DNA of 64,000 nt from Acidobacteriota bacterium. GTDB taxonomy: Bacteria > Acidobacteriota > Aminicenantia > Aminicenantales > Saccharicenantaceae. Where the stretch lies: positions 286,082-350,081 of the forward strand of contig JAWSUF010000002.1 in NCBI GenBank assembly GCA_033549365.1, in the 5' to 3' direction. The notes beneath the pieces are model-generated. The model made no database searches. It was given only the letters and a program-made list of their open reading frames with translations, and had not been told where the DNA came from. The stretch's first letter is position 1; every line of letters starts with the position of its first letter. The position numbers and the translations under genes are program-made. Below are positions 1 through 64,000 of the stretch, piece by piece.

Positions 1-1795
1 CCCCGATTTTGACGGGACAGGCCGTAAAACAGGCGCCGCATTTGATGCAGAGCGCCTGATCGATGACGTGGACTTTCTTTCGCTCTCCGGCAATGGCGTT
101 CACCGGGCAGGCTTTCAGGCAGAGAAGGCATCCGACGCATTTTTCGGGATCGATGGCGAAGGAAATGAGATTCTTGCAGACCCGCGCGGGGCAGGTTTTG
201 TCCTCGATATGGGCCCGGTATTCGTCGCGGAAATACCGCAGGGTCGAGAGAACGGGATTGGGCGCCGTCTGGCCCAGTCCGCACAGGGAGCCACGTTTGA
301 CCGTCCAGGCCAGCTCCTCCAGCTTTTCGATGTCGCCGGGGCGGCCCTCGCCCGCGGCGATTCCGGCCAGGATCTCGGCCATCCGGCGCGTTCCGATCCG
401 GCACGGCGCGCACTTGCCGCAGGATTCTTCCTGGGTGAAGCGCAGGAAATACAGGGCGATGTCGACCATGCAGGTGTCTTCGTCCATGACGATCATGCCG
501 CCCGAGCCCATCATGGCGCCGGCCCGGGTCAGGCTTTCATAGTCGACCGGCAGATCCAGGAGTTCGGTGGGGATGCAGCCCCCCGAGGGGCCGCCGATCT
601 GGACGGCCTTGAACTTGCGCCCGTTGGGAATGCCGCCGCCGATGTTGTTGACGATTTCGTCGAGGCGGATGCCCATGGGCACCTCGACAAGGCCGGTGTT
701 GTTGATCTTGCCGACCAGCGAGAAAACCTTGGTTCCCTTGCTCGTCTCCGTGCCCAAGCCGGCAAACCAGGCTGCTCCCCGGCGGATGATGGAGGGAACG
801 TTGGCCCAGGTTTCGACGTTGTTGATCGTCGTCGGTTGTCCCCAAAGCCCGCTCTGAGCCGGGTAGGGCGGCCGTTGCCGCGGTGCGGCGCGCTGGCCCT
901 CGATCGAGGCGATGAGGGCCGTTTCCTCTCCGGAAACGAAAGCGCCGGCGCCTCTCACGATCTCGACGTCGAAATCGAATCCCGAACCGAGGATGTTTTC
1001 TCCCAGCAGGCCGAATTCCCTGGCACTGCGAATGGCAATGTCAAGACGCTGAATGGCCAGGGGATATTCGTTCCGGATGTAGATGAAACCCCGGGCGGCG
1101 CTGATGGCCCGGGCTGCGATGACCATGCCCTCAAGAACGGCATGGGGGTCGGCTTCGAGAACGGACCGGTCCATGAAGGCTCCCGGGTCGCCCTCGTCGC
1201 CGTTGCAGATCAGGTATTTGGGCGAAGCTTTTTCCTTCCGGCACAGATCCCACTTTTTTCCGGTGGGAAACCCGGCGCCGCCCCGGCCGCGGAGTCCCGA
1301 GGCGCTGATTTCCGCAATGATCTCTTCGGGCGTCATTTCCGTCAGGGCCTTGGCCATGGCCTGGTAACCGTCGTAGGCAATGTACTCCTCGATTTTTTCC
1401 GGATCGATGCGGCCCCGGTTGCGAAGAACGATGAGGCGTTGATGCCGGAAGAATTCGATGTCGGCCATCTTGGGAACAGGCTTGGTGTCGGCCGGAGGCG
1501 TATACATGAGCCGGGCGACCGGTCGGCCTTTGATCAGGTGTTCCTCGACGAGCAGGGGAATGTCGTCGACGGAGAGTCTCTGGTAAAAGATGTCGTCGGG
1601 ACGCACGAGAACGATGGGCCCTTTCTCGCAGAACCCGTTGCAGCCCGTCGCCACGACCAGGATCTCGTCGGCCAGCCCGCGCCGTTCAATTTCCTTCTTG
1701 AGGGCTGTTTTGACGTCGAAAGCTCCGCACGAGACGCATCCCGTTCCGGCGCAAACCAGGAGATGAGCGCGATGGTGTTTCAATGGTATCCTCAA
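1..1795 (-). CDS. NuoF/HydB-like NADH-binding flavoprotein (51-kDa family) of a multimeric [FeFe]-hydrogenase-type complex; 3' end lies beyond the left edge of the window
   Basis: The minus strand is open across the whole interval. Revcomp of 481-540 reads LTRAGAMMGSGGMIVMDEDTCMVD, and revcomp of 1-60 reads CIKCGACFTACPV (4Fe-4S motif). The N-terminus MKHHRAHLLVCAGTGC is a thioredoxin-like 2Fe-2S domain. It is paralogous to 38608-41784. It is missing from the ORF track only because no stop falls inside the window. The start is TTG at 1795 (TTGA overlap with the upstream stop) or TTG at 1783. Confidence 0.8.
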   Translation of the reverse strand, partial: MRIPLKHHRAHLLVCAGTGCVSCGAFDVKTALKKEIERRGLADEILVVATGCNGFCEKGPIVLVRPDDIFYQRLSVDDIPLLVEEHLIKGRPVARLMYTPPADTKPVPKMADIEFFRHQRLIVLRNRGRIDPEKIEEYIAYDGYQAMAKALTEMTPEEIIAEISASGLRGRGGAGFPTGKKWDLCRKEKASPKYLICNGDEGDPGAFMDRSVLEADPHAVLEGMVIAARAISAARGFIYIRNEYPLAIQRLDIAIRSAREFGLLGENILGSGFDFDVEIVRGAGAFVSGEETALIASIEGQRAAPRQRPPYPAQSGLWGQPTTINNVETWANVPSIIRRGAAWFAGLGTETSKGTKVFSLVGKINNTGLVEVPMGIRLDEIVNNIGGGIPNGRKFKAVQIGGPSGGCIPTELLDLPVDYESLTRAGAMMGSGGMIVMDEDTCMVDIALYFLRFTQEESCGKCAPCRIGTRRMAEILAGIAAGEGRPGDIEKLEELAWTVKRGSLCGLGQTAPNPVLSTLRYFRDEYRAHIEDKTCPARVCKNLISFAIDPEKCVGCLLCLKACPVNAIAGERKKVHVIDQALCIKCGACFTACPVKIG

Positions 1796-2178
1796 TACAT
1801 GGTTTCGCTGCCGACGGCCAGGGCGTATTCGGCGACAATCCGGCCGTCCAGGACGTGTTCGGCGATGACCCGCCGCATCTTGTCCGGGGTGAGCCGAACA
1901 TACTTGACGGGAGGCTGGTCCTTGATTTCGACGGTGGCCATGGGTTCGCGGTTGCAGAGCCCGGCGCAACCCGAGGTGGTCACGATGACGTCCTGAAGAC
2001 CCCGGCTGCGGATCTCTTCCAGGAGGGTTTCCATGATATCCCTGGCCCCGGCGGCGATGCCGCAGGTGCCCATGTGAACCGTCACCTTGGCCCGGCCGGC
2101 GCCGTCGCGCAGAACGGTCAGCGACCGGGTTTTGTCCCTCATTGCGGCGAGGTCTTGAATCGTCAGTTTTTTCGTCAT
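1792..2178 (-). CDS. NuoE/HydC-like thioredoxin-fold [2Fe-2S] ferredoxin subunit
   Basis: 128 aa with four Cys in the NuoE pattern (HMGTCGIAAGARD ... TTSGCAGLCNREP). It lies directly upstream of the NuoF-like gene, and its stop overlaps the next start. Confidence 0.8.
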   Translation of the reverse strand: MTKKLTIQDLAAMRDKTRSLTVLRDGAGRAKVTVHMGTCGIAAGARDIMETLLEEIRSRGLQDVIVTTSGCAGLCNREPMATVEIKDQPPVKYVRLTPDKMRRVIAEHVLDGRIVAEYALAVGSETMY

Positions 2179-2750
2179 CGGCCCGAAACCTCTCCCTTGT
2201 TCTGAGATGCGGCCCCGATCTCTTCGAGGCCGTTGCGAAGCGCCTGCTGTATCGCTCCGATCGTCGCCGGATCCGCCGGCGTTCCGCCGGCGTCACGCGG
2301 CAGGAAACGCGAACTGGAAAACGCGAACGCCCGTCCGTCGCGCCTGTGGCGGTACCGAAATTCGATTCCGGGATGGCCGAAGATGAGTATCATCAATGTT
2401 TCGGCCATTTTTGTCAAGGGTTGGCGGTCGATATGGGAATGGCGGAAGCGGGCGGTGATTTGCGTTCCCCGGCCCGGCTTCGAGTCGATTTTGATGTCGC
2501 CGCCGGCCTGGCGTGCGGCTTGGGCCAGGAGCGGCAATCCCAGGCCCGTCCGTTTGGCGCCGGTTGTGAAAAACGGATCGAGGGCTTGAGCGACGGTCTC
2601 TTCGGACATGCCCCGGCCGTTGTCGGCGACCCGAAGAACAAGAAGGTCGCGGGCTGAGTCCTCCCGAACGGAGATGGCGATGCGCGTCGCTCCGGCCGCG
2701 GCGGCGTTTTCGGCCAAGTCCATGACGTGGAAGGACAGATCTTCCATCAT
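2175..2750 (-). CDS. GHKL/HATPase_c-domain protein (histidine-kinase-like ATPase or Ser kinase of the hydrogenase regulatory module)
   Basis: N-box VADNGRGMSEE, G-boxes DPFFTTG and GLGLPL, then GTQITARF. It makes an ATGA overlap with the upstream PHP gene. Confidence 0.7.
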   Translation of the reverse strand: MMEDLSFHVMDLAENAAAAGATRIAISVREDSARDLLVLRVADNGRGMSEETVAQALDPFFTTGAKRTGLGLPLLAQAARQAGGDIKIDSKPGRGTQITARFRHSHIDRQPLTKMAETLMILIFGHPGIEFRYRHRRDGRAFAFSSSRFLPRDAGGTPADPATIGAIQQALRNGLEEIGAASQNKGEVSGR

Positions 2751-3481
2751 GTCCGGAGAACCCCCCGCCCCTCGAGGCCGGCCAGAGCCTGCCGGATCTC
2801 CCGGATGGAGGGCTCGGCGAGAAGAAAAAGCGTCGACCGGCGGCCGATTTCGTCCGGCTGGTGGGCGTCCGAGGATTGAATGACCGGCAGGCCGGAGGCT
2901 TCGTCGAACTCCCCCGCTTTGTCCGGAGATGCGGACTCCAAGGCGTCCAGCCGCAGGTCCGGAGGGATGAATCCGAGTTGGGCGATGATGCCGAAGGCGC
3001 TTCTGTCGAAATGGGAGGCGACGGCCAATCCGTTGTGAGCATGAATGAGGTCGACGACCTCCCCGGCCGACAGGGCGGTTGCGCCCATGAGGAAGGCCGG
3101 ATGGAACCCGGAGACTCCGTCGAATTCGTCCGCGATGATCTGATCGCGGACAAAGGTTTTTCTTGAGTCCGGCATCGGCAGGTTCGAAGCCACGGCGGTT
3201 TCCACGGGACGGATGTCCTCCAGGCTCTCGAACAGACCCAGGATATGGACCTCTTCGGAGGACGTGATCTCAATGCCCGGAAAAACCCGAAGGCCCGATT
3301 CCGCCGCCGCCCGGACGGCCGCCGCCGTGTTCGCCGCCGTATTGTGATCGCAGAGGGCGATGATGTCCAGTCCGGCCTTGCGGGCCTCATCCACGATGCG
3401 GCGGGGGGACATCTCGACTTCGCCGCAGGGCGAAAGACAGGAATGAATGTGCAGATCGGCCCGGTAGCGTCTCAGGGCCAT
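2747..3481 (-). CDS. PHP-domain (polymerase/histidinol phosphatase-like) metal-dependent phosphoesterase
   Basis: The true start is MALRRYRADLHIHSCLSPCG at 3481 (His-x-His PHP motif; DIIALCDHN follows). The long Arg-rich N-terminal extension in the track looks like high-GC read-through, not coding. Confidence 0.75.
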   Translation of the reverse strand: MALRRYRADLHIHSCLSPCGEVEMSPRRIVDEARKAGLDIIALCDHNTAANTAAAVRAAAESGLRVFPGIEITSSEEVHILGLFESLEDIRPVETAVASNLPMPDSRKTFVRDQIIADEFDGVSGFHPAFLMGATALSAGEVVDLIHAHNGLAVASHFDRSAFGIIAQLGFIPPDLRLDALESASPDKAGEFDEASGLPVIQSSDAHQPDEIGRRSTLFLLAEPSIREIRQALAGLEGRGVLRT

Positions 3482-3822
3482 CAGGCTCCGCGAAGGCCGA
3501 GACCATGAAGGCGGCCGGCCAGTTCGAAGGCGCCGAGAGCGCTGCCGAGCAGCGGCAGCCCCTCCTTTTCGGCCCTCTGGACGGTCTCCGGTTCGGGAGT
3601 CCGGCCGCCGGAGATAACGACGCCCGCAAGATCCTTGAGGACGGCGACGGCGACGATATTGGGATGAATCTGAATGGTGATCCACAGAACATTCTCTCCG
3701 CCGCGGGCCATCACATCGCTCAGGAGGTCTCCGGCATAGCCGCTCTTGACGGCGCGTTGAAGCCCGTTCTCACCGGCGAAAACAGTGAGATCAAGCCGGG
3801 CAACCAGTTCGGCCAGGGTCAT
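3481..3822 (-). CDS. DRTGG-domain protein (small regulatory domain typical of [FeFe]-hydrogenase operons)
   Basis: About 113 aa from MTLAELVARLDLTVF..., including VVISGGRTPEPETV. Its stop overlaps the PHP start (TGATG), and its start overlaps the HydS stop (ATGA). Confidence 0.55.
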   Translation of the reverse strand: MTLAELVARLDLTVFAGENGLQRAVKSGYAGDLLSDVMARGGENVLWITIQIHPNIVAVAVLKDLAGVVISGGRTPEPETVQRAEKEGLPLLGSALGAFELAGRLHGLGLRGA

Positions 3823-5093
3823 GGTGTCTCCTTCCAGGTCATGGGACAGTCGCGGATGTCGGCCAGACCGCGGACGATGTCGTCGGCCAGAGTCGCGCAA
3901 TACGGCGCGCCGCAGAAGCCGCAATCCTTTCCGGGAAGCCGCTGGAGGATTTCGTCGCGAAGGCCGGCTTTGCGGATGGCTTCGGCCGGATCGGCGTCCA
4001 GCGGAGCGGAGGGTTGGGGTTCCAAGGGATGCTGGAACGACAGGAAATTTTCCCGGTACATGGTCCGGATCTCGCTTCTGTCGATGACGGATTTATCACC
4101 GGCTTTTTTGGCCAGGTGCAAGATGCGGCTTTTGGCCAGAAAACGGTTCTCGATCGACAGGGGCCCGCCCACGCAGCCGTCGGGACAGACCATGCACTCC
4201 AGGTAGTCGACGTCCCGGAGAAGACCGGATTCGACCTGATCCAGCACGTGAATGGTGTCCTGAACCCCGGAAACGGCCACGGTTCTGAACTTGGGCAGAC
4301 TGCGGGTTTCTCCGCCGGAGATGGACCAGCCGATGCCGAGACCGCTCATCGAAGAATCCGGAAACAGGTGCCGCATGATGGCCGTGTCGTCTTTTTTTCG
4401 GAGGATATCGAGAATCGGCGGATAGATGTCGCGGATGGAAACGGCGCCGTCGAGAAAGGACTTTTTCATGGTTGCCGGGTGATTGATGGACACAAGTTTG
4501 GCCGGGCAGGGCGTGATGTGAATGATGCCGATATCTTCGGGCTTGAGTTTCAAGGCCGCGGGCAGCGTCGAACGCAGAATTTTGGCGCCGATTTCCCGCG
4601 GCGGCTCGAACGGGACAATGAGCTCGCTGAGAGCCGGGAAGCGGCGCTGGATGAGCCGGACGACGACGGGGCAGGTCGAGGCGATGACGGGACGGGGCTG
4701 GGCGTGTTCGGTCAGATATTCCTCGACGGCGGCGATATAGAGTTCGCAGATCGCGCTGAGGTCGTAGACGTGGTCGAAGCCGATTTTTCTGAGGGCGTAA
4801 AGGATTTCGTAGGGAAGGACGCTGTTTCCGAATTGGCCGTAAAGGGCCGTGGCCGGAATGGCGACTTTGTAGGCGAACCTCTGCAGGTCGGAAAAGGATG
4901 TCGTGTGGGATTCGATGGCGTCCCGGGGACAATGCCGGATGCATTCGCCACAGTCGATGCACTGCCGGTCGATGACGCGGGCCTTGCCGTCCCGGATGCG
5001 GATGGCCTGGGTCGGGCAGGCGGTCAGGCAGTGGACGCACCCCGTGCATTTGTTGAGATTGATGCTGATGGCGTGCTGTTTTGCCTGAGTCAT
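3819..5093 (-). CDS. HydS-type putative sensory [FeFe]-hydrogenase (H-cluster domain, no PAS domain)
   Basis: Two N-terminal 4Fe-4S motifs (CTGCVHCLTACP, CIDCGECIRHCP). H-cluster-like motifs STCPVVV (L1), HITPCPAK (L2) and ECMVCPDGCVGGP (L3). A C-terminal Cx2Cx4Cx16C motif (CGFCGAPYC...16...C), as described for Thermotoga HydS. Confidence 0.8.
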   Translation of the reverse strand: MTQAKQHAISINLNKCTGCVHCLTACPTQAIRIRDGKARVIDRQCIDCGECIRHCPRDAIESHTTSFSDLQRFAYKVAIPATALYGQFGNSVLPYEILYALRKIGFDHVYDLSAICELYIAAVEEYLTEHAQPRPVIASTCPVVVRLIQRRFPALSELIVPFEPPREIGAKILRSTLPAALKLKPEDIGIIHITPCPAKLVSINHPATMKKSFLDGAVSIRDIYPPILDILRKKDDTAIMRHLFPDSSMSGLGIGWSISGGETRSLPKFRTVAVSGVQDTIHVLDQVESGLLRDVDYLECMVCPDGCVGGPLSIENRFLAKSRILHLAKKAGDKSVIDRSEIRTMYRENFLSFQHPLEPQPSAPLDADPAEAIRKAGLRDEILQRLPGKDCGFCGAPYCATLADDIVRGLADIRDCPMTWKETP

Positions 5094-5533
5094 GGCCGGG
5101 ACCCGTCCAGACAAACTGTGATCTCCAGACGTGTCCCCTGGCCCGGTTCGGAGGTCAGATGGAAGACGTCGGAGTTTTTCCGGATGTTCGGCAGTCCCAT
5201 GCCGGCGCCGAATCCGAGCTCGCGCATTTCACGGGTCGCCGTCGAAAACCCTTCCTTCATGGCCAAGTTGATGTCGGGGATGCCCGGGCCTTCATCGTCA
5301 ACGATGATGGAAACTTTTTCCGGTGTGACGGCCAGGCTGATCACGGCCTGCCGGGCATACATGATCACGTTCATTTCGGCTTCGAAGGCGGCGATGGCGA
5401 GACGCCGTACGGTCCCCGCGTCGATTCCGATGTCTTTGAGGAGATTCTTGATGCGGCAGGAGACATCGCCGGCCCGGGAAAACTCGCGGCCCTTGACCGA
5501 AAATTCAGTGCGAAAAGCCTTGTCCCCGGTCAT
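5090..5533 (-). CDS. RsbW-like anti-sigma-factor/Ser-Thr kinase (HATPase_c) protein
   Basis: 147 aa with IVDDEGPGIP and GFGAGMGLPNI GHKL motifs. Confidence 0.7.
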   Translation of the reverse strand: MTGDKAFRTEFSVKGREFSRAGDVSCRIKNLLKDIGIDAGTVRRLAIAAFEAEMNVIMYARQAVISLAVTPEKVSIIVDDEGPGIPDINLAMKEGFSTATREMRELGFGAGMGLPNIRKNSDVFHLTSEPGQGTRLEITVCLDGSRP

Positions 5534-5536
5534 CCG

Positions 5537-5875
5537 TCACTTCCCGTTCAGAAGCGCACCCATCCGCGTGCAGGCCTCGAACATGGGAAGAGGGGTTGAA
5601 GCAAGGGGCAAATCGTTCTTGAGGGCTTCCGCGATGATGTCGTCCGCCGGACGCTTGCCCTGGACGAAAACCACGGCGGCGATATCCGCCAGGGTGGCTG
5701 TCCGGACAACGTGGATATTGGCCAGTCCCGTTAAAAGAAGAGTTCCCGAATGGGCGAAGGCCAGGACGTCGCTCATGAGATCCGAGGCGAAAACGCGGGA
5801 AAAACGATGGGCGGTTTTGACGCCCGGCGTCAGGATGTCGCCCTGGAGCCGGACCAGGACGTCGTCCAGAGTCAT
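5537..5875 (-). CDS. DRTGG-domain protein (second copy)
   Basis: 112 aa. Architecture and position match the first DRTGG gene: it follows a NuoE-like gene and precedes a HATPase gene. Confidence 0.55.
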   Translation of the reverse strand: MTLDDVLVRLQGDILTPGVKTAHRFSRVFASDLMSDVLAFAHSGTLLLTGLANIHVVRTATLADIAAVVFVQGKRPADDIIAEALKNDLPLASTPLPMFEACTRMGALLNGK

Positions 5876-6411
5876 GTCGACGCCCTGCCGCGGCGGCCGG
5901 ATTTCTTTTTTCCGGTCTTGTCTCCGCCGGCCGCTTTTTTGTTTTCTGATTCCTGCGTCAACGCCGCCAGCACCTCGTCGGCCCGGGATTCCGTCATTTG
6001 GCCGTAGTATCGTCCGTCGACGACGACAAGGGGCGCCAGGGCACAGGCACCCAGGCAGTTGACACGCTCGAGCGTGAACTCGCCGTCGAATGATGTGCGG
6101 CCGGGTTCCAAGCCCATCCGCCGCGCGAAATGATCGAGAACGGCCCCGGCGCCGCGGACATGGCAGGCCGTTCCCATGCAGACCGTGCAGGTATGGCGTC
6201 CCCTGGGTTCAAGATGAAAGGATTTGTAAAATGTGGCCACGCTGTAGATATGGGACAGGGGAATATCCAGTTCCGCGGCCACCCCTTCGAGAATTTCGGG
6301 GGAAAGCCAGCGGGTTTCATCCTGGATATCCTGGAGAATGGGGATCAGGGCGTATTGACGCCCCTGATACCTGGCGATGACGTTTTGAATGGCGGCTGTT
6401 TCCGATATCAC
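5872..6411 (-). CDS. NuoE-like [2Fe-2S] ferredoxin subunit (third paralog in the window) with a Lys-rich C-terminal tail
   Basis: CTVCMGTACHVRGA ... CLGACALAP. The stop overlaps the downstream DRTGG start. Confidence 0.8.
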   Translation of the reverse strand: MISETAAIQNVIARYQGRQYALIPILQDIQDETRWLSPEILEGVAAELDIPLSHIYSVATFYKSFHLEPRGRHTCTVCMGTACHVRGAGAVLDHFARRMGLEPGRTSFDGEFTLERVNCLGACALAPLVVVDGRYYGQMTESRADEVLAALTQESENKKAAGGDKTGKKKSGRRGRAST

Positions 6412-6501
6412 GCGCGGCTCCTTTCGTCGGTCCCTTTTCTTTCCCCGGAGTCTCTCGTCCGGGCATGGTTGACTATAAGCGAAGGCCGGGACACGCCCTT
6501 G

Positions 6502-7086
6502 TCAGCGGCAACGCTGCCAGTCCGATTCACTGAACAAACGGTCGAGTTCTTTCCAGAGATCCTTGACGTGGCAGCTCATATAAATCAGATCCTGGGCGGC
6601 GCCCTCGATATCCTTGACGAAATCGGGGAACAGGGTGTCTTCGCGGAAACCCAATTTGCGGAAAATGAGCTGGGCGCCGACTTGAGGCCGCATCAGGCGG
6701 GCGACGATGGTCTCGACGTTTCGGCGTACGGCGATGAAGTAGAGTTCGCGGATCATGACCGTGCCCAGCCCCTTGTTGCGAAACGGCCGGGCGATGATGA
6801 CGCGGATTTCGGCCTGGTGTTCGCTCCAGCGCTCCCCGGAGAGTTCGAGATGTCCGTCGGCGATGATTTTCCCGTCGTGAAAGGCTCCGATGCGGATATG
6901 ATCGCCCGCTTCGATGCGCTGCAGCCTCCGGCTGACGATTCTCTTGTCGGTGACGTCGACACGAAGGTATTTCCGGTCTTCGCGGGGCAGTCCTGCGTAA
7001 AAGGCCATCAGCGCGTCGAGATCGTCAAGGGTCAGTTCCCGGATGATGACTTCAGTGCCGTCTTTCAGGTTTTCTGTTTTTTCCAT
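6502..7086 (-). CDS. GNAT family N-acetyltransferase
   Basis: 194 aa with acetyl-CoA motif A RNKGLGTVMIREL. Confidence 0.7.
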   Translation of the reverse strand: MEKTENLKDGTEVIIRELTLDDLDALMAFYAGLPREDRKYLRVDVTDKRIVSRRLQRIEAGDHIRIGAFHDGKIIADGHLELSGERWSEHQAEIRVIIARPFRNKGLGTVMIRELYFIAVRRNVETIVARLMRPQVGAQLIFRKLGFREDTLFPDFVKDIEGAAQDLIYMSCHVKDLWKELDRLFSESDWQRCR

Positions 7087-7208
7087 GCGGATTCGTCCCC
7101 TCTCATTGGAATCACGGTCAGGCCGCCTTTATAATCATGGCAGATCGTCGATAAACCTGATTGTATGTAAGCCCCGCCCCGAATGTCAAGGAAGTCGGAT
7201 GTCGCGGT

Positions 7209-7238
7209 TTGACAGGCTGTCTCTCCGGGTGCTATCTT
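7209..7238 (+). promoter_or_regulatory. Putative sigma70-type promoter for the histidine kinase gene
   Basis: TTGACA (7209-7214), an 18-nt spacer, then TATCTT (7233-7238). It sits about 15 nt upstream of the 7253 start. Confidence 0.3.
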
Positions 7239-7252
7239 GAGAACCAGCGGCG

Positions 7253-9268
7253 ATGCGAAGATTCATCCGGCGTTATCTCGATCTCCCCTTGCGACGCAAG
7301 TTGAATCTGAGCTTTCTTTCCGCCGCCGTCATCGGCAGTATCATTTTTTTTGTCATTGGGACACGGCTTGTCCACCGGACCGTTTTTTCACTGGCTCAGG
7401 CCAAGGTCGGACATGACTTGTCCGCCGCCTGGATGGTTTACAACGACCGTTTGAAGGGCCTGCTCGACACCGTCCGGTTGAGCGCGGCCATGGAATGTGT
7501 TCAGAATGCCCTGCAGGCCGGCGACCGGCCGGCCGTGGTGGAGAAACTGGAAGGGATCCGCCTCGAGTACGACATGGATGTTTTCACGGTGACCGATGCC
7601 TCCGGAAGGACCGTTCTCCGGACACATCGCCCGGATGTTTTCGGGGACGATCTTTCCGGAAACCCGATCCTGGCCGCGGCCCTTTCCGGCCGCGCCGCCG
7701 CCGGAACACGGATCGTCTCCCATGAAGAACTTCTCCTTGATGGCGAGGAGTTGGCCGGCCGGGCGTTTTTCACAATTGTTCCCACTCCCATGGCCGTCGA
7801 ACGGATCGAGGATTATGAAGACCGGGGGATGATGATGGAAGCGGCGGCTCCGGTTTTCAGCGAAAGGGGAGAATTTCTGGGAGCCCTGCGCGGGGGGATT
7901 GTTCTCAACCGGAATTATGAAATCGTCGATCTGGTGAAGGACGTCGTTTTCAAAGGAGAGCGCCATCAGGACAAAGACATCGGAACGGCGACGATCTTCC
8001 AGAACGATCTTCGCATCGCCACGAATGTTCTGGACGATCAGGGCAACCGGGCGGTCGGGACGCGCGTCTCCCGGGATGTTCATCAGGCGGTTCTCAAAGA
8101 AGGCCGGGCCTGGATGGGACGTGCCTTCGTCGTCCGGGACTGGTCTATCACGGCCTATGAACCCATCCGTTCCTTCGAGGGAAACATTGTCGGCATGCTC
8201 TATGTCGGGATGCTGGAAAAACCGTATATCGACCTCAGAAACAGGGTTATGGGTGCCTTCGTATTTCTGGGGGGCCTGGGAACGGTTTTTCTCCTGGCCC
8301 TTTTCTCGATCATCGCCCGGAGCATGACGCGGCCGATGCGGGACCTCGTCGATGCCACGGAGAGAATCGCCCGGGGTGATCTCGATCACCGCCTGCGCGT
8401 CGAAAGACGCGATGAGGTCGGTCAATTGGCCGCCGCGTTCAACCGGATGACGGATGATCTGAAGAGCGCCCGGGAAAGCCGGATCGAATGGGGACGCACT
8501 TTGGAAAAACGGGTCGAGGAGCGGACGCAGGAGTTGCGGGATATGCAGGACGCACTCGTTCAGTCGGAGAAACTGGCCTCCCTCGGAAAAATGGCGGCCG
8601 GCGTCGCCCACGAAATCAACAATCCGCTGACGTCCATTCTCATCCAGACCCATCTTCTTCTTGAAAAATGCGATTCGGGCGGCGAGGCCAGAAGCTCGTT
8701 GAATCTCATCGCCGAAGAGGCGGAGCGCTGCACGCAGATCGTTCGGGGGCTTCTCGAGTTTTCCCGAAAAATGCCGGCCCGGACCGCCCCCGAGGATGTC
8801 AACGGTCTCGTCGAAAGAACCCTGCAGCTTCTGACGAACCAGATCGCGGTGCGCAGCATCGCCCTCATCAAATCCCTGGATCCCGCGCTGCCTTCCGTGG
8901 AACTCGACAGAAACAAGATGCAGCAGGTTTTTTCCAATCTTGTCATCAATGCCTGCGAGGCCATGCCCTCCGGCGGAACGCTGACCGTGTCCACCCGTCC
9001 CGGGGCGGACGGAGACGGCATCGAAGTGTCTTTCGCCGATACGGGGGGGGGGATCCCTGCGGAGAATTTGAAAAAAATATTTGACCCGTTTTTCACGACC
9101 AAAAATTTCGGGACCGGACTCGGCCTGGCCGTGAGCTACGGGATCGTCCGCCAGAGTGGCGGAACCATTCAAGTCCGAAGCGAACCTGGACGAGGTTCGG
9201 AATTCATTGTCCGGATTCCCCTGGAATTCCGGGCCGAGACAAGCGAAGCGGAGGAGGTTTCCCCATGA
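7253..9268 (+). CDS. Sensor histidine kinase with an extracytoplasmic Cache-like domain, HAMP, HisKA and HATPase_c
   Basis: A TM helix after residue 20, then a large periplasmic region, a second TM, a HAMP domain (RGDLDHRLRV...LAAAFNRMTDDL), the H-box AAGVAHEINNPLT and G-boxes DTGGGIP / GTGLGLAV. Confidence 0.85.
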   Translation: MRRFIRRYLDLPLRRKLNLSFLSAAVIGSIIFFVIGTRLVHRTVFSLAQAKVGHDLSAAWMVYNDRLKGLLDTVRLSAAMECVQNALQAGDRPAVVEKLEGIRLEYDMDVFTVTDASGRTVLRTHRPDVFGDDLSGNPILAAALSGRAAAGTRIVSHEELLLDGEELAGRAFFTIVPTPMAVERIEDYEDRGMMMEAAAPVFSERGEFLGALRGGIVLNRNYEIVDLVKDVVFKGERHQDKDIGTATIFQNDLRIATNVLDDQGNRAVGTRVSRDVHQAVLKEGRAWMGRAFVVRDWSITAYEPIRSFEGNIVGMLYVGMLEKPYIDLRNRVMGAFVFLGGLGTVFLLALFSIIARSMTRPMRDLVDATERIARGDLDHRLRVERRDEVGQLAAAFNRMTDDLKSARESRIEWGRTLEKRVEERTQELRDMQDALVQSEKLASLGKMAAGVAHEINNPLTSILIQTHLLLEKCDSGGEARSSLNLIAEEAERCTQIVRGLLEFSRKMPARTAPEDVNGLVERTLQLLTNQIAVRSIALIKSLDPALPSVELDRNKMQQVFSNLVINACEAMPSGGTLTVSTRPGADGDGIEVSFADTGGGIPAENLKKIFDPFFTTKNFGTGLGLAVSYGIVRQSGGTIQVRSEPGRGSEFIVRIPLEFRAETSEAEEVSP

Positions 9269-9648
9269 CTCAACCTGTTCGAAAAAGAATTCTTGTTGTT
9301 GATGATGAACAGATCGTCTGCAAGAGCATCCGGCAGGCTCTCGTCCGGGATGATGTCATCGTCGACATCGCGTTGTCCGCCGATGAAGCCCTCCGGCTGG
9401 AAAAGGCCGGTCCTTACGACGTCATCATCATCGACCTCATGATGCCGGGCGTCAGCGGCCTGGATCTCTTGAAATCCCTCAAGGAAATGAGTGTGAAAGC
9501 CCGGATCATCATGATCACGGGATACCCGACCATGCGGAACACCATCCAGGCCATGCAGATCGGCGCCTTTGAATTCCTCCCCAAACCCTTTCTTCCGTCC
9601 GACCTGCGCGGCGCCGTCGACCGCGCCCTGGAAACCCAACCGGACTGA
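9265..9648 (+). CDS. Stand-alone response regulator receiver (CheY-like)
   Basis: 127 aa with the acidic pocket ILVVDDE, the phospho-acceptor D in IIIDLMMPG and the conserved K in LPKPF. It overlaps the kinase stop by 4 nt. Confidence 0.85.
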   Translation: MTQPVRKRILVVDDEQIVCKSIRQALVRDDVIVDIALSADEALRLEKAGPYDVIIIDLMMPGVSGLDLLKSLKEMSVKARIIMITGYPTMRNTIQAMQIGAFEFLPKPFLPSDLRGAVDRALETQPD

Positions 9649-9669
9649 TCGGCGACCGGATCTGTGCGG

Positions 9670-9708
9670 AAAAAACGCCGGTTCTTCGCTCCTTTTTAAG
9701 CGTTTTTT
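9670..9708. terminator. Putative bidirectional intrinsic terminator between convergent genes
   Basis: Inverted repeat AAAAAACGC (9670-9678) / GCGTTTTTT (9700-9708) carrying an A-run and a T-run. It lies between the receiver gene (+) and sucD (-). The loop is long at 21 nt, so confidence is modest. Confidence 0.35.
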
Positions 9709-9716
9709 CCCTTTCA

Positions 9717-9750
9717 GGCGTGCCGATCTCACCATTCCGGCTGCGTCGCA
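9717..9750 (+). repeat. Copy A of a 34-nt conserved intergenic element (ggcgtgccgatctcaccattccggctgcgtcgca)
   Basis: 32 of 34 nt match 29565-29598. Both copies lie just 3' of a terminator-like hairpin in a convergent intergenic region. Confidence 0.5.
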
Positions 9751-9869
9751 GCCCACTCGACGTAGCCTCACTACGCCTTCGTGGGCCGCATCCTTGCCGG
9801 AACGGCAATCTCGGCCCGCGCACAACTCCGGAAAAGCAAGCCGTCGGAGGGCAGAGCCGATATTCTCGC

Positions 9870-10742
9870 TCAGGTTTTGATGGCGGATTTGAGGGTGGCG
9901 CCGATGTCGGCCGGACTCTGCGCCACGTGGACGCCGGCCGCCTTCAGTGCCTCCATTTTCTCCGCGGCCGTACCTTTTCCGCCGGCGATGATGGCGCCGG
10001 CGTGGCCCATGCGGCGTCCGGGAGGCGCCGTCTGGCCGGCGATGAAGCCGACGACGGGCTTTTTGAACTCCGCCTTGATGTAGGCGGCGGCCTCCTCTTC
10101 GGCCGAACCGCCGATCTCTCCGATCAGAATGACGGCCTCGGTTTCGGGGTCGTCCTTGAAGAGTTTCAAAAGATCGACGAATTTCAACCCCACGATGGGG
10201 TCGCCGCCGATGCCGACGGCCGTGGACTGGCCGAATCCCTGCTGGGTCACCTGCTGCACCGCCTCATAGGTCAGTGTGCCGGACCGGGAGATGATGCCGA
10301 CGGTTCCGGGAGAGTGGATGGGACCGGGCATGATGCCGATTTTGCACTTTCCGGGGGAAATCACGCCCGGCGTGTTCGGGCCGATCAGCCGGACGGGATG
10401 ATCCTTGAGAAAGGTCTTGACCCGGATCATGTCGTAAGTCGGAATCCCTTCCGTGATGCAGACGACGAGTCCGACTCCGGCTGCGGCCGCCTCCATGATG
10501 GCATCGGCCCCGGCGAAAGGGGGAACGAAAATCACGGCCGCATCGGCTTTTTCCGCTGCGACGGCGTCGGCGACGGTGTTGAAAACGGGAATGTCGAGAT
10601 GTCGCGTTCCGCCTTTGCCCGGAGTCACTCCGGCCACGACGCGCGTGCCGTACTCCGCCATGCGGCCGGTATGGAACGTGCCCTCGCTTCCCGTGATGCC
10701 CTGGACGACCACTCGAGTCTCTGCGTTGATCAGAATGCTCAT
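9870..10742 (-). CDS. sucD: Succinyl-CoA synthetase alpha subunit
   Basis: 290 aa with the CoA-binding N-terminus [10 protein letters not shown] and the phospho-His loop SRSGTLTYE. Confidence 0.9.
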
Positions 10743-10767
10743 GGGATTCTCCTTTGTTTTCCTTGCG

Positions 10768-11925
10768 CTATTTCACCAGGGCGACGACCGTCTCGGCCGC
10801 CTCCTTCATTCCCGAAGCCCAGGAGAAGGTCAGCCCGGAATCCTTGAGGATTTTCTTGCCCAGATCGACGTTGGTGCCCTCGAGACGGATGACGATGGGG
10901 ATGTTCGTTCCCAGCTCCTTGGCCGCCTTGACGACGCCCGAGGCGATAAGATCGCAACGCACGATGCCGCCGAAAATGTTGATGAGGGCGCCTTTGACGT
11001 CAGGATCCGAGACCAGGATCTTGAAGGCGTTCGTCACCGCCTCCTCGGAAACGCCTCCGCCGACATCCAGGAAGTTGGCCGGCACGCCGCCGCTGTACTT
11101 GACGATGTCCATGGTGGCCATGGCCAGACCGGCGCCGTTGACCATGCAGCCGACATTGCCGTCGAGCTTGATGTAGTTGAGATCGTGCTTTGAGGCCTCG
11201 ACTTCGAGCGGCGATTCTTCGTCGAGATCGCGGAGTTCCCGGATCTCGGGATGACGGTAGAGCGCGTTGTCGTCGAAATTCATCTTGGCGTCGAGCGCCA
11301 GAACGTCGCCGTTCTTCGTGATGAGCAGGGGATTGATCTCGGCCAACGAAGCGTCGGTTCCCTCGAACGCCTTATAGAGAGCATCGATGAAGGCCACGGC
11401 CTGTTTGAAGGTTGAGCCTTTCAGGCCGAGCTTGAAGGCCAGGTTGCGGGCCTGGAAACCCAGAAGTCCCGTTCCCGGATGAATGAACTCCTTGATGATA
11501 AGCTCCGGAGTTTCGGCGGCGACTTTTTCGATCTCCATACCGCCTTCCGTCGATGCCATGATAACGGGCGCCTCCGTGGCCCGGTCGATGACGATACCCA
11601 GATAGAGTTCCCGATCGATGTCCAGTGCTTCCTCGACGAGAAGGCTCTTGACCTTCCTCCCCTCGGGTCCCGTCTGGGGCGTGACCAGCGTCATGCCGAT
11701 CATGTCCGCGGCCAGATTTGCGGCCTGTTCGGGTGTGTCGGCGATCTTGATTCCGCCGCCTTTGCCGCGCCCGCCGGCGTGGATCTGCGCCTTGAGGACG
11801 ACGCGGGAGCCGAGGCGTTGGGCGATCTCCTGAACCTGGTCCGGTTTCCCGGCGACTTCGCCGCGGGGGACGCGGACACCGTAGCGGGCCAGAATCTGCT
11901 TGGCTTGGAATTCGTGGATTTTCAT
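10768..11925 (-). CDS. sucC: Succinyl-CoA synthetase beta subunit (ATP-grasp)
   Basis: The true start is [17 protein letters not shown] at 11925, with a GGGAGGG RBS 7 nt upstream. The ligase-CoA C-terminus is [10 protein letters not shown]. Confidence 0.9.
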
Positions 11926-12029
11926 TTTTCCCTCCCGAAATTGCATCGCCGTCGGGCGGCGGGCTGTTTTTTTATAGCAAAGGCGCACGGGGGTGTCAAT
12001 GATTGAGACGTCTCGCATCTCCTCAAGTC

Positions 12030-12058
12030 TTGACACCCCAGAAAAAAGAGTCTATAGT
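12030..12058 (+). promoter_or_regulatory. Near-consensus sigma70 promoter upstream of the mvh/hdr block
   Basis: TTGACA (12030-12035), a 17-nt spacer, then TATAGT (12053-12058). It lies in the AT-rich divergent region between sucC and mvhG. Confidence 0.5.
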
Positions 12059-12285
12059 TTCGATCTCGCGGCTTCCGACCGGTTTCGGAAAAATTTTAAT
12101 TTTTTATGATGCATTCATTGCTAAAGCGGCGACACGGAATCTTAATCCCCCTCCCGTTTATCTTTTCCCGCTCCTTGTGCCCGTCGATGTCGTCCGTTCT
12201 GTCCCCCCGACCGCCGGATTCCGGTTCCCGGCGCTTGATCTTCAATGAAGGGAGAGGACTCCACACGAGTTCGAAAGGGTGAGTC

Positions 12286-13251
12286 ATGGCGAAACCGAAA
12301 TTTGCGATTTACTGGGCCGCGAGCTGCGGAGGATGCGAGATCGCCTTCCTCGACATCAAGGAGAAGATCCTGGATTTCGATGCCGCGGCGGAACTGGTGT
12401 TCTGCCCCTGCCTCATGGACACCAAGTACTCCGATGTCGAGGCCATGGCCGATGAGGAGATCGATGTCACGCTCTTCAACGGCGGGATCCGCAACGAGGA
12501 AAACCTTCATCTGGCCCATCTTCTGCGGCGGAAATCGAAGGTTCTGGTGGCGTTCGGCTCTTGTGCCACCGAAGGGTGCATCCCGGGTCTGGCCAACCTG
12601 ACGACGAAAGAGGACATCCTGGATTATGTCTATCGCCGATCTCCGTCGGTGGCTCCCGGAAATACCGTGCTTCCGCAACTGGAGACCGAAACGCCGTTCG
12701 GGAAGCTCACGCTTCCCGCCATCCACGAAAACCTGAGGACGCTCGGGCAGGTGGTGGATGTCGACTACTTCATGCCCGGCTGCCCGCCCGTCGAGGAGCA
12801 GATCTGGGCGGTGGCCGAGGCCGCTCTTTCGGGCAAGCTTCCGCCCAAGGGGTCGCTCGTCGGCGTCAACCCCAAAACGGTCTGCGATGAATGTCCCCGG
12901 ACGAAGGACGTCAAGAAGGTCAAAGCCTTTCGGCGGCCCCATCTTGTCTCACCCCGGGACATCGATCCCGAGATCTGTCTTCTGGAACAAGGCCTCCTGT
13001 GCAACGGCCCGGCCATCCACGCCGGCTGCGGCGCCCTCTGCCCCCGGGTCAACCTGGGTTGCCGCGGCTGCTACGGCCCGGCGGCCGGCATCCAGGATGT
13101 CGGGGCCAAACTGGCCGGCGCCATCGCCTCGGTCATCGACAGCGATGATCCGGCCGAAATCGACGGCATCGTCGACCAGATCCTCGATCCGGTCGGAACC
13201 TTTTACCGGTTCAACCTGGCCGGTTCGTTTGTGGGGAGACGCGTAAGATGA
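12286..13251 (+). CDS. mvhG: [NiFe]-hydrogenase small subunit, group 3 (Mvh/F420-non-reducing type)
   Basis: The N-terminus AIYWAASCGGCEIAFLD is the proximal-cluster motif. Several further Cys clusters follow (GSCATEGC, CPRTKD, CGALCP, CRGCYGP). It overlaps the large-subunit start. Confidence 0.8.
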   Translation: MAKPKFAIYWAASCGGCEIAFLDIKEKILDFDAAAELVFCPCLMDTKYSDVEAMADEEIDVTLFNGGIRNEENLHLAHLLRRKSKVLVAFGSCATEGCIPGLANLTTKEDILDYVYRRSPSVAPGNTVLPQLETETPFGKLTLPAIHENLRTLGQVVDVDYFMPGCPPVEEQIWAVAEAALSGKLPPKGSLVGVNPKTVCDECPRTKDVKKVKAFRRPHLVSPRDIDPEICLLEQGLLCNGPAIHAGCGALCPRVNLGCRGCYGPAAGIQDVGAKLAGAIASVIDSDDPAEIDGIVDQILDPVGTFYRFNLAGSFVGRRVR

Positions 13252-14702
13252 AAACCATCACCATCGATCCCATCACCCGGCTGGAGGGACACGGCAAGAT
13301 TTCCATATTCCTCGACGACGCCGGAAACGTCGCCGATGCCTATCTTCAGATCCCCGAGCTGCGCGGGTTCGAGCAGTTCTGCATCGGCCGTCCGGTCGAG
13401 GAAATGCCCCGTATTACGACACGGATCTGCGGCGTCTGTCCCGAAGCCCATATGATGGCGGCGGCCAAGGCCTGCGACGCCGTCTATCACTGCGAACTGC
13501 CCCGCACGGCCAAGCTGCTGCGGGAGCTTCTTTATGTCGTTTTTTACGTCACCGACCATTCGACGCACTTTTACGCCCTGGGCGGCCCGGACTTCGTCAT
13601 GGGGCCAACCGCACCCAAAGCCCAGCGCAACATCCTGGGCGTCATTCACAAGGTCGGCGTTGAAATCGGCAAGAAAGTCATCGGCATGCGGGGCGCCTGC
13701 CACAACATCATCAAGCAGATGGGCGGGAAGTCCGTTCATCCCATCGGCGCCATTCCCGGCGGCATGAGCAAGGGCATGACGAAGGAGGAGCAGGCGGCGA
13801 TTCTGGCCAAGGGGAAAGAGGCCGTCGAATTCGCCAAGTTCTCGATCGGTCTTTTCAACTCCCTGGTTCTCGAAAACAAGGAGTATGTCGATCTCATCCT
13901 GAGCGACAGCTTCACGCACCGGACTTACAACATGGGACTCGTCGACGCGAAAAACCGCGTCAACTTCTACGACGGAGACGTCCGCGTCACCGGCCCGGAC
14001 GGCGCCGAACTGGCCAAGTTCAAACCGGCCGATTACTTGAACCATATCGTCGAGCATGTCGAGACCTGGTCCTACCTCAAGTTCCCCTTCCTTAAGAACG
14101 TCGGCTGGAAGGGCTTGGTCGATGGGCCAGACAGCGGCATTTACAAAGCCACGCCCCTCTCCCGGCTGAATGTTTCCGATAGTATGGCCACGCCTCTGGC
14201 CAATGAAGAGCATGACAAGATGTACAAAACCCTGGGCGGGAAGCCGGTTCATCAAACTCTGGCCACGCATTGGGCTCGCCTGATCGAGCTTCTCTATGCG
14301 GCCGAGCGCTGGGTCGAACTCGCTTCCGACCCGGAGATCACGGGCCCCGAATACCGCATCGTTCCGGACAAGACCCCGGACGAGGGCGTTGCCGTGGTTG
14401 AGGCCCCGCGGGGAACGCTTTTTCATCACTATAAAACCGACGAAAAGGGCCTTCTTCGGGAAGCCAACCTCATTGTGGGAACGACCAACAACAACGGCGC
14501 CATCAACCTTTCCGTCAAGAAAGCGGCTCAGGGATTCATCAAAAACGGCCGGGTCGACGACGGGCTCCTGAACATCGTCGAAATGGCCTTCCGGGCCTAC
14601 GACCCCTGCTTCGGCTGCGCCACGCACGCCCTCGGCCGCACCCCGCTCCGGGTTTCCGTCCACGATCACCGGGGCGAGATCATCAAGGATTTGAGGAGAT
14701 AA
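13248..14702 (+). CDS. mvhA: [NiFe]-hydrogenase large subunit, group 3
   Basis: N-terminal RICGVCPEAH (RxCGxCxxxH) and C-terminal DPCFGCATH, followed by a roughly 20-aa extension of the type removed by the maturation protease. Confidence 0.85.
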   Translation: MKTITIDPITRLEGHGKISIFLDDAGNVADAYLQIPELRGFEQFCIGRPVEEMPRITTRICGVCPEAHMMAAAKACDAVYHCELPRTAKLLRELLYVVFYVTDHSTHFYALGGPDFVMGPTAPKAQRNILGVIHKVGVEIGKKVIGMRGACHNIIKQMGGKSVHPIGAIPGGMSKGMTKEEQAAILAKGKEAVEFAKFSIGLFNSLVLENKEYVDLILSDSFTHRTYNMGLVDAKNRVNFYDGDVRVTGPDGAELAKFKPADYLNHIVEHVETWSYLKFPFLKNVGWKGLVDGPDSGIYKATPLSRLNVSDSMATPLANEEHDKMYKTLGGKPVHQTLATHWARLIELLYAAERWVELASDPEITGPEYRIVPDKTPDEGVAVVEAPRGTLFHHYKTDEKGLLREANLIVGTTNNNGAINLSVKKAAQGFIKNGRVDDGLLNIVEMAFRAYDPCFGCATHALGRTPLRVSVHDHRGEIIKDLRR

Positions 14703-14710
14703 CACAGGCC

Positions 14711-16168
14711 ATGCGCGTTCTCGTTCTCAACAGCGGCAGTTCTTCGATCAAATTCCAGTTCATCGGCATGGAGGACGAGAGCCTTCTGGCCAAGGGGATT
14801 GTCGAAAAAATCGGCTCGAGCGATGCCATCATCACCTACCAGCCTTCGGGCCGGGACCGGATCCGGGAGATCCGCGAGGTGCAGAATCACGGCACGGCCA
14901 TCGAGATCGTTTTGGCCCTGCTTCTCCATCCCCAGCACGGGGTGATCAAGAACAAGAGTGAAATCGACGGCATCGGTCACCGGGTCGTTCACGGCGGCGA
15001 GGAGTTCGCCTCGTCCGTCTTGATCACGGACCGTGTGGCCGCCACCATCCGGAAGTGCATTCAATTCGCTCCTCTGCACAATCCCCACAACCTCAAGGGC
15101 ATCGAGGCCTGCGAGGCCCTCCTGCCCGGCGTCCCCCAGGTCGCCGTCTTCGACACGGCGTTTCACCAGACCATTCCGCCCAAAGGCTACATTTACGGTC
15201 TTCCCTATGCCTTGTACAAGAAGCTTGGTGTCCGGCGCTACGGTTTCCATGGGACATCCCACAGCTATGTGGCCCATCGGGCCGCGGAGATTCTGGGCAA
15301 GCCCATCGATAAAACGAAAATCATCACCTGCCATCTGGGCAACGGCGCCAGCATCACGGCGATCGACGGCGGCCGGTCCATCGATACGACCATGGGCTTT
15401 ACCCCCCTGGAAGGGCTGGTCATGGGCACCCGCTGCGGCTCCATCGATCCTGCGCTTGTCCCGTATATTATGGAACGGGAAAAGCTGGGGACCAAGGATA
15501 TCGACGCCATCATGAACAAAAACAGCGGCATGCTCGGCCTGACGGAAACATCCAACGACATGCGCGAGATCGAGCAGGAAGCCGCCCGCGGCAGCGAACG
15601 CCACCAATTGGCCATCGATATCTATTGCCAGAGCGTGAAGAAGTTCATCGGAGCTTATATGCTCGAATTGGGGCGTCTCGACGCCATCGTCTTCACGGGC
15701 GGCATCGGAGAGAATTCCCGCCTTGTGCGGCGGCTTGTTTGCGAAAATCTCGAAGCTTTCGGCATCGTTTGCGATGCCGATAAAAACGAGGCCAATGCCT
15801 CCGATATCAGTTCCGGCAAGGTCAAAATCCTGGTCATTCCGACCAATGAGGAGCTGGCCATCGCCCGGGATACGCGGGACATTTTGGGATCCGCGGAATA
15901 TCGCGAAGCCGCACAGGCCGCGCCACGCTCGGTCCCGGCGCCGGTCCCGGCGCCTTTCAAACCCGAAGAGACGGCCCGCCTTGTTCTGGCCTGGGCGCGA
16001 AATCCCAAGGCGGCACCCGATGACCTGGCCGCCCGCTTAAGCCGGGAATTCGGGCGGACGGTCGAACCCGCGGCCGTTCAGAAAGAGATCGGCCGTCTGG
16101 AACTTGCGTCACTGCCCGCCCCGGACCGCCGATCGGCCAAGCCCAAAAAAGGAAAATCACATGGATAA
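14711..16168 (+). CDS. ackA: Acetate kinase with an unusual Pro/Ala-rich C-terminal extension of about 85 aa
   Basis: N-terminal LVLNSGSSSIKFQ and the rest of the acetate/propionate kinase fold through about residue 400. The tail is ...PRSVPAPVPAPFKPEE...KPKKGKSHG. Confidence 0.85.
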   Translation: MRVLVLNSGSSSIKFQFIGMEDESLLAKGIVEKIGSSDAIITYQPSGRDRIREIREVQNHGTAIEIVLALLLHPQHGVIKNKSEIDGIGHRVVHGGEEFASSVLITDRVAATIRKCIQFAPLHNPHNLKGIEACEALLPGVPQVAVFDTAFHQTIPPKGYIYGLPYALYKKLGVRRYGFHGTSHSYVAHRAAEILGKPIDKTKIITCHLGNGASITAIDGGRSIDTTMGFTPLEGLVMGTRCGSIDPALVPYIMEREKLGTKDIDAIMNKNSGMLGLTETSNDMREIEQEAARGSERHQLAIDIYCQSVKKFIGAYMLELGRLDAIVFTGGIGENSRLVRRLVCENLEAFGIVCDADKNEANASDISSGKVKILVIPTNEELAIARDTRDILGSAEYREAAQAAPRSVPAPVPAPFKPEETARLVLAWARNPKAAPDDLAARLSREFGRTVEPAAVQKEIGRLELASLPAPDRRSAKPKKGKSHG

Positions 16169-16658
16169 GATCTCGAAAGAAGAATCGGGCTGGCTGGTCG
16201 CCCTGTCCTGGCTGAGCGCCCTGGAGGAGACGGCCCGGGATTTTCACGGGACGCGCCCCCGCGTTTTCTGCGAGCGCGTTTACGAACACTCCGTTCAGTT
16301 TTTCCTTCATCGCCTCGGTGACGAGTATGGTTTTGCGATCGAGAAAGCCGCCTCCATCCGGGAGGCCGTCGAAAACTACATCCGCATCGGAGTCTCGGCC
16401 GGAGTCTTCCGCGAGGGCGGAAGTTTCGAACTCAACGAGGTCAATCCTTATCACGTCGAAGTCACGGTCCATGACTGCGTCTACCTCAAGAGTTGCCAGG
16501 CGCTCATCGACGAAGGATTTTCCGTGAGAGACCTGACCTGTGCCCGGATCGGCTGTTTCCGAGCCGCGGTCAAGGCCCTCGGCAACCTCGACTGCGATTA
16601 CCAGGTGACCTCCTTCAACATCGAAGGCGCCTGCAAAGGTTATATCGAAAGGATTTGA
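16161..16658 (+). CDS. Hypothetical Cys-rich protein (possibly V4R/ATC-hydrolase-like)
   Basis: 165 aa from MDKISKEES. The C-terminal half carries DCVYLKSC, LTCARIGC, LDCDY and GACKG. It overlaps the ackA stop by 8 nt. I could not assign a family with confidence. Confidence 0.4.
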   Translation: MDKISKEESGWLVALSWLSALEETARDFHGTRPRVFCERVYEHSVQFFLHRLGDEYGFAIEKAASIREAVENYIRIGVSAGVFREGGSFELNEVNPYHVEVTVHDCVYLKSCQALIDEGFSVRDLTCARIGCFRAAVKALGNLDCDYQVTSFNIEGACKGYIERI

Positions 16659-16659
16659 T

Positions 16660-18498
16660 TTGACGAAAGACGGGTGTTCTTCGCTGGATACGGCGCTCCG
16701 CGTCCTGAACGAAAGCCGGGACGCCGCCGCCATCCGCTGTGCGGTCATCGATCTGGGCTACGAGAAGAGCGCTGAGGCCTACAAGATTCTGATCGAGCGT
16801 CTGGACGACCCCAACCCCGCCGTGCAGCACGCCGCCGTCGTTTCCCTCGGCCGCTCCGGCAGACCGGAGGCCGTAGAAGAACTGATCAAGCCCAAGATTT
16901 TCAGGTCGCCGTGGGCCAATATCCGCTGGGTCGCGGTGTCCGCGGTCGGCCGGCTGGGCGACCATCGGGTCATCGACCCCCTCATCAAGGCCGCGGAGGA
17001 TCCCGAATGGATCGTTCGAACCCAGGCCGTAGCCGAACTGATGGACAAGATCCGGGACATCATCGCCGCGAAAAACCTGAGACTGACCCGGCTGCTCATC
17101 AATATGTTTTATCTCGACAACAAAGAGATCGTCGACCTGGCCATTGAGGGTTTTGAAGACCTCGGTCTGGAGAGCCTGCCTTGCCTCCATGACGCGCTCT
17201 CGGCCTCTTCGGCCGCAATCCGGGCCAACGCGGCCCGGGCTCTGGGCCGCATCCGGTCCTCCCAGTCGACGCCTTATCTCATGGAGCTTCTCAAGGACGA
17301 CGATGCCCGGGTCCGTGCCGCGGCCGCCGAGGCGCTGGGCGTGATCGGCGACAAAATCGCGATCGAGGCCCTGGTCGGAAAAGTCCAGGACAACGTCGGT
17401 GTCGTTCGGGACAGCGCCGTCCAGGCTTTGGCTCGTGTCGGGAAACCGGCGACCATTCCGATTTTGAACGCCTTGACCCGGGAGAGAGACAAATTCGCCC
17501 AAACGGCCTATTTGAAAACTCTGGGCCTCATCCGCGACCCGAAATCCGCCCCGGCCCTGATCGGCTGTCTGCGCAGCAGCTATTTCATCGTCCGCCAGAC
17601 GGCGTTTTCCTCCCTCGTCCTCTTCGGTCCGTCCATTGCCAACCTCCTCATCCCGCTCCTCTCTTATAACAAATCCGACATCGACACACTCAAAAAAGAC
17701 GCCTGTTGCCGGGAACGTCCGGAACTCCAATTGCGGGCCGTCAAGGCGCTCGGCGGTTTGGAGGATCATCGGGTCGTCGCCCTGTTGAAAGACCTTGTCG
17801 AGGACAGTCTGCCCGATGTCCAGGAAGCGGTCGTTCACGCCCTCTTCCAAATCGGGTGCGCGGCCTGGGGACGTTGCACGGCTCTCAAAGTTCTGGCCGA
17901 GGTCGGCGATGCGTCCCTCGTGCCTCGTATCATCCCCTCTCTCAGGGACCATTCCGAGAATGTCCGGTTCGAGGCCGTGCGGGCCCTGACCCGCATGGGC
18001 GGTCCAGAGGCCGTCAATCATCTCATCCGTATGGCCCGGCGGGACAAGGCGGATTTCGTCCGCACGGAGTCCGTCCGGGGCCTGCGGCGGATCGGTCTGG
18101 GGCGGCCCGGTGTTCTGGATACGGCCCTGGCCGGACTCAATGATCCCTGTCGCGATGTCCGTTCTCACTCGGCCCGACTCCTGGGGAACTTTCACGACGA
18201 GCGGTCCATCCCGCCTCTTCTCAAAGCCATGGTCGATCCCCATTGGAGCGTCCGCCAAAGCGCGGAGATCGCGCTCTTGAATTTCGGCCGCAAAGCCGTA
18301 CCTCACCTTGTCGAGACATTGAAAAGTCGCTCCTGGTGGGCCCGTTTCCGGGCCGCCCGCCTTCTGGGAGAAAGCGGGGATTCCAGAGCCGAGAAACCCC
18401 TGAAGGGTTTGATCGCCCGGAAGGGAGAAAGGAATAGCGTTCGGGACATCGCCCGGGCCTCTCTTGCCAAACTGGAAAAAAAGGATAGCGCGTCATAA
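16660..18498 (+). CDS. HEAT-repeat (PBS-lyase-like) protein
   Basis: 612 aa made of repeated units of the A-x-x-ALG-x-IG/D-x-x-A-x-x-x-L type (e.g. AVVSLGRSG, AVSAVGRLGD, ARALGRIRS, AAEALGVIGD, AVQALARVG, AVRALTRMGG). Confidence 0.7.
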   Translation: MTKDGCSSLDTALRVLNESRDAAAIRCAVIDLGYEKSAEAYKILIERLDDPNPAVQHAAVVSLGRSGRPEAVEELIKPKIFRSPWANIRWVAVSAVGRLGDHRVIDPLIKAAEDPEWIVRTQAVAELMDKIRDIIAAKNLRLTRLLINMFYLDNKEIVDLAIEGFEDLGLESLPCLHDALSASSAAIRANAARALGRIRSSQSTPYLMELLKDDDARVRAAAAEALGVIGDKIAIEALVGKVQDNVGVVRDSAVQALARVGKPATIPILNALTRERDKFAQTAYLKTLGLIRDPKSAPALIGCLRSSYFIVRQTAFSSLVLFGPSIANLLIPLLSYNKSDIDTLKKDACCRERPELQLRAVKALGGLEDHRVVALLKDLVEDSLPDVQEAVVHALFQIGCAAWGRCTALKVLAEVGDASLVPRIIPSLRDHSENVRFEAVRALTRMGGPEAVNHLIRMARRDKADFVRTESVRGLRRIGLGRPGVLDTALAGLNDPCRDVRSHSARLLGNFHDERSIPPLLKAMVDPHWSVRQSAEIALLNFGRKAVPHLVETLKSRSWWARFRAARLLGESGDSRAEKPLKGLIARKGERNSVRDIARASLAKLEKKDSAS

Positions 18499-18557
18499 TT
18501 TTTTACGGACTTATAAGCTTTTATAGCTGGCGGTAATTCCAGTCGAGGAGAGAGGAC

Positions 18558-18965
18558 ATGAGAGTCAAGCTCAGGGCCGGGCCCGAACAGCGGAAGTTTA
18601 TCGAGAGAATCGAGGAGCTGTCCGGAGAGGACATCTTCGCCTGCTACCAGTGCGGCCGGTGTTCGGCAGGTTGTCCGGTGGCCCTCGAGATGGACATCCT
18701 GCCCAATCAGGTCATCCGGCTGATCCAGTTGGGCCTCGCCGAAGAGGTCCTCGGTTCGAAAACCCTGTTTCTCTGCGCATCCTGCTTCACGTGCCAGTCC
18801 CGCTGCCCCAAGGGCATCGATATGGCCCGGGTCATGGAAGCCGTCCGCCACCTGCTCGAACCGAAAGGGAAAGACGTCTGCGGTCCGGACGAGATTACCC
18901 CGGAGCTGGCCAAGGAACTGCCCCAACAGGTTCTTGTGTCTCTGTTCCGCAAATTCAGCAAATAA
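18558..18965 (+). CDS. hdrC: Heterodisulfide reductase subunit C-like (2x[4Fe-4S])
   Basis: CYQCGRCSAGCP and CASCFTCQSRCP motifs. Confidence 0.8.
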   Translation: MRVKLRAGPEQRKFIERIEELSGEDIFACYQCGRCSAGCPVALEMDILPNQVIRLIQLGLAEEVLGSKTLFLCASCFTCQSRCPKGIDMARVMEAVRHLLEPKGKDVCGPDEITPELAKELPQQVLVSLFRKFSK

Positions 18966-18968
18966 GGT

Positions 18969-19910
18969 GTGCCCATGATGAAGATCCATTACTACCCCGG
19001 ATGCACGCTGAAGGAAAAAACGACGAATCTGGATCTGTCCACCCGCGAGGCCATGAAGCGCCTGGATGTCGAACTTGTCGAGCCCGACGGCTGGGCCTGC
19101 TGCGGGGCGGAATATCCGCTGACCGAGGAAAAAATCTCGGGATTGGCCGCGCCGGTGCGCGTCCTGCGCCAGGTTCGGGACGAAGGGGGCGAGCTCGTCG
19201 TCACGACCTGTTCCTTCTGCTATGCCGTCCTGAAACGGGCCAACAAGGCCATGATCGAGGACCCCTTGAAAAACAGGAGGATCAACGCCTATCTCAAGGA
19301 TGACATCAAGATCGATCCCCTGACCAAAACGAAAACGACGGGATTCGAGGACTACAAGGGGGAGGTCAAAGTCCTCCATCTCCTTGAATATATCAAGGAC
19401 GAGGTCACTTATCCAAGGCTCCGGTCCCGAATCAAGCGCGATCTCGCCGGACTGCCCATCGCCGCGTATTATGGCTGCCGGCTGCTCCGTCCCCAGGAGG
19501 ATATGAGTTGGGGTGAGCCGGACGAGCCCCGCTTTTTCGAGGAATTCCTGGAAGCCGTGGGCTGCCGGGCCGTCGACTATCCCTTCAAACAGGAGTGCTG
19601 CGGATCCTATCTTTCGGTGTCCATGCCGGACGCTGCATCCGACGCCTCCTACCGGGTTCTCAGGTCGGCCGGCCTCAACGGCGCCGCCGCGGCCACCGTG
19701 ACCTGCCCCCTCTGCTTCTACAATCTGGATCGTCGCCAGGAAAAAATCCGGGAAATGTTTCCCGACTTCCCGGGCCTGCCGGTGGTCTTTTTCACGCAGA
19801 TTCTGGCCTGGGCCCTGGGCGTCGACCGGGATGTTCTGGGGCTGGACCAGCATGCCGTTCCCGCCGGTCATCTGTTTGCCGATGACCGCCCAGCCGAGGT
19901 GAGGACATGA
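18969..19910 (+). CDS. hdrB: Heterodisulfide reductase subunit B-like (two CCG domains)
   Basis: YYPGCTLKEK...WACCGAEYP and YYGCRLLRP...CCGSY. Confidence 0.85.
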   Translation: MPMMKIHYYPGCTLKEKTTNLDLSTREAMKRLDVELVEPDGWACCGAEYPLTEEKISGLAAPVRVLRQVRDEGGELVVTTCSFCYAVLKRANKAMIEDPLKNRRINAYLKDDIKIDPLTKTKTTGFEDYKGEVKVLHLLEYIKDEVTYPRLRSRIKRDLAGLPIAAYYGCRLLRPQEDMSWGEPDEPRFFEEFLEAVGCRAVDYPFKQECCGSYLSVSMPDAASDASYRVLRSAGLNGAAAATVTCPLCFYNLDRRQEKIREMFPDFPGLPVVFFTQILAWALGVDRDVLGLDQHAVPAGHLFADDRPAEVRT

Positions 19911-21886
19911 CAAAGAAGAAGACGAAACCGACGGATAAGCGCATCGGGCTGTTCGTCTGCCACTGCGGCGTCAACATCGCCGGCGTGGTGGACGTCGAAA
20001 AAGTGGCCGAGGTCATGAAGGATTACCCGGGGGTGAACTTCTCGGCCGACTACATCTACATGTGCTCCGACCCCGGGCAGCAGATGATCATCGACACGAT
20101 CAAAGAGAAGAAACTCGACAGCATCATCATCGCCGCCTGTTCGCCGACGCTGCACGAAAAAACATTCCAGGAGGCGGCCCGCCTGGCCGGTCTCAATCCC
20201 TACCAGATCGAAATCGCCAACATCCGCGAACAGAACAGTTGGGTCCACAGCGACAAGGACTGGGCGACCCGGAAAGCCGTCAAGATCTGCAAGGCGCATG
20301 TCGAGAAGGCCCTTCTCAATGAGAGCCTCGAACCTATCCGCGTGGACGTCTCCAGAAAAGCCCTGGTCATCGGCGGCGGCGTCTCCGGCCTGCAGGCCGC
20401 GCTCGACATCGCCGACCACGGCTACGAAGTCCTCCTGGTCGAAAAGAATCCCTCGATCGGGGGGAAAATGATCCAGCTTTCGGAAACGTTCCCCACGCTG
20501 GACTGCTCCCAGTGCATCATGACTCCGAAGATGGTCGAGGCGCATCGCCATCCGAATATCCGCATCCTGACCTATCACGAAGTGGATTCCATCTCCGGGT
20601 TCGTCGGCAATTTCAAGGTCCGGATCAAGAAGAAACCGCGTTACGTCGATGAAGACCTGTGCAATCTTTGCGGTGAATGCGAAAAGGTCTGTCCGCAGGT
20701 CGTTCCGGACGAGTTCAACATGGGGTTGTCGTTCCGCAAAGCCATCTATATGCCCTTTCCCCAGGCCGTGCCCGGAACCTACACTCTGGACGAGGCCAAC
20801 TGCCTCGGCCTGAATCCCGTCCGTTGCGGCAAGTGCAAGGATGTCTGCGACGTCCACGCCATCGATTTCGACATGAAAGAGGAAATCATCGAGGAAGAGA
20901 TCGGGGCCATTGTCGTGGCCACGGGCTACGACCTTTACACGATGCAGGCCCTGGGCGAATTCGGAGGCGAGAAATACGACGACGTCATCAACGGTCTTGA
21001 GTTCGAACGGATCCTCTCCGCCTCGGGTCCGACGGGCGGTGTCATCCGCCGGCCGTCGGACGGCAAGGTCCCCAAGTCCATCGTCTTTGTTCAGTGCAGC
21101 GGATCGAGGGATACCGAAAAACACCTGCCCTATTGCTCCAAGATCTGCTGCATGTATACGGCCAAGCACGCCATGCTCTACAAGCACCGCGTCCCGGACG
21201 GGCAGGCGACGGTCTTCTACATCGACGTCCGGACGGGCGGCAAGGCTTTCGATGAGTTCTACCAGAGGACGGTCGAGGAGGACAAGGTCCTCTACATTCG
21301 AGGCAAGGTCTCCAAGATCTTCAAAGAAGGGGACAAGGTCATCGTTTGGGGCGTCGACACTTTGAGCGGCCGGAAGGTCGAGGTCGAGGCCGACATGGTC
21401 GTCCTGGCCATGGCCATGGTCAAGGCCGACGGCGTGGGGGATCTCCTGAAGAAGCTCAAGATTTCGACCGATATTCACGGTTTCCTGGCTGAAGCCCATG
21501 CCAAACTGAGGCCCGTCGAAAGTCTAAATGCCGGTTTCTACCTGGCCGGCTGCGCCCACGGGCCCAAGGACATCCCCGAAGCGGTCTCCCAGGCTTCGGC
21601 CGCGGCGGCCAAGGTCGGGGATCTCTTCGCCCAGAAGGAACTTCTCCATGAGCCGACCATCGTGCCGGTCGACGACGACCTGTGCTCCGGCTGCGGCATC
21701 TGCGTTACGATGTGCCCCTATCAGGCCCGCACCCTGGACCGCGAACGCGGCGTCGTTGTGGTCAACGAGATTCTCTGCGAGGGTTGCGGCGCCTGCGCCG
21801 CGGCCTGCCCGGCCGGCGCCGCCCAGCAGAGAAACCAGACGGACGACCAGATCTTCGCGATGGTCACCGCCATGATGAAAGGATGA
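19907..21886 (+). CDS. hdrA: Heterodisulfide reductase subunit A-like FAD/Fe-S bifurcating flavoprotein
   Basis: The N-terminus IGLFVCHCGVNIAG is a HdrA hallmark. FAD site ALVIGGGVSGLQAALD. It carries several 4Fe-4S motifs, including the C-terminal CSGCGICVTMCP and CEGCGACAAACP. Confidence 0.9.
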   Translation: MTKKKTKPTDKRIGLFVCHCGVNIAGVVDVEKVAEVMKDYPGVNFSADYIYMCSDPGQQMIIDTIKEKKLDSIIIAACSPTLHEKTFQEAARLAGLNPYQIEIANIREQNSWVHSDKDWATRKAVKICKAHVEKALLNESLEPIRVDVSRKALVIGGGVSGLQAALDIADHGYEVLLVEKNPSIGGKMIQLSETFPTLDCSQCIMTPKMVEAHRHPNIRILTYHEVDSISGFVGNFKVRIKKKPRYVDEDLCNLCGECEKVCPQVVPDEFNMGLSFRKAIYMPFPQAVPGTYTLDEANCLGLNPVRCGKCKDVCDVHAIDFDMKEEIIEEEIGAIVVATGYDLYTMQALGEFGGEKYDDVINGLEFERILSASGPTGGVIRRPSDGKVPKSIVFVQCSGSRDTEKHLPYCSKICCMYTAKHAMLYKHRVPDGQATVFYIDVRTGGKAFDEFYQRTVEEDKVLYIRGKVSKIFKEGDKVIVWGVDTLSGRKVEVEADMVVLAMAMVKADGVGDLLKKLKISTDIHGFLAEAHAKLRPVESLNAGFYLAGCAHGPKDIPEAVSQASAAAAKVGDLFAQKELLHEPTIVPVDDDLCSGCGICVTMCPYQARTLDRERGVVVVNEILCEGCGACAAACPAGAAQQRNQTDDQIFAMVTAMMKG

Positions 21887-22326
21887 CCATGTTCGAGCCT
21901 CAAATCATGTCGTTTCTCTGCAAATGGTGCACGAGCGCGGCGGCCGACCTGGCCGGGACATCCCGGATCGAGCACGCGCCCAACGCCGTCTCGATGCGGG
22001 TCATGTGCTCGAGCCGGGTGGACCCGCAGCACATTCTCTACGCGTTCCGGGAAGGCGCCGACGGCGTCTTTCTCGGCGGGTGTCATCCGGGCGACTGCCA
22101 TTATGTCGAGGGCAACTACAAGACCCTCCGGCGGATCGCCCTTCTCAAGCGGATGATGAAGGACCTGGGTATCGATCCCCGCCGGCTCCGGCTGGAATGG
22201 ATTTCCGCCGCGGAAGGCCGGAAATACGCCCAGGTCATGGACGAATTCACCGAGCAGATCCGGGCCTTGGGCCCGTTGCGTTTGAACGAAAACGCCTTAT
22301 TGAGAGAGGTCGAGCACGATGAGTAA
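21883..22326 (+). CDS. mvhD: MvhD-like [2Fe-2S] electron-transfer subunit linking hydrogenase to HdrA
   Basis: MTMFEPQIMSFLCKWCTS...MRVMCSSRV...LGGCHPGDCHY. Its ATGA overlaps the hdrA stop. The longer track ORF from 21682 is upstream read-through. Confidence 0.85.
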   Translation: MTMFEPQIMSFLCKWCTSAAADLAGTSRIEHAPNAVSMRVMCSSRVDPQHILYAFREGADGVFLGGCHPGDCHYVEGNYKTLRRIALLKRMMKDLGIDPRRLRLEWISAAEGRKYAQVMDEFTEQIRALGPLRLNENALLREVEHDE

Positions 22327-23101
22327 AACCGAAAGCAAAACCAAGAAGGCCGTGTCCCGCACCAAGAAAAAGGAAGCGGGGAAAGTTCCCATCTTCGTCA
22401 TGGGCAAACGGTACGACGTCCCCGACTCCCTGACCATTCAGAAAGCCCTCGAATATGCGGGCTATCAACTGGTCCGGGGCTGCGGCTGCCGGGGAGGAAT
22501 CTGCGGCGCCTGCGGCACGGTCTACCGCTTCCCCGACTCCTACCGGGTCGAAGTCGGACTGGCCTGCCAGACCGTCGTTCAGCCGGACATGTACATCGCC
22601 CAGATTCCCTTTTTCCCGGGAAACAAGGCGGTCTACGACATCGAAACCCTCGATCCTACGGGGGCGACGGTGGCCGCTCTTTATCCGGAAATCTTCAAGT
22701 GCGTCGGCTGCGGCACCTGCACGCGAAGCTGTCCCATGGACATCGACGTTCTGAACTACGTCTCCAAAGCCATTCAGGGAGACATTGCGGCCGTGGCCGA
22801 GGGCTCCTTCGACTGCGTCATGTGCGGGCTGTGCGCGGCGCGCTGTCCGGCCGAAGAAGTCCAGTACAACTTCGCCATCCTGGCCCGCCGTCTTTACGCC
22901 CGCCACCTGGCACCGAAGGCCGTGCATCTGGTCCAGGCCGTGGCCAATGTCGAAAACGGAAAATATGACCAGGCCCTGGAGGAACTCAAGAAATTGAGCA
23001 CCGAGGACCTGGCGAAAATTTACAAGAGTCTCGAACACGAACCCGACATGGCGGACGAGGACTGGACGCCGAAGGAAAAGGTCCAGATCTATGAAGATTG
23101 A
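22319..23101 (+). CDS. Succinate dehydrogenase/fumarate reductase-type iron-sulfur subunit (SdhB/FrdB-like), with no membrane anchor nearby
   Basis: The 2Fe-2S pattern CGCRGGICGACG, then CVGCGTCTRSCP and CVMCGLCAARCP. Confidence 0.8.
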   Translation: MSKTESKTKKAVSRTKKKEAGKVPIFVMGKRYDVPDSLTIQKALEYAGYQLVRGCGCRGGICGACGTVYRFPDSYRVEVGLACQTVVQPDMYIAQIPFFPGNKAVYDIETLDPTGATVAALYPEIFKCVGCGTCTRSCPMDIDVLNYVSKAIQGDIAAVAEGSFDCVMCGLCAARCPAEEVQYNFAILARRLYARHLAPKAVHLVQAVANVENGKYDQALEELKKLSTEDLAKIYKSLEHEPDMADEDWTPKEKVQIYED

Positions 23102-23135
23102 CATGACGGGCGACGATCAGAAGGGAGGGTGACCC

Positions 23136-24809
23136 ATGCCGTACACACCGGAATTGAACGAACTCATCAAGAAGGTCGAGAAAACGCGGCCGGCCCGCGT
23201 GGAGAAGAAGCGCAAGGGCGAGGAATTCCCCGCCATGTCGCTTCAGGAGCGGAAGGATATCCTCAAGTTCCATCCCGACTTCAAGGAAGAAGGGCGGTCC
23301 GAAATCAAGGTCGGGCCCAACACAGGCTACCGGATCGCCAACGAGATGGTCAGCCTCATCCATGCCAAAAGCCGGCTGGATCCGGATGCCGTCGATCTCA
23401 ACAAGGTCGACTTCGAAACCGATGTCCTGGTCGTCGGCGGCGGCGGTGCGGGCGCTTCGGCGGCTCTTCTGGCGCGGGAAAACGGGGCGAAGGTCCTTAT
23501 CGCCACCAAGCTTCGGTTGGGCGATGCCAACACCATGATGGCCGAAGGCGGAATCCAGGCCGCCACGAAATATCGAAAGGATTCGCCCTATTACCATTAT
23601 CTCGACGCCATGGGCGGCGGCCATTTCAAGAACGACCCCGACCTCGTCAAAACCCTGGTTCTCGAGGCGCCCAAGGTCATGGCCTGGCTGGAAAAGCAGG
23701 GCACGATGTTCTCGAAATTCGACGACGGGTTGCTCAAGGCCATGCACGGCGGCGGAACGTCCCGCAAGAGGATGCATTACGCCGGCGACATCACCGGCGC
23801 CGAGATCATGCGGACGCTTCGCGACGAGGTCAAAAACCATCCCGAAGACATCGATGTTCTCGAGTTCACGACGGCCGTGGAACTCCTCCTCGACGAAAAC
23901 GGAGCCTGCGCCGGCGCCGTTCTCTACAATCTGGAAACCGAAGAGTACTTCATCGTCCGGGCCAAGGCGACCATCCTGGCCACGGGAGGATCGGGCCGCC
24001 TGCACATCCAGGACTTCATGACCACCAACCACTACGGCGCGACGGGCGACGGCCTGATTCTCGGATACCGGGCCGGCGTTCCGCTTCGGTTCCTGCATAC
24101 GGTCCAGTACCACCCGACAGGCGCCGTGTTCCCCGAACAGGCCGAAGGGCTTCTCATCACCGAAAAATTCCGCGGCGCCGGGGCCAATGTGTTGAACGTC
24201 GACGGCGAGCAGTTCGTCTTCGAGCGCGAGCCCCGCGATGTCGAATCATCGGCGATCATCCGGGAATGCCTTGAACGGGGGAAGGGCGTGCCGACGCCAA
24301 CCGGCAAATTCGGCGTCTGGCTCGACTCGCCCATGATCGACATCCTCCAGGGCGAGGGCACGGTCCGCAAGGAATTCCCGGGCAAGTGGATCCTCTTCAA
24401 GCGCTACGGCATCGACATCACCAAGGAACCCATGCTCATCTACCCCACGCTGCATTATCAGAACGGAGGGCTTGAAATCAAGCCCAATTCCGAAACCCGG
24501 GTGCCGGGGCTCTACGCCGCCGGCGAGGTGAGCGGCGGCATCCACGGAGAAAACCGCCTGATGGGCAACTCTCTCCTTGATGTCGTGGTTTTCGGCCGCA
24601 TCGCCGGCTGCGCCGCGGCCGATTATGTGAAAACCAGGGCCGAGGCCGGCCAGCCGACGCTCGATCACGTCCGGGCCTATCACAAAGCCCTGGAAGAGGC
24701 GGGGATCTCCGTGGACAACCGCGTGGCGCCCATGATTCTTCCCGATTATTCCAATCCCGAGGTCCGGAAAAAACAGCTAACGACGGCCTATCACGGGACG
24801 TTGCGCTGA
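23136..24809 (+). CDS. Fumarate reductase/succinate dehydrogenase flavoprotein-like FAD enzyme (FrdA/TfrA-like) with an N-terminal extension of about 95 aa
   Basis: The Rossmann motif VLVVGGGGAGASAAL starts only at about residue 97. The C-terminal GLYAAGEVSGGIHGENRLMGNSL is the FRD/SDH flavoprotein active-site region. Confidence 0.8.
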   Translation: MPYTPELNELIKKVEKTRPARVEKKRKGEEFPAMSLQERKDILKFHPDFKEEGRSEIKVGPNTGYRIANEMVSLIHAKSRLDPDAVDLNKVDFETDVLVVGGGGAGASAALLARENGAKVLIATKLRLGDANTMMAEGGIQAATKYRKDSPYYHYLDAMGGGHFKNDPDLVKTLVLEAPKVMAWLEKQGTMFSKFDDGLLKAMHGGGTSRKRMHYAGDITGAEIMRTLRDEVKNHPEDIDVLEFTTAVELLLDENGACAGAVLYNLETEEYFIVRAKATILATGGSGRLHIQDFMTTNHYGATGDGLILGYRAGVPLRFLHTVQYHPTGAVFPEQAEGLLITEKFRGAGANVLNVDGEQFVFEREPRDVESSAIIRECLERGKGVPTPTGKFGVWLDSPMIDILQGEGTVRKEFPGKWILFKRYGIDITKEPMLIYPTLHYQNGGLEIKPNSETRVPGLYAAGEVSGGIHGENRLMGNSLLDVVVFGRIAGCAAADYVKTRAEAGQPTLDHVRAYHKALEEAGISVDNRVAPMILPDYSNPEVRKKQLTTAYHGTLR

Positions 24810-24831
24810 TCCCAACAAGCGAGGTGCGTCC

Positions 24832-25110
24832 ATGCCGGTGAGACACAGAGAAAAGCCGTTCGGGCTCCCTAAGCCCGAAACTCCCCATGGTGAGATCGTC
24901 ATCCTGGATGACCGGTGCAAGGGCTGTGCCTTCTGCATCGAATACTGCCCGCATGATGTGCTGGTGATATCCAAGAGGTTTAACATCAAGGGCTACCACC
25001 CCCCGGAAGTCGAAAAAGCCGAACTGTGCATCAACTGCGGTTTCTGCCGCATGATCTGCCCGGAGTTCGCCATTTACACCTATGAATCCACCACCGGGGA
25101 GAAACCATGA
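24832..25110 (+). CDS. korD: 2-oxoacid:ferredoxin oxidoreductase delta subunit (2x[4Fe-4S])
   Basis: CKGCAFCIEYCP and CINCGFCRMICP. Confidence 0.8.
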   Translation: MPVRHREKPFGLPKPETPHGEIVILDDRCKGCAFCIEYCPHDVLVISKRFNIKGYHPPEVEKAELCINCGFCRMICPEFAIYTYESTTGEKP

Positions 25111-25137
25111 ACGGAATCCAAGGAAAGGTGACGTCCC

Positions 25138-26307
25138 GTGAAAGCTGATCCCAAAGGGGTTTTAACAGGAGCCCATTACATGGACGGCGACCACGCCTGC
25201 TGCGAGGGCGCGCTGGCGGCCGGCTGCCGGTTTGTGGCCGGCTATCCGATCACGCCCTCCACCGAAGTCGTGGAGCGCTTCTCCCGCCGAGCGCCGATGG
25301 TGCCTGGAGCCTTTTTCATCCAGATGGAAGACGAACTGGCGGCATCCATCACGCTTCAAGGGGCCGTTTGGGCAGGCAAGAAAGCTATGACCGTGACCAG
25401 CGGGCCGGGGTTCTCGCTGATGATGGAACATATCGGTTTGGCGGTCATGGCCGAGGTCCCCTGCGTCTTTGTCAATGTCCAACGCGGCGGTCCCTCCACG
25501 GGGCTGCCGACCCTCCCCGGCCAGGCCGACATGATGCAGGCCCGCTGGGGCTCGCACGGCGACTACGAAATCATCGCCATCTGCCCCAACTCTCCCCAGG
25601 AGTGTTTCGACCTGACCATCGACGCTTTCAATCTCGCGGAACAGTACCGCGTCCCGGTCATGTTCATGATGGATGAATGCGTCGGACACATGATGGAACG
25701 GGTTATCATCCCGGAAGCCGACACGATCGAGATCACGCCCCGCCGATACACCAAACTTCCCCCCGGTGAATATCTGCCCTACAAACCCGGCGAGGATCTC
25801 GTGCCCGAAATGTTCAAGGCCGGAGACGGCTATCGTCTGCATATCACCGGGCTGACGCACGACTACAAGGGGTATCCCGTGATGTCGGCCGATATCCAGG
25901 AGCAACTGGTCCGGCGACTGGTCGACAAGATCCGGCTCAATGCCCCCAAGATCTGGCGCTATGAGGAAACCGCCGTTGAGGACGCCGAAGTCGTCGTCAT
26001 CGCCTACGGCATCACCTCGCGCGTGGCCGTCGAAGCCGTGGCCATGGCCCGGAAGGAGGGCATCAAGGTCGGCATGCTGCGGCTCATCGTCGTCTGGCCC
26101 TTCCCGGAGGATCGAATCTTCGAACTGGCCTCCCAGGGGAAGGGGCTGGTCGTGGCCGAGATGAATTACGGGCAGGTCTTTTACGAGGTCGATCGCTGTG
26201 CCCGCGGCCGGGCCCCGGTCGTTCTGGCCGGGCACGGCGGCGGAACCGTGCACAACGTCGAAGCCATTGTGGAAAAAATCAGGGAGGCGCACAAATGTCG
26301 GTCTTAA
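25138..26307 (+). CDS. korA: 2-oxoglutarate/2-oxoacid:ferredoxin oxidoreductase alpha subunit
   Basis: 389 aa with the AGYPITPSTE N-terminal signature of KorA/PorA. Confidence 0.85.
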   Translation: MKADPKGVLTGAHYMDGDHACCEGALAAGCRFVAGYPITPSTEVVERFSRRAPMVPGAFFIQMEDELAASITLQGAVWAGKKAMTVTSGPGFSLMMEHIGLAVMAEVPCVFVNVQRGGPSTGLPTLPGQADMMQARWGSHGDYEIIAICPNSPQECFDLTIDAFNLAEQYRVPVMFMMDECVGHMMERVIIPEADTIEITPRRYTKLPPGEYLPYKPGEDLVPEMFKAGDGYRLHITGLTHDYKGYPVMSADIQEQLVRRLVDKIRLNAPKIWRYEETAVEDAEVVVIAYGITSRVAVEAVAMARKEGIKVGMLRLIVVWPFPEDRIFELASQGKGLVVAEMNYGQVFYEVDRCARGRAPVVLAGHGGGTVHNVEAIVEKIREAHKCRS

Positions 26308-27194
26308 AAGAACTTGAAAGAGCGTCCCTGTCCCCGACCAAGGATTTGGATCCCAGCCACCATCCCATGGACGACTACCTGCGGATGGACCGGATGCCTC
26401 ACATCTGGTGTCCGACCTGCGGCATCGGGGTCAGCGTCAACTGTTTCGCCAAAGCCATCGAAAAGGCCCGGATTCCCCTGGACGACATCACCGTCGTTTC
26501 GGGAATCGGCTGCACGGGACGGGTGGCCGGCTACATGAAAGTCGATTCCTTCCACACGACCCACGGCCGGGCCATTCCGTTCGCCACCGGGCTGAAGCTG
26601 GCCAATCCCAAGCTCAAGGTCGTGGTGTTCAGCGGCGACGGCGATCTCATGGCCATCGGCGGCAACCATTTCATCAGCGCCGCCCGGCGGAACATCGACA
26701 TCACGGTCATCTGCGTCAACAACTTCAACTACGCCATGACCGGCGGACAATTGGCCTCGACCACGCCCGAAGGTTCCGTGCTGTCGACATCGCCTTTTGG
26801 GAATTTCGAGGCTCCCTTCAATCTTCCTTTCCTGGCCGAGTCCGTCGGCGCGGTCTATGTGGCCCGCTGGACGTCGCTCCACATTTATAATCAGACCGTT
26901 GCCATGGTCGAGGCCTTGAAAAAGCCCGGGTTCACCTTCATTGAAATCCTGGCCCCCTGCCCGACCATTTTCGAGCGGCAGCAGAAGTTCGGCGACGGGC
27001 TCGATCGCCTGCGCTGGTACTGCGACAACAGCATCATCCGCCACGGCGCCGATACCCACGACGTCGACATCAAGCTCCACGATCCGGTCATCGTCGGCAA
27101 GTTCGTCGACAAGGAGCGGCCGACTTACCTGGACAGCATGAACACGCATTTCCGGAAGCGTTTCGGCGACCGGTATAAGGATTATGAGGGATAA
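26295..27194 (+). CDS. korB: 2-oxoacid:ferredoxin oxidoreductase beta subunit (TPP-binding)
   Basis: TPP motif FSGDGDLMAIGGNHF...CVNN and a CPTCG Cys cluster. Confidence 0.85.
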   Translation: MSVLKELERASLSPTKDLDPSHHPMDDYLRMDRMPHIWCPTCGIGVSVNCFAKAIEKARIPLDDITVVSGIGCTGRVAGYMKVDSFHTTHGRAIPFATGLKLANPKLKVVVFSGDGDLMAIGGNHFISAARRNIDITVICVNNFNYAMTGGQLASTTPEGSVLSTSPFGNFEAPFNLPFLAESVGAVYVARWTSLHIYNQTVAMVEALKKPGFTFIEILAPCPTIFERQQKFGDGLDRLRWYCDNSIIRHGADTHDVDIKLHDPVIVGKFVDKERPTYLDSMNTHFRKRFGDRYKDYEG

Positions 27195-27744
27195 GATGGC
27201 ACGCACAGAAATCAGAATCGGCGGATTCGGCGGACAGGGCGTCATCCTGACCGGGTATGTCATCGGCAAGGCGGCGGCGATTTTCGACAAGAAAAACGCC
27301 ACCATGACCCAGTCCTTCGGCCCGGAAGCCCGGGGCAGCGCCTGCAGTTCCCAGGTCATCCTCTCGGACCAGGCCATTCTCTATCCCTATATCAAGACGC
27401 CTCAGGTCATGGTTTTCATGAGCCAGGAAGCCTTCACGAAATATTCACCCTCGATTGATCCGAACGGAATGGCGCTCATCGAGGAGGATCTGGTTGATGT
27501 CAAGGGATTGCCCCCGACGGTCAAGGTCTTCGGTATCCCGGCCACCCGGATCGCCGAGGAATTGGGACGGAAGGTCGTTCTCAATATGGTCGTGACGGGT
27601 TTCTTCACGGCGGTTACGGGACTTGTCTCGAAGGAGGCCATGCGGAAAGCCATCGAAACGTCGGTTCCCAAGGGAACCGAGGGATTGAACCTGATGGCTT
27701 TCGAAAAAGGCTACGAATACGGGCTTCAAAAAAAGAGCGCGTAA
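27184..27744 (+). CDS. korC: 2-oxoacid:ferredoxin oxidoreductase gamma subunit
   Basis: IRIGGFGGQGVILTG N-terminal motif. The start is M at 27184 or 27196. Confidence 0.8.
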   Translation: MRDKMARTEIRIGGFGGQGVILTGYVIGKAAAIFDKKNATMTQSFGPEARGSACSSQVILSDQAILYPYIKTPQVMVFMSQEAFTKYSPSIDPNGMALIEEDLVDVKGLPPTVKVFGIPATRIAEELGRKVVLNMVVTGFFTAVTGLVSKEAMRKAIETSVPKGTEGLNLMAFEKGYEYGLQKKSA

Positions 27745-27879
27745 CCCGGATTCGGTAAACCGAAAGAGCTTTGTGGACAACGCTGGAATCCCCCCGGTGA
27801 TCCGGGCGGGACATCCGGCCTCCCGGGGGTCCGAATGATTGGGAATTCTCCCGGGGGAGGCAACATATTGCAGGAGGGA

Positions 27880-29496
27880 ATGACAATGGCCGAATTTTCT
27901 TATCAACCGATGTTTCCGCTCGGTCCCGACACGACCGAATACAGGGAGTTGACAAGGGATCACGTTTCGAGATCCGTCTTCGAAGGCCGGGAGATAATCA
28001 TGGTTGCCCCGGAAGCCCTGACGATTGTAGCCGAGAATGCCTATCGTGATGCGGGCTTCCTTCTTCGAACCTCCCATCTTGAGCAACTTGCCGCGATCCT
28101 CAAGGATCCGGAGAGTTCCGACAACGACAAGTTTGTGGCCCTCGATCTTATCAAGAACGCCGTGATTTCGGCCGAAGGCCTCTTTCCCATGTGCCAGGAT
28201 ACGGGAACGGCCGTGATCATGGGGAAGAAGGGCCAGCAGATCTGGACGGGCGGCGGAGACGAGGAAGCCCTGTCCCGGGGTGTTTTCAACGCCTACACAA
28301 AAAACTATTTCCGATATTCGCAGAACGCGCCGATCACGATGTACGATGAGAAAAACACGGGATGCAACCTGCCCGCCCAGATCGACATCGCGGCCGTCGA
28401 TGGCGATGCCTACAAGTTCCTGTTCGTCGCTAAGGGCGGCGGTTCGTCCAATAAGACGTATCTCTTCCAGGAAAGCAAGGCCGTTCTCAATCCGAAAGCC
28501 CTGGTCAAATATCTGATCGGCAAGATGCGGGCCATTGGCACCGCGGCCTGCCCGCCGTATCACATCGGCATCGTCGTTGGGGGCACCTCGCCCGAACTCG
28601 TCCTCAAAACCGTGAAACTGGCCTCGGCCCGCGATCTGGACGGATTGCCGGCCGCGGGCGGACCGGGCGGACACGCTTTCCGGGACATCGCCCTCGAAAA
28701 GGAGCTCCTTGAAGCCGCGTACAAGCTGGGCCTCGGCGCCCAGTTCGGGGGGAAGTATTTCGCCCTGGACATCCGCGTCGTCCGCATGCCGCGCCACGGC
28801 GCTTCCTGCCCGATCGGACTCGGCGTCAGCTGCAATGCCGACCGGAACATCAAGGCCAAAATCACCCGCGACGGGGTTTACCTCGAGAAGCTGGAAACCG
28901 ATCCGGCCCGCTTCCTGCCGGAGCCGGAAGGAGACGCCGCCGAGGCCGTGAAGATCGATCTCAACCGGCCCATGAGCGAAATCCGGGCGACTCTGAGCCG
29001 ATATCCCGTAGCCACGCTGCTCTCGCTCAGCGGACCGATCGTCGTCGCCCGCGACATCGCCCACGCCCGTCTGAAGGAACTCGTCGACAAGGGCGAGGAC
29101 CTGCCGGCTTTTTTCAAGGACCATATGGTCTACTACGCCGGACCGGCCAAGACGCCGCCCGGCTACGCATCGGGCTCTCTCGGACCGACAACGGCCGGCC
29201 GCATGGACGACTATGTGCCGATCTTTCAGAAAATGGGCGGATCGATGGTCATGCTGGCCAAGGGCAACCGCTCCCGGGTCGTCACGGAATCCTGCCATGC
29301 CAACGGCGGATTCTACCTCGGCTCGATCGGCGGCCCGGCGGCCCGTCTGGCCAAGGACTGCATCACCAAGCAGGAAGTGCTGGCCTATCCCGAGCTCGGC
29401 ATGGAAGCGATTTTCAAAATCACGGTCGAGGATTTCCCAGCCTTCATCATCGTCGATGACAAGGGGAATGATTTTTACGCCCCCCTCATGACCTGA
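27880..29496 (+). CDS. Class I (Fe-S, oxygen-sensitive) fumarate hydratase, fused alpha-beta form
   Basis: CQDTGTAVI Fe-S hydro-lyase motif. Length about 540 aa from MTMAEFSYQ. Confidence 0.85.
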
Positions 29497-29518
29497 CCTC
29501 TCCGGGGCTGTGCGTCTT

Positions 29519-29553
29519 AACGCCAATTTTTTCTCCTTTTCCAATTCGGCGTT
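29519..29553. terminator. Putative intrinsic terminator hairpin downstream of fumarase
   Basis: AACGCCAATT (29519-29528) / AATTCGGCGTT (29543-29553) around a T-rich loop. It lies between convergent genes. Confidence 0.35.
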
Positions 29554-29564
29554 ATGACCCTTCG

Positions 29565-29598
29565 GGCGTGCCGATATCACCATTCCGGCTGAGTCGCA
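29565..29598 (+). repeat. Copy B of the 34-nt conserved intergenic element (ggcgtgccgatatcaccattccggctgagtcgca)
   Basis: 32 of 34 nt match 9717-9750. The orientation and context are the same: it follows a terminator-like hairpin between convergent genes. Confidence 0.5.
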
Positions 29599-29729
29599 CC
29601 TTTCGGTATCCCGCAAGGAGGATTCCGCGAAAATCCGCTTCAGGCGGAGACGATGAAAAGCAGAACGACGATCAGAATCATCAGGACGGCCCAAACCAGT
29701 TTGGCCATGGCCTGAACTCCTTTCAGGGT

Positions 29730-30449
29730 TCAAAACTCCCTGCGATCGTAGAGACGCATGGAGATTCCGATCGAGAAAAGGACGGGCACGCCGGCCGCGA
29801 GAACGACCAGAACGACGAAAAGCGGCGTTCCCACGGCGGATCGCAACGAAGAGATCAGCCCGATGAAGACGGCGCCGATGTCCTGATCCGTATTGATTTT
29901 AAAATCCGTGCTCCAGCCTGGCCGGATTGAGGTGTGAATCCGGTGAAGAGCGTAGAGAACCAGGTTGATTCCCAGAATTGTCGCTGAGAATAAGGCGCCG
30001 CCGCGACCCAGCCCGAATCCGAGGTAGAACGGAAGGAAAAGGGCGACCAGGACCGCGACGACGAAGACGTAACCGGCGGCGCCGTCGATCGAGACCATGA
30101 TCCGCGGATCCATTCCAAACCGGTCGGGCGGAACGACCCGAGCGAGAATGAGGATGCCGAGGAAAACAATCACTCCGCAGGCCGCGGCGAGAAGTCCGGC
30201 CGTGAGGTATTTCGCGGCGACAACCTCGGAGCGGGAGACCGGAAGGCTGAGATAAAAACCCTCGGTCTTATGCTTGTCCTCAAGAACCGCGTTGACGACG
30301 AGTCCTCCGACGACGAGGGCCGCGCCCATCAGCATATAGGGCAGGCTTTCCCAACCCATGGGCGACGCCGCATAGAGAGAAAATACCAGGAGCATGAGAA
30401 GCCACGGCCGGCGGCAGGCCAGAAAATCCTTCCCGCTGAGATTAAGCAT
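29730..30449 (-). CDS. ABC-2 type transporter permease
   Basis: 239 aa and six predicted TM helices. It is the last gene of the YtrA-type operon. Confidence 0.6.
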   Translation of the reverse strand: MLNLSGKDFLACRRPWLLMLLVFSLYAASPMGWESLPYMLMGAALVVGGLVVNAVLEDKHKTEGFYLSLPVSRSEVVAAKYLTAGLLAAACGVIVFLGILILARVVPPDRFGMDPRIMVSIDGAAGYVFVVAVLVALFLPFYLGFGLGRGGALFSATILGINLVLYALHRIHTSIRPGWSTDFKINTDQDIGAVFIGLISSLRSAVGTPLFVVLVVLAAGVPVLFSIGISMRLYDRREF

Positions 30450-31314
30450 CGGCTGTCTCCCGTGTCAGGTAAACCATGATGTCTTCGAGGGTCGCCTTTT
30501 CGATGACCGCGGCGGAACCCAGCCGCCGCCGGACTTCGGGGGCGTCGGCGGTCAGCGCCTGAACGACGAATTCCCGTTTCCGGACACCCGCGAACAACCT
30601 CCGGTTTTCCGCAGCCAGAAGCTCCGGACCGCCTTTGACGACGGCGTAGCGGTTGAGGATATCGTCCTTGGCGGCCGAAAAAACAATCGCGCCGTCTTTC
30701 AGAAAGGTCACGTAATCGGCTGTCCGTTCGAGGTCGGACGTGATGTGCGTCGAAAATAAAACGGATTTGCCCTCGTCCTGGAGAAAGCCGGACAGACGAC
30801 TCAGGAGATCGCGCCGGAAGACCGGATCCAGCCCTGAGGTCGGTTCGTCAAGAATGAGAAGGTCGGCATTGTGGGCGAGGGCCAGGGCCAGGCTGAATTT
30901 CATTTTCATGCCGCGCGAAAGCCGGAAGAATTTTTGGCTCGGGGGCAGGTCGAATTCCTCTAGGAGCCGACAGAAGGCCCCTTCCTCCCAGTCCGGATAA
31001 AACGGCGCCACGGTGTCCGCGATCCTGCGCAGCGTCAGATATTCGAAAAAATGCGGCGTGTCGTGAACGAAGCCGATGCGGCGCTTGGCCGCGATTTCAT
31101 TCTTCGGGATGTCGAGTCCGAAAATCCGGATTCCGCCGCTCTCCCGGTGCACAAGATTCAGGAGGAGCTTGATGACCGTCGTCTTGCCGGCGCCGTTCGG
31201 GCCGATGAGTCCCATGATCGTACCCCGGGGAAGGGCCAAGGACACGTCGCGGAGACGGAAATCCCCGTAGCTTTTAGACAAGCGGTCGATTTCGAGGGCA
31301 TAGAGCGCTTTCAT
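30442..31314 (-). CDS. ABC transporter ATP-binding protein
   Basis: Walker A GPNGAGKTT, signature-like LSRGMKMK, Walker B LILDEPTSGLD. The start is M at 31314. Confidence 0.85.
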   Translation of the reverse strand: MKALYALEIDRLSKSYGDFRLRDVSLALPRGTIMGLIGPNGAGKTTVIKLLLNLVHRESGGIRIFGLDIPKNEIAAKRRIGFVHDTPHFFEYLTLRRIADTVAPFYPDWEEGAFCRLLEEFDLPPSQKFFRLSRGMKMKFSLALALAHNADLLILDEPTSGLDPVFRRDLLSRLSGFLQDEGKSVLFSTHITSDLERTADYVTFLKDGAIVFSAAKDDILNRYAVVKGGPELLAAENRRLFAGVRKREFVVQALTADAPEVRRRLGSAAVIEKATLEDIMVYLTRETADA

Positions 31315-31976
31315 CAGAAATCCTTCCGCTTGAAGAGAAACGAAGAAAGCTCGAACGAAGCCCAATTGGCGGCGAAAAGAACACCCAGAACGATCGCCGC
31401 GGCGGCCGGGCCCCAGGCGTCCAGGGCGGCCGCAACGGCACGCCAGGGCAAGCCGATGACGGCCTTCAGGTTTTGGAAACTGACCCGGAAGAGCATGGCG
31501 CCGACGCCGAGAACCTGCAGACCGATGAGAAAGACCAGGATTCCGGCCAGGCCGAACTGAACGGTCAGGGGCATAAGGACGCCGAGAACGGCCGTCATGT
31601 AAGACAGAAGGGCCAGGAGCGCCGCCGGCCCGATCAAGTCGGATGCGCCGAGCTTGCCGGCGGGGATGAGGAGCGCGACGGCCGCGCTCAGGATTCCGAG
31701 CCCGGTCATGAGAGACCAGCTCGTCAGATAACGGCCCAGAATGATCTGTCTCCGAGTCGCCGGCAGGCCGAGGTTCCAGCCGACGGCCTTGAACTTGTCC
31801 TCCCGTGTGTAGAGGATGACGGCGACGAAGACGAACATGACGGCTGCGAAAAAGGGATAGATGCGGGGATTGCTGAGGCTCGATCCGAACCAGCCGATGT
31901 AGATCGGATAGAGGGCGCCCAGGAACATGACCGTTTTTCTGTGAAGGCGGAGGTCTTTAAGGATGAATATCAACAT
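31314..31976 (-). CDS. ABC-2 type transporter permease (second)
   Basis: 220 aa and multi-TM. Confidence 0.6.
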   Translation of the reverse strand: MLIFILKDLRLHRKTVMFLGALYPIYIGWFGSSLSNPRIYPFFAAVMFVFVAVILYTREDKFKAVGWNLGLPATRRQIILGRYLTSWSLMTGLGILSAAVALLIPAGKLGASDLIGPAALLALLSYMTAVLGVLMPLTVQFGLAGILVFLIGLQVLGVGAMLFRVSFQNLKAVIGLPWRAVAAALDAWGPAAAAIVLGVLFAANWASFELSSFLFKRKDF

Positions 31977-32835
31977 GGGATTCTCCCGAGTCCATGAAGA
32001 CCATGATATCTTCGATGGAGGCTCTGTCGATGACGATTCCGGCGGGAAAAGCCGCGCGGACGGCCGGGATATCCGAAGTCAGGGCTTCAACGCCGTAGGG
32101 ATTTCGGCGGAGGCTTCGGAACAGACCGGCTCGGTCGCCGTTTTCCAGCTCGGTTCCGCCCTTGACGACGGCCCAGACGTCACGAATTCCGTCTTTGGGG
32201 AGGGAAAAGACAAGCTTTCCGCGGCTGATGAAAGTGATGATATCGGCCGTACTTTCCAGGTCCGAGGTGATGTGAGTCGAGAAGAGGACGGATTTCCGCT
32301 CGTCCTGGATGACATCCGAGAGGCGCTCGAGGAGCTCCCTTCGGAAAACGGGATCCAGACCCGAGGTCGGTTCGTCCAGAATGAGAAGATCGGCGTCGTG
32401 GCAGAGAGCCAGGGCGAGCTGGAACTTCATTTTCTGGCCGTGGGACAGAGTTTTGAACTTCTTGTTCAGCATCAGCCCGAAATCGGCGGCCAGGGATGAA
32501 AATCGGAGATCGTCCCACTTCGGATAAAACGGTGCGACGGCCGCCTTGATGTCGCGGAGAAGCGCATCTTCGACCAGAGTCGGGGTTTCCTGAACAAACC
32601 CGATTCTCCGTTTGATCTCGGCTTCATGCCGGGGGACGTCGAGTCCGAAGACCCTTATCGCACCTTCCGAGGGGCGGATCATGCCCAGAATGAGCTTGAT
32701 GATCGTTGTCTTGCCCGCCCCATTGGGCCCGACAAGGCCCATGATCGTTCCCGGTTCGAGCGCGAACGAGACATTTTGGAGAGCGAAGTTCTTGTAGGTC
32801 TTATGCAGGCCCCGGATTTCAAGTGCGGGTATCAT
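31957..32835 (-). CDS. ABC transporter ATP-binding protein (second)
   Basis: Walker A GPNGAGKTT, signature LSHGQKMK, Walker B LILDEPTSGLD. Confidence 0.85.
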   Translation of the reverse strand: MIPALEIRGLHKTYKNFALQNVSFALEPGTIMGLVGPNGAGKTTIIKLILGMIRPSEGAIRVFGLDVPRHEAEIKRRIGFVQETPTLVEDALLRDIKAAVAPFYPKWDDLRFSSLAADFGLMLNKKFKTLSHGQKMKFQLALALCHDADLLILDEPTSGLDPVFRRELLERLSDVIQDERKSVLFSTHITSDLESTADIITFISRGKLVFSLPKDGIRDVWAVVKGGTELENGDRAGLFRSLRRNPYGVEALTSDIPAVRAAFPAGIVIDRASIEDIMVFMDSGESHVDIHP

Positions 32836-33212
32836 GAGTTTTCCTCCTGATAGAGAAGCAGAAGCATGTTTTGAATCTGATTGAGATCGATGCCGAGAAG
32901 ACGGGCTTCGGAGACGGCCTCGGCCAGCTTGTCCTCGACGATTTTCATCTTTTTTTCGCGGAGGAGTTCCTGGTTTTGAACGGCGACGAAGGTGCCCTTG
33001 CCGCCGACCGTGTTGATGAAGCCCTCGCGTTCGAGCTCGTCGTAGGCCCGCTTTGTCGTAATGACGCTGATCTGGAGATCCTGAGCCAGACGGCGGATGG
33101 AGGGAAGAGCCTCGCCTTCGGAGAGATCTCCCGAGAGGATCTGGGCCTTGATCTGGCGGGAGATCTGTTCATAGATTGGGTCGGGGGAGGCATTAGAGAT
33201 GATAATTTTCAT
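32832..33212 (-). CDS. GntR-family (YtrA subfamily) transcriptional regulator
   Basis: 126 aa with a winged HTH (LPSIRRLAQDLQISVITTKRAYDELEREGFI) and a short C-terminal dimerisation helix. It heads the double ABC operon. Confidence 0.8.
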   Translation of the reverse strand: MKIIISNASPDPIYEQISRQIKAQILSGDLSEGEALPSIRRLAQDLQISVITTKRAYDELEREGFINTVGGKGTFVAVQNQELLREKKMKIVEDKLAEAVSEARLLGIDLNQIQNMLLLLYQEENS

Positions 33213-33248
33213 GCGCTTCGATCCTCAAAAAATGTCTATAGAGGACAT

Positions 33249-33298
33249 AGTGTATATACCATACATAAACACTATAATTATAAAATCGTTCTTGTCAA
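33249..33298 (-). promoter_or_regulatory. Putative promoter plus inverted-repeat operator of the GntR/ABC operon
   Basis: Minus strand: -35 TTGACA (33298-33293), 16-nt spacer, -10 TATAGT (33276-33271). The inverted repeat AGTGTATAT (33249-33257) / ATAAACACT (33265-33273) overlaps the -10/+1 region. Confidence 0.4.
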
Positions 33299-33540
33299 GA
33301 ACTTTTTTCGAAAGGGCGAAAAAACTGAAGAGCCTGGGGTTCTCAGGTCGAGGTCATGCGCAGAGTCGTCGAGATTGCCGCTCCAACTAGGAAGCGGCTC
33401 CCGAGGCGTCGTTGAACGACGTCGAGCGGGCTGCAGTGCGGTTGGAATCTGTCGAGCGGCATGCCCGTAGGTTTAGAGAACCGGAAATAAGCGAAGAAGA
33501 CAGCACCCGGCCTGTTTTTCGATCCCGGGTGAGAGTCTGA

Positions 33541-33726
33541 TTAGAGATTGGCGAGGAACGCAAGAAATCCGTGAGCTGAGGCGAAAAACAGCAGCGCCAA
33601 GCCCGTTTTTTTGTGAATGCCGATCTTGACCTTGATGTATCTGAACCCGGAGGCAATCTGAAACAGGATAAGCAGAAAATTGACGATGCCGAGAATCCAT
33701 ATGATGGAAATGCCGCCGATGGTCAT
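33541..33726 (-). CDS. Hypothetical small membrane protein (two TM helices)
   Basis: 61 aa and hydrophobic. Low confidence. It lies in the low-GC islet. Confidence 0.3.
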   Translation of the reverse strand: MTIGGISIIWILGIVNFLLILFQIASGFRYIKVKIGIHKKTGLALLFFASAHGFLAFLANL

Positions 33727-33747
33727 GTGCCGCCACCCTTGCGGAAA

Positions 33748-34113
33748 TTACTCGACCGTGATTTTCAACACGGCCGGTCCTTCGCTGCCGTGAATGCTGC
33801 AGTTGCCCTGGGCCGTGATTTCCACGGTCTTCTCGACCGTGTATTTGATTTCCCGGGTGAAGTTTTCGCTCTCCGGCCGCTCGGAGGATTTGAAATCCCA
33901 GCGGGCGATTTCCTCGCCGTCGGCCTTGACGACCGCCCAGTTCGTGTAATGGAAGGCGCTGTTTCCTCTGTGGGAAACCTTGACGGTCAGGGTGATTTCG
34001 GTCCCGGCGGCCGCGGACTCCGGACCATCCAGGGACACCGCAGTTCGGTTGGCGTAGGCCGAGGATGTTAACAACAAAAGCAGGCATAACATCGAAAGGA
34101 ATTGTTTCGGCAT
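33748..34113 (-). CDS. Hypothetical secreted/lipoprotein-like small protein
   Basis: The start MPKQFLSMLCLLLLLTSSAYA is a signal peptide. About 121 aa, predicted mainly beta structure. Confidence 0.45.
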   Translation of the reverse strand: MPKQFLSMLCLLLLLTSSAYANRTAVSLDGPESAAAGTEITLTVKVSHRGNSAFHYTNWAVVKADGEEIARWDFKSSERPESENFTREIKYTVEKTVEITAQGNCSIHGSEGPAVLKITVE

Positions 34114-34204
34114 ATTGATTTTTCTCCTGAAATCTGTGTCTTTTATCAGTATTTTATCAATAATGACCGCGGCGGTCAAAAAAAGATCGAGTTGCCGTCT
34201 GTTC

Positions 34205-34233
34205 TTGACATGTTATAAAACTAAACCTATACT
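34205..34233 (+). promoter_or_regulatory. Putative sigma70 promoter for the methyltransferase gene
   Basis: TTGACA (34205-34210), 17-nt spacer, TATACT (34228-34233). Confidence 0.4.
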
Positions 34234-34290
34234 GAAATTCCTCATTCGGCAACTCATGCAAGTCGAGATTTGGTTCGTTACAGGGGTTAA

Positions 34291-35424
34291 ATGAAAGGGG
34301 CGAACGCTTTTCCGGAGTCGGTTCGAGAGAAAACGGATATGGTGACATCTGCAGCCCGTGAGCAACAGACTCTGTGGGGAATGCCGACGTTTCCTCAGCG
34401 AGTGTCGGAATATCCCCAGCTGCGTTACATGGGAAGCAAACATCGGCTTCTTCCCTGGATTCATGAGATCCTTTGGGGTCTCAAGTTCGACTCGGCGCTG
34501 GACGCGTTTTCCGGCAGCGGGTGTGTGGCCTACTTGCTCAAAGCGATGGGCAAGAAAGTCATGGCCAATGACTTTCTGTCCTTCGCATCGATCATTGCAG
34601 AGGCTGCAGTGGCCAATTCGGATCAACGCCTTTCGAGTGAGCATATCGAAATTCTTACGGCCGATAAAGTCTCGCGGGACCGATTCATAGAAAAAACCTT
34701 CAGCGGGATCTTCTTCGAATCAGGAGATTTGCGATTCCTTGACAATGTCTGGGCAAACCTGCCCGCTCTGCCTTCGGGACGGCTCCGGGCGCTGGCTTTG
34801 GCAGCACTTATTCGTTCCTGTTTGAAACGTCAACCTAGAGGAGTTTTCACCGTAGCGGATCCTGAGCGGTATAAGGATGGAAGGCGTGACCTGACGCTGA
34901 CCTTGGAGGAGCATTTCGTTGAGTCGGTGAAAGCCTTTAATCGCGCGGTCTTCGATAGCGGCCGTCCTTGCCGGGCGACCCGACGGGACATCTTCGAGAT
35001 TGAACCCCTTGGCTATGATTTGGTTTATATGGATCCTCCCTATGTCCCGCGAGCCGATGACAACTGTTACATCAAACGCTATCACTTTCTGGAGGGTTTG
35101 GCGACCTACTGGAAAGCTGAGGATGCGGAAATCCTTGAGACTTCGAAAGTCAAGAAGATCAAGAAGCGCTTCACTCCTTTCTCTTATCGACGTACGGCTC
35201 TGGCGGCCTTCGACCGGATGTTTTCCCGTTTCGGCTCGAGCATCCTTGTCCTGTCCTATTCATCCAACGGTTATCCGGACCTTGAGACATTGGTCTCGCT
35301 TATGAGGCGTTATAAAAGCAGCGTCAGAGTCTTTGAAACGGATCATCGCTATCATTTTGGGACACATCGCAATGTGTCCCCCGATAGAGCCGCGGTTCGG
35401 GAATACCTCATCGTCGGAGTCTAA
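34291..35424 (+). CDS. Dam-like N6-adenine DNA methyltransferase (D12 class, alpha group)
   Basis: RYMGSKHRLLPWI (the SAM-binding motif I that starts with YMGSK) and catalytic DPPY (YMDPPYVP). The start is 34291, 34339 or 34381. Confidence 0.8.
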   Translation: MKGANAFPESVREKTDMVTSAAREQQTLWGMPTFPQRVSEYPQLRYMGSKHRLLPWIHEILWGLKFDSALDAFSGSGCVAYLLKAMGKKVMANDFLSFASIIAEAAVANSDQRLSSEHIEILTADKVSRDRFIEKTFSGIFFESGDLRFLDNVWANLPALPSGRLRALALAALIRSCLKRQPRGVFTVADPERYKDGRRDLTLTLEEHFVESVKAFNRAVFDSGRPCRATRRDIFEIEPLGYDLVYMDPPYVPRADDNCYIKRYHFLEGLATYWKAEDAEILETSKVKKIKKRFTPFSYRRTALAAFDRMFSRFGSSILVLSYSSNGYPDLETLVSLMRRYKSSVRVFETDHRYHFGTHRNVSPDRAAVREYLIVGV

Positions 35425-36273
35425 ATGCAACTCAGGAAGGTCACCCTTGAAGAAATTCTTGGAGAGATTGAAGAGCTTCCTTCCGACTGGATGGATGAGA
35501 AAGCCCGGGCTTTAGAGTCGCTTATCAAACTTTCACTCGGGCGCCTGCGGGGGTTAAATCGTCCGGTGATGGCGGATGATTTATTGGCAGAGCTGCGCAC
35601 GGACCCAAGGTTTCTTGAGATCTGCCGGCTCTTCCTTGGCAAAGGTCAAGAACCGGCCGCTCATGTCTTCTGCGAGGCTCTCGGAGTGCGCGTCTCGTGG
35701 ACGAAACTGCAAGCCATGGCGCGACAGGAACCGGAGCGGTTGACCAAGGCACTCGATTCGCTAAAATTTCCTGAGCTTATCCAGAGTCACCTCGAACGCC
35801 GGTGGCAGGCTGAAGATATCTTGATTGAGCGCTACAAGATGAGTCGCGGTCGTGCAATAGCAGGACAGCGGCGAGGCCGTAGTCTCGAGGATGATGTGGC
35901 CGCAGTATTGAAGGAACTGCGGATCCCCTTCGACCGGGGTGTCTCCTTCCTTGGGAAAAGGGGAGCAACGGCCAAATGCGATTTTGCCATACCCGGTCGC
36001 GATCGTCCAAAAGTCGTCATCGAGGCCAAAGGATTCGAAGCCACCGGGAGCAAGTTGACGGACTTTATCGGCGACATCCTGAAAATTGCCCAAGCCAAAG
36101 ACTTTCATATGTATTTCTTCCTGGTCACCGACGGTCGTGGATGGCACAACCGCGTCAGTGATCTGCGAAAAATCGTTGAGTTCCACGATGAGAATCTGAT
36201 TGATATGATCTATACAAGGGTTCGCCTTTCCGACCTGGCTGTCGTAATACGACACATCTGGGAAAATGAGTAG
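35425..36273 (+). CDS. Putative type II restriction endonuclease (PD-(D/E)xK fold, DpnII/MboI-like) partnered with the Dam-like MTase
   Basis: It abuts the MTase stop directly. It has a candidate catalytic core D...VVIEAKG. GC is lower than the window average. Family membership is an inference from context, motif and size (282 aa). Confidence 0.5.
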   Translation: MQLRKVTLEEILGEIEELPSDWMDEKARALESLIKLSLGRLRGLNRPVMADDLLAELRTDPRFLEICRLFLGKGQEPAAHVFCEALGVRVSWTKLQAMARQEPERLTKALDSLKFPELIQSHLERRWQAEDILIERYKMSRGRAIAGQRRGRSLEDDVAAVLKELRIPFDRGVSFLGKRGATAKCDFAIPGRDRPKVVIEAKGFEATGSKLTDFIGDILKIAQAKDFHMYFFLVTDGRGWHNRVSDLRKIVEFHDENLIDMIYTRVRLSDLAVVIRHIWENE

Positions 36274-36324
36274 CCGTGCAACGATCCGCCCGTTGTGATG
36301 GCTGCTTTAAACGATCGGTGCTCT

Positions 36325-37902
36325 TTATCCCTTGAGGATCTTTTCGACCTCCTCCTTGTCCACGTCCGTGATGAAGGGGATGCCGCTGATATCGGCTGCG
36401 TCCCGGGTCAGGGCGGCGATGTCGTCCCGGCTGATGTAGCCGAGGTTGAACTTTCTCTCGCCGGCCATGAGCTGGCGCACGCCCTGACTGAGCCGTGTGA
36501 AGTAGCTGTAAACGCCCAGTGCCCCGGCCGGAATTTCATCGAACTTCTTTCCGAAACGATGACGCAGGTCGGGAGCCGTCACAAAGATCTCGTCGACCGT
36601 GGTGCCGAACCTTTCGACATAGACCGGGATTTGGCCTTCCTGGATCCGTTTGCCGATGGTTTTCCCGACCATGGCCGCGGCCAGGGCGCTTCGAGCCATG
36701 CCGATCGCCTTGACGTAAGGGGCGCCCATGGCGAGTGCCTTGAAGATCTGATCCTCGAAAGTGATTCCGCCGGCGAAAACGATGTCCGGCACGTATTCTC
36801 CGGCCTTGTCCAACATTTGGGCGTATTTGTGGGTCAGACTCCAGATTTCGACGCTGGGGATGCCCCATTCGTTCATCATCCGCCAGGGGCTCATACCTGT
36901 TCCGCCGCCGGCCCCGTCAACGGTCAGCATGTCGAGCTTGGCCTTGGAGGCGAATTTGACGGCCCGGGCCAGGTCGGCCGGTCGGTAGGCCCCCGTCTTG
37001 AGGAAGACGTACTTGGCGCCGGCCTTCCGCAGCTCCTCGACCCGCTTCATGAAGGATTCCTCCTCGACCATGCCGAGACGGGAATGCCGCTCGAATTCCT
37101 TGAAGGAGCCTTTCTTGAAGGCGGCGACGACGGCCGGATCCTCGGGATCGGGGAGCACGATGTAACCCCGTTTTTTCAGTTCCTGGGCTTTCTCGAGACT
37201 GTGGAGCTTGACCTCGCCTCCGATGTCCTTGGCGCCCTGTCCCCATTTAAGCTCGACGGCTTCGACCCCCAGTTTTTCGATGGCATATTCCTGAACGCCG
37301 AGCCGGGTGTCCTCGACGTTGGCCTGAACGACGACCGTCCCGTAGCCGTCGGACCATTTTTTGAAACTTCCGACACGCATCTCCATGTCCGCCGAACGGA
37401 CGATACGGCCCTTCTTGATTTCCGAATCCGGGTCCATGGCGCAGACGTTCTCGCCGACGGTCAGAATGACGCCCGAGATCGCGGCGCCTGCGGCCAGACC
37501 TTCCCAGTTCTGCTTGGCCACGTTGGTCGATCCCATGCCGGGGATGACAAAGGGCAGGCGGAGCTTGATGCCCTTGTCGCGGCCGATCGCCGTTTCGACG
37601 GAGACCTTTTCGAAGGTGGCGATGTCGCTGTCGGCGGCGACTCCCCAGGCTCCGACGGCCGTTCCCATGATGCTGAAGTGGGACAGGTCGACGGGGTACT
37701 CCTTTTCCGAGGCCGCCGTGATGATGCCGAAGGGCTGGGGATAGAGAACCTCGGCGCCCCGGTAGGCGGATTTTCCGATTTCGCACATCCCGATGCAGCC
37801 GTCGACGCAGGTCACGCACATGCCGCTGAATGGGCTGACCGATCCCTCGGTCCGGTTCTTGGTGAGCGTCGCCGCGCTCCGGTTGAGTCGTGTATAGGAC
37901 AT
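36325..37902 (-). CDS. Glutamate synthase large-subunit FMN-binding domain protein (archaeal-type GltB-like) with an N-terminal Cys cluster
   Basis: N-terminal CVTCVDGCIGMCEIG. FMN-domain motifs LTVDGAGGGTGMSP and FAGGITFEDQIFKALAMGA. Confidence 0.8.
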   Translation of the reverse strand: MSYTRLNRSAATLTKNRTEGSVSPFSGMCVTCVDGCIGMCEIGKSAYRGAEVLYPQPFGIITAASEKEYPVDLSHFSIMGTAVGAWGVAADSDIATFEKVSVETAIGRDKGIKLRLPFVIPGMGSTNVAKQNWEGLAAGAAISGVILTVGENVCAMDPDSEIKKGRIVRSADMEMRVGSFKKWSDGYGTVVVQANVEDTRLGVQEYAIEKLGVEAVELKWGQGAKDIGGEVKLHSLEKAQELKKRGYIVLPDPEDPAVVAAFKKGSFKEFERHSRLGMVEEESFMKRVEELRKAGAKYVFLKTGAYRPADLARAVKFASKAKLDMLTVDGAGGGTGMSPWRMMNEWGIPSVEIWSLTHKYAQMLDKAGEYVPDIVFAGGITFEDQIFKALAMGAPYVKAIGMARSALAAAMVGKTIGKRIQEGQIPVYVERFGTTVDEIFVTAPDLRHRFGKKFDEIPAGALGVYSYFTRLSQGVRQLMAGERKFNLGYISRDDIAALTRDAADISGIPFITDVDKEEVEKILKG

Positions 37903-37915
37903 TGTCGTTTACCTC

Positions 37916-38611
37916 CTAAGATTCCTTTTTCTTATCCTGATCCTGAACGCAGGTTCCGCAGCGGCCCGCGTCGTACATCCAGCACTGGAGATCCTCGTGG
38001 TGGTCGAGGCAGGTCGGATCCATGGTCAGACAGGCGTTGCAGAGCACGGTGTCCGCCGAAGGGCCCTGGCAGCGGAGCTGACAGACCGGGCAGATGTACA
38101 TGCAGGCGCCGCAGAGGCGGCACTCCTCCGAACGCATGTCGAACGGCGTCGAGATTTTTTTTTTGTAGCCGCGCTGCTGGAACCCGATGGCCCGGCCGTC
38201 CATCTGTTCGGCGCACATTCGGACACACAACCCGCACAGGATGCACTCCTCGTTGCGGGGGGTGAACCTCACCTGGGTGACGCCGAACTTGGAGGCCAGG
38301 TCCTGAAGCTGTTTCGACCCGGGGGCGACCGAAAGCATGAGCTCGATCATCATCCGCCGGGCGGCGATGACGCGCCGCGTGTCCGTCCGGACGACCAAGC
38401 CCGCCTCCGCCGGATAGGTGCAGGAGGACACCAGTTTGGCCCGCGGCCCCTCCCCGATCTCCACCACGCAGAGACGGCAGCCTCCGAAGGGCGTCAATCC
38501 GTCGTTGTGGCAGAGCGTCGGGATTTCGAGACCGTAGAATCGGGCGGTCTCCAGAAGAGTCCAGCCTTCCTCGGCCTTGACTTCCAAACCGTTGAGTATG
38601 AGGTCGATCAT
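37916..38611 (-). CDS. Ferredoxin with a NuoG/HydA-N-terminal-like [2Fe-2S] domain plus two [4Fe-4S] motifs
   Basis: From MIDLILNGLEV. CHNDGLTPFGGCRLC (2Fe-2S), CILCGLCVRMC and CRLCGACMYICPVC. Its ATGA overlaps the upstream stop. Confidence 0.75.
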   Translation of the reverse strand: MIDLILNGLEVKAEEGWTLLETARFYGLEIPTLCHNDGLTPFGGCRLCVVEIGEGPRAKLVSSCTYPAEAGLVVRTDTRRVIAARRMMIELMLSVAPGSKQLQDLASKFGVTQVRFTPRNEECILCGLCVRMCAEQMDGRAIGFQQRGYKKKISTPFDMRSEECRLCGACMYICPVCQLRCQGPSADTVLCNACLTMDPTCLDHHEDLQCWMYDAGRCGTCVQDQDKKKES

Positions 38612-41600
38612 ATTTCCCGTCCTGTGGCTTTTTTGCCGTCCTCGGTATCGAGCTCGCATCGAAGGCAACGGCGGGCTTCACGCACAGCCATGTCTTTCGT
38701 GAAACCCAGCTCGACCTCCTCGTGCCCGGTTCTTCTTTTCGCCGGGGAGAGGTGCGGCATCTTTTCCCGCTTGGCGTTCTGGGCTTCCTCTTCGGAAAGT
38801 TTGACCGGCGGGACATAAAGGCTGGGCCGCGTGAGGCTGTGTGTCCGGGGAATGATGCGGCCCTCCAGGTAATTTTCGATGGACCGCGCGGCCAGTTTGC
38901 CGGCGGCGATGGCGTCGACGACACTGCTCGGGCCCGTAACGACGTCGCCGCCCGCGAAAACTCCCGGTCGTGTCGTGGCCAGCGTGGCCGGATCCACGAT
39001 GATCGTTCCCCATTTCGAATCCAGGGTCAGGCCGTCGCTTTCTCTGAGGTAGGGCGTGTAGGCGCGTTCGCTGATGGCCAGAATCAGCGTGTCCGCCTTG
39101 GCTTGGAATTCGGATCCGGGCACGGGGACCGGGCGGGCCCGGCCGCTTTCGTCCCTTTCGCCGAGTTTCATCCGCAGGCATTCCACGCCGACGACCCGGT
39201 CGTTTTCGGTCCGGACCCGGATCGGTGCGACGAGAAATTGGATGTCGATGCCCTCTTCCAGGGCCGCTTCGACCTCTTCCGGGTAAGCCGGCATTTCTTT
39301 CCGGGTGCGCCGATAGAGCACGGTGACCTTTTTGACCTTTTTGTCCCGGAAGGCCACCCGCGCGGCGTCGACGGCCGAGTTGCCGCCGCCGATGACGACC
39401 ACTTCGGCGCCCAGGTTGACGGGGATGCCGAGATGGTGCTCTTTCAGGTATTCGAGGGATTGGAGAACGCCCTCGGCTTCCTCTCCCGGGACCCCGATTT
39501 CGATGGGTTTGTGGGCCCCGGTCGCCAGGAAAACGCATTGATAACCCTGTTGGAAAAGGTCGTCCAGGCTGAAGTCCTTGCCCAGCGTCATGTTGGTCTT
39601 GATGTTGAGACCGGATTTGACCAGGTAATCGATGTCGTGCTTCAGGATATCCTTGGGGAGACGGTGATCGGGGATCGTGACCTGGAGCATGCCGCCGGCG
39701 ACGGGGAGGGATTCGAAAATCCGGACCGGATAGCCTTTTGCGGCCAGAGCATAGCCGGCCGCGAGTCCGGCCGGTCCGGCACCGATAATGGCCACCTTTT
39801 CGCTTTTGGTGACCGGGAATTTCGGTGGGGAGTCGAGGCCGTTGGCCCGCCCCCAGTCCGTGACGAATCTCTTGATGGCCCGGATGGCGATGGGTTCGCC
39901 GATTTCGCCGGCCCGGCAGGACGACTCGCAGGTCCGGCTGCAGACCCGGCCGCAGACCGAGGGCAGGGGGTTGTCCTTGCGGATAATTTCGAAAGCTTCC
40001 TTGAACTTCTTTGCGGCCGTAAGGGCGATGTAAGTGGCGGCCTCCTGGTCGATGGGACATGTGTAGTGGCAGGGGGCGGAGACAATCTCCTTGCAGACCA
40101 TGGCCGGGCATTTTTTCTCGAGAACGTGTTTTTCGTATTCGTCCCGGAAATACTTGAGGGTGGAGAGAACGGGGTTGGCCGCCGTCTGACCGAGCCCGCA
40201 GAGGGAGGCGTCCTTGACCGCGGCGGCAAGTTCCTCGAGAACGGCGAGATCGGACGGCACGGCCCGGCCGTCCGTGACGGCCTTGACGATTTCGTACATG
40301 CGCCGGGTGCCTTCGCGGCAGGAGACGCATTTGCCGCACGATTCGTCCTGAAGGAAATTCAGAAAATACTTGGCGATGTCGACCATGCAGGTCTTGTCGT
40401 CCATGACGATCATGCCGCCCGAGCCCATGATGGAGCCGGCCTGGCTCAGGCTCTGGTAATCGATGGGCAGATCGAGCATTTCCTTGGGAATGCACCCTCC
40501 CGAAGGGCCTCCGGTCTGGACGGCCTTGAAGGCCCGGCCGCCGGGGATCCCGCCGCCGACATCGTAGATGATTTCCCGGAGGCTCATGCCCATCGGGACT
40601 TCGACGAGGCCGGTGTTGTTGATCTTGCCGACAAGCGAGAAGATCTTGGTGCCCTTGCTTCCGTCCGTTCCGATCCGGGCGAACCATTCGGCGCCCTTGT
40701 CGACGATGATGGGGACGGTTCCCCATGTTTCGACGTTGTTGATGTTGGTCGGCTTCTTCCAGAGGCCCTTCTGGGCCGGGAACGGCGGGCGCTGCCGCGG
40801 CTCGCCGACTTTGCCCTCGATGGAGGCGATGAGCGCGGTCTCCTCGCCGCAGACAAAGGCGCCGGCGCCCTTGGCGATAAGGATGTCGAAATCGAAGCCG
40901 GTGCCCAGGATGTTTTTTCCCAGAAGACCGAGCCGGTAAAGATCGGCGATGGCCAGGGAGACGTGCTTGACGGCCAGGGGATACTCGTCGCGGGCGTAGA
41001 TATAGCCCGTTCCGGCCCCGATGGCGTAGGCGCCGATCATCATGCCTTCGAGCACACGGTGCGGGTTCCCTTCGAGAAGACTGCGATCCATATAGGCGCC
41101 CGGGTCACCTTCATCGGCGTTGCAGATGACGTATTTGACGTCGCCTTTGGCCGCCCGGGCCAGTTCCCATTTGACTCCGGTGGGGAATCCGGCGCCGCCC
41201 CGGCCCCGAAGTCCCGATTCCTTGACGGCGGCGACGACCTCGTCGGGGGACATCCGGGTCAGGGCCTTGACAAACGTCCGGTATCCGCCGATCGCGAAAT
41301 AATCTTCGATCTGCGTTGGGTCGATCCGGGGATTGTCGCCGAGGACAATGCGTTTTTGCTTCTTATAGAAAGGGATGTCCGACTCCTTGGCGGCCTCAAT
41401 CCCGGTTTCGGGTTCCGTGTAAAGGAGTTTCTGAATGATTCTGTCGTTTTTGACGGTTTCCCTGACGATGGCCCGGCTGTCCCGCGGCTGCACTTTCTGG
41501 TAGAAGATATCCCGCGGAGTGATGATGATGTTGGGTTCGGCCTCGCAGAATCCGTGGCAGCCTGAAACCCGGACCTGAACGCGCTTTTGTAGGCGCAGAT

Positions 41601-41784
41601 CCTTGACGGCCCGGCCCAGAGCGGCGATGACTTTCAGCGAACCACGGGCCCGGCCGCATGTGCCGGCCGATACGGTGAGAACCGTTCGGGTGTCCGCCTT
41701 GCGGTCGCGGACGATCCCGTTCGCATAGGCCGTGAATTCCCGGGCGGTTTTGAACTTGGCCTCATGTTTCATGGCGCGTCTCAT
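38608..41784 (-). CDS. Fusion protein: NuoF/HydB-like NADH-FMN module (with an N-terminal thioredoxin-like 2Fe-2S domain and a C-terminal 2x4Fe-4S domain) fused to a GltD/NfnB-like FAD-NAD(P)H oxidoreductase domain
   Basis: GLRGRGGAGFPTGVKW and ESCGKCVSCREGT (51-kDa family). GltD-part Rossmann motifs VAIIGAGPAGLAAGYALAAKG and VVVIGGGNSAVDAARV. The true start MRRAM (41784) or MKHEAKF (41772) overlaps the NuoE stop. Confidence 0.85.
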   Translation of the reverse strand: MRRAMKHEAKFKTAREFTAYANGIVRDRKADTRTVLTVSAGTCGRARGSLKVIAALGRAVKDLRLQKRVQVRVSGCHGFCEAEPNIIITPRDIFYQKVQPRDSRAIVRETVKNDRIIQKLLYTEPETGIEAAKESDIPFYKKQKRIVLGDNPRIDPTQIEDYFAIGGYRTFVKALTRMSPDEVVAAVKESGLRGRGGAGFPTGVKWELARAAKGDVKYVICNADEGDPGAYMDRSLLEGNPHRVLEGMMIGAYAIGAGTGYIYARDEYPLAVKHVSLAIADLYRLGLLGKNILGTGFDFDILIAKGAGAFVCGEETALIASIEGKVGEPRQRPPFPAQKGLWKKPTNINNVETWGTVPIIVDKGAEWFARIGTDGSKGTKIFSLVGKINNTGLVEVPMGMSLREIIYDVGGGIPGGRAFKAVQTGGPSGGCIPKEMLDLPIDYQSLSQAGSIMGSGGMIVMDDKTCMVDIAKYFLNFLQDESCGKCVSCREGTRRMYEIVKAVTDGRAVPSDLAVLEELAAAVKDASLCGLGQTAANPVLSTLKYFRDEYEKHVLEKKCPAMVCKEIVSAPCHYTCPIDQEAATYIALTAAKKFKEAFEIIRKDNPLPSVCGRVCSRTCESSCRAGEIGEPIAIRAIKRFVTDWGRANGLDSPPKFPVTKSEKVAIIGAGPAGLAAGYALAAKGYPVRIFESLPVAGGMLQVTIPDHRLPKDILKHDIDYLVKSGLNIKTNMTLGKDFSLDDLFQQGYQCVFLATGAHKPIEIGVPGEEAEGVLQSLEYLKEHHLGIPVNLGAEVVVIGGGNSAVDAARVAFRDKKVKKVTVLYRRTRKEMPAYPEEVEAALEEGIDIQFLVAPIRVRTENDRVVGVECLRMKLGERDESGRARPVPVPGSEFQAKADTLILAISERAYTPYLRESDGLTLDSKWGTIIVDPATLATTRPGVFAGGDVVTGPSSVVDAIAAGKLAARSIENYLEGRIIPRTHSLTRPSLYVPPVKLSEEEAQNAKREKMPHLSPAKRRTGHEEVELGFTKDMAVREARRCLRCELDTEDGKKATGREI

Positions 41785-42245
41785 TTCTTGTACTTCTTCA
41801 GGATCGGGACGACCTTGCGCATGGAGGTATGGGCATGGTAGTCCTTGTCGACCACGACGACGGGACCGATGGCACAACACCCCAGGCAGGCCACGGTGTC
41901 CAGGGTGAATTGTCCGTCCTTGGTGGTCTGGCCCGGTTTCACCTTGAGCTGGCGCTCGAATTCGTCCAGGATCTTGGGACCTCCCCGGACATGGCAGGCC
42001 GTTCCCAGGCAAACCGTACAGGTGTGCTTCCCGCGAGGGGCCAGGCTGAAGGCCCGATAGAACGTCGCCACGCCGATGACATCGACGAGCGGAATGTTGA
42101 GCGCCTTGGCCACCTGTTTCAGACAGTCTCGGGGAAGATAGTTGTATTCCTCCTGGATGTCCTGCAGGATGGCGATGAGAGCTTTCTTGTTTCCGCCGTG
42201 TCTGTCGACGAGCGATTGAATTTTCGCCGTCTCTACACGCAACAT
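41781..42245 (-). CDS. NuoE-like [2Fe-2S] ferredoxin subunit
   Basis: CTVCLGTACHVRGG ... CLGCCAIGP. Confidence 0.8.
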   Translation of the reverse strand: MLRVETAKIQSLVDRHGGNKKALIAILQDIQEEYNYLPRDCLKQVAKALNIPLVDVIGVATFYRAFSLAPRGKHTCTVCLGTACHVRGGPKILDEFERQLKVKPGQTTKDGQFTLDTVACLGCCAIGPVVVVDKDYHAHTSMRKVVPILKKYKK

Positions 42246-42481
42246 TCACCTCCGGATTGAAAGATTAGTATCGTAAAAATCGGATGGTCCGTGTATCGGC
42301 CGGCGGCCGGCCGGGGCCCCGGGGTCTTGGAGGGAGCGGCGGATAATGATAATATGACTTGCTCCTCGCACCCATCGAGCCGGAGGTGCGAAAATAAATA
42401 CAGAAACGGTTTATACCAGAGAAAAAGAGCTGTTGTCAAGAAGAATGCAACAAAGAATGCCGTTTGTCCGCTAAAGGTGTC

Positions 42482-43144
42482 ATGAAAAAGCTGTATGTCA
42501 CGCCCGAGACGATCGAGAGTCGAAGCCGGGACTTTCTGAGGGAATATTCCGGCCTGCAACCGGCTCGGCCCCCCGGTTTTGATTTTCTTCGCTCGGCCCT
42601 CCTGGTTTTGGACATGCAGCGCGTCTTTATGGACCCATCCTCCCACGCCTATATCCCGAGTGCCCCGGCTGTTATTCCCCGAATCAGGGCTCTGGCCGAG
42701 GCCTATGAAATCCGCAATCGGCCGGCGATTTTCACACGCCATGTCAACACGCCGGAGGATGCCGGCCGCATGGCGGACTGGTGGAGAAACAGAATCGCCC
42801 CCGACAACCCCTTGTCGGCGCTGATTCCCGAATTCCACAGGCCTTCGGACCGGGTCATCCTCAAGAGCCGTTACGATGCGTTTTTCCGGACGCCGCTCGA
42901 GGAGATGTTGCGCGGCGGCGGCGTCGACCAGGTGGTGATCTGCGGTGTGATGACGCACCTGTGCTGCGAGACGACGGCCCGGTCCGCCTTCATGCGCGGT
43001 TTTGATGTTTTCTTCACTGTGGACGGAACGGCCACGTATACGGAAGCTTTCCATCGGGCCAGCCTTCTCAACCTGGCCCATGGTTTTGCCGTCTTGACCC
43101 TGTCGGAGACGATCCTGGAGGCTGCGAGAGGCGATGAAGGTTGA
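42482..43144 (+). CDS. Isochorismatase-family (cysteine hydrolase) protein
   Basis: ALLVLDMQRVF...VVICGVMTHLCCETTARSA (catalytic Cys in the conserved VICG...C context). The start is 42482 (MKKLYV) or 42464. Confidence 0.65.
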   Translation: MKKLYVTPETIESRSRDFLREYSGLQPARPPGFDFLRSALLVLDMQRVFMDPSSHAYIPSAPAVIPRIRALAEAYEIRNRPAIFTRHVNTPEDAGRMADWWRNRIAPDNPLSALIPEFHRPSDRVILKSRYDAFFRTPLEEMLRGGGVDQVVICGVMTHLCCETTARSAFMRGFDVFFTVDGTATYTEAFHRASLLNLAHGFAVLTLSETILEAARGDEG

Positions 43145-44024
43145 ACCCGTGGCCGTTATCGGAGCCGGTCCGGCCGGGCTTGCGGCCGCCATGCAACTGG
43201 CCCGCATGGGGATATCCGCAAGGCTTTTGGAACGGGCCGATCCGGGCGGGTTGCTTCTGAATGCTCATTGGGTCGAGAATTATCCCGGGTTTCCGGACGG
43301 CCTGTCCGGCCCCGATCTCGTCCGCTTAATGCGGCGCCATGCCGAAAGTTTCGGCGCCGTTCTGACGAAGGATGAGATTGTCTCGATCGTGGACGAAGAC
43401 AAGGTTTTCCGGATCAAAGGCCGCGCCCGGAATTACCTGGCCCGCAGGATCGTTTTGGCCTCGGGAACAAAAGCCCGGGGGCCGGCCGGATGCGAAATTC
43501 CTCCGGAGATGGAGGGCCGCATCCACACCGAAGTCGTCGCCCTGCGCGAGGCCTCGGGTCTTCGGATTGCCGTTGTCGGAGCGGGCGATGCGGCTTTCGA
43601 CTATGCCATCGGTCTTTCGGAAAGGAATGATGTGACTCTCTTGAAACGCAGCGCCGGCGTCCGGTGCCTGTCTCTCCTCCGGGAAAGGGCCGCAAAAAAC
43701 GCATGCATCGACATCCGAAATCATGTGAACGTCCTCCGCCTGGCCCCGGTGCCGTCCGGCGGCGCATCTGTTTGCGGAACGTGGAAGGGAAGCGATTTCC
43801 GTCTGGACGTCGATGCCGTGATCTTCGCCGTCGGCCGCGATCCGGAGACGGGCTGTCTTTCTCGCGAACTTCTTGAAAACATCCCGGTGCTTCGCGCATC
43901 CGGCCGGCTTTTTCCGGCGGGGGACATCCATAACGGCCTCTGCCGGCAGGCCTCGATCGCCGCGGGAGACGGAATCCGGGCGGCCATGGAAATCCACAGG
44001 CTCATGAAGGAGGCCGGAGAATGA
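43134..44024 (+). CDS. FAD/NAD(P)-binding oxidoreductase (thioredoxin-reductase-like fold)
   Basis: Two dinucleotide motifs, VAVIGAGPAGLAAA and IAVVGAGDAAFDYA. Confidence 0.7.
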   Translation: MKVEPVAVIGAGPAGLAAAMQLARMGISARLLERADPGGLLLNAHWVENYPGFPDGLSGPDLVRLMRRHAESFGAVLTKDEIVSIVDEDKVFRIKGRARNYLARRIVLASGTKARGPAGCEIPPEMEGRIHTEVVALREASGLRIAVVGAGDAAFDYAIGLSERNDVTLLKRSAGVRCLSLLRERAAKNACIDIRNHVNVLRLAPVPSGGASVCGTWKGSDFRLDVDAVIFAVGRDPETGCLSRELLENIPVLRASGRLFPAGDIHNGLCRQASIAAGDGIRAAMEIHRLMKEAGE

Positions 44025-44974
44025 AAATCCTGGCTGCCGCGGGAACCGAGGATGTGGCCATGGTCTACATCGCCGATATCGGAGACGGACGCAAAATCGA
44101 GCTGGTCGAATCCGTTCAGCCGCCGATTCCGCGCCTCAGGAAATGGGTGCTTCTGATTTCCACGCTGTGCGGCTGTCCGATCGGGTGTGCGATGTGCGAC
44201 GCCGGAGGCGGTTATCAGGGTCTTCTTTCCAAGGACGAGATTCTGGCCCAGATCGATTTTCTGGTCCGCCGCCGTTATCCCGACGGACATGTCCCGTGCG
44301 AGCAGTTCAAGATCCAATTCGCCCGCATGGGGGAACCGGCGCTCAATCCGGCCGTGCTCGATGTCTTGGACGAACTGCCGTCGCGTTTGGACGCTCCCGG
44401 TCTTATGCCGTCTCTATCGACGATCGCCCCGGCCGGTGCAGAAGACTTTTTCGAAGCCCTGATCGACATCAAGCGCCGCCGTTATGCCGGGGGGCGTTTC
44501 CAGTTCCAGTTTTCCATCCATTCCACGGACGCGGCTTGGCGGGGCAAACTGATTCCCGCGAAGACGTGGAGCTTCTCCGAGATGGCCGCCTACGGACGCC
44601 GCTTTTTCGCTCCGGGCGACCGGAAGATCGTTCTCAATTTCGCCCTGCCGCGGGAAGCTCCGGTCGATCCCGCAATCCTGAAGGACCACTTCGATCCGGA
44701 ACTTTTTCTAATCAAGATCACGCCCCTCAACCCGACCTATCGAGCTCGCGACAACCGTCTTGCGTCCGCAGTCGATCCGGATGCCCCCGAGGCCGATGCG
44801 GCGGCGGCCGACTTCCTGCGTGCGGCCGGCTACCGGGTGATTGTGAGCGTCGGGGAAGCCGAGGAAAACCAAATCGGCAGCAATTGCGGGCAATATCTAC
44901 GCCGCCACCTGGAAAGCCCGGCCCCCCTGGCCGACGGCTATTCTTACCCTCCGTTGCTTGGCTTCGATAAGTAA
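44021..44974 (+). CDS. Radical SAM protein with an RlmN/Cfr-like core
   Basis: CGCPIGCAMC (Cx3Cx2C) and the MGEPALNP motif, which resembles the RlmN GEP motif. It is shorter than RlmN. Confidence 0.5.
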   Translation: MKILAAAGTEDVAMVYIADIGDGRKIELVESVQPPIPRLRKWVLLISTLCGCPIGCAMCDAGGGYQGLLSKDEILAQIDFLVRRRYPDGHVPCEQFKIQFARMGEPALNPAVLDVLDELPSRLDAPGLMPSLSTIAPAGAEDFFEALIDIKRRRYAGGRFQFQFSIHSTDAAWRGKLIPAKTWSFSEMAAYGRRFFAPGDRKIVLNFALPREAPVDPAILKDHFDPELFLIKITPLNPTYRARDNRLASAVDPDAPEADAAAADFLRAAGYRVIVSVGEAEENQIGSNCGQYLRRHLESPAPLADGYSYPPLLGFDK

Positions 44975-44999
44975 CACATAAGCCACAACACAGCAAATT

Positions 45000-45662
45000 T
45001 CATCCGGATGACATTCGGTCCGCAAAGCCGCTCTCAAGGATCGGAAGAATATCCGAGGGAGAGTCGGCGATGGCGTCGGGTCGGCCCTGGCGCAGGAGGG
45101 AAAGGATGTCGTATCCCCAGGAGACCGCGATAACCCGGATGGGGACTTTTTTGCAGGCTGTGATATCTCTCAGCTCGTCGCCCACATAGACGGCCTCCGC
45201 CTTCTTGATGCGGTTGCGGATCAGAAAACTCCGGATGGCGGCATGTTTGCCGAGGAGATTTTTGGCCGTATGGATTTTTTTGAAGATGTCGGTCATGCCG
45301 TGATCGTTCAGGAAGGTCCGGATGTTCTGCTCCGAATTCGAGGAAAGGATATAAATGCGGAATCCTTTATCCGCCAGGGAGGTGAGCATGTCGTGGACTC
45401 CCGGATAGGGGACGGCCTGGTGCATGAACTCGCTGACAATGGCCCGTGTTTCGCGGGCCAGCCGGGGCAGAAGACTGAGAGGGACTCCGGCTTTATTCAA
45501 GCGTTCAAGGATCGGCAGCCTCCACAGCTCTTCCAGCTTCTCCTTGGGCCACTCCGGGAAATTGTATTTTGTCGCCAAACGCCGGTAGACTTGAAGAAGA
45601 GCTTGACGGGTGTCGGCCAGCGTGCCGTCGAAGTCGAAAAGGACGGTATTCAGTTCGTTCAT
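45000..45662 (-). CDS. HAD-superfamily hydrolase (phosphatase-like)
   Basis: Motif I VLFDFDGTLADT and motif IV YVGDELRDI. Confidence 0.75.
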   Translation of the reverse strand: MNELNTVLFDFDGTLADTRQALLQVYRRLATKYNFPEWPKEKLEELWRLPILERLNKAGVPLSLLPRLARETRAIVSEFMHQAVPYPGVHDMLTSLADKGFRIYILSSNSEQNIRTFLNDHGMTDIFKKIHTAKNLLGKHAAIRSFLIRNRIKKAEAVYVGDELRDITACKKVPIRVIAVSWGYDILSLLRQGRPDAIADSPSDILPILESGFADRMSSG

Positions 45663-45813
45663 CTGTTTGCGAATCTCCAAAATACATGGGACGAGAGCGC
45701 AAAGTCAATGTTTTCGGTGAAAATCGGGGAATTGACAGAGGCGGCCTTTTGTGCTGAGATACGTTTCGATGAATGTCGATATTTTTTCGGCAGTTAAACG
45801 CGAAGGAGGTTCT

Positions 45814-46815
45814 ATGAAAAAACTGGTATTTTTATTTGTTCTGGTTTCGCTGGTGGCCGCCCCGGTTTTAACCGCGGAGCAGGCGATCGTTCTTAAAGTC
45901 AAGGTTCAGGTCGCCAATGTTCGGGCCGAACCCGACATGAACAGCACCGTTGTCAAGAAAATCCCCGCCGACACGCTGCTCGAAGCCCGCCAGAGAATCG
46001 GCGACTGGTATGAGATCACCGTGACGGATGCCTCAGGAGCCGCCATATCGGGTTACATTCACCAGCAGGTTGTCGATGTTGTCGCCGGTGCGCCCAGGGA
46101 GCCGGAACCCGTCCGTGAAGAACCCCGGCGACCCGTCCGAGAGCCCGTCCGCGAAGAACCCCGTCAGCCCGTCGAAAGACGCATGGCGCCCGTCTCTTAT
46201 CGTTCCGACTACGGCATGGGCGGATTCAAGGCGATCGGCGGCCTGGCCATGGCCAGCCTCCGGTATCCCACCGAAGAAACCGCCGAATTCGATAAATACA
46301 AAAAATCCAAGATGGGCCTTGCCGGCGGAATCGGATTCGACAGCGGAGGACAGTTCGGTTTCGGCATGAACGTTCTTTACCTGCAGAAGGGCGTGAAATA
46401 TTCCGGCGAGGAAGACGGAGTCAAGTTCAGCTTCCCCATCAGCATTGACATGATCAGCCTTCCCGTCATGGCCAAGATCCGGTTTATGCCCGGCTCGACG
46501 CCGTATGCATTGGCCGGAGGCGAAGTGGCTTATGTTCTTTCTGCGAAGTCGAAGTATACGATCACGGATCTTGAGTCCGGGGAGAAGGAAACCGACACCG
46601 AGGACTTCAAGGACGATATCAACTCGATCGACTACGGAATCGTTTTCGGCCTGGGATATGAAATGAATACCGGGTCGTTTCCGATCTTCATCGAAGCCCG
46701 GTATCACCTCGGCTTGGCCAATCTCACGAAGGACAATCCGGATGAAGGCATCATCGCCGCGGAGAACTGGACCAAGACCAGCACAATCCTGATTGTGGGC
46801 GGCATCAGATTCTAA
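45814..46815 (+). CDS. Secreted protein: signal peptide, SH3-like domain, Pro/Glu/Arg-rich repeat linker, C-terminal outer-membrane beta-barrel domain
   Basis: Signal MKKLVFLFVLVSLVAAPVLTA. The SH3b-like stretch is ANVRAEPDMNSTVVKKIPADTLLEA...GDWYEI. The C-terminus has alternating hydrophobic beta-strands ending in aromatic-x-F. Confidence 0.6.
   Translation: MKKLVFLFVLVSLVAAPVLTAEQAIVLKVKVQVANVRAEPDMNSTVVKKIPADTLLEARQRIGDWYEITVTDASGAAISGYIHQQVVDVVAGAPREPEPVREEPRRPVREPVREEPRQPVERRMAPVSYRSDYGMGGFKAIGGLAMASLRYPTEETAEFDKYKKSKMGLAGGIGFDSGGQFGFGMNVLYLQKGVKYSGEEDGVKFSFPISIDMISLPVMAKIRFMPGSTPYALAGGEVAYVLSAKSKYTITDLESGEKETDTEDFKDDINSIDYGIVFGLGYEMNTGSFPIFIEARYHLGLANLTKDNPDEGIIAAENWTKTSTILIVGGIRF
46096..46180 (+). 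repeat. In-frame tandem repeat of about 36 nt inside the 45814-46815 CDS
   Basis: cccgtccgtgaagaaccccggc (46108-46129) and cccgtccgcgaagaaccccgtc (46144-46165), with a partial third unit. They encode PVREEPRRPVRE / PVREEPRQPVER. Confidence 0.45.
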
Positions 46816-46915
46816 GAAACCGGAATCGATAGGCGACAAGAAAGTCGTTCAAGCCGCGTTGCCTGCGGGAAAAGCGAGATTCGCGCGTCCTCCCGCCGAC
46901 AACGCGGCTTCTTTT

Positions 46916-47695
46916 TTATAAGATGAAGAAAAGACCGGCCGATAGGGCCGTTCCATGGGCGAAACCGACATCCAGAAGAAAGCCCAGACGTCTCCACGCC
47001 AGGGCTCGTCCGGAAATGCCGATGACGGGCGCCGTGATGAGGGAGGGGGTCCGGGGATCCCAAGCCCTGAGGGTGTCGAGTTCGAAACTTTCGCGGGCCT
47101 GAGCCCGGATCTCTCCCAGAGGTGTCCGCAAGACGGCCGATCCGTCGACATCCAAATTTCCCGTGAAGGGGAGGACGGCCGCCCCTCCATAAACGGAAAG
47201 GCGATATCTCTCGTTCCGGACGGCGTTCCAACGGGCGATCATGTTCACCATGACCGAACGGATGCGAACCGTGCCGTCTCCATGGGTTTCCAGCTCGCCC
47301 AGAGGAAATCCGAACAGGCCGATTTCGTGGCGGGAAGAAACCCGGAAGGGGATGCGGTAATCGGCCCAACCGATGCGGATACCCAGAGAAACCGCTCCCG
47401 GCTGGATGTGATGCCATGCGGCCAGGGAAAGATTTGTGCCCGAGGAATCCAGATCAGCCTGTACGGCATCGACGGAGACGATGCGATCCAGGTAGGCGGA
47501 GTCGATGAGTTGGACGAAAGCGCTCCGGATCGCGGCCTCGCTTTCCCTCTCGACGGGAGACCGGAATGGGGACAGAGTCCAGGGGCCCCAGGCGCATTCA
47601 AACTCCCATGTTTCGCGCTTGTCTTCGACCGGGCCGCCGAGCACCGCTCCGGAGACAAGGATCAGCAGGATTGTCCCGATGAATATTGCCTTCAT
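46916..47695 (-). CDS. Hypothetical secreted protein
   Basis: Signal peptide MKAIFIGTILLILVSGAVLG. No recognisable catalytic motif. Confidence 0.4.
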   Translation of the reverse strand: MKAIFIGTILLILVSGAVLGGPVEDKRETWEFECAWGPWTLSPFRSPVERESEAAIRSAFVQLIDSAYLDRIVSVDAVQADLDSSGTNLSLAAWHHIQPGAVSLGIRIGWADYRIPFRVSSRHEIGLFGFPLGELETHGDGTVRIRSVMVNMIARWNAVRNERYRLSVYGGAAVLPFTGNLDVDGSAVLRTPLGEIRAQARESFELDTLRAWDPRTPSLITAPVIGISGRALAWRRLGFLLDVGFAHGTALSAGLFFIL

Positions 47696-47756
47696 TTGAA
47701 GCCATCATATCAGAAGAAACGCCTCTTCCAAAATCCGGCTGTTTCCACAATCGAGG

Positions 47757-49250
47757 TTGGCGCCTCGTGTTGAATCGTATTGCCGCCTAAGGTATGATTT
47801 CCGGGAATTGAAAACGATCTCATCCCTATGTCCGGAATGCCGAAAAGTGGTCGAGGCCCGGGTTTATCTGGACGGCGGGCGGATTCTGCTCGACAAGACG
47901 TGCCCCCGCCACGGCCGTTTTCAGGATGTCTATTGGTCCGATTCCCGGCAGTTCGAAAGGTTCGAGTCGTTTCGCCATGAGGGCGAAGGCATCGAGAACC
48001 CGCGGACTCGGGAAGACCGCGGCTGTCCTCTCGACTGCGGCCTCTGTCCCGGCCATAAATCCACCACCCTTTTGGCGATCGTGGATGTGACCAACAGATG
48101 TAACCTCCGCTGCCCCGTCTGCTTCGCGAATTCCGGGGTCCGCGGTTATGTCTACGAACCGACCCGGGATCAAATCCGGGCCATGCTGGAAAACGTCCGC
48201 AACAACCGGCCCCTGCCGACCCCGGCGCTGCAGTTTTCCGGAGGAGAGCCGACTCTCAGGCCCGACCTGGCCGACCTCGTGGCCATGGCCCGGGACCTCG
48301 GTTTCCTGAATATCGAGGTCAACACCAACGGGATCCGGCTGGCCGAAAGCCTCGATTTATGCCGAAGTCTGAAGGATGCCGGTCTGCATACGGTCTATCT
48401 TCAGTTCGACTCGCCGGATGCCGAGGTTCATCGCCGCATACGGGGCCGGGACCTTGTCGAAATCAAAAGACAGGCGATCGAGAACTGCCGCCGGGCGGAG
48501 ATCCCCAGCGTTGTACTGGTCGTCACCCTGATCAAAGGCGTGAATGACGGGCATCTCGGAGAGATCATCCGCTATGCGGCCCAAAACCGCGACATCATCC
48601 GCTGCGTCAACATTCAACCGGTGGCCTTCACCGGACGGAGGCCTGACGAAGCGGACCGGACCGGGCGCATCACGATCCCGGATGTTCTGGCCCTTGTCGA
48701 GGAGCAGACACAGGGCGACATCCGGGCCTCGGATTTTTATCCGGTGCCAAGCGTCGTTCCCGTCGCCAAGGCCGTCGGCGCTCTGAAGGGCGAGGTTTTT
48801 CCCGAGTTCACCGCCCATCCCCACTGCGGCGCCGGCACTTATTTTTTTGTCGAAGACGGCCGGATCACGGCGATCAACCGGCACGTGAATGTGAATAAAT
48901 TTCTCCGTTCCCTGGGGCGCATATCACGAACGGCCGCGAAAGGATATCGGAGCTTGGCGGGCCTGATGCTCCTTTTCTCTCTCCGCCATGTCAAGATCGG
49001 CATGTTGAGGAGATTTCTTCTGCCCATTTTAAGAATGGGAACGTTTGAGGCCCTGGCCGATTTCCACTTCAAGGTCGTGCTGGTTTCCTGCATGCATTTC
49101 ATGGATGCCTGGAATTTCGACGGGGAGCGTGTGCGGCGCTGCGTCATTCATTATGCCGTCCCGGACGGCCGGATCATCCCCTTCTGCGCCTACAACAATC
49201 TCGGCTACCGGGATGAGGTGGAGCATGCCTTCAAAACCGTCCGTGATTGA
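47757..49250 (+). CDS. Radical SAM enzyme with an N-terminal rubredoxin/Zn-ribbon-like Cys4 module and an extra CxxxCxxC cluster; candidate tetraether/membrane-spanning-lipid synthase (Tes/GDGT-MAS/Mss-like)
   Basis: CPEC...CPRHG, then CPLDCGLCPGH, then the canonical rSAM motif IVDVTNRCNLRCPVCFANSG and FSGGEPTL. About 480-497 aa. There is no in-frame ATG near the 5' end, so the start is probably TTG at 47757 or 47808. Confidence 0.55.
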   Translation: MAPRVESYCRLRYDFRELKTISSLCPECRKVVEARVYLDGGRILLDKTCPRHGRFQDVYWSDSRQFERFESFRHEGEGIENPRTREDRGCPLDCGLCPGHKSTTLLAIVDVTNRCNLRCPVCFANSGVRGYVYEPTRDQIRAMLENVRNNRPLPTPALQFSGGEPTLRPDLADLVAMARDLGFLNIEVNTNGIRLAESLDLCRSLKDAGLHTVYLQFDSPDAEVHRRIRGRDLVEIKRQAIENCRRAEIPSVVLVVTLIKGVNDGHLGEIIRYAAQNRDIIRCVNIQPVAFTGRRPDEADRTGRITIPDVLALVEEQTQGDIRASDFYPVPSVVPVAKAVGALKGEVFPEFTAHPHCGAGTYFFVEDGRITAINRHVNVNKFLRSLGRISRTAAKGYRSLAGLMLLFSLRHVKIGMLRRFLLPILRMGTFEALADFHFKVVLVSCMHFMDAWNFDGERVRRCVIHYAVPDGRIIPFCAYNNLGYRDEVEHAFKTVRD

Positions 49251-49986
49251 ACGCCTGAGGGACCGCCGGGAGGTCCTGCATTTCACGTTGATCGATCCCG
49301 ACAGCCAAACCCCCAAGCGGCTGGCCGAAGTCGTTCGGATGTGTTGCCGGTTCGGCACGGATGCCTTCATGGTCGGCGGGTCCGGTCCTTTCGGACGGCG
49401 CCGGCTGGAAACCGCCCTGAAGACGATCCGCAAACATACGGACCGGCCCGTCATTCTGTTTCCGAACTCCGCCGAATCCGTATCCCGGCACGCGGACGAA
49501 ATATTTTTCATGTCGCTTCTCAACTCCCGCGGATCTCGGTTTCTGATCGGCGAGCAAGTTCGGGCTGCCGCCGCTGTAAAAAGGGCCGGCCTCCGCCCGA
49601 TTTCCATGGCCTATATCGTTGTCGGCACGAGCCGGAAGCCGACGACCGTGGAAAAGAAGGTCAGACTGGAAGCCATCGGAAGTTGCGATGTTCGAAAAGC
49701 CAGGGACTATGCGCTCGCGGCCGAATATCTCGGAATGAGCTGTGTCTATCTTGAGGCGGGATCGGGCGCGGACAAGCCCGTGCCGCCGCGGATGATCCGG
49801 GCCGTGAGGGGGGAAATCTCGGTGCCTCTCATTGTTGGTGGAGGCATCCGCAGCCCGCGCCGGGCCCTCCAAACGGCGGAAGCCGGCGCCGACGCCGTCG
49901 TCACCGGCACGATCGTCGAGCGGGATCCGGCCCGTCTCGAAGCCATCATCCGGACCATCAAAGCGTTCCGGCCCGGCCGTCGATAA
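49225..49986 (+). CDS. Geranylgeranylglyceryl phosphate synthase family protein (GGGPS/PcrB)
   Basis: LHFTLIDPD, FMVGGS, YLEAGSGA and PLIVGGGIRS motifs of the (beta/alpha)8 GGGPS/PcrB family. Start is ATG 49225 or GTG 49243, overlapping the end of the upstream rSAM gene. Confidence 0.8.
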   Translation: MPSKPSVIERLRDRREVLHFTLIDPDSQTPKRLAEVVRMCCRFGTDAFMVGGSGPFGRRRLETALKTIRKHTDRPVILFPNSAESVSRHADEIFFMSLLNSRGSRFLIGEQVRAAAAVKRAGLRPISMAYIVVGTSRKPTTVEKKVRLEAIGSCDVRKARDYALAAEYLGMSCVYLEAGSGADKPVPPRMIRAVRGEISVPLIVGGGIRSPRRALQTAEAGADAVVTGTIVERDPARLEAIIRTIKAFRPGRR

Positions 49987-51072
49987 ATGGCGAAGGGAAC
50001 GACGATATCCGGCTTTTTATCTCTCATCCGGCTTCCCAACGGTTTGATCGCCGTTTTATCGACGGTGATGGCCGGCGTCGTGACCGCCCGGTCCTTCGAT
50101 ATCCGGCCCGCGGTTTTTCTCGGGGCCGGGATCGTCTGGCTCATCCTTTCGGGAGGAAACGCCCTCAATGATTTTTTTGATCGCCATATCGACAAGGTGA
50201 ACAGGCCGCGGAGGCCGATTCCTTCGGGTCGGATCACCGGCCGGCAGGCCGTCGTTTTCTCCTGGATTCTGCTTTCGCTGGGTCTGGGGCTGAGCCTGGC
50301 TCTTGGCCTCAAAGTCGCGGCCTTCGCCGCCGCGAACATCCTGATTCTTGTCATCTATGCCCGTTGGTCCAAGTCCCTGGGTCTGCTCGCCAATCTCGCG
50401 GTCGGCTGGCTGACGGCATCGGTCTTTCTCTTCGCTGCGATCATTCAGGGACATCCGGATGTCAATATCCTGGCCTTGAGCCTGAGCGCGTTTTTCATTA
50501 TGACATCGAGAGAAATCCTCAAGGACATCGAGGATATGGAAGGTGACAGGGAAGGAGGCGCGGCGGCGACCCTGCCGATCCGCGTCGGTCCGGGCCGGGC
50601 GCGAACGGCGGCCGTTCTGGCGGCTCTTCCCGCGGTTCCCCTGATTGTTCTTCCGTCCTTGAATCTGGGGATGAACGTTCTTTTCCCGGTTTTCGCCGTT
50701 CCCGCCGCCGCAACCGTCGTTTATTCCTTCTTTCCGAATCCGCGTGCGGCCCAGAGGTCGATCAAAATCGCCGTGATTCTGGTTCTCCTGGCCTATGTCT
50801 TCGGTGTCTTGTCGACGGACAAGAGAAGCCGAGGCTCAGGACATGAGGTATTTGACGGCGTAACGGGCGAGATCGGTGGCGTTTTTCGTCAGGATTTTCG
50901 TTATCCCGGCAAAAGATCCCCGGGAAAGATCGTCCAGTGTCTCTCCCGAGATCAGCCGGGCGAGGCGATTCAGGTCCGTGTCGGAGAGACGTTCGTGGAA
51001 TGTGTTGAGCTTGAGCATCCGCGCCGTTTTCCGGCCGTGTTGCGCTTTCCAGAGCGTTTCATAACGGCTTAA
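49987..51072 (+). CDS. UbiA-family prenyltransferase; digeranylgeranylglyceryl phosphate synthase (DGGGPS)-like
   Basis: NALNDFFDRHIDKVNRPRRPIPSGRI (the first Asp-rich UbiA motif), a second motif at REILKDIEDMEGD, and 8-9 TM helices. The last 75 aa or so (past about 50830) overlap the convergent GGR gene and look like stop-less read-through. Confidence 0.75.
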   Translation: MAKGTTISGFLSLIRLPNGLIAVLSTVMAGVVTARSFDIRPAVFLGAGIVWLILSGGNALNDFFDRHIDKVNRPRRPIPSGRITGRQAVVFSWILLSLGLGLSLALGLKVAAFAAANILILVIYARWSKSLGLLANLAVGWLTASVFLFAAIIQGHPDVNILALSLSAFFIMTSREILKDIEDMEGDREGGAAATLPIRVGPGRARTAAVLAALPAVPLIVLPSLNLGMNVLFPVFAVPAAATVVYSFFPNPRAAQRSIKIAVILVLLAYVFGVLSTDKRSRGSGHEVFDGVTGEIGGVFRQDFRYPGKRSPGKIVQCLSRDQPGEAIQVRVGETFVECVELEHPRRFPAVLRFPERFITA

Positions 51073-52245
51073 GCTTTCGCGCGTGACGGAGTTCTTTCGG
51101 ACGGCATCGGCGGCGATTTCGGCCGCCATCCGGCCCGACATCATGGCCAGTTTCATCCCGCCTCCGGTCGCCGGGTTGACGAGGTGACCGGCGTCTCCGA
51201 CAATCAGCAGGCCGTCTCCCGCAAGAGCCGGGATCGATCCGTCCGTCGGGACTCCGCCGCAGTTGATCTCGACGGCCGAGGCCCGCCCGAAAATATCCGG
51301 ACGATCGCGGATGAACAGGTCCAGGAAATCTTTTGCGCTTTTCCCCTCGGATTTGTCCGTCTTGATGCCGAGGCCGACGTTGGCCATGCTCGGTCCCTTG
51401 GGGAAGATCCAGGCGTATCCGCCCGGGGCAATGCCGTTTCCGAAATAGAGGTGGATCGCGGTTTCGTCGATATGGCGAAGGCCGGCCATCTCATATTGGA
51501 TTCCGCTGATGTAGGCTTCCTGCCTGTTTCTGCTGTCCAGTCCGGCCCATTTGGCGATCATGGAGTCCGGCCCGTCCGCCGCGATCACGATTCGGGCCGT
51601 GATGAATCCCTTTTTGCCGCGGCTTCGGAATTCCACGCCCGCAACGGTTCCATGATCCCGGATAACGCCGACAGCCTCCGTTTGAATCAGATAGCGCGCT
51701 CCCGCCAGAACGGCATTCCGGGCCAGGTGTTTTTCAAAAACCTTTCTTTCGAGGATATAGCCCCAATCCTCCTGCGATCGGGATTTCCACCGCACGGCCG
51801 TTCCGTCCGGCGCATGGAGAACGGCGCTTTGGATGCGGGCGGCCACCCAGCCGGGATCGACCTCCATGTCCAGATCTTTGAAGGTTTGGGAGCTGATGCC
51901 CTCGGCGCATCGTTTCGGCGCGCCGATTTCCCGCCGCTTTTCGACGACGATCGTCCGGATCCCCGACCGGGCCAGACGTTCGGCGCAGACACTGCCGGCG
52001 GGTCCGGCGCCCACGACGACGACATCCGTATCGATCGTCTCCGACGAAGTCGAACACGTCTTGTCCGAGGTTCGGGAAACGGCCCGGACGGGGCAGAAAG
52101 CAACGCATAACCCGCACGCTGTGCAGGCGGCCTCATCGAGATGGAGTCCGCCGTGCCCCAGGATCAGGGCTTCCGACGGACAGATTCCGACACATCCTCC
52201 GCAGATACAGCAGATCTCCCGATCGATACGGATGTTTCCGTTCAT
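50836..52245 (-). CDS. Geranylgeranyl reductase family FAD enzyme with an N-terminal 2x[4Fe-4S] ferredoxin domain
   Basis: True start MNGNIRIDREICCICGGCVGICP...CTACGLCVAFCP (GAGGG RBS upstream), then the FAD motif VVVVGAGPAGSVCAERLARSG. The GGR-type C-terminus reads GDAGHLVNPATGGGM. Confidence 0.8.
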   Translation of the reverse strand: MNGNIRIDREICCICGGCVGICPSEALILGHGGLHLDEAACTACGLCVAFCPVRAVSRTSDKTCSTSSETIDTDVVVVGAGPAGSVCAERLARSGIRTIVVEKRREIGAPKRCAEGISSQTFKDLDMEVDPGWVAARIQSAVLHAPDGTAVRWKSRSQEDWGYILERKVFEKHLARNAVLAGARYLIQTEAVGVIRDHGTVAGVEFRSRGKKGFITARIVIAADGPDSMIAKWAGLDSRNRQEAYISGIQYEMAGLRHIDETAIHLYFGNGIAPGGYAWIFPKGPSMANVGLGIKTDKSEGKSAKDFLDLFIRDRPDIFGRASAVEINCGGVPTDGSIPALAGDGLLIVGDAGHLVNPATGGGMKLAMMSGRMAAEIAADAVRKNSVTRESLSRYETLWKAQHGRKTARMLKLNTFHERLSDTDLNRLARLISGETLDDLSRGSFAGITKILTKNATDLARYAVKYLMS

Positions 52246-52310
52246 GTCGCCCTCGGTTTTTTTGCGGCGTTTCGGCGCTCCGCCGATTATAGACGGCCCG
52301 GCCTTGCCGT

Positions 52311-53390
52311 TCAACCCGGTTTGGGATCGGAGAGCCGGGAGATGTCCCGGCCGGGGTTTCCGGAAACAATCAGGGTGGTGCCCACTGTCATGACCATGAC
52401 GACAAGATAGAATTGAAATAAAACCGCATAGGGAAGGAAGCGGAATTGCCGGAAATGTCTCATGGGGTTGAGCATGATCATGATGTCGGCGAGCAGACGA
52501 ATCATCACGAATAATGGAAGGGATGTTGTGAATACCGGGTAAATGGAGACGCCCAGATAAAGCGCCATAAGAAACGGGACCAGAATTCTCCATCCTCGCA
52601 TCGGATAAAAGAAGCCGGAGGTCCAGCGCTTTTTTTGCCGGATATTGTCCTTCAGGCTTCTCATGGGCCGGGTGAAAACGGCTGTGTCGGCATGGAATAT
52701 CAGGCGAGCTCCCCCACATCGATGCTTGTGACAGGCCCGGACAAGCCGATAATCCAACAGGGCACCCGAGCTCATTTTTTGATATCCGCCGGCCTGCACA
52801 TAAGCCTTTTTACTGAATGCCATGTTTCCCCCGAACAAGCTGCATGTCCGAAAGGTTCGCGCCAGGGATTTCCCGATGGAAAACATGTAGAGGAATTCCA
52901 GGGCTTGCATATCGGCCGCGATCCGGGTGTTTTCGCGGATCAAATAGGCCCCGCCCACAATGGCATCTCCGCCGCGGAGCCGGGAGGACAGTTCGGATAT
53001 CCACCTTGACCCGGCGACACAGTCGGCGTCGATCTGCATGATGATCTCTCCCCGGGCTTTTTCGATACCGAACGCCAGAGCCTTTTTTCTTCCCGGAGAT
53101 CCTCCTCTCAGCCGGAAAGAGCGAAAATTCTCCAGCGAATCCGAATAGACTCGGATGATCTCCGGAGTCTTGTCTTTGGAATGATCGTCCACGATAACGA
53201 CCTCGTATTGATCCCGGGGCCAGTCCTGGTTCTTGAGCGATTCGAGGCACTCCCGGATGTTGTTCTCCTCGTTCCGCGCGGTCAGGACAACAGAGACAAA
53301 CCGGCGCGGTTCGTCGGCGGTCGGAGTGTCATCCGTCTTGGCCGTGAGGAAAAACGCAGCGAGGGACACGGCCAGATAAAGCATGTACAC
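52311..53390 (-). CDS. Family-2 glycosyltransferase, membrane-anchored
   Basis: N-terminal TM, then VSVVLTARNEE...VVIVDDHSKD (GT-A DxD region), then C-terminal TM helices. Confidence 0.7.
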   Translation of the reverse strand: MYMLYLAVSLAAFFLTAKTDDTPTADEPRRFVSVVLTARNEENNIRECLESLKNQDWPRDQYEVVIVDDHSKDKTPEIIRVYSDSLENFRSFRLRGGSPGRKKALAFGIEKARGEIIMQIDADCVAGSRWISELSSRLRGGDAIVGGAYLIRENTRIAADMQALEFLYMFSIGKSLARTFRTCSLFGGNMAFSKKAYVQAGGYQKMSSGALLDYRLVRACHKHRCGGARLIFHADTAVFTRPMRSLKDNIRQKKRWTSGFFYPMRGWRILVPFLMALYLGVSIYPVFTTSLPLFVMIRLLADIMIMLNPMRHFRQFRFLPYAVLFQFYLVVMVMTVGTTLIVSGNPGRDISRLSDPKPG

Positions 53391-53446
53391 AATAAGAATG
53401 ATTGTGAACAGGTTGACACCCTTAACGCATTCTTGTAGGTTCTCTC

Positions 53447-54613
53447 ATGGCCAAACAGTATCCTGAGAACGGTCGAAATTGTCAAATGTCCTTGAAGATT
53501 CTTGTTGTCGGGGCGGGATTGAGCGGCGCCGCAGTCGCCAGGCTGCTTCGGGATCGGGGACATCGCATCCTTGTCGTCGAAAAGGAGAGCCATGTCGGCG
53601 GTCTGTGCATCACGAGAATCAGCCCCAACGGACTGCAATACGAACCCTTCGGAGCGAGGACGTTTCACTCCCGGAAACCGGATGTCATCGCTTTTGTCCG
53701 AAGATTCGCCGAATTCAACGGCTATGTTCACCGCAAGGGGATCATAATCCATGGGAAACTGTTCCCGTATCCGATCAGCCGGGAATCCCTGTCGGCCCTC
53801 GATTCCCGGGAGAGGATCTGCCGTGAACTTGAAAATCTGCCGGACGAGGTTGACGCGACGAATTTCGAAACGGCCGCGCTTTCGCTTTTCGGAGAGACGC
53901 TTTATCGATTGTTCATTCGGAATTATACAACCCGGATGTGGGGGGTGGATCCGGTCCATTTGTCCGCCGACATGGCCTTAAGGAGACTTGAGCTCCGGGA
54001 TGGCCCCGCCGGGGACTTGTTTCGCGGCGAATGGCAGGGCTTGCCGTCCCGCGGCTATTCGGCGTTTCTGGAAAGCATGCTCGAAAGCATTCCCGTGAAG
54101 CTCCATACGCCGTTTGACACCGGCGATTCGTATGATGTTGTGGTGTCATCGGCTCCGATCGACGAGATGTTGGCTTTCCGTTTCGGACGGCTGGCCTATC
54201 GGAGTCTTCGGTTCGATTATCAGGCCGACGCGCCCTGGGAACATGACGCTTTTGGGACCATCAATCTTCCCCAGGATGGGACATACATCAGGAAATGCAA
54301 CTTCAAGATCCTCCACCGCCGGCAATCCCGCCGCAATTGGATTCAATACCAGGAACCCGTGGCTGCGGAAAACGGCCGAATTCCCATGTATCCGGTCGCT
54401 ACGACGGAGAACGAGCAGGCTTACATCAGGTGTTTAAGGGCGATCTGCGCGACCCGGATTTGCCCGGTGGGAAGAATGGGGTTTTCGAAATATTTGAACA
54501 TGGACCAAGCCGTTGAAGTCGCTTTCAGAATGTTGCCGGTCATTGAGCATTATCCCCGGCTCAGCCCGGCGGTCCGGTTCGAAAAAATTGCGGCCATCCG
54601 GGCGAAATATTGA
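53447..54613 (+). CDS. glf: UDP-galactopyranose mutase
   Basis: KILVVGAGLSGAAVA FAD motif. It has the overall UGM length and conserved Trp/Tyr-rich substrate-loop region. An alternative start MSLKIL lies at 53486. Confidence 0.75.
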   Translation: MAKQYPENGRNCQMSLKILVVGAGLSGAAVARLLRDRGHRILVVEKESHVGGLCITRISPNGLQYEPFGARTFHSRKPDVIAFVRRFAEFNGYVHRKGIIIHGKLFPYPISRESLSALDSRERICRELENLPDEVDATNFETAALSLFGETLYRLFIRNYTTRMWGVDPVHLSADMALRRLELRDGPAGDLFRGEWQGLPSRGYSAFLESMLESIPVKLHTPFDTGDSYDVVVSSAPIDEMLAFRFGRLAYRSLRFDYQADAPWEHDAFGTINLPQDGTYIRKCNFKILHRRQSRRNWIQYQEPVAAENGRIPMYPVATTENEQAYIRCLRAICATRICPVGRMGFSKYLNMDQAVEVAFRMLPVIEHYPRLSPAVRFEKIAAIRAKY

Positions 54614-54646
54614 TCGGATGCGGTTCCCCTGATAACGCGTGCGCCC

Positions 54647-56224
54647 TCACCGGCAGGCTTCGGGATCGCAGGGGAATTTCGTCCGAAGCATGAAATCGGC
54701 GAAGCGGTTGGAAATGCCGGCCGTGCGCGCGCCCGTCAGCCGCCTCCACATTCCGATGCCTTTGGCTCCCACTCCGACGATTTTCAGGATGGGCGCCGGC
54801 ACCTCGCTTCCCCAGATCGAGACGTTCAATTCCCAACAGCGCTCGATGACGGCCAGTTGCGTGTCCGTCAGGCCGTCCAGGCTGATCCGCTTCGATCGGC
54901 CCAGGGGCGTCCGGTCCAGGGGGATGAAAAGGATCGGGGTGTAAAAGAGAACGGCGTTCTGCCGGTGGAGCCGCTCGATGAGCCCGGCCGTCCGAAGGGC
55001 GTCGTTTTCGTCCTCACCCGGCCACCCCACGATGATCGTGGCCAGGGGATAGATCCGGTTGGCGTTGAATGCGGCGACACCCTCACAGACGATGTCTGGC
55101 CAGCCGTCCGCGTCCAGGGGAAGGGCTTTTCCCGGCATGTGCCGGCTCATGATCCGCGGGCTTCCGGATTCGATGCCGATTTCAACCGTGGCGTAAGGTT
55201 TGCCTCTCAGGGTCCGCGACGATTTTTCGACGAAGATGGGGGCGAGTTCGGGCAGCAACTTGGGATCGACGAGGACGGGTGCGATCGAGGCGTGAGACAG
55301 GTGGATATGCCGGAGGCCCGGCCGGGCCGCCACGGCCTCGAAAAGGCCGGCGAGAGCTTTCCGGTCCGGCTCGAAGTTGCGTTGCGAACGGTAGAGAAAC
55401 ATGTCGTCGGTGACGATGAAGGCCGCATCGCCGCCGCCCCGGATGTTCGTATCGATCTCGCTCAGGACGGTTTCGAGGGCCACGGAGTGCTTTTTCTGCA
55501 GGTTCGGCGAACAGAAGGCACAGCCTCTTCCGCAACCCCGGGTGATTTCCACGTCGCCGAATATCGCCGGGGCGCGAATCGCGGGAGCTTCGCCGCTGCG
55601 TCCGGACGGCTTGAGGCGGATGACCCGGGGCGCCGCTCCTCTGCGGATGGATTCGAATACGGCCGGAATGTCCGACTCCGACCGTCCCGACACCAGATGA
55701 TCGATGCCCAGTTCCGCCTGTTTTCCGGAATGATCGATTTGCCAGACGGCTTCCCCCCCGACGACGATTTTGAAGGTTTTCCCGCGTTTGAGCCGTCGGG
55801 CTTTCCGGAGCAGTCGTTTGAATTCATAGGCATTGACGGACTCTCCCCCGAATCCCACCAGGGAGTTGTAGGTCGTGCTGACGTAGGCGAGCCCCAGGGG
55901 GTCCATGGTCGAAATGCCGAGAATTTCGGTCCCGTCGCCGACGCAAGATTCCAGATGGTCGGGATGGCAGACGACAACGCCGCCGTCGTCTTCGGCCTCG
56001 GACAAGGCCGCCTCGATTTTTCTCAGGCCGTAAGGCGCGAAGCGGGCGCGGCCGTCGGCATGGGCGACCGGAGCAAAAAACTTTTCCAGGTATAATCCCG
56101 CAGGAATCCGGGGGAACGTGCATTTGAAGGCTTCGAAGGCATCGGCGGGCAATCCGATTTCGGGGCCGAATTGGCTCATTTCGGCGCGCGAGGCCGTCAA
56201 GACGATCGAATAACCGCGGCCCAT
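54647..56224 (-). CDS. B12-binding-domain radical SAM protein (class B rSAM)
   Basis: N-terminal Rossmann-like cobalamin domain (ILGISTMDPLGLAYV) followed by the rSAM motif TRGCGRGCAFCS. The start is uncertain (56224 or 56281). Confidence 0.6.
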   Translation of the reverse strand: MGRGYSIVLTASRAEMSQFGPEIGLPADAFEAFKCTFPRIPAGLYLEKFFAPVAHADGRARFAPYGLRKIEAALSEAEDDGGVVVCHPDHLESCVGDGTEILGISTMDPLGLAYVSTTYNSLVGFGGESVNAYEFKRLLRKARRLKRGKTFKIVVGGEAVWQIDHSGKQAELGIDHLVSGRSESDIPAVFESIRRGAAPRVIRLKPSGRSGEAPAIRAPAIFGDVEITRGCGRGCAFCSPNLQKKHSVALETVLSEIDTNIRGGGDAAFIVTDDMFLYRSQRNFEPDRKALAGLFEAVAARPGLRHIHLSHASIAPVLVDPKLLPELAPIFVEKSSRTLRGKPYATVEIGIESGSPRIMSRHMPGKALPLDADGWPDIVCEGVAAFNANRIYPLATIIVGWPGEDENDALRTAGLIERLHRQNAVLFYTPILFIPLDRTPLGRSKRISLDGLTDTQLAVIERCWELNVSIWGSEVPAPILKIVGVGAKGIGMWRRLTGARTAGISNRFADFMLRTKFPCDPEACR

Positions 56225-56292
56225 GACGACGACTATAGTTTGAGAGAACCCGGGTGTCAATCTCGCCGCGGCCTGCCCCATAAGGAGTTTCT

Positions 56293-57111
56293 ATGGTATA
56301 TTCTTTCCTGAGAGAGATGCGACCGGACATGAAACACAACGGATCTTTGAGGCGCACCATCGGAACCGCGGTCTGCCTCTGCATCCTCTGTTCCGCGGCC
56401 GCCGCCTTCGAGCCGGGGAAACGAGCCGAACACAATCCCAGGGAGATTCTGGAGCGCGTCGACAAGATGATGCACGGCGATTCCTCCTCCGGCATCCTGG
56501 TCATGACGGTTCAGGCCGAGCATTGGACTCGGACGCTCGAGGTGCAATTTTCGACGAAAGGCGATGACCGGTTCCTGGTGCGGATTCTCTCTCCCAAAAA
56601 GGAGAAGGGCACGGCAACCCTGAGATCCGGGTCGGACATCTGGAACTACCTTCCCAAAACCAACCGCGTCATCAAGGTGCCGTCCGTATCGCTGGCCTCC
56701 TCCTGGATGGGAAGCCACTTCACGTACGACGACATGTTGAAGGACAGGCGGCTGGCCGATGATTTCCTGTCGGCCGTCACGAATGAAGAAGCTACGGAAT
56801 CCGGACTTCTGGTGGAGATCACCGGCACTCCGAAACCGGATGCGCCCGTCGTTTGGGGCTCGATCCGGGTCGTGGTGAACACGGATCTGGACCTGCCGCG
56901 CTGGATTCGATACTACGACGAAAACGGCGGGTTGGTGCGGACGCTGGAATTTTCCGACATCGGACCTCTGGGCGGCCGGCGGCTTCCCCGGCGCCAACGT
57001 ATGACTCCCGCGGAGAAACCCGGGGAGTTCACGGACGTCGTCTATCGCGATCTTGTCTTCAATCCCGACCTGGACGACGCATTCTTCTCGCTGCGCGCGC
57101 TGCAAAGATAA
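56293..57111 (+). CDS. LolA-like outer-membrane lipoprotein carrier/sorting protein
   Basis: Signal peptide, then about 230 aa of beta-rich sequence. It sits directly upstream of two FtsX-type permeases and an ABC ATPase (a LolCDE-like arrangement). Confidence 0.5.
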   Translation: MVYSFLREMRPDMKHNGSLRRTIGTAVCLCILCSAAAAFEPGKRAEHNPREILERVDKMMHGDSSSGILVMTVQAEHWTRTLEVQFSTKGDDRFLVRILSPKKEKGTATLRSGSDIWNYLPKTNRVIKVPSVSLASSWMGSHFTYDDMLKDRRLADDFLSAVTNEEATESGLLVEITGTPKPDAPVVWGSIRVVVNTDLDLPRWIRYYDENGGLVRTLEFSDIGPLGGRRLPRRQRMTPAEKPGEFTDVVYRDLVFNPDLDDAFFSLRALQR

Positions 57112-57123
57112 CGGGAATCATCG

Positions 57124-58344
57124 GTGTCTATTCTTGCCTATGCCTGGCGCAACCTGGGGCGAAACAGGAAGCGCACCATGATCACGCTCACGTCTCTGGC
57201 CTTCGCCACGGCGGTTCTCATCGTCAGTTTCGCTCTTCTGGACGGGCTCATCGGCGATATCGAAAACAACATCACTTCGATATCCGCAGGCGAGGTTCAG
57301 ATCCATGCTCCGGGCTATTTCGATGAGCGATCTCTCTACCGGACGCTCGATGATCCGGCGGGAATCCTCCGGATCGTCGAGCAATCGGCCGCCAAAGCGG
57401 CCCCGCGAAGCTACGGCGACGGCCTTCTGGCCCGCGACGTCCGGTCCTCCGGCTGCCGGTTTTGGGGCGTCGATCCGGCCGCTGAGAGAAAGGCATTCTC
57501 ATTGCCGGAAAGGATCCTGGCCGGCGCGTTCCTGTCCGATCAGCCGGAAAGAGAGATCGTTCTGGGAGAAAACCTGGCCCACTCCCTGAGGGCCGGCGTC
57601 GGCGATGAGCTGGATGCGGTCGTGCAGGCGGCGGACGGTTCGCTAGGAAACGAGGTCTTCATCCTTCGCGGGATTCTTCAAACCTCCGGCGCTGAAATCG
57701 ATCTGTCGGCCGCGATCATTCATGAGCGGGACTTCGCCGATCTTTTCGTCTCCGGCGGTGCCGTTCACGAAATTGCGGTCAATTCCGGCGGGCGCATTTC
57801 AGCGGATCGATTGAGAAATCGGATTCGCGCCGCCGCCCCCGGTGTCGATGTGAAGACCTGGCGGGAAATCCTCCCCCTGTTTGCGGGAACGGTGCAGAAC
57901 GCCCGGAAAGCCGTCTGGGTCTTCAGCATCTGCTTTTTTCTTGTTGCGGGTCTGGGCATCACGAACACGATGCTCATGGCGACTTACGAACGCACCCGGG
58001 AGTTCGGGATCATGAAAGCTCTGGGGACGGCGCCGCGGCGGATCATCGGCATGATTCTTGCTGAATCCGCGCTTCTCTGCCTGTGCGCCACGATCGCCGG
58101 TGCGGCGTTGGGGGCGGCCGCCTCACTCTATCTTGCGGATACAGGACTGGATCTCGGGGGATTTCCCATAAAAATGAAAATGACGACCTTCATCCACAGC
58201 GCGGTCTGGCGGGCCGCTCTCGGCTGGAAAAACATCATGTTGCCGGTTCTGTGCATCTGGGCGGTCTGCATTCCGGCCGCACTTTACCCGGCTTTGACCG
58301 CGGCGCGCCTGGATCCCGTTCGGACTCTGCATGGCCGGTATTGA
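57124..58344 (+). CDS. FtsX-like ABC permease (MacB/LolC-type) with a large periplasmic domain
   Basis: GTG start. N-terminal TM, a periplasmic domain of about 200 aa, three C-terminal TM helices and the FtsX motif region ATYERTREFGIMKALG. Confidence 0.75.
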   Translation: MSILAYAWRNLGRNRKRTMITLTSLAFATAVLIVSFALLDGLIGDIENNITSISAGEVQIHAPGYFDERSLYRTLDDPAGILRIVEQSAAKAAPRSYGDGLLARDVRSSGCRFWGVDPAAERKAFSLPERILAGAFLSDQPEREIVLGENLAHSLRAGVGDELDAVVQAADGSLGNEVFILRGILQTSGAEIDLSAAIIHERDFADLFVSGGAVHEIAVNSGGRISADRLRNRIRAAAPGVDVKTWREILPLFAGTVQNARKAVWVFSICFFLVAGLGITNTMLMATYERTREFGIMKALGTAPRRIIGMILAESALLCLCATIAGAALGAAASLYLADTGLDLGGFPIKMKMTTFIHSAVWRAALGWKNIMLPVLCIWAVCIPAALYPALTAARLDPVRTLHGRY

Positions 58345-58365
58345 TCCGGGGCGAAGGAGTATCCG

Positions 58366-59604
58366 ATGATCGGCGGAATGGCCTGGAGAAGTCTCCGGCG
58401 GAACACGAAGAGAACGGCGATCACCGTCGCCGCCGTCGCGCTGGGTCTTCAATTCGCCATCGTCTATGCGACCTTCGAGCAGGGGCTGAACTATCGGCTG
58501 GAAAACGAATTGGTCGGCTTCCTGGCCGGCCATATCACCCTGGAACATCCCGACTACCGGATGGACCCGGATGTCGCCTTTTATCTCGAGGATGCCGAGC
58601 GACTCGGGCGTTCCCTTGAAACCGCGCCGGGAGTCGATGCCGTCAAGCCTCTCGTCATTGCGAGAGGTCTTGTGAAATCCTCCCAGGGCAGCGGCTATGT
58701 CGAGATTCGAGGGGTCGATCCCTCCGTCGAAAGCCGCACGTCGCCTCTGGTTCCCCTTATCGTTTCCGGCCGATATCTCCGGGACCGGAAGGCTCCCGAT
58801 ATCGTCCTGGGCGAAAGCCTGGCCCGGCGGCTGCGGGTTGCCGAAGGAAACCGGGTCGTTCTGGCGACGTCCGGCGCCGACGGTGTTTTGATCGAGGCGC
58901 TCTGCCGGGTCTCGGGCGTTTTTCAAACCGGAATCAGCGAGTTCGATTCGTTTCTGGTCCAGGTGCCTCTTGAGTTTCTGCGGGATGTCCTGCAGCTCCC
59001 CCCGGAAAGTGCGACTCAGATCGGAGTCCTGGCTTCAAGTCCCGCAAGTCAGAAACGTCTGATGAAACGGATTTCCTCCTGGGTCGACGAAACATCCGTT
59101 GCGGTTTACCCCTGGCAGAGCCTGCTTCCCCAATTGGATGCCCTGACCCGTCTGATCAAGGCGTCGGTCTGGATCCTGGAGGGTGTTCTTCTGATCCTGG
59201 TCCTTTTTATGGTCTGGAATACGCTTCTCATGTCCATTCTCGAACGCCGGAAAGAATTCGCCGTGCAACGGGCCCTGGGAACACCGACCGGGTTCGTGAA
59301 AAGGCAGCTTTTTCTTGAAACAGCATGGATCGCCGCCGCCGGCACTTTTTTGGGTTTACTTTGGGGCGGCGGGTTGTCCCTGATCCTTCAGTTCCGGGGC
59401 GTTGATTTCGAGAGATTCCTCGGAGAGCAGAAACCGGTGATGGGGATGGGATTGCCGACCGTGCTTTACACGCGGGTGACGGCGCCGGCGCTGATCATTC
59501 CGGCCGCGGCGATCCTGGCCGGGGTTCTGGGCCTCGGGCTGCTGGTCATGCGGCGGGCGACGCAGGCGCCCCCGGCCGAGTCCCTGCGGGAGGGAAAACC
59601 ATGA
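58366..59604 (+). CDS. FtsX-like ABC permease (second, LolE-like)
   Basis: Same architecture as the first permease, including SILERRKEFAVQRALG. Confidence 0.75.
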   Translation: MIGGMAWRSLRRNTKRTAITVAAVALGLQFAIVYATFEQGLNYRLENELVGFLAGHITLEHPDYRMDPDVAFYLEDAERLGRSLETAPGVDAVKPLVIARGLVKSSQGSGYVEIRGVDPSVESRTSPLVPLIVSGRYLRDRKAPDIVLGESLARRLRVAEGNRVVLATSGADGVLIEALCRVSGVFQTGISEFDSFLVQVPLEFLRDVLQLPPESATQIGVLASSPASQKRLMKRISSWVDETSVAVYPWQSLLPQLDALTRLIKASVWILEGVLLILVLFMVWNTLLMSILERRKEFAVQRALGTPTGFVKRQLFLETAWIAAAGTFLGLLWGGGLSLILQFRGVDFERFLGEQKPVMGMGLPTVLYTRVTAPALIIPAAAILAGVLGLGLLVMRRATQAPPAESLREGKP

Positions 59605-60314
59605 CGGACATCATACGCGTTCGGGGGTTGACCAAGCATTATGTCAAAGACAGCCTTGTCGTTCCCGCGCTTCAAGGCGTCGACCTGGCTCTGAAGGAGG
59701 GCGATTTCGCGGCCGTGGCCGGCCCGTCCGGGTCGGGAAAAACAACCTTGCTCAATCTCATCGGGGGGTTGGATCGGCCCACCGCAGGCTCTGTCGAGGT
59801 GGAAGGCCGATTGTTGAACGAACTTTCGGAGGCCGAACGGACGCGTTTGCGGTGTGACCGCATCGGTTTTGTTTTTCAGACGCACAATCTTTTTCCCGTT
59901 TTGACGGCGCTCGAAAACGCCGAATATGTGCTCATGCTCCAAGGGCGGCCCAAGGATGAGCGCCGGGATATCGTCCGGGCGCTTCTGAAGGATGTGGGAC
60001 TCGAAGGCCTTGAGAATCGCTTTCCCAGGGAGCTTTCAGGCGGACAACAGCAGAGAGTGGCCATCGCCCGGGCCGTCGCGGCCCGGCCGGCCATTGTTCT
60101 GGCCGATGAGCCGACGGCGAATGTGGACGCCCGGACCGCGGCCGGCATTCTGGACCTGATGAAACGATTGAATGAGGAAAAACGGGTGACCATGCTGTTC
60201 TCCTCGCATGATCCCGAGGTGCTGAAAAGATCGGAAAAAATCTTTTATATCAGGGACGGCCGAATCAGCGGTCTTTCGCCGCAGGAGATGATAACGGGTT
60301 CTGATGAGCGATAA
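59601..60314 (+). CDS. ABC transporter ATP-binding protein (LolD/MacB-ATPase-like)
   Basis: Walker A GPSGSGKTT, signature LSGGQQQRV, Walker B VLADEPT. Confidence 0.85.
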   Translation: MTDIIRVRGLTKHYVKDSLVVPALQGVDLALKEGDFAAVAGPSGSGKTTLLNLIGGLDRPTAGSVEVEGRLLNELSEAERTRLRCDRIGFVFQTHNLFPVLTALENAEYVLMLQGRPKDERRDIVRALLKDVGLEGLENRFPRELSGGQQQRVAIARAVAARPAIVLADEPTANVDARTAAGILDLMKRLNEEKRVTMLFSSHDPEVLKRSEKIFYIRDGRISGLSPQEMITGSDER

Positions 60315-61593
60315 GCGCCGAATTTTCACCTGCGGATTTCTGTCCGTCGTTTTTTGCGCGGCGCCGGTCGCGCCGGCCCTCTCGTCGCCCAAACTTTTCT
60401 CTGTCGGAGGGAATGTCCGGTTTCTGGCCACGCACAGTTCCTATACCGAACTCAAGCCGCTGTTTCCGGACTCTCAGACATTTCTCAGATCTTCATTCCG
60501 CTTGACGATTGCGGGGCGACCGTCGCCGTCCGTCGGATACGATATCCATGTCGTTCCTTACGCCGATTATGACTCCGAGCCGGAATCCGGCCTTTTCAAA
60601 CCCCGGATCGGAAATCCCCGCTATCATGTGGGTCCTCCGCTGCGGACGTGGAGCCGCGGATCGTGGGGGGCGGGGCTTCGTCTTGACCGGTTCAATATCC
60701 GCATTGCCCTTCCCGGGGCCGATCTCACGGTGGGACGCCAGGCCATCACATTCGGCCATGCCTTTTTCTGGAATCCCCTGGACGTCTTCGCGCCGTTCCG
60801 ATTGTTGGATTTTGACCGGGAGTACAAGGAAGGCGTGGATGCCGTCCGGCTGGATGTTCCCACAGGCCGGTTTTCCGGGCTGAATCTCATTGCTGCGTTG
60901 GGACGGGAGATCGTCTTCAGCCCGGATTTCAGGGAAATATCCGCCCGGGGCGGCGTGTCCCGATACGGATCGGCTCTTCTGGCCCGATATTCCACGATTT
61001 GTCAGGGCTGGGAGATGTCCTTCCAAGCGGGAAAAGTCTATGGGGGCTTTCAACTCGGCGCCGGCGCCGCCGGAGAAGCGGGGTCGTTCGACATGCGCAT
61101 GGAAGCGGCCTATTTTATCGCGGATAAAACGCGCCGCCGGCCTCTTCCCGATCCGCTCGCCAACGACCTTCTGGAAGATCATGTGACGGCTGTTTTGGGC
61201 TTGAGCTGGCGGTTTCCCTATGAGCTGGATCTCGCCGTGGAGTATTTTTATAACGGTGCCGCCCGGGCCAAATACATCGAAAGCGCGCTCCTCCGCGTGG
61301 TCCACGGATCGAATCTTCAGATGAGCACCCAGCTTCTCGGAGCCGTTTTCCGTTATCCCGTGCTACCGATTGCCTCGGCCCGGCTGGCCTGGATTCTTTC
61401 GATTCCCGATCATTCGTTTCTCGTGCACCCCCACGTGGCCCTGTCCTTGACCGACGAAATGGATCTCTATCTGGGAGGCACATGGGGCTTCGGCGACGGA
61501 CCGTTCCTTTACCAGCAACAATACCCGCTGTTGCGTTCGGAATTCGGCACATATCCCCATGCGCTCTATCTTCTTTTAAAAGTTTATTTCTGA
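60304..61593 (+). CDS. Hypothetical outer-membrane beta-barrel protein
   Basis: Signal peptide. Alternating amphipathic strands. The C-terminal LLLKVYF ends in an aromatic residue, like an OMP beta-signal. Confidence 0.45.
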   Translation: MSDKRRIFTCGFLSVVFCAAPVAPALSSPKLFSVGGNVRFLATHSSYTELKPLFPDSQTFLRSSFRLTIAGRPSPSVGYDIHVVPYADYDSEPESGLFKPRIGNPRYHVGPPLRTWSRGSWGAGLRLDRFNIRIALPGADLTVGRQAITFGHAFFWNPLDVFAPFRLLDFDREYKEGVDAVRLDVPTGRFSGLNLIAALGREIVFSPDFREISARGGVSRYGSALLARYSTICQGWEMSFQAGKVYGGFQLGAGAAGEAGSFDMRMEAAYFIADKTRRRPLPDPLANDLLEDHVTAVLGLSWRFPYELDLAVEYFYNGAARAKYIESALLRVVHGSNLQMSTQLLGAVFRYPVLPIASARLAWILSIPDHSFLVHPHVALSLTDEMDLYLGGTWGFGDGPFLYQQQYPLLRSEFGTYPHALYLLLKVYF

Positions 61594-61642
61594 TTTTATA
61601 ATGTCCGGGTCCGGAAAGCCCGACGGTCGAGGAGGTCCGAAA

Positions 61643-62722
61643 ATGAATTTGTCCAAAATCTCTTGTTTTGCCCCGGCGGCGATTCTGATTCTTTTATCGG
61701 CGGTGGTCGGCTGCCGCGGGCCGCAGTACGACGAGGGGCTCTATGCCGAAATCCAAACGAACAAGGGCCGGATCGTCCTGGCCCTTGAATTCGAGAAAAC
61801 GCCGATGACCGCGGCCAACTTCGTCGGGCTGGCCGAGGGGACCATCAAGAACGCCGCGTTTTCCGAGGGCCGGCCTTATTTCGACGGAACCGTGTTCCAT
61901 CGCGTCGTTCCCGGCCATGTCATCCAGTGCGGCATTCCGGCCGGCGGCGCGGCTCAGGACCCCGGCTACCGGATACCGAACGAGATCCGTGACGGCCTCG
62001 ACCACGGCCGGGCGGGCATGGTCAATATGGCCAACGCCGGTCCGCACACGAACGGTAGCCAGTGGTGCATCACCCTGGGCGACCGGTCCTACCTCGACGG
62101 CGACTATACGGTTTTCGGCCGTGTCATCGATGGGATGGACGTTGTTTTTGAAATCGTCCAGGGCGATGTCGTCGAAAAAGTCCGGATCGTCCGGGTTGGA
62201 GCGGCCGCCAAGGCCTTCCGGCCGGCGACGGACTCCTTCCGGACTCTGGTCGAACAGGCTTGGGACCGCGTCCGAAACGAAGAGGCGGAGAAAGAGGCCG
62301 AAGAAGAGGCCCTTGTCGCCGCAAACTGGCCGGATGCCGTGTTGCTGGAAAACGGACTGAGAACTAAAATCCTGAGCAGGGGCCGGGGCGCTTTGCCGAA
62401 GCCGGGCGATCGGATATCGGTCGCCTATTCCGGGCGGACGCTTTCCGGCGCCCGCGTCTTTGTCGGCACGGGCGACGACGGCAAGCCGTACTGGGGAGAG
62501 ACGCCCGAGGCGTTTTCTTATGAGGTCGGCTCGAATGCCGTCAACCCCGGATTCGATGCCGCCGTTTCCATGATGGCGCCGGGTGAAAAGCGCCTTGTCA
62601 TTGTGCCGGCCGAGAAAGCCTACGGTGTCCGCGGCCACTACGCTCCCGAAAGACCGGGCGAAAAACGCTTTGTCATCCGGCCGAACACGATTTTGGTTTA
62701 CGAAATCGAACGGTTGATATAA
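61643..62722 (+). CDS. Peptidyl-prolyl cis-trans isomerase lipoprotein: cyclophilin domain fused to a C-terminal FKBP domain
   Basis: Lipobox LLSAVVGC. Cyclophilin motifs FHRVVPGHVIQ...NGSQWCITL. FKBP-type C-terminus LRTKILSRGRG...GEKRLVIVPAEKAYG. Confidence 0.75.
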   Translation: MNLSKISCFAPAAILILLSAVVGCRGPQYDEGLYAEIQTNKGRIVLALEFEKTPMTAANFVGLAEGTIKNAAFSEGRPYFDGTVFHRVVPGHVIQCGIPAGGAAQDPGYRIPNEIRDGLDHGRAGMVNMANAGPHTNGSQWCITLGDRSYLDGDYTVFGRVIDGMDVVFEIVQGDVVEKVRIVRVGAAAKAFRPATDSFRTLVEQAWDRVRNEEAEKEAEEEALVAANWPDAVLLENGLRTKILSRGRGALPKPGDRISVAYSGRTLSGARVFVGTGDDGKPYWGETPEAFSYEVGSNAVNPGFDAAVSMMAPGEKRLVIVPAEKAYGVRGHYAPERPGEKRFVIRPNTILVYEIERLI

Positions 62723-62937
62723 AATATATCAGCCTTGGTTAAATTCGAACCTCGAAGCCTCCGAAATCGCCGCGCGAATCTTGTAAAACCCTCCCCTTTC
62801 CGGGCAGGGATTGAACTCTATGCCATAAATCCCGGTCAATATGCCCGCGTCCGGGTGCAGGGAGCGGGTCATATTGACTGAGAAGCCCTGTGCCCTAAAT
62901 CCATAGATTTTAGGAGGCCTATTGAGAATATTGAAAC

Positions 62938-64000
62938 TCATGATCATCGTATTGACGGCGGCGGTTCTTGCCCTCGCCGCCGCGATTCCCGCGTCCGGGC
63001 AGGTCCGTCTTGACGAGAAGCTTCTCGATGGGCTGACCTATCGGAATCTCGGTCCGTTCCGGGCCGGCTCCTGGATCACGGACTTTGCCGTGCCGGAGTT
63101 CCCGGAAAGGGCGCGCCTTTACACGTTCTACGTCGGGACGAGAAACGGCGGCGTCTGGAAAACCGTGAACAACGGGACGACCTTCGAGCCGATTTTCGAC
63201 GGCCAAAGATTTCTGTCCATCGGCGCGCTCGGCCTGGCGCCCTCGGCGCCGGAAACCCTGTATGTGGGAACCGGAGAGGCCTTCTGTGCCCGGAGCTCCA
63301 ACAGGGGAGACGGTGTTCACAAGACGATGGACGGCGGCAAAACGTGGACTCATCTCGGACTCGAAGAGACCCACCACATCGCCCGCATGGCCGTCCACCC
63401 CAAAAATCCCGACATTGTCTACGTCGCGGCCATGGGATATCTCTTCTCCGAAAACGAGGAGAGGGGCGTCTTCAAGACCGTGGACGGCGGCGCGACCTGG
63501 AAGAAAGTCCTCTACATCAACTCGCGGGTCGGCGTCATCGACTTGGCCATGAACCCGGCCGATCCCGACGTTCTCTACGCCGCGGCCTACGACAAGGTCC
63601 GCTATCCCTGGCATTATGAAAACGGCGGGCCGGAAAGCGCGATCTACAAGACGACGGACGGCGGGGCGACATGGCGGAGGTTGGACAAGGGGCTGCCTTC
63701 GGGCCGCATCGGCCGGATCGGACTGGATGTCTACAGAAAAAATCCGAACATCCTGTATGCCGTCTTCGAAAATGCCAACCGGCGTTCCCCCACGGAGGAC
63801 GAGGCCGCCATGGACCGCCGTTTCGGGCTGGAACCCCGGGAGCGCGAGATCGGCGGTGAAGTCTATCGCTCGGATGACGCCGGGGAGACCTGGAGGCTGG
63901 TGACGCCGGCCGAGGTCGGCCTGGCCAACAAGGCTCCCTATTCCTTCAACATGCTGCGGATCGATCCGAGCGACGACCAGACCGTCTACGTGACCGGCGT
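62938..64000 (+). CDS. BNR/Asp-box repeat protein (sortilin/Vps10-like or glycoside-hydrolase-like beta-propeller); 3' end beyond the window
   Basis: Signal peptide MIIVLTAAVLALAAAIPASG. Repeated S/T-x-D-x-G-x-T-W motifs (TMDGGKTW, TVDGGATW, TTDGGATW, SDDAGETW). It is open to the right edge and so absent from the ORF track. Confidence 0.6.

Follow-up and report, generated by a model that had tools for sequence, protein, structure and literature searches.

A Grs-like radical SAM gene within a predicted isoprenoid tetraether lipid cluster of an outer-membrane-bearing bacterium

The window, which is the whole 64,000-nucleotide stretch of Acidobacteriota DNA that was analyzed, contains a radical SAM gene that converges on a gene for a Glf-like flavoprotein (stop at 54613), and genes for a family 2 glycosyltransferase, a ferredoxin-fused geranylgeranyl reductase (GGR), a UbiA-family prenyltransferase, GGGP synthase (GGGPS), and the tetraether lipid synthase Tes all lie within 7 kb (Table 1). 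The convergence with lipid genes, which had been pointed out in an earlier reading of this DNA from its letters alone (the sequence-only reading), was thus confirmed. Tes is located 5.4 kb from the radical SAM gene, and the GGGPS shares 52% identity with its PcrB counterpart in a related locus (L002). For the GGR gene, the start was placed by comparison with a 469-aa gene call in another related locus (L001). Among the window ORFs scanned, there was none for G1P dehydrogenase or CDP-archaeol synthase, and an Rfam search found no RNA genes. The window also holds markers of a bacterial-type host, namely an outer-membrane beta-barrel protein, a LolA-like protein, and MacB.

Table 1. Coordinates of the genes and features of the cluster, in window positions.
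Feature	Position	Strand	Evidence or remark
Tetraether lipid synthase Tes, presumed substrate supplier	47757..49250	+	NCBIfam NF045702, 619 bits (cutoff 450); Pfam Zn_ribbon_HMPTM and Radical_SAM
GGGP synthase, PcrB family	49243..49986	+	TIGR01769, 216 bits (cutoff 162); NF003198, 269 bits (cutoff 247); exact start uncertain
UbiA-family prenyltransferase, DGGGP-synthase-like	49987..51072	+	PF01040, 132 bits; best NCBIfam model NF009521, 210 bits, below cutoff 296
Ferredoxin-fused geranylgeranyl reductase	50836..52245	-	GGR_cat, FAD_binding_3, Fer4; TIGR02032, 235 bits (cutoff 159)
Family 2 glycosyltransferase, candidate for head-group glycosylation	52311..53390	-	PF00535, 100.6 bits; L001 counterpart 87% identical
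UDP-galactopyranose mutase-like flavoprotein, convergent with the radical SAM gene	53447..54613	+	PF03275 (GLF), 103 bits; TIGR00031, 189 bits, below cutoff 304
Coding sequence, Grs-like radical SAM enzyme	54647..56224	-	525 aa from the probable start; ORF itself extends to 56281
C-terminal helical region, aa 454-514	54683..54865	-	AlphaFold model helices 454-474, 477-496, and 502-514
Radical SAM partial TIM-barrel core, aa 220 to ~435	54920..55567	-	Barrel seen in AlphaFold model
CX3CX2C motif, predicted [4Fe-4S] ligand	55511..55534	-	Cys231, Cys235, and Cys238 (525-aa numbering)
N-terminal Rossmann/flavodoxin-like domain, aa 1 to ~200	55625..56224	-	Predicted divergent homologue of B12-binding domain
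Putative sigma-70-like promoter, TTGACA-17-TATAGT	56232..56260	-	Leaderless or nearly leaderless transcript implied

The ORF at 54647..56281 that the sequence-only reading had noted for the radical SAM gene (minus strand, 544 aa, ATG) was confirmed at exactly these positions, but its start at 56281 is probably wrong, and translation probably begins at the ATG at 56224, resulting in a protein of 525 aa. This start is likelier because the homologue P0001, which is 96% identical, is 525 aa long and has as its first residue the Met equivalent to ATG 56224, and because a promoter-like site (56260..56232) is present within the 57-nt 5' extension, 7 nt before ATG 56224. The site has 11 of 12 matches, and 0.3 sites were expected in shuffles. 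The gene is clearly beyond chance, since its family comprises more than 1,000 homologues and the protein keeps all of the 45 residues that are conserved in at least 95% of 87 sampled superfamily sequences. An exact look-up of the protein found no record.

With respect to the class of enzyme, the sequence-only reading had described a B12-binding radical SAM protein, of which the radical SAM part was borne out by the match to Pfam Radical_SAM (PF04055; 35.6 bits, cutoff 29.5) and by the sequence CGRGCAFC, which conforms to the CX3CX2C motif that defines the superfamily. The motif RGCGRxCxFC was invariant among the homologues, and its three cysteines were the sole ones conserved in 100% of them, which argues against an auxiliary cluster. 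The AlphaFold model (mean pLDDT of 89) consists of a Rossmann-like N-terminal domain, a TIM barrel, and C-terminal helices. The C-terminal region includes W464 and N467, which are conserved superfamily-wide, and, by analogy with the Grs models in PMC13459092, its helices are possibly a substrate- or membrane-binding element. The B12-binding part of the description was not reproduced by Pfam, in that PF02310 gave no match to the protein even at E ≤ 10, and is indicated by a remote profile and fold relationship alone. An hhalign comparison with classical PF02310-bearing radical SAM proteins gave a probability of 98.2% with an E-value of 5e-14 and an alignment that spans the N-terminal domain, and a paralogue was found to match PF02310 at a sub-threshold score. 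In a fold search, the best structural matches were MgmA, RimO/MiaB, AprD4, and TsrM, which are B12 radical SAM enzymes and cofactor-less relatives. AprD4 and the methylthiotransferases have the same fold and do not use cobalamin. Based on the profile and fold comparisons, the N-terminal domain is predicted to be a divergent B12-binding-type domain in a class-B-like fold.

An alternative is a non-lipid housekeeping radical SAM enzyme that acts on RNA, protein, or a cofactor in the manner of MiaB/RimO or MgmA, with its position in the cluster having no functional meaning. It is favored by the Thermoplasmatota homologues, beside which an M18 aminopeptidase gene and a small ORF, and no lipid genes, are conserved. 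However, the three N-terminal cysteines and the TRAM domain of the methylthiotransferases were not found in the target; Cys35 and Cys94 are 86–91% conserved in the close family and not superfamily-wide, and a third cysteine is absent. Methylthiotransferase identity was rejected on the lack of auxiliary-cluster cysteines and of a TRAM match and on a TIGR00089 score of 41 bits (cutoff 251), and all NCBIfam scores were far under the cutoff (56 bits or less against 251). MgmA (methyl-coenzyme M reductase glutamine C-methyltransferase; PDB 9ccb) differs in several respects. Its NCBIfam model gave 26 bits (cutoff 360), its substrate is a glutamine in a methanogen protein, which the present, non-methanogenic host lacks, and the target is distinguished from it by an insertion in the N-domain and by additional helices at the C terminus. 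The sequence-only reading had proposed that clear orthology to a non-lipid B12 radical SAM family, such as BchE or a Fom3-like methylase, with conserved synteny elsewhere would refute a lipid role, and no such match was found among the models compared, which also covered hopanoid families: the models for BchE (TIGR02026), HpnR (TIGR04367), and HpnJ had no match in the target at E ≤ 0.01, while they do match a classical B12 radical SAM protein (83–144 bits), and the score with the PhpK P-methylase model was 16 bits (cutoff 600). Two lipid-related identities were also rejected, namely the GMGT synthase Gms, owing to the lack of a SPASM match and of conserved C-terminal cysteines in the target, and Tes itself, which belongs to a different family and is already present in the cluster.

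The target and its relatives form a monophyletic clade; the relatives are 54–96% identical and, for the most part, come from contigs that carry bacterial markers. In five of the seven distinct contigs of the clade (window/L001, L002/L003, L087/L088, L090, and L091), the radical SAM gene was found beside Tes, GGGPS (PcrB), a DGGGPS-like UbiA gene, and the ferredoxin-fused GGR, and some of these loci also have a GGPPS-like gene. Because the linkage is kept in five of seven independent contigs, the adjacency to lipid genes is no accident of the window. Moreover, the linkage with Tes and GGR is kept at protein identities of 54–63%, where the flanks otherwise differ between contigs, and this stands against the housekeeping alternative, which we regard as improbable. 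The clusters L087 and L090 additionally hold a paralogue with 33–36% identity and a separate SPASM radical SAM gene, in which they resemble the published grsA-hbs-hgm-grsB operons. The neighborhood of the paralogue P0144 was uninformative.

The wider family is archaeal and includes tandem paralogues, with members in Thermoproteia (including Ignisphaera), Bathyarchaeia, Hadarchaeota, Nitrososphaeria, Thermoplasmatota, and Asgard archaea. Proteins of about 520 aa from Ignisphaera aggregans, Desulfurococcaceae, and Bathyarchaeota are 37–42% identical to the target at 89% coverage (E-values of 1e-99 to 1e-121), and a genome-contig scan with the target family returned archaeal MAGs only, at 40–49% identity. 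In the tree, the mostly bacterial target clade has uncultured Thermoplasmatota as its nearest relatives, and the two clades are distinct from that of Thermoproteia. In the Thermoplasmatota sister clade, core lipid genes were not adjacent to the archaeal homologues, and classical class B radical SAM proteins are encoded as separate genes beside the target homologues in some loci (PF02310, 58 bits); their relationship to the target is at the profile level, with no BLAST similarity. A homologue labeled '[Eubacterium] cellulosolvens' was rejected as a bacterial non-lipid case, since its contig carries LSM, aIF-2B-like, DUF3198, and EF-2-type genes and is thus archaeal.

The characterized GDGT ring synthases are GrsA (Saci_1585; WP_011278400.1, AAY80898.1) and GrsB (Saci_0240; AAY79657.1) of S. 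acidocaldarius. A review describes GrsA and GrsB as having no auxiliary Fe-S cluster and models them with a Rossmann-like N-terminal domain, a radical SAM barrel, and a C-terminal helix (PMC13459092), and this architecture is present in the target as judged from its model and cysteine conservation. Further points in common are a length of about 500–550 aa with a Rossmann-like N-terminal domain, predicted in the target to be of B12 type, and a CX3CX2C TIM barrel, the existence of distant paralogue pairs with about 31–36% identity, and the company of Tes, Gms, and B12 methylase genes; co-occurrence with the tetraether synthase was observed in the five linked contigs of the clade, the window among them. 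The ring synthases likewise occur in Thermoproteia, Bathyarchaeia, Hadarchaeota, Nitrososphaeria, Thermoplasmatota, and some bacteria, the grs distribution in Blum et al (bioRxiv 10.1101/2022.08.15.504015) being the same as that of the target family. The spread, tandem paralogy, and neighbors described for Grs in that report and in Garcia et al (bioRxiv 10.1101/2023.10.20.563219) match those of the target family as well. On the other hand, the target belongs to a separate, mostly bacterial clade, and its likeness to the ring synthases is one by published description and not by the sequences of GrsA and GrsB. Also against this reading stand the Thermoplasmatota homologues with no core lipid genes beside them, the lack of a Pfam match for a B12 domain, the different chemistries seen among relatives of lipid radical SAM enzymes, and the lack of G1P dehydrogenase and CDP-archaeol synthase among the window ORFs scanned. 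Published thresholds for Grs assignment call for a coverage of 70% or more and an identity of 20% or more at E ≤ 1e-40 (Blum et al), or for an identity of 30% or more at E < 1e-30 (PMC11868695); the match to the Thermoproteia members of the family (37–42% identity, 89% coverage, E ≤ 1e-99) speaks indirectly for Grs membership. The saci_1585 flank, taken from primers in the supplement of bioRxiv 10.1101/2025.10.20.683597, had no match in metagenome scans, and the motif RGCGRGC was absent from the full texts and supplements searched. On balance, the gene appears to encode a Grs-family radical SAM enzyme that is part of an archaeal-style isoprenoid tetraether cluster of an anaerobic, outer-membrane-bearing bacterium.

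As for the substrate, GrsA homologues have been reported in Planctomycetota, Cloacimonadota, and Acidobacteriae, and a Grs homologue is also on record for Aerophobetes (Blum et al 2022; Garcia et al, 2023/2024; PMC11868695). These resemble the present case in being Grs-like radical SAM genes that are in bacterial genomes and co-occur or cluster with tes and gms. In those reports, bacterial Tes, Grs, and Gms homologues are interpreted as modifiers of fatty-acid-based brGDGTs, and a linkage to GGGPS, DGGGPS, and GGR is not described in the passages covered. It may accordingly be asked whether the substrate is a fatty-acid-derived branched tetraether of the brGDGT type, as the published interpretation and the bacterial-looking host, with its beta-barrel protein, LolA-like protein, and MacB, would suggest, rather than an isoprenoid GDGT. 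However, the target cluster encodes an isoprenoid diether pathway, and its neighbors, which are GGGPS above the equivalog cutoff, the DGGGPS-like UbiA protein, GGR, and, in relatives, the GGPP-synthase-like gene, point to isoprenoid ethers, so that a branched substrate seems very unlikely.

The suggestion of the sequence-only reading that the enzyme modifies isoprenoid chains by methylation or ring formation is supported by the class-B-like architecture, the conserved linkage, and the Grs-like spread, paralogy, and neighbors, but sequence alone cannot separate ring formation from methylation or desaturation. An enzyme of the same family with the same lipid substrate could perform another chemistry, such as methylation, desaturation, cross-linking, methylation of the glycerol backbone, or ring formation at an uncharacterized position. 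In support of this, the Gmm family spans a GMGT methylase, GDGT methylases, and the desaturase Ted, a Gmm homologue; the closest solved structure is that of the B12-dependent methylase MgmA; and the target and Thermoplasmatota clades stand apart from that of Thermoproteia, with published trees holding 'unclassified Grs' clades. The Gmm/Hgm-type enzymes (GMGT methylase, GDGT methylases, and Ted) are comparable in acting on unactivated tetraether-chain carbons and in being often encoded near grs and gms, but they are classical class B proteins, described as MoeK5-similar in the literature, and the target is set apart from Gmm by description. BLAST detects no similarity between the target and classical B12 methylase-type radical SAM proteins, on which ground a classical Gmm/MoeK5-type methylase was rejected, and the family signature fits a non-methylase group that includes the Ignisphaera proteins. 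Another chemistry is rather unlikely. We infer that the protein's family is that of the Grs enzymes, that it acts on the tetraether made by the cluster, that it closes rings, and that it may use cobalamin.

In the proposed pathway to ring closure, GGGPS and the UbiA-type prenyltransferase would attach two geranylgeranyl chains to glycerol phosphate, the ferredoxin-fused GGR would then saturate the chains, and Tes would couple two diethers tail to tail to give the tetraether. The Grs-like enzyme, with a single [4Fe-4S]/SAM site, would generate 5'-deoxyadenosyl radicals for hydrogen abstraction from unactivated biphytanyl carbons, and its divergent B12-type N-terminal domain may hold a cobalamin that stabilizes the first radical. 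The outcome would be an intrachain C-C bond, which forms a cyclopentane ring.

The TEX86 palaeotemperature proxy relies on ring-bearing isoprenoid GDGTs, which are regarded as products of archaea only. According to Zeng et al (PMC8941075), GDGT synthesis has yet to be demonstrated in any bacterium. We tentatively raise the possibility that a diderm bacterium makes archaeal-type isoprenoid GDGTs and cyclizes them with a Grs-like enzyme, and that the target clade is a laterally transferred and bacterially maintained branch, possibly with a ring position or chemistry of its own. If this is true, there would be a bacterial source of ring-bearing isoprenoid GDGTs. It is the bacterial isoprenoid tetraether context that is of interest here, as the enzyme itself joins a known kind, and, if it only acts as expected of a Grs homologue, it would be a typical representative of the family, found in an atypical host. 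The target nevertheless provides a bacterial-clade representative of a poorly characterized, Thermoplasmatota-rich branch of the family, and the set of genes for GGGPS, the DGGGPS-like prenyltransferase, GGR, Tes, and the ring-synthase-like protein, encoded within about 8 kb, bears on whether bacteria may have crossed the 'lipid divide' as far as cyclized tetraethers.

The radical SAM gene was found as a 544-aa ORF at exactly the place and extent of the sequence-only reading, and its product carries the CX3CX2C motif as CGRGCAFC. Its start required correction: translation probably begins at ATG 56224, which makes the protein 525 aa long. P0001, the closest homologue at 96% identity, has this same length and the equivalent first Met, and TTGACA-17-TATAGT (11/12 matches), the sole sigma-70-like site in the region, lies within the supposed 5' extension, 7 nt ahead of this ATG. 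The position of the site suggests a leaderless or nearly leaderless message.

The gene is convergent with a UDP-galactopyranose-mutase-like (Glf-like) gene, its stop codon being 33 nt from that of the latter, beyond which are genes for GT2, ferredoxin-fused geranylgeranyl reductase (Fer4-GGR), UbiA, GGGP synthase (GGGPS, PcrB) and tetraether synthase (Tes). They form a compact archaeal-type tetraether lipid cluster with even G+C throughout. Neither G1P dehydrogenase nor CDP-archaeol synthase was seen among the window ORFs scanned. The UbiA ORF (361 aa, compared with 272–278 aa for the homologues of related clusters) overlaps the 3' end of the GGR gene, with which it is convergent, by 237 nt, as it also does in the homologue-carrying contig L001, and its extra ~85 residues had no family match. 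On the other side, a LolA-like gene, two MacB/FtsX permease genes and an ABC ATPase gene are divergent from the radical SAM gene; the LolA-like gene adjoins the radical SAM homologue in L001 also, and a MacB/ABC/RND-adaptor set adjoins the homologue in contig L091. The LolA-like, MacB and ABC genes may represent an envelope lipid-trafficking system tied to the lipid cluster.

Coordinates and matches of features in the window and on related contigs (L-numbers)
Feature	Position	Match or remark
Radical SAM ORF	54647..56281, minus strand	Pfam Radical_SAM, 35.6 bits (cutoff 29.5)
Promoter-like site	56260..56232	
Lipid cluster	47757-54613	
GT2 glycosyltransferase	upstream of Glf-like gene	
Fer4-GGR	upstream of Glf-like gene	TIGR02032, 235 bits (cutoff 159)
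UbiA prenyltransferase	upstream of Glf-like gene	best match DGGGP synthase, below cutoff
GGGP synthase	upstream of Glf-like gene	TIGR01769, 216 bits (cutoff 162)
Tes	upstream of Glf-like gene	NF045702, 619 bits (cutoff 450)
UbiA-GGR overlap	50836-51072	
LolA-like (TP_0789-like) gene, two MacB/FtsX permease genes, ABC ATPase gene	56293-60314	
Anaerobic energy genes	12286-21886; 36325-42249	
317-aa ORF	44021-44974	radical SAM and RlmN/Cfr-like, very weak (18 bits Pfam, 35 bits NCBIfam)
Low-G+C region	32000-36000	G+C 0.52-0.55 (~0.60 elsewhere)
Second family member and SPASM radical SAM	L087 3239-6794; L090 8024-11939	
DUF2070 membrane protein gene	L002 8052-10004; L003 1652-3331	
Partial DUF2070-like ORF	L090 1-519	
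Thermoplasmatota neighbours (examples)	L004 9591-9908; L009 5113-6477	

The relatives at 54–96% identity form a single clade, and in five of its seven distinct contigs (window/L001, L002/L003, L087/L088, L090 and L091) the gene has Fer4-GGR, Tes, PcrB and UbiA for neighbours, in many cases together with a GGPP-synthase-like gene; the remaining two, L085 and L089, run out within ~250 bp and 1.6 kb of the gene on its downstream side. The flanking genes vary from contig to contig. This linkage supports the proposal, likewise drawn from adjacency to ether-lipid genes, that the enzyme would modify isoprenoid chains. Bacterial markers (porins, outer-membrane barrels, MacB, RND adaptor, bacterial SelB and sulfatases) were found on five contigs, and L087 and L090 have markers of neither kind. 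In both of these there is another member of the family (501 and 537 aa; 33–36% identity to the target), accompanied by a SPASM radical SAM resembling the published Gms/Hbs type, with a GGPP-synthase-like gene elsewhere in both clusters and a second UbiA gene in L090; none of these four is in the 64-kb window. In L002 and L003 the first 4 nt of the homologue are shared with a DUF2070 membrane protein gene, and in L090 a partial DUF2070-like ORF precedes the homologue at a distance of 35 nt; the window yielded no DUF2070 homologue.

Of the designation as a B12-binding radical SAM, the radical SAM part stood and the B12 part was weakened. PF02310 gave no match to the target even at E≤10, and the top NCBIfam match, TIGR04013 'B12_SAM_MJ_1487', reached 56 bits where the cutoff is 251. 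When the target was compared, profile to profile, with five classical PF02310-bearing radical SAMs, the probability was 98.2% and E was 5e-14, with FAPYGLRKIEAAL of the target aligned with their PPLGLLYLAGMLEK segment, and one paralogue had a sub-threshold PF02310 match. The AlphaFold model (64 homologues as input, mean pLDDT 89) consisted of a Rossmann/flavodoxin-like N-domain, the radical SAM barrel and three C-terminal helices. Profile and model lend remote support to the N-terminal 200 residues being a divergent B12-type domain, and cobalamin use is only a possibility, as AprD4 and the methylthiotransferases have the same fold yet do not use cobalamin. A MiaB-type auxiliary cluster was ruled out because the only cysteines conserved family-wide are the three of the radical SAM motif.

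The target family agrees with the published accounts of GDGT ring synthases (Grs) (PMC13459092, Blum et al., Garcia et al., PMC11868695) in size, architecture, lack of an auxiliary cluster, the occurrence of two paralogue types that are only distantly related (GrsA and GrsB have 31% identity, E 4e-62), location near gms/hbs and a B12 methylase gene, and a spread that is rich in Thermoproteia, includes Bathyarchaeia, Hadarchaeia and multi-copy Nitrososphaeria, and is sporadic in bacteria. Other chemistry on the same lipid is a rival explanation; the other known lipid B12 radical SAMs (Gmm, the GDGT methylases and Ted) are classical MoeK5-like proteins according to the literature, and BLAST detected no similarity of the target to the classical B12 radical SAMs found at homologue loci. 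Because of the matching features and this lack of similarity, the target is probably a Grs-family member, likened to GrsA (Saci_1585) and GrsB (Saci_0240) through published descriptions.

In a full HMMER scan of 1.84 billion representatives, E≤1e-30 was reached by just 156 clusters and E≤1e-3 by 663, indicating that the superfamily is compact. The target retains all 45 residues conserved at ≥95% in an 87-sequence sample of the superfamily. A distance tree had two halves, one with the target and the Thermoplasmatota and Thermoproteia proteins and the other with the paralogue types, whose relatives include Asgard archaea, Bathyarchaeia, Aenigmatarchaeota and Methanoregula. The nearest relatives (40–49% identity; one genome per species) are nearly all from uncultured Thermoplasmatota, with a few from Hadarchaeota, Halobacteriota and one Nitrososphaeria MAG, and ~520-aa proteins of Ignisphaera aggregans, Desulfurococcaceae and Bathyarchaeota have 37–42% identity (E 1e-99 to 1e-121, 89% coverage). 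Contig L084 (CDLUMC010000157.1), which carries a homologue named by NCBI as '[Eubacterium] cellulosolvens', looks archaeal from its LSM, IF-2B-family, DUF3198 and EF-2-type genes, the label probably being a binning error. A non-lipid role is a further rival, on which the archaeal, mostly Thermoplasmatota, loci bear: core lipid genes are absent around these homologues, and what recurs next to them is an M18 aminopeptidase gene and a small ORF without a family match; set beside this is the lipid-gene linkage in the target clade. Among L004–L083, the small ORF (~105–114 aa) directly precedes the homologue in 34 loci, and the aminopeptidase gene directly follows it in 37. A classical B12 radical SAM (PF02310, 58 bits) neighbours the homologue at L009, L049, L078 and L080, and tandem paralogues occur at L021, L031 and L063.

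Outside the lipid cluster, the window looks bacterial and anaerobic from its genes, which include a TDE1717-type outer-membrane barrel, the LolA-like protein, MacB/FtsX permeases, a Cache/HAMP histidine kinase, acetate kinase, hydrogenases, heterodisulfide-reductase-like proteins and a 2-oxoacid:ferredoxin oxidoreductase. The energy-metabolism set (NiFe hydrogenase small and large subunits, acetate kinase, a HEAT-repeat protein, HdrB-like (CCG) and HdrA-like proteins and a 1213-aa NuoF-GltD-type fusion) is ordinary for an anaerobe. The 317-aa ORF follows a pyridine-nucleotide-disulphide oxidoreductase gene. The low-G+C region, where long ORFs with high third-position G+C are scarce, may be inserted or non-coding. 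Rfam detected no RNA gene in any part of the window.

With the corrected start codon and the weaker B12 claim, both the observation and the interpretation of the sequence-only reading hold. In the proposed mechanism, GGGPS, the UbiA enzyme, GGR and Tes would produce a saturated isoprenoid tetraether, and the target enzyme, making 5'-deoxyadenosyl radicals at its single cluster, would take hydrogen off a methyl branch and off a methylene four carbons away, resulting in closure of a cyclopentane ring. The B12-type domain might park the first radical on cobalt, by analogy with the proposal for Grs in PMC13459092. More speculatively, GT2 and the Glf-like mutase could equip the lipid with a head group that contains galactofuranose, and the LolA-like/MacB system next door could carry the lipid across the envelope.

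As a probable Grs-family member the enzyme is of a known type, bacterial Grs homologues having been reported before. In the searchable literature, the Tes homologues of bacteria are taken to be brGDGT enzymes, and action of the target on brGDGT-type lipids is the corresponding rival; linkage to a GGGPS/UbiA/GGR cluster is not described there, and no description of a ring-synthase-like gene fixed in a bacterial cluster with the isoprenoid diether pathway was found in it. Because the target gene is fixed in a cluster encoding this pathway, the making of cyclised archaeal-type tetraethers by bacteria becomes directly testable.
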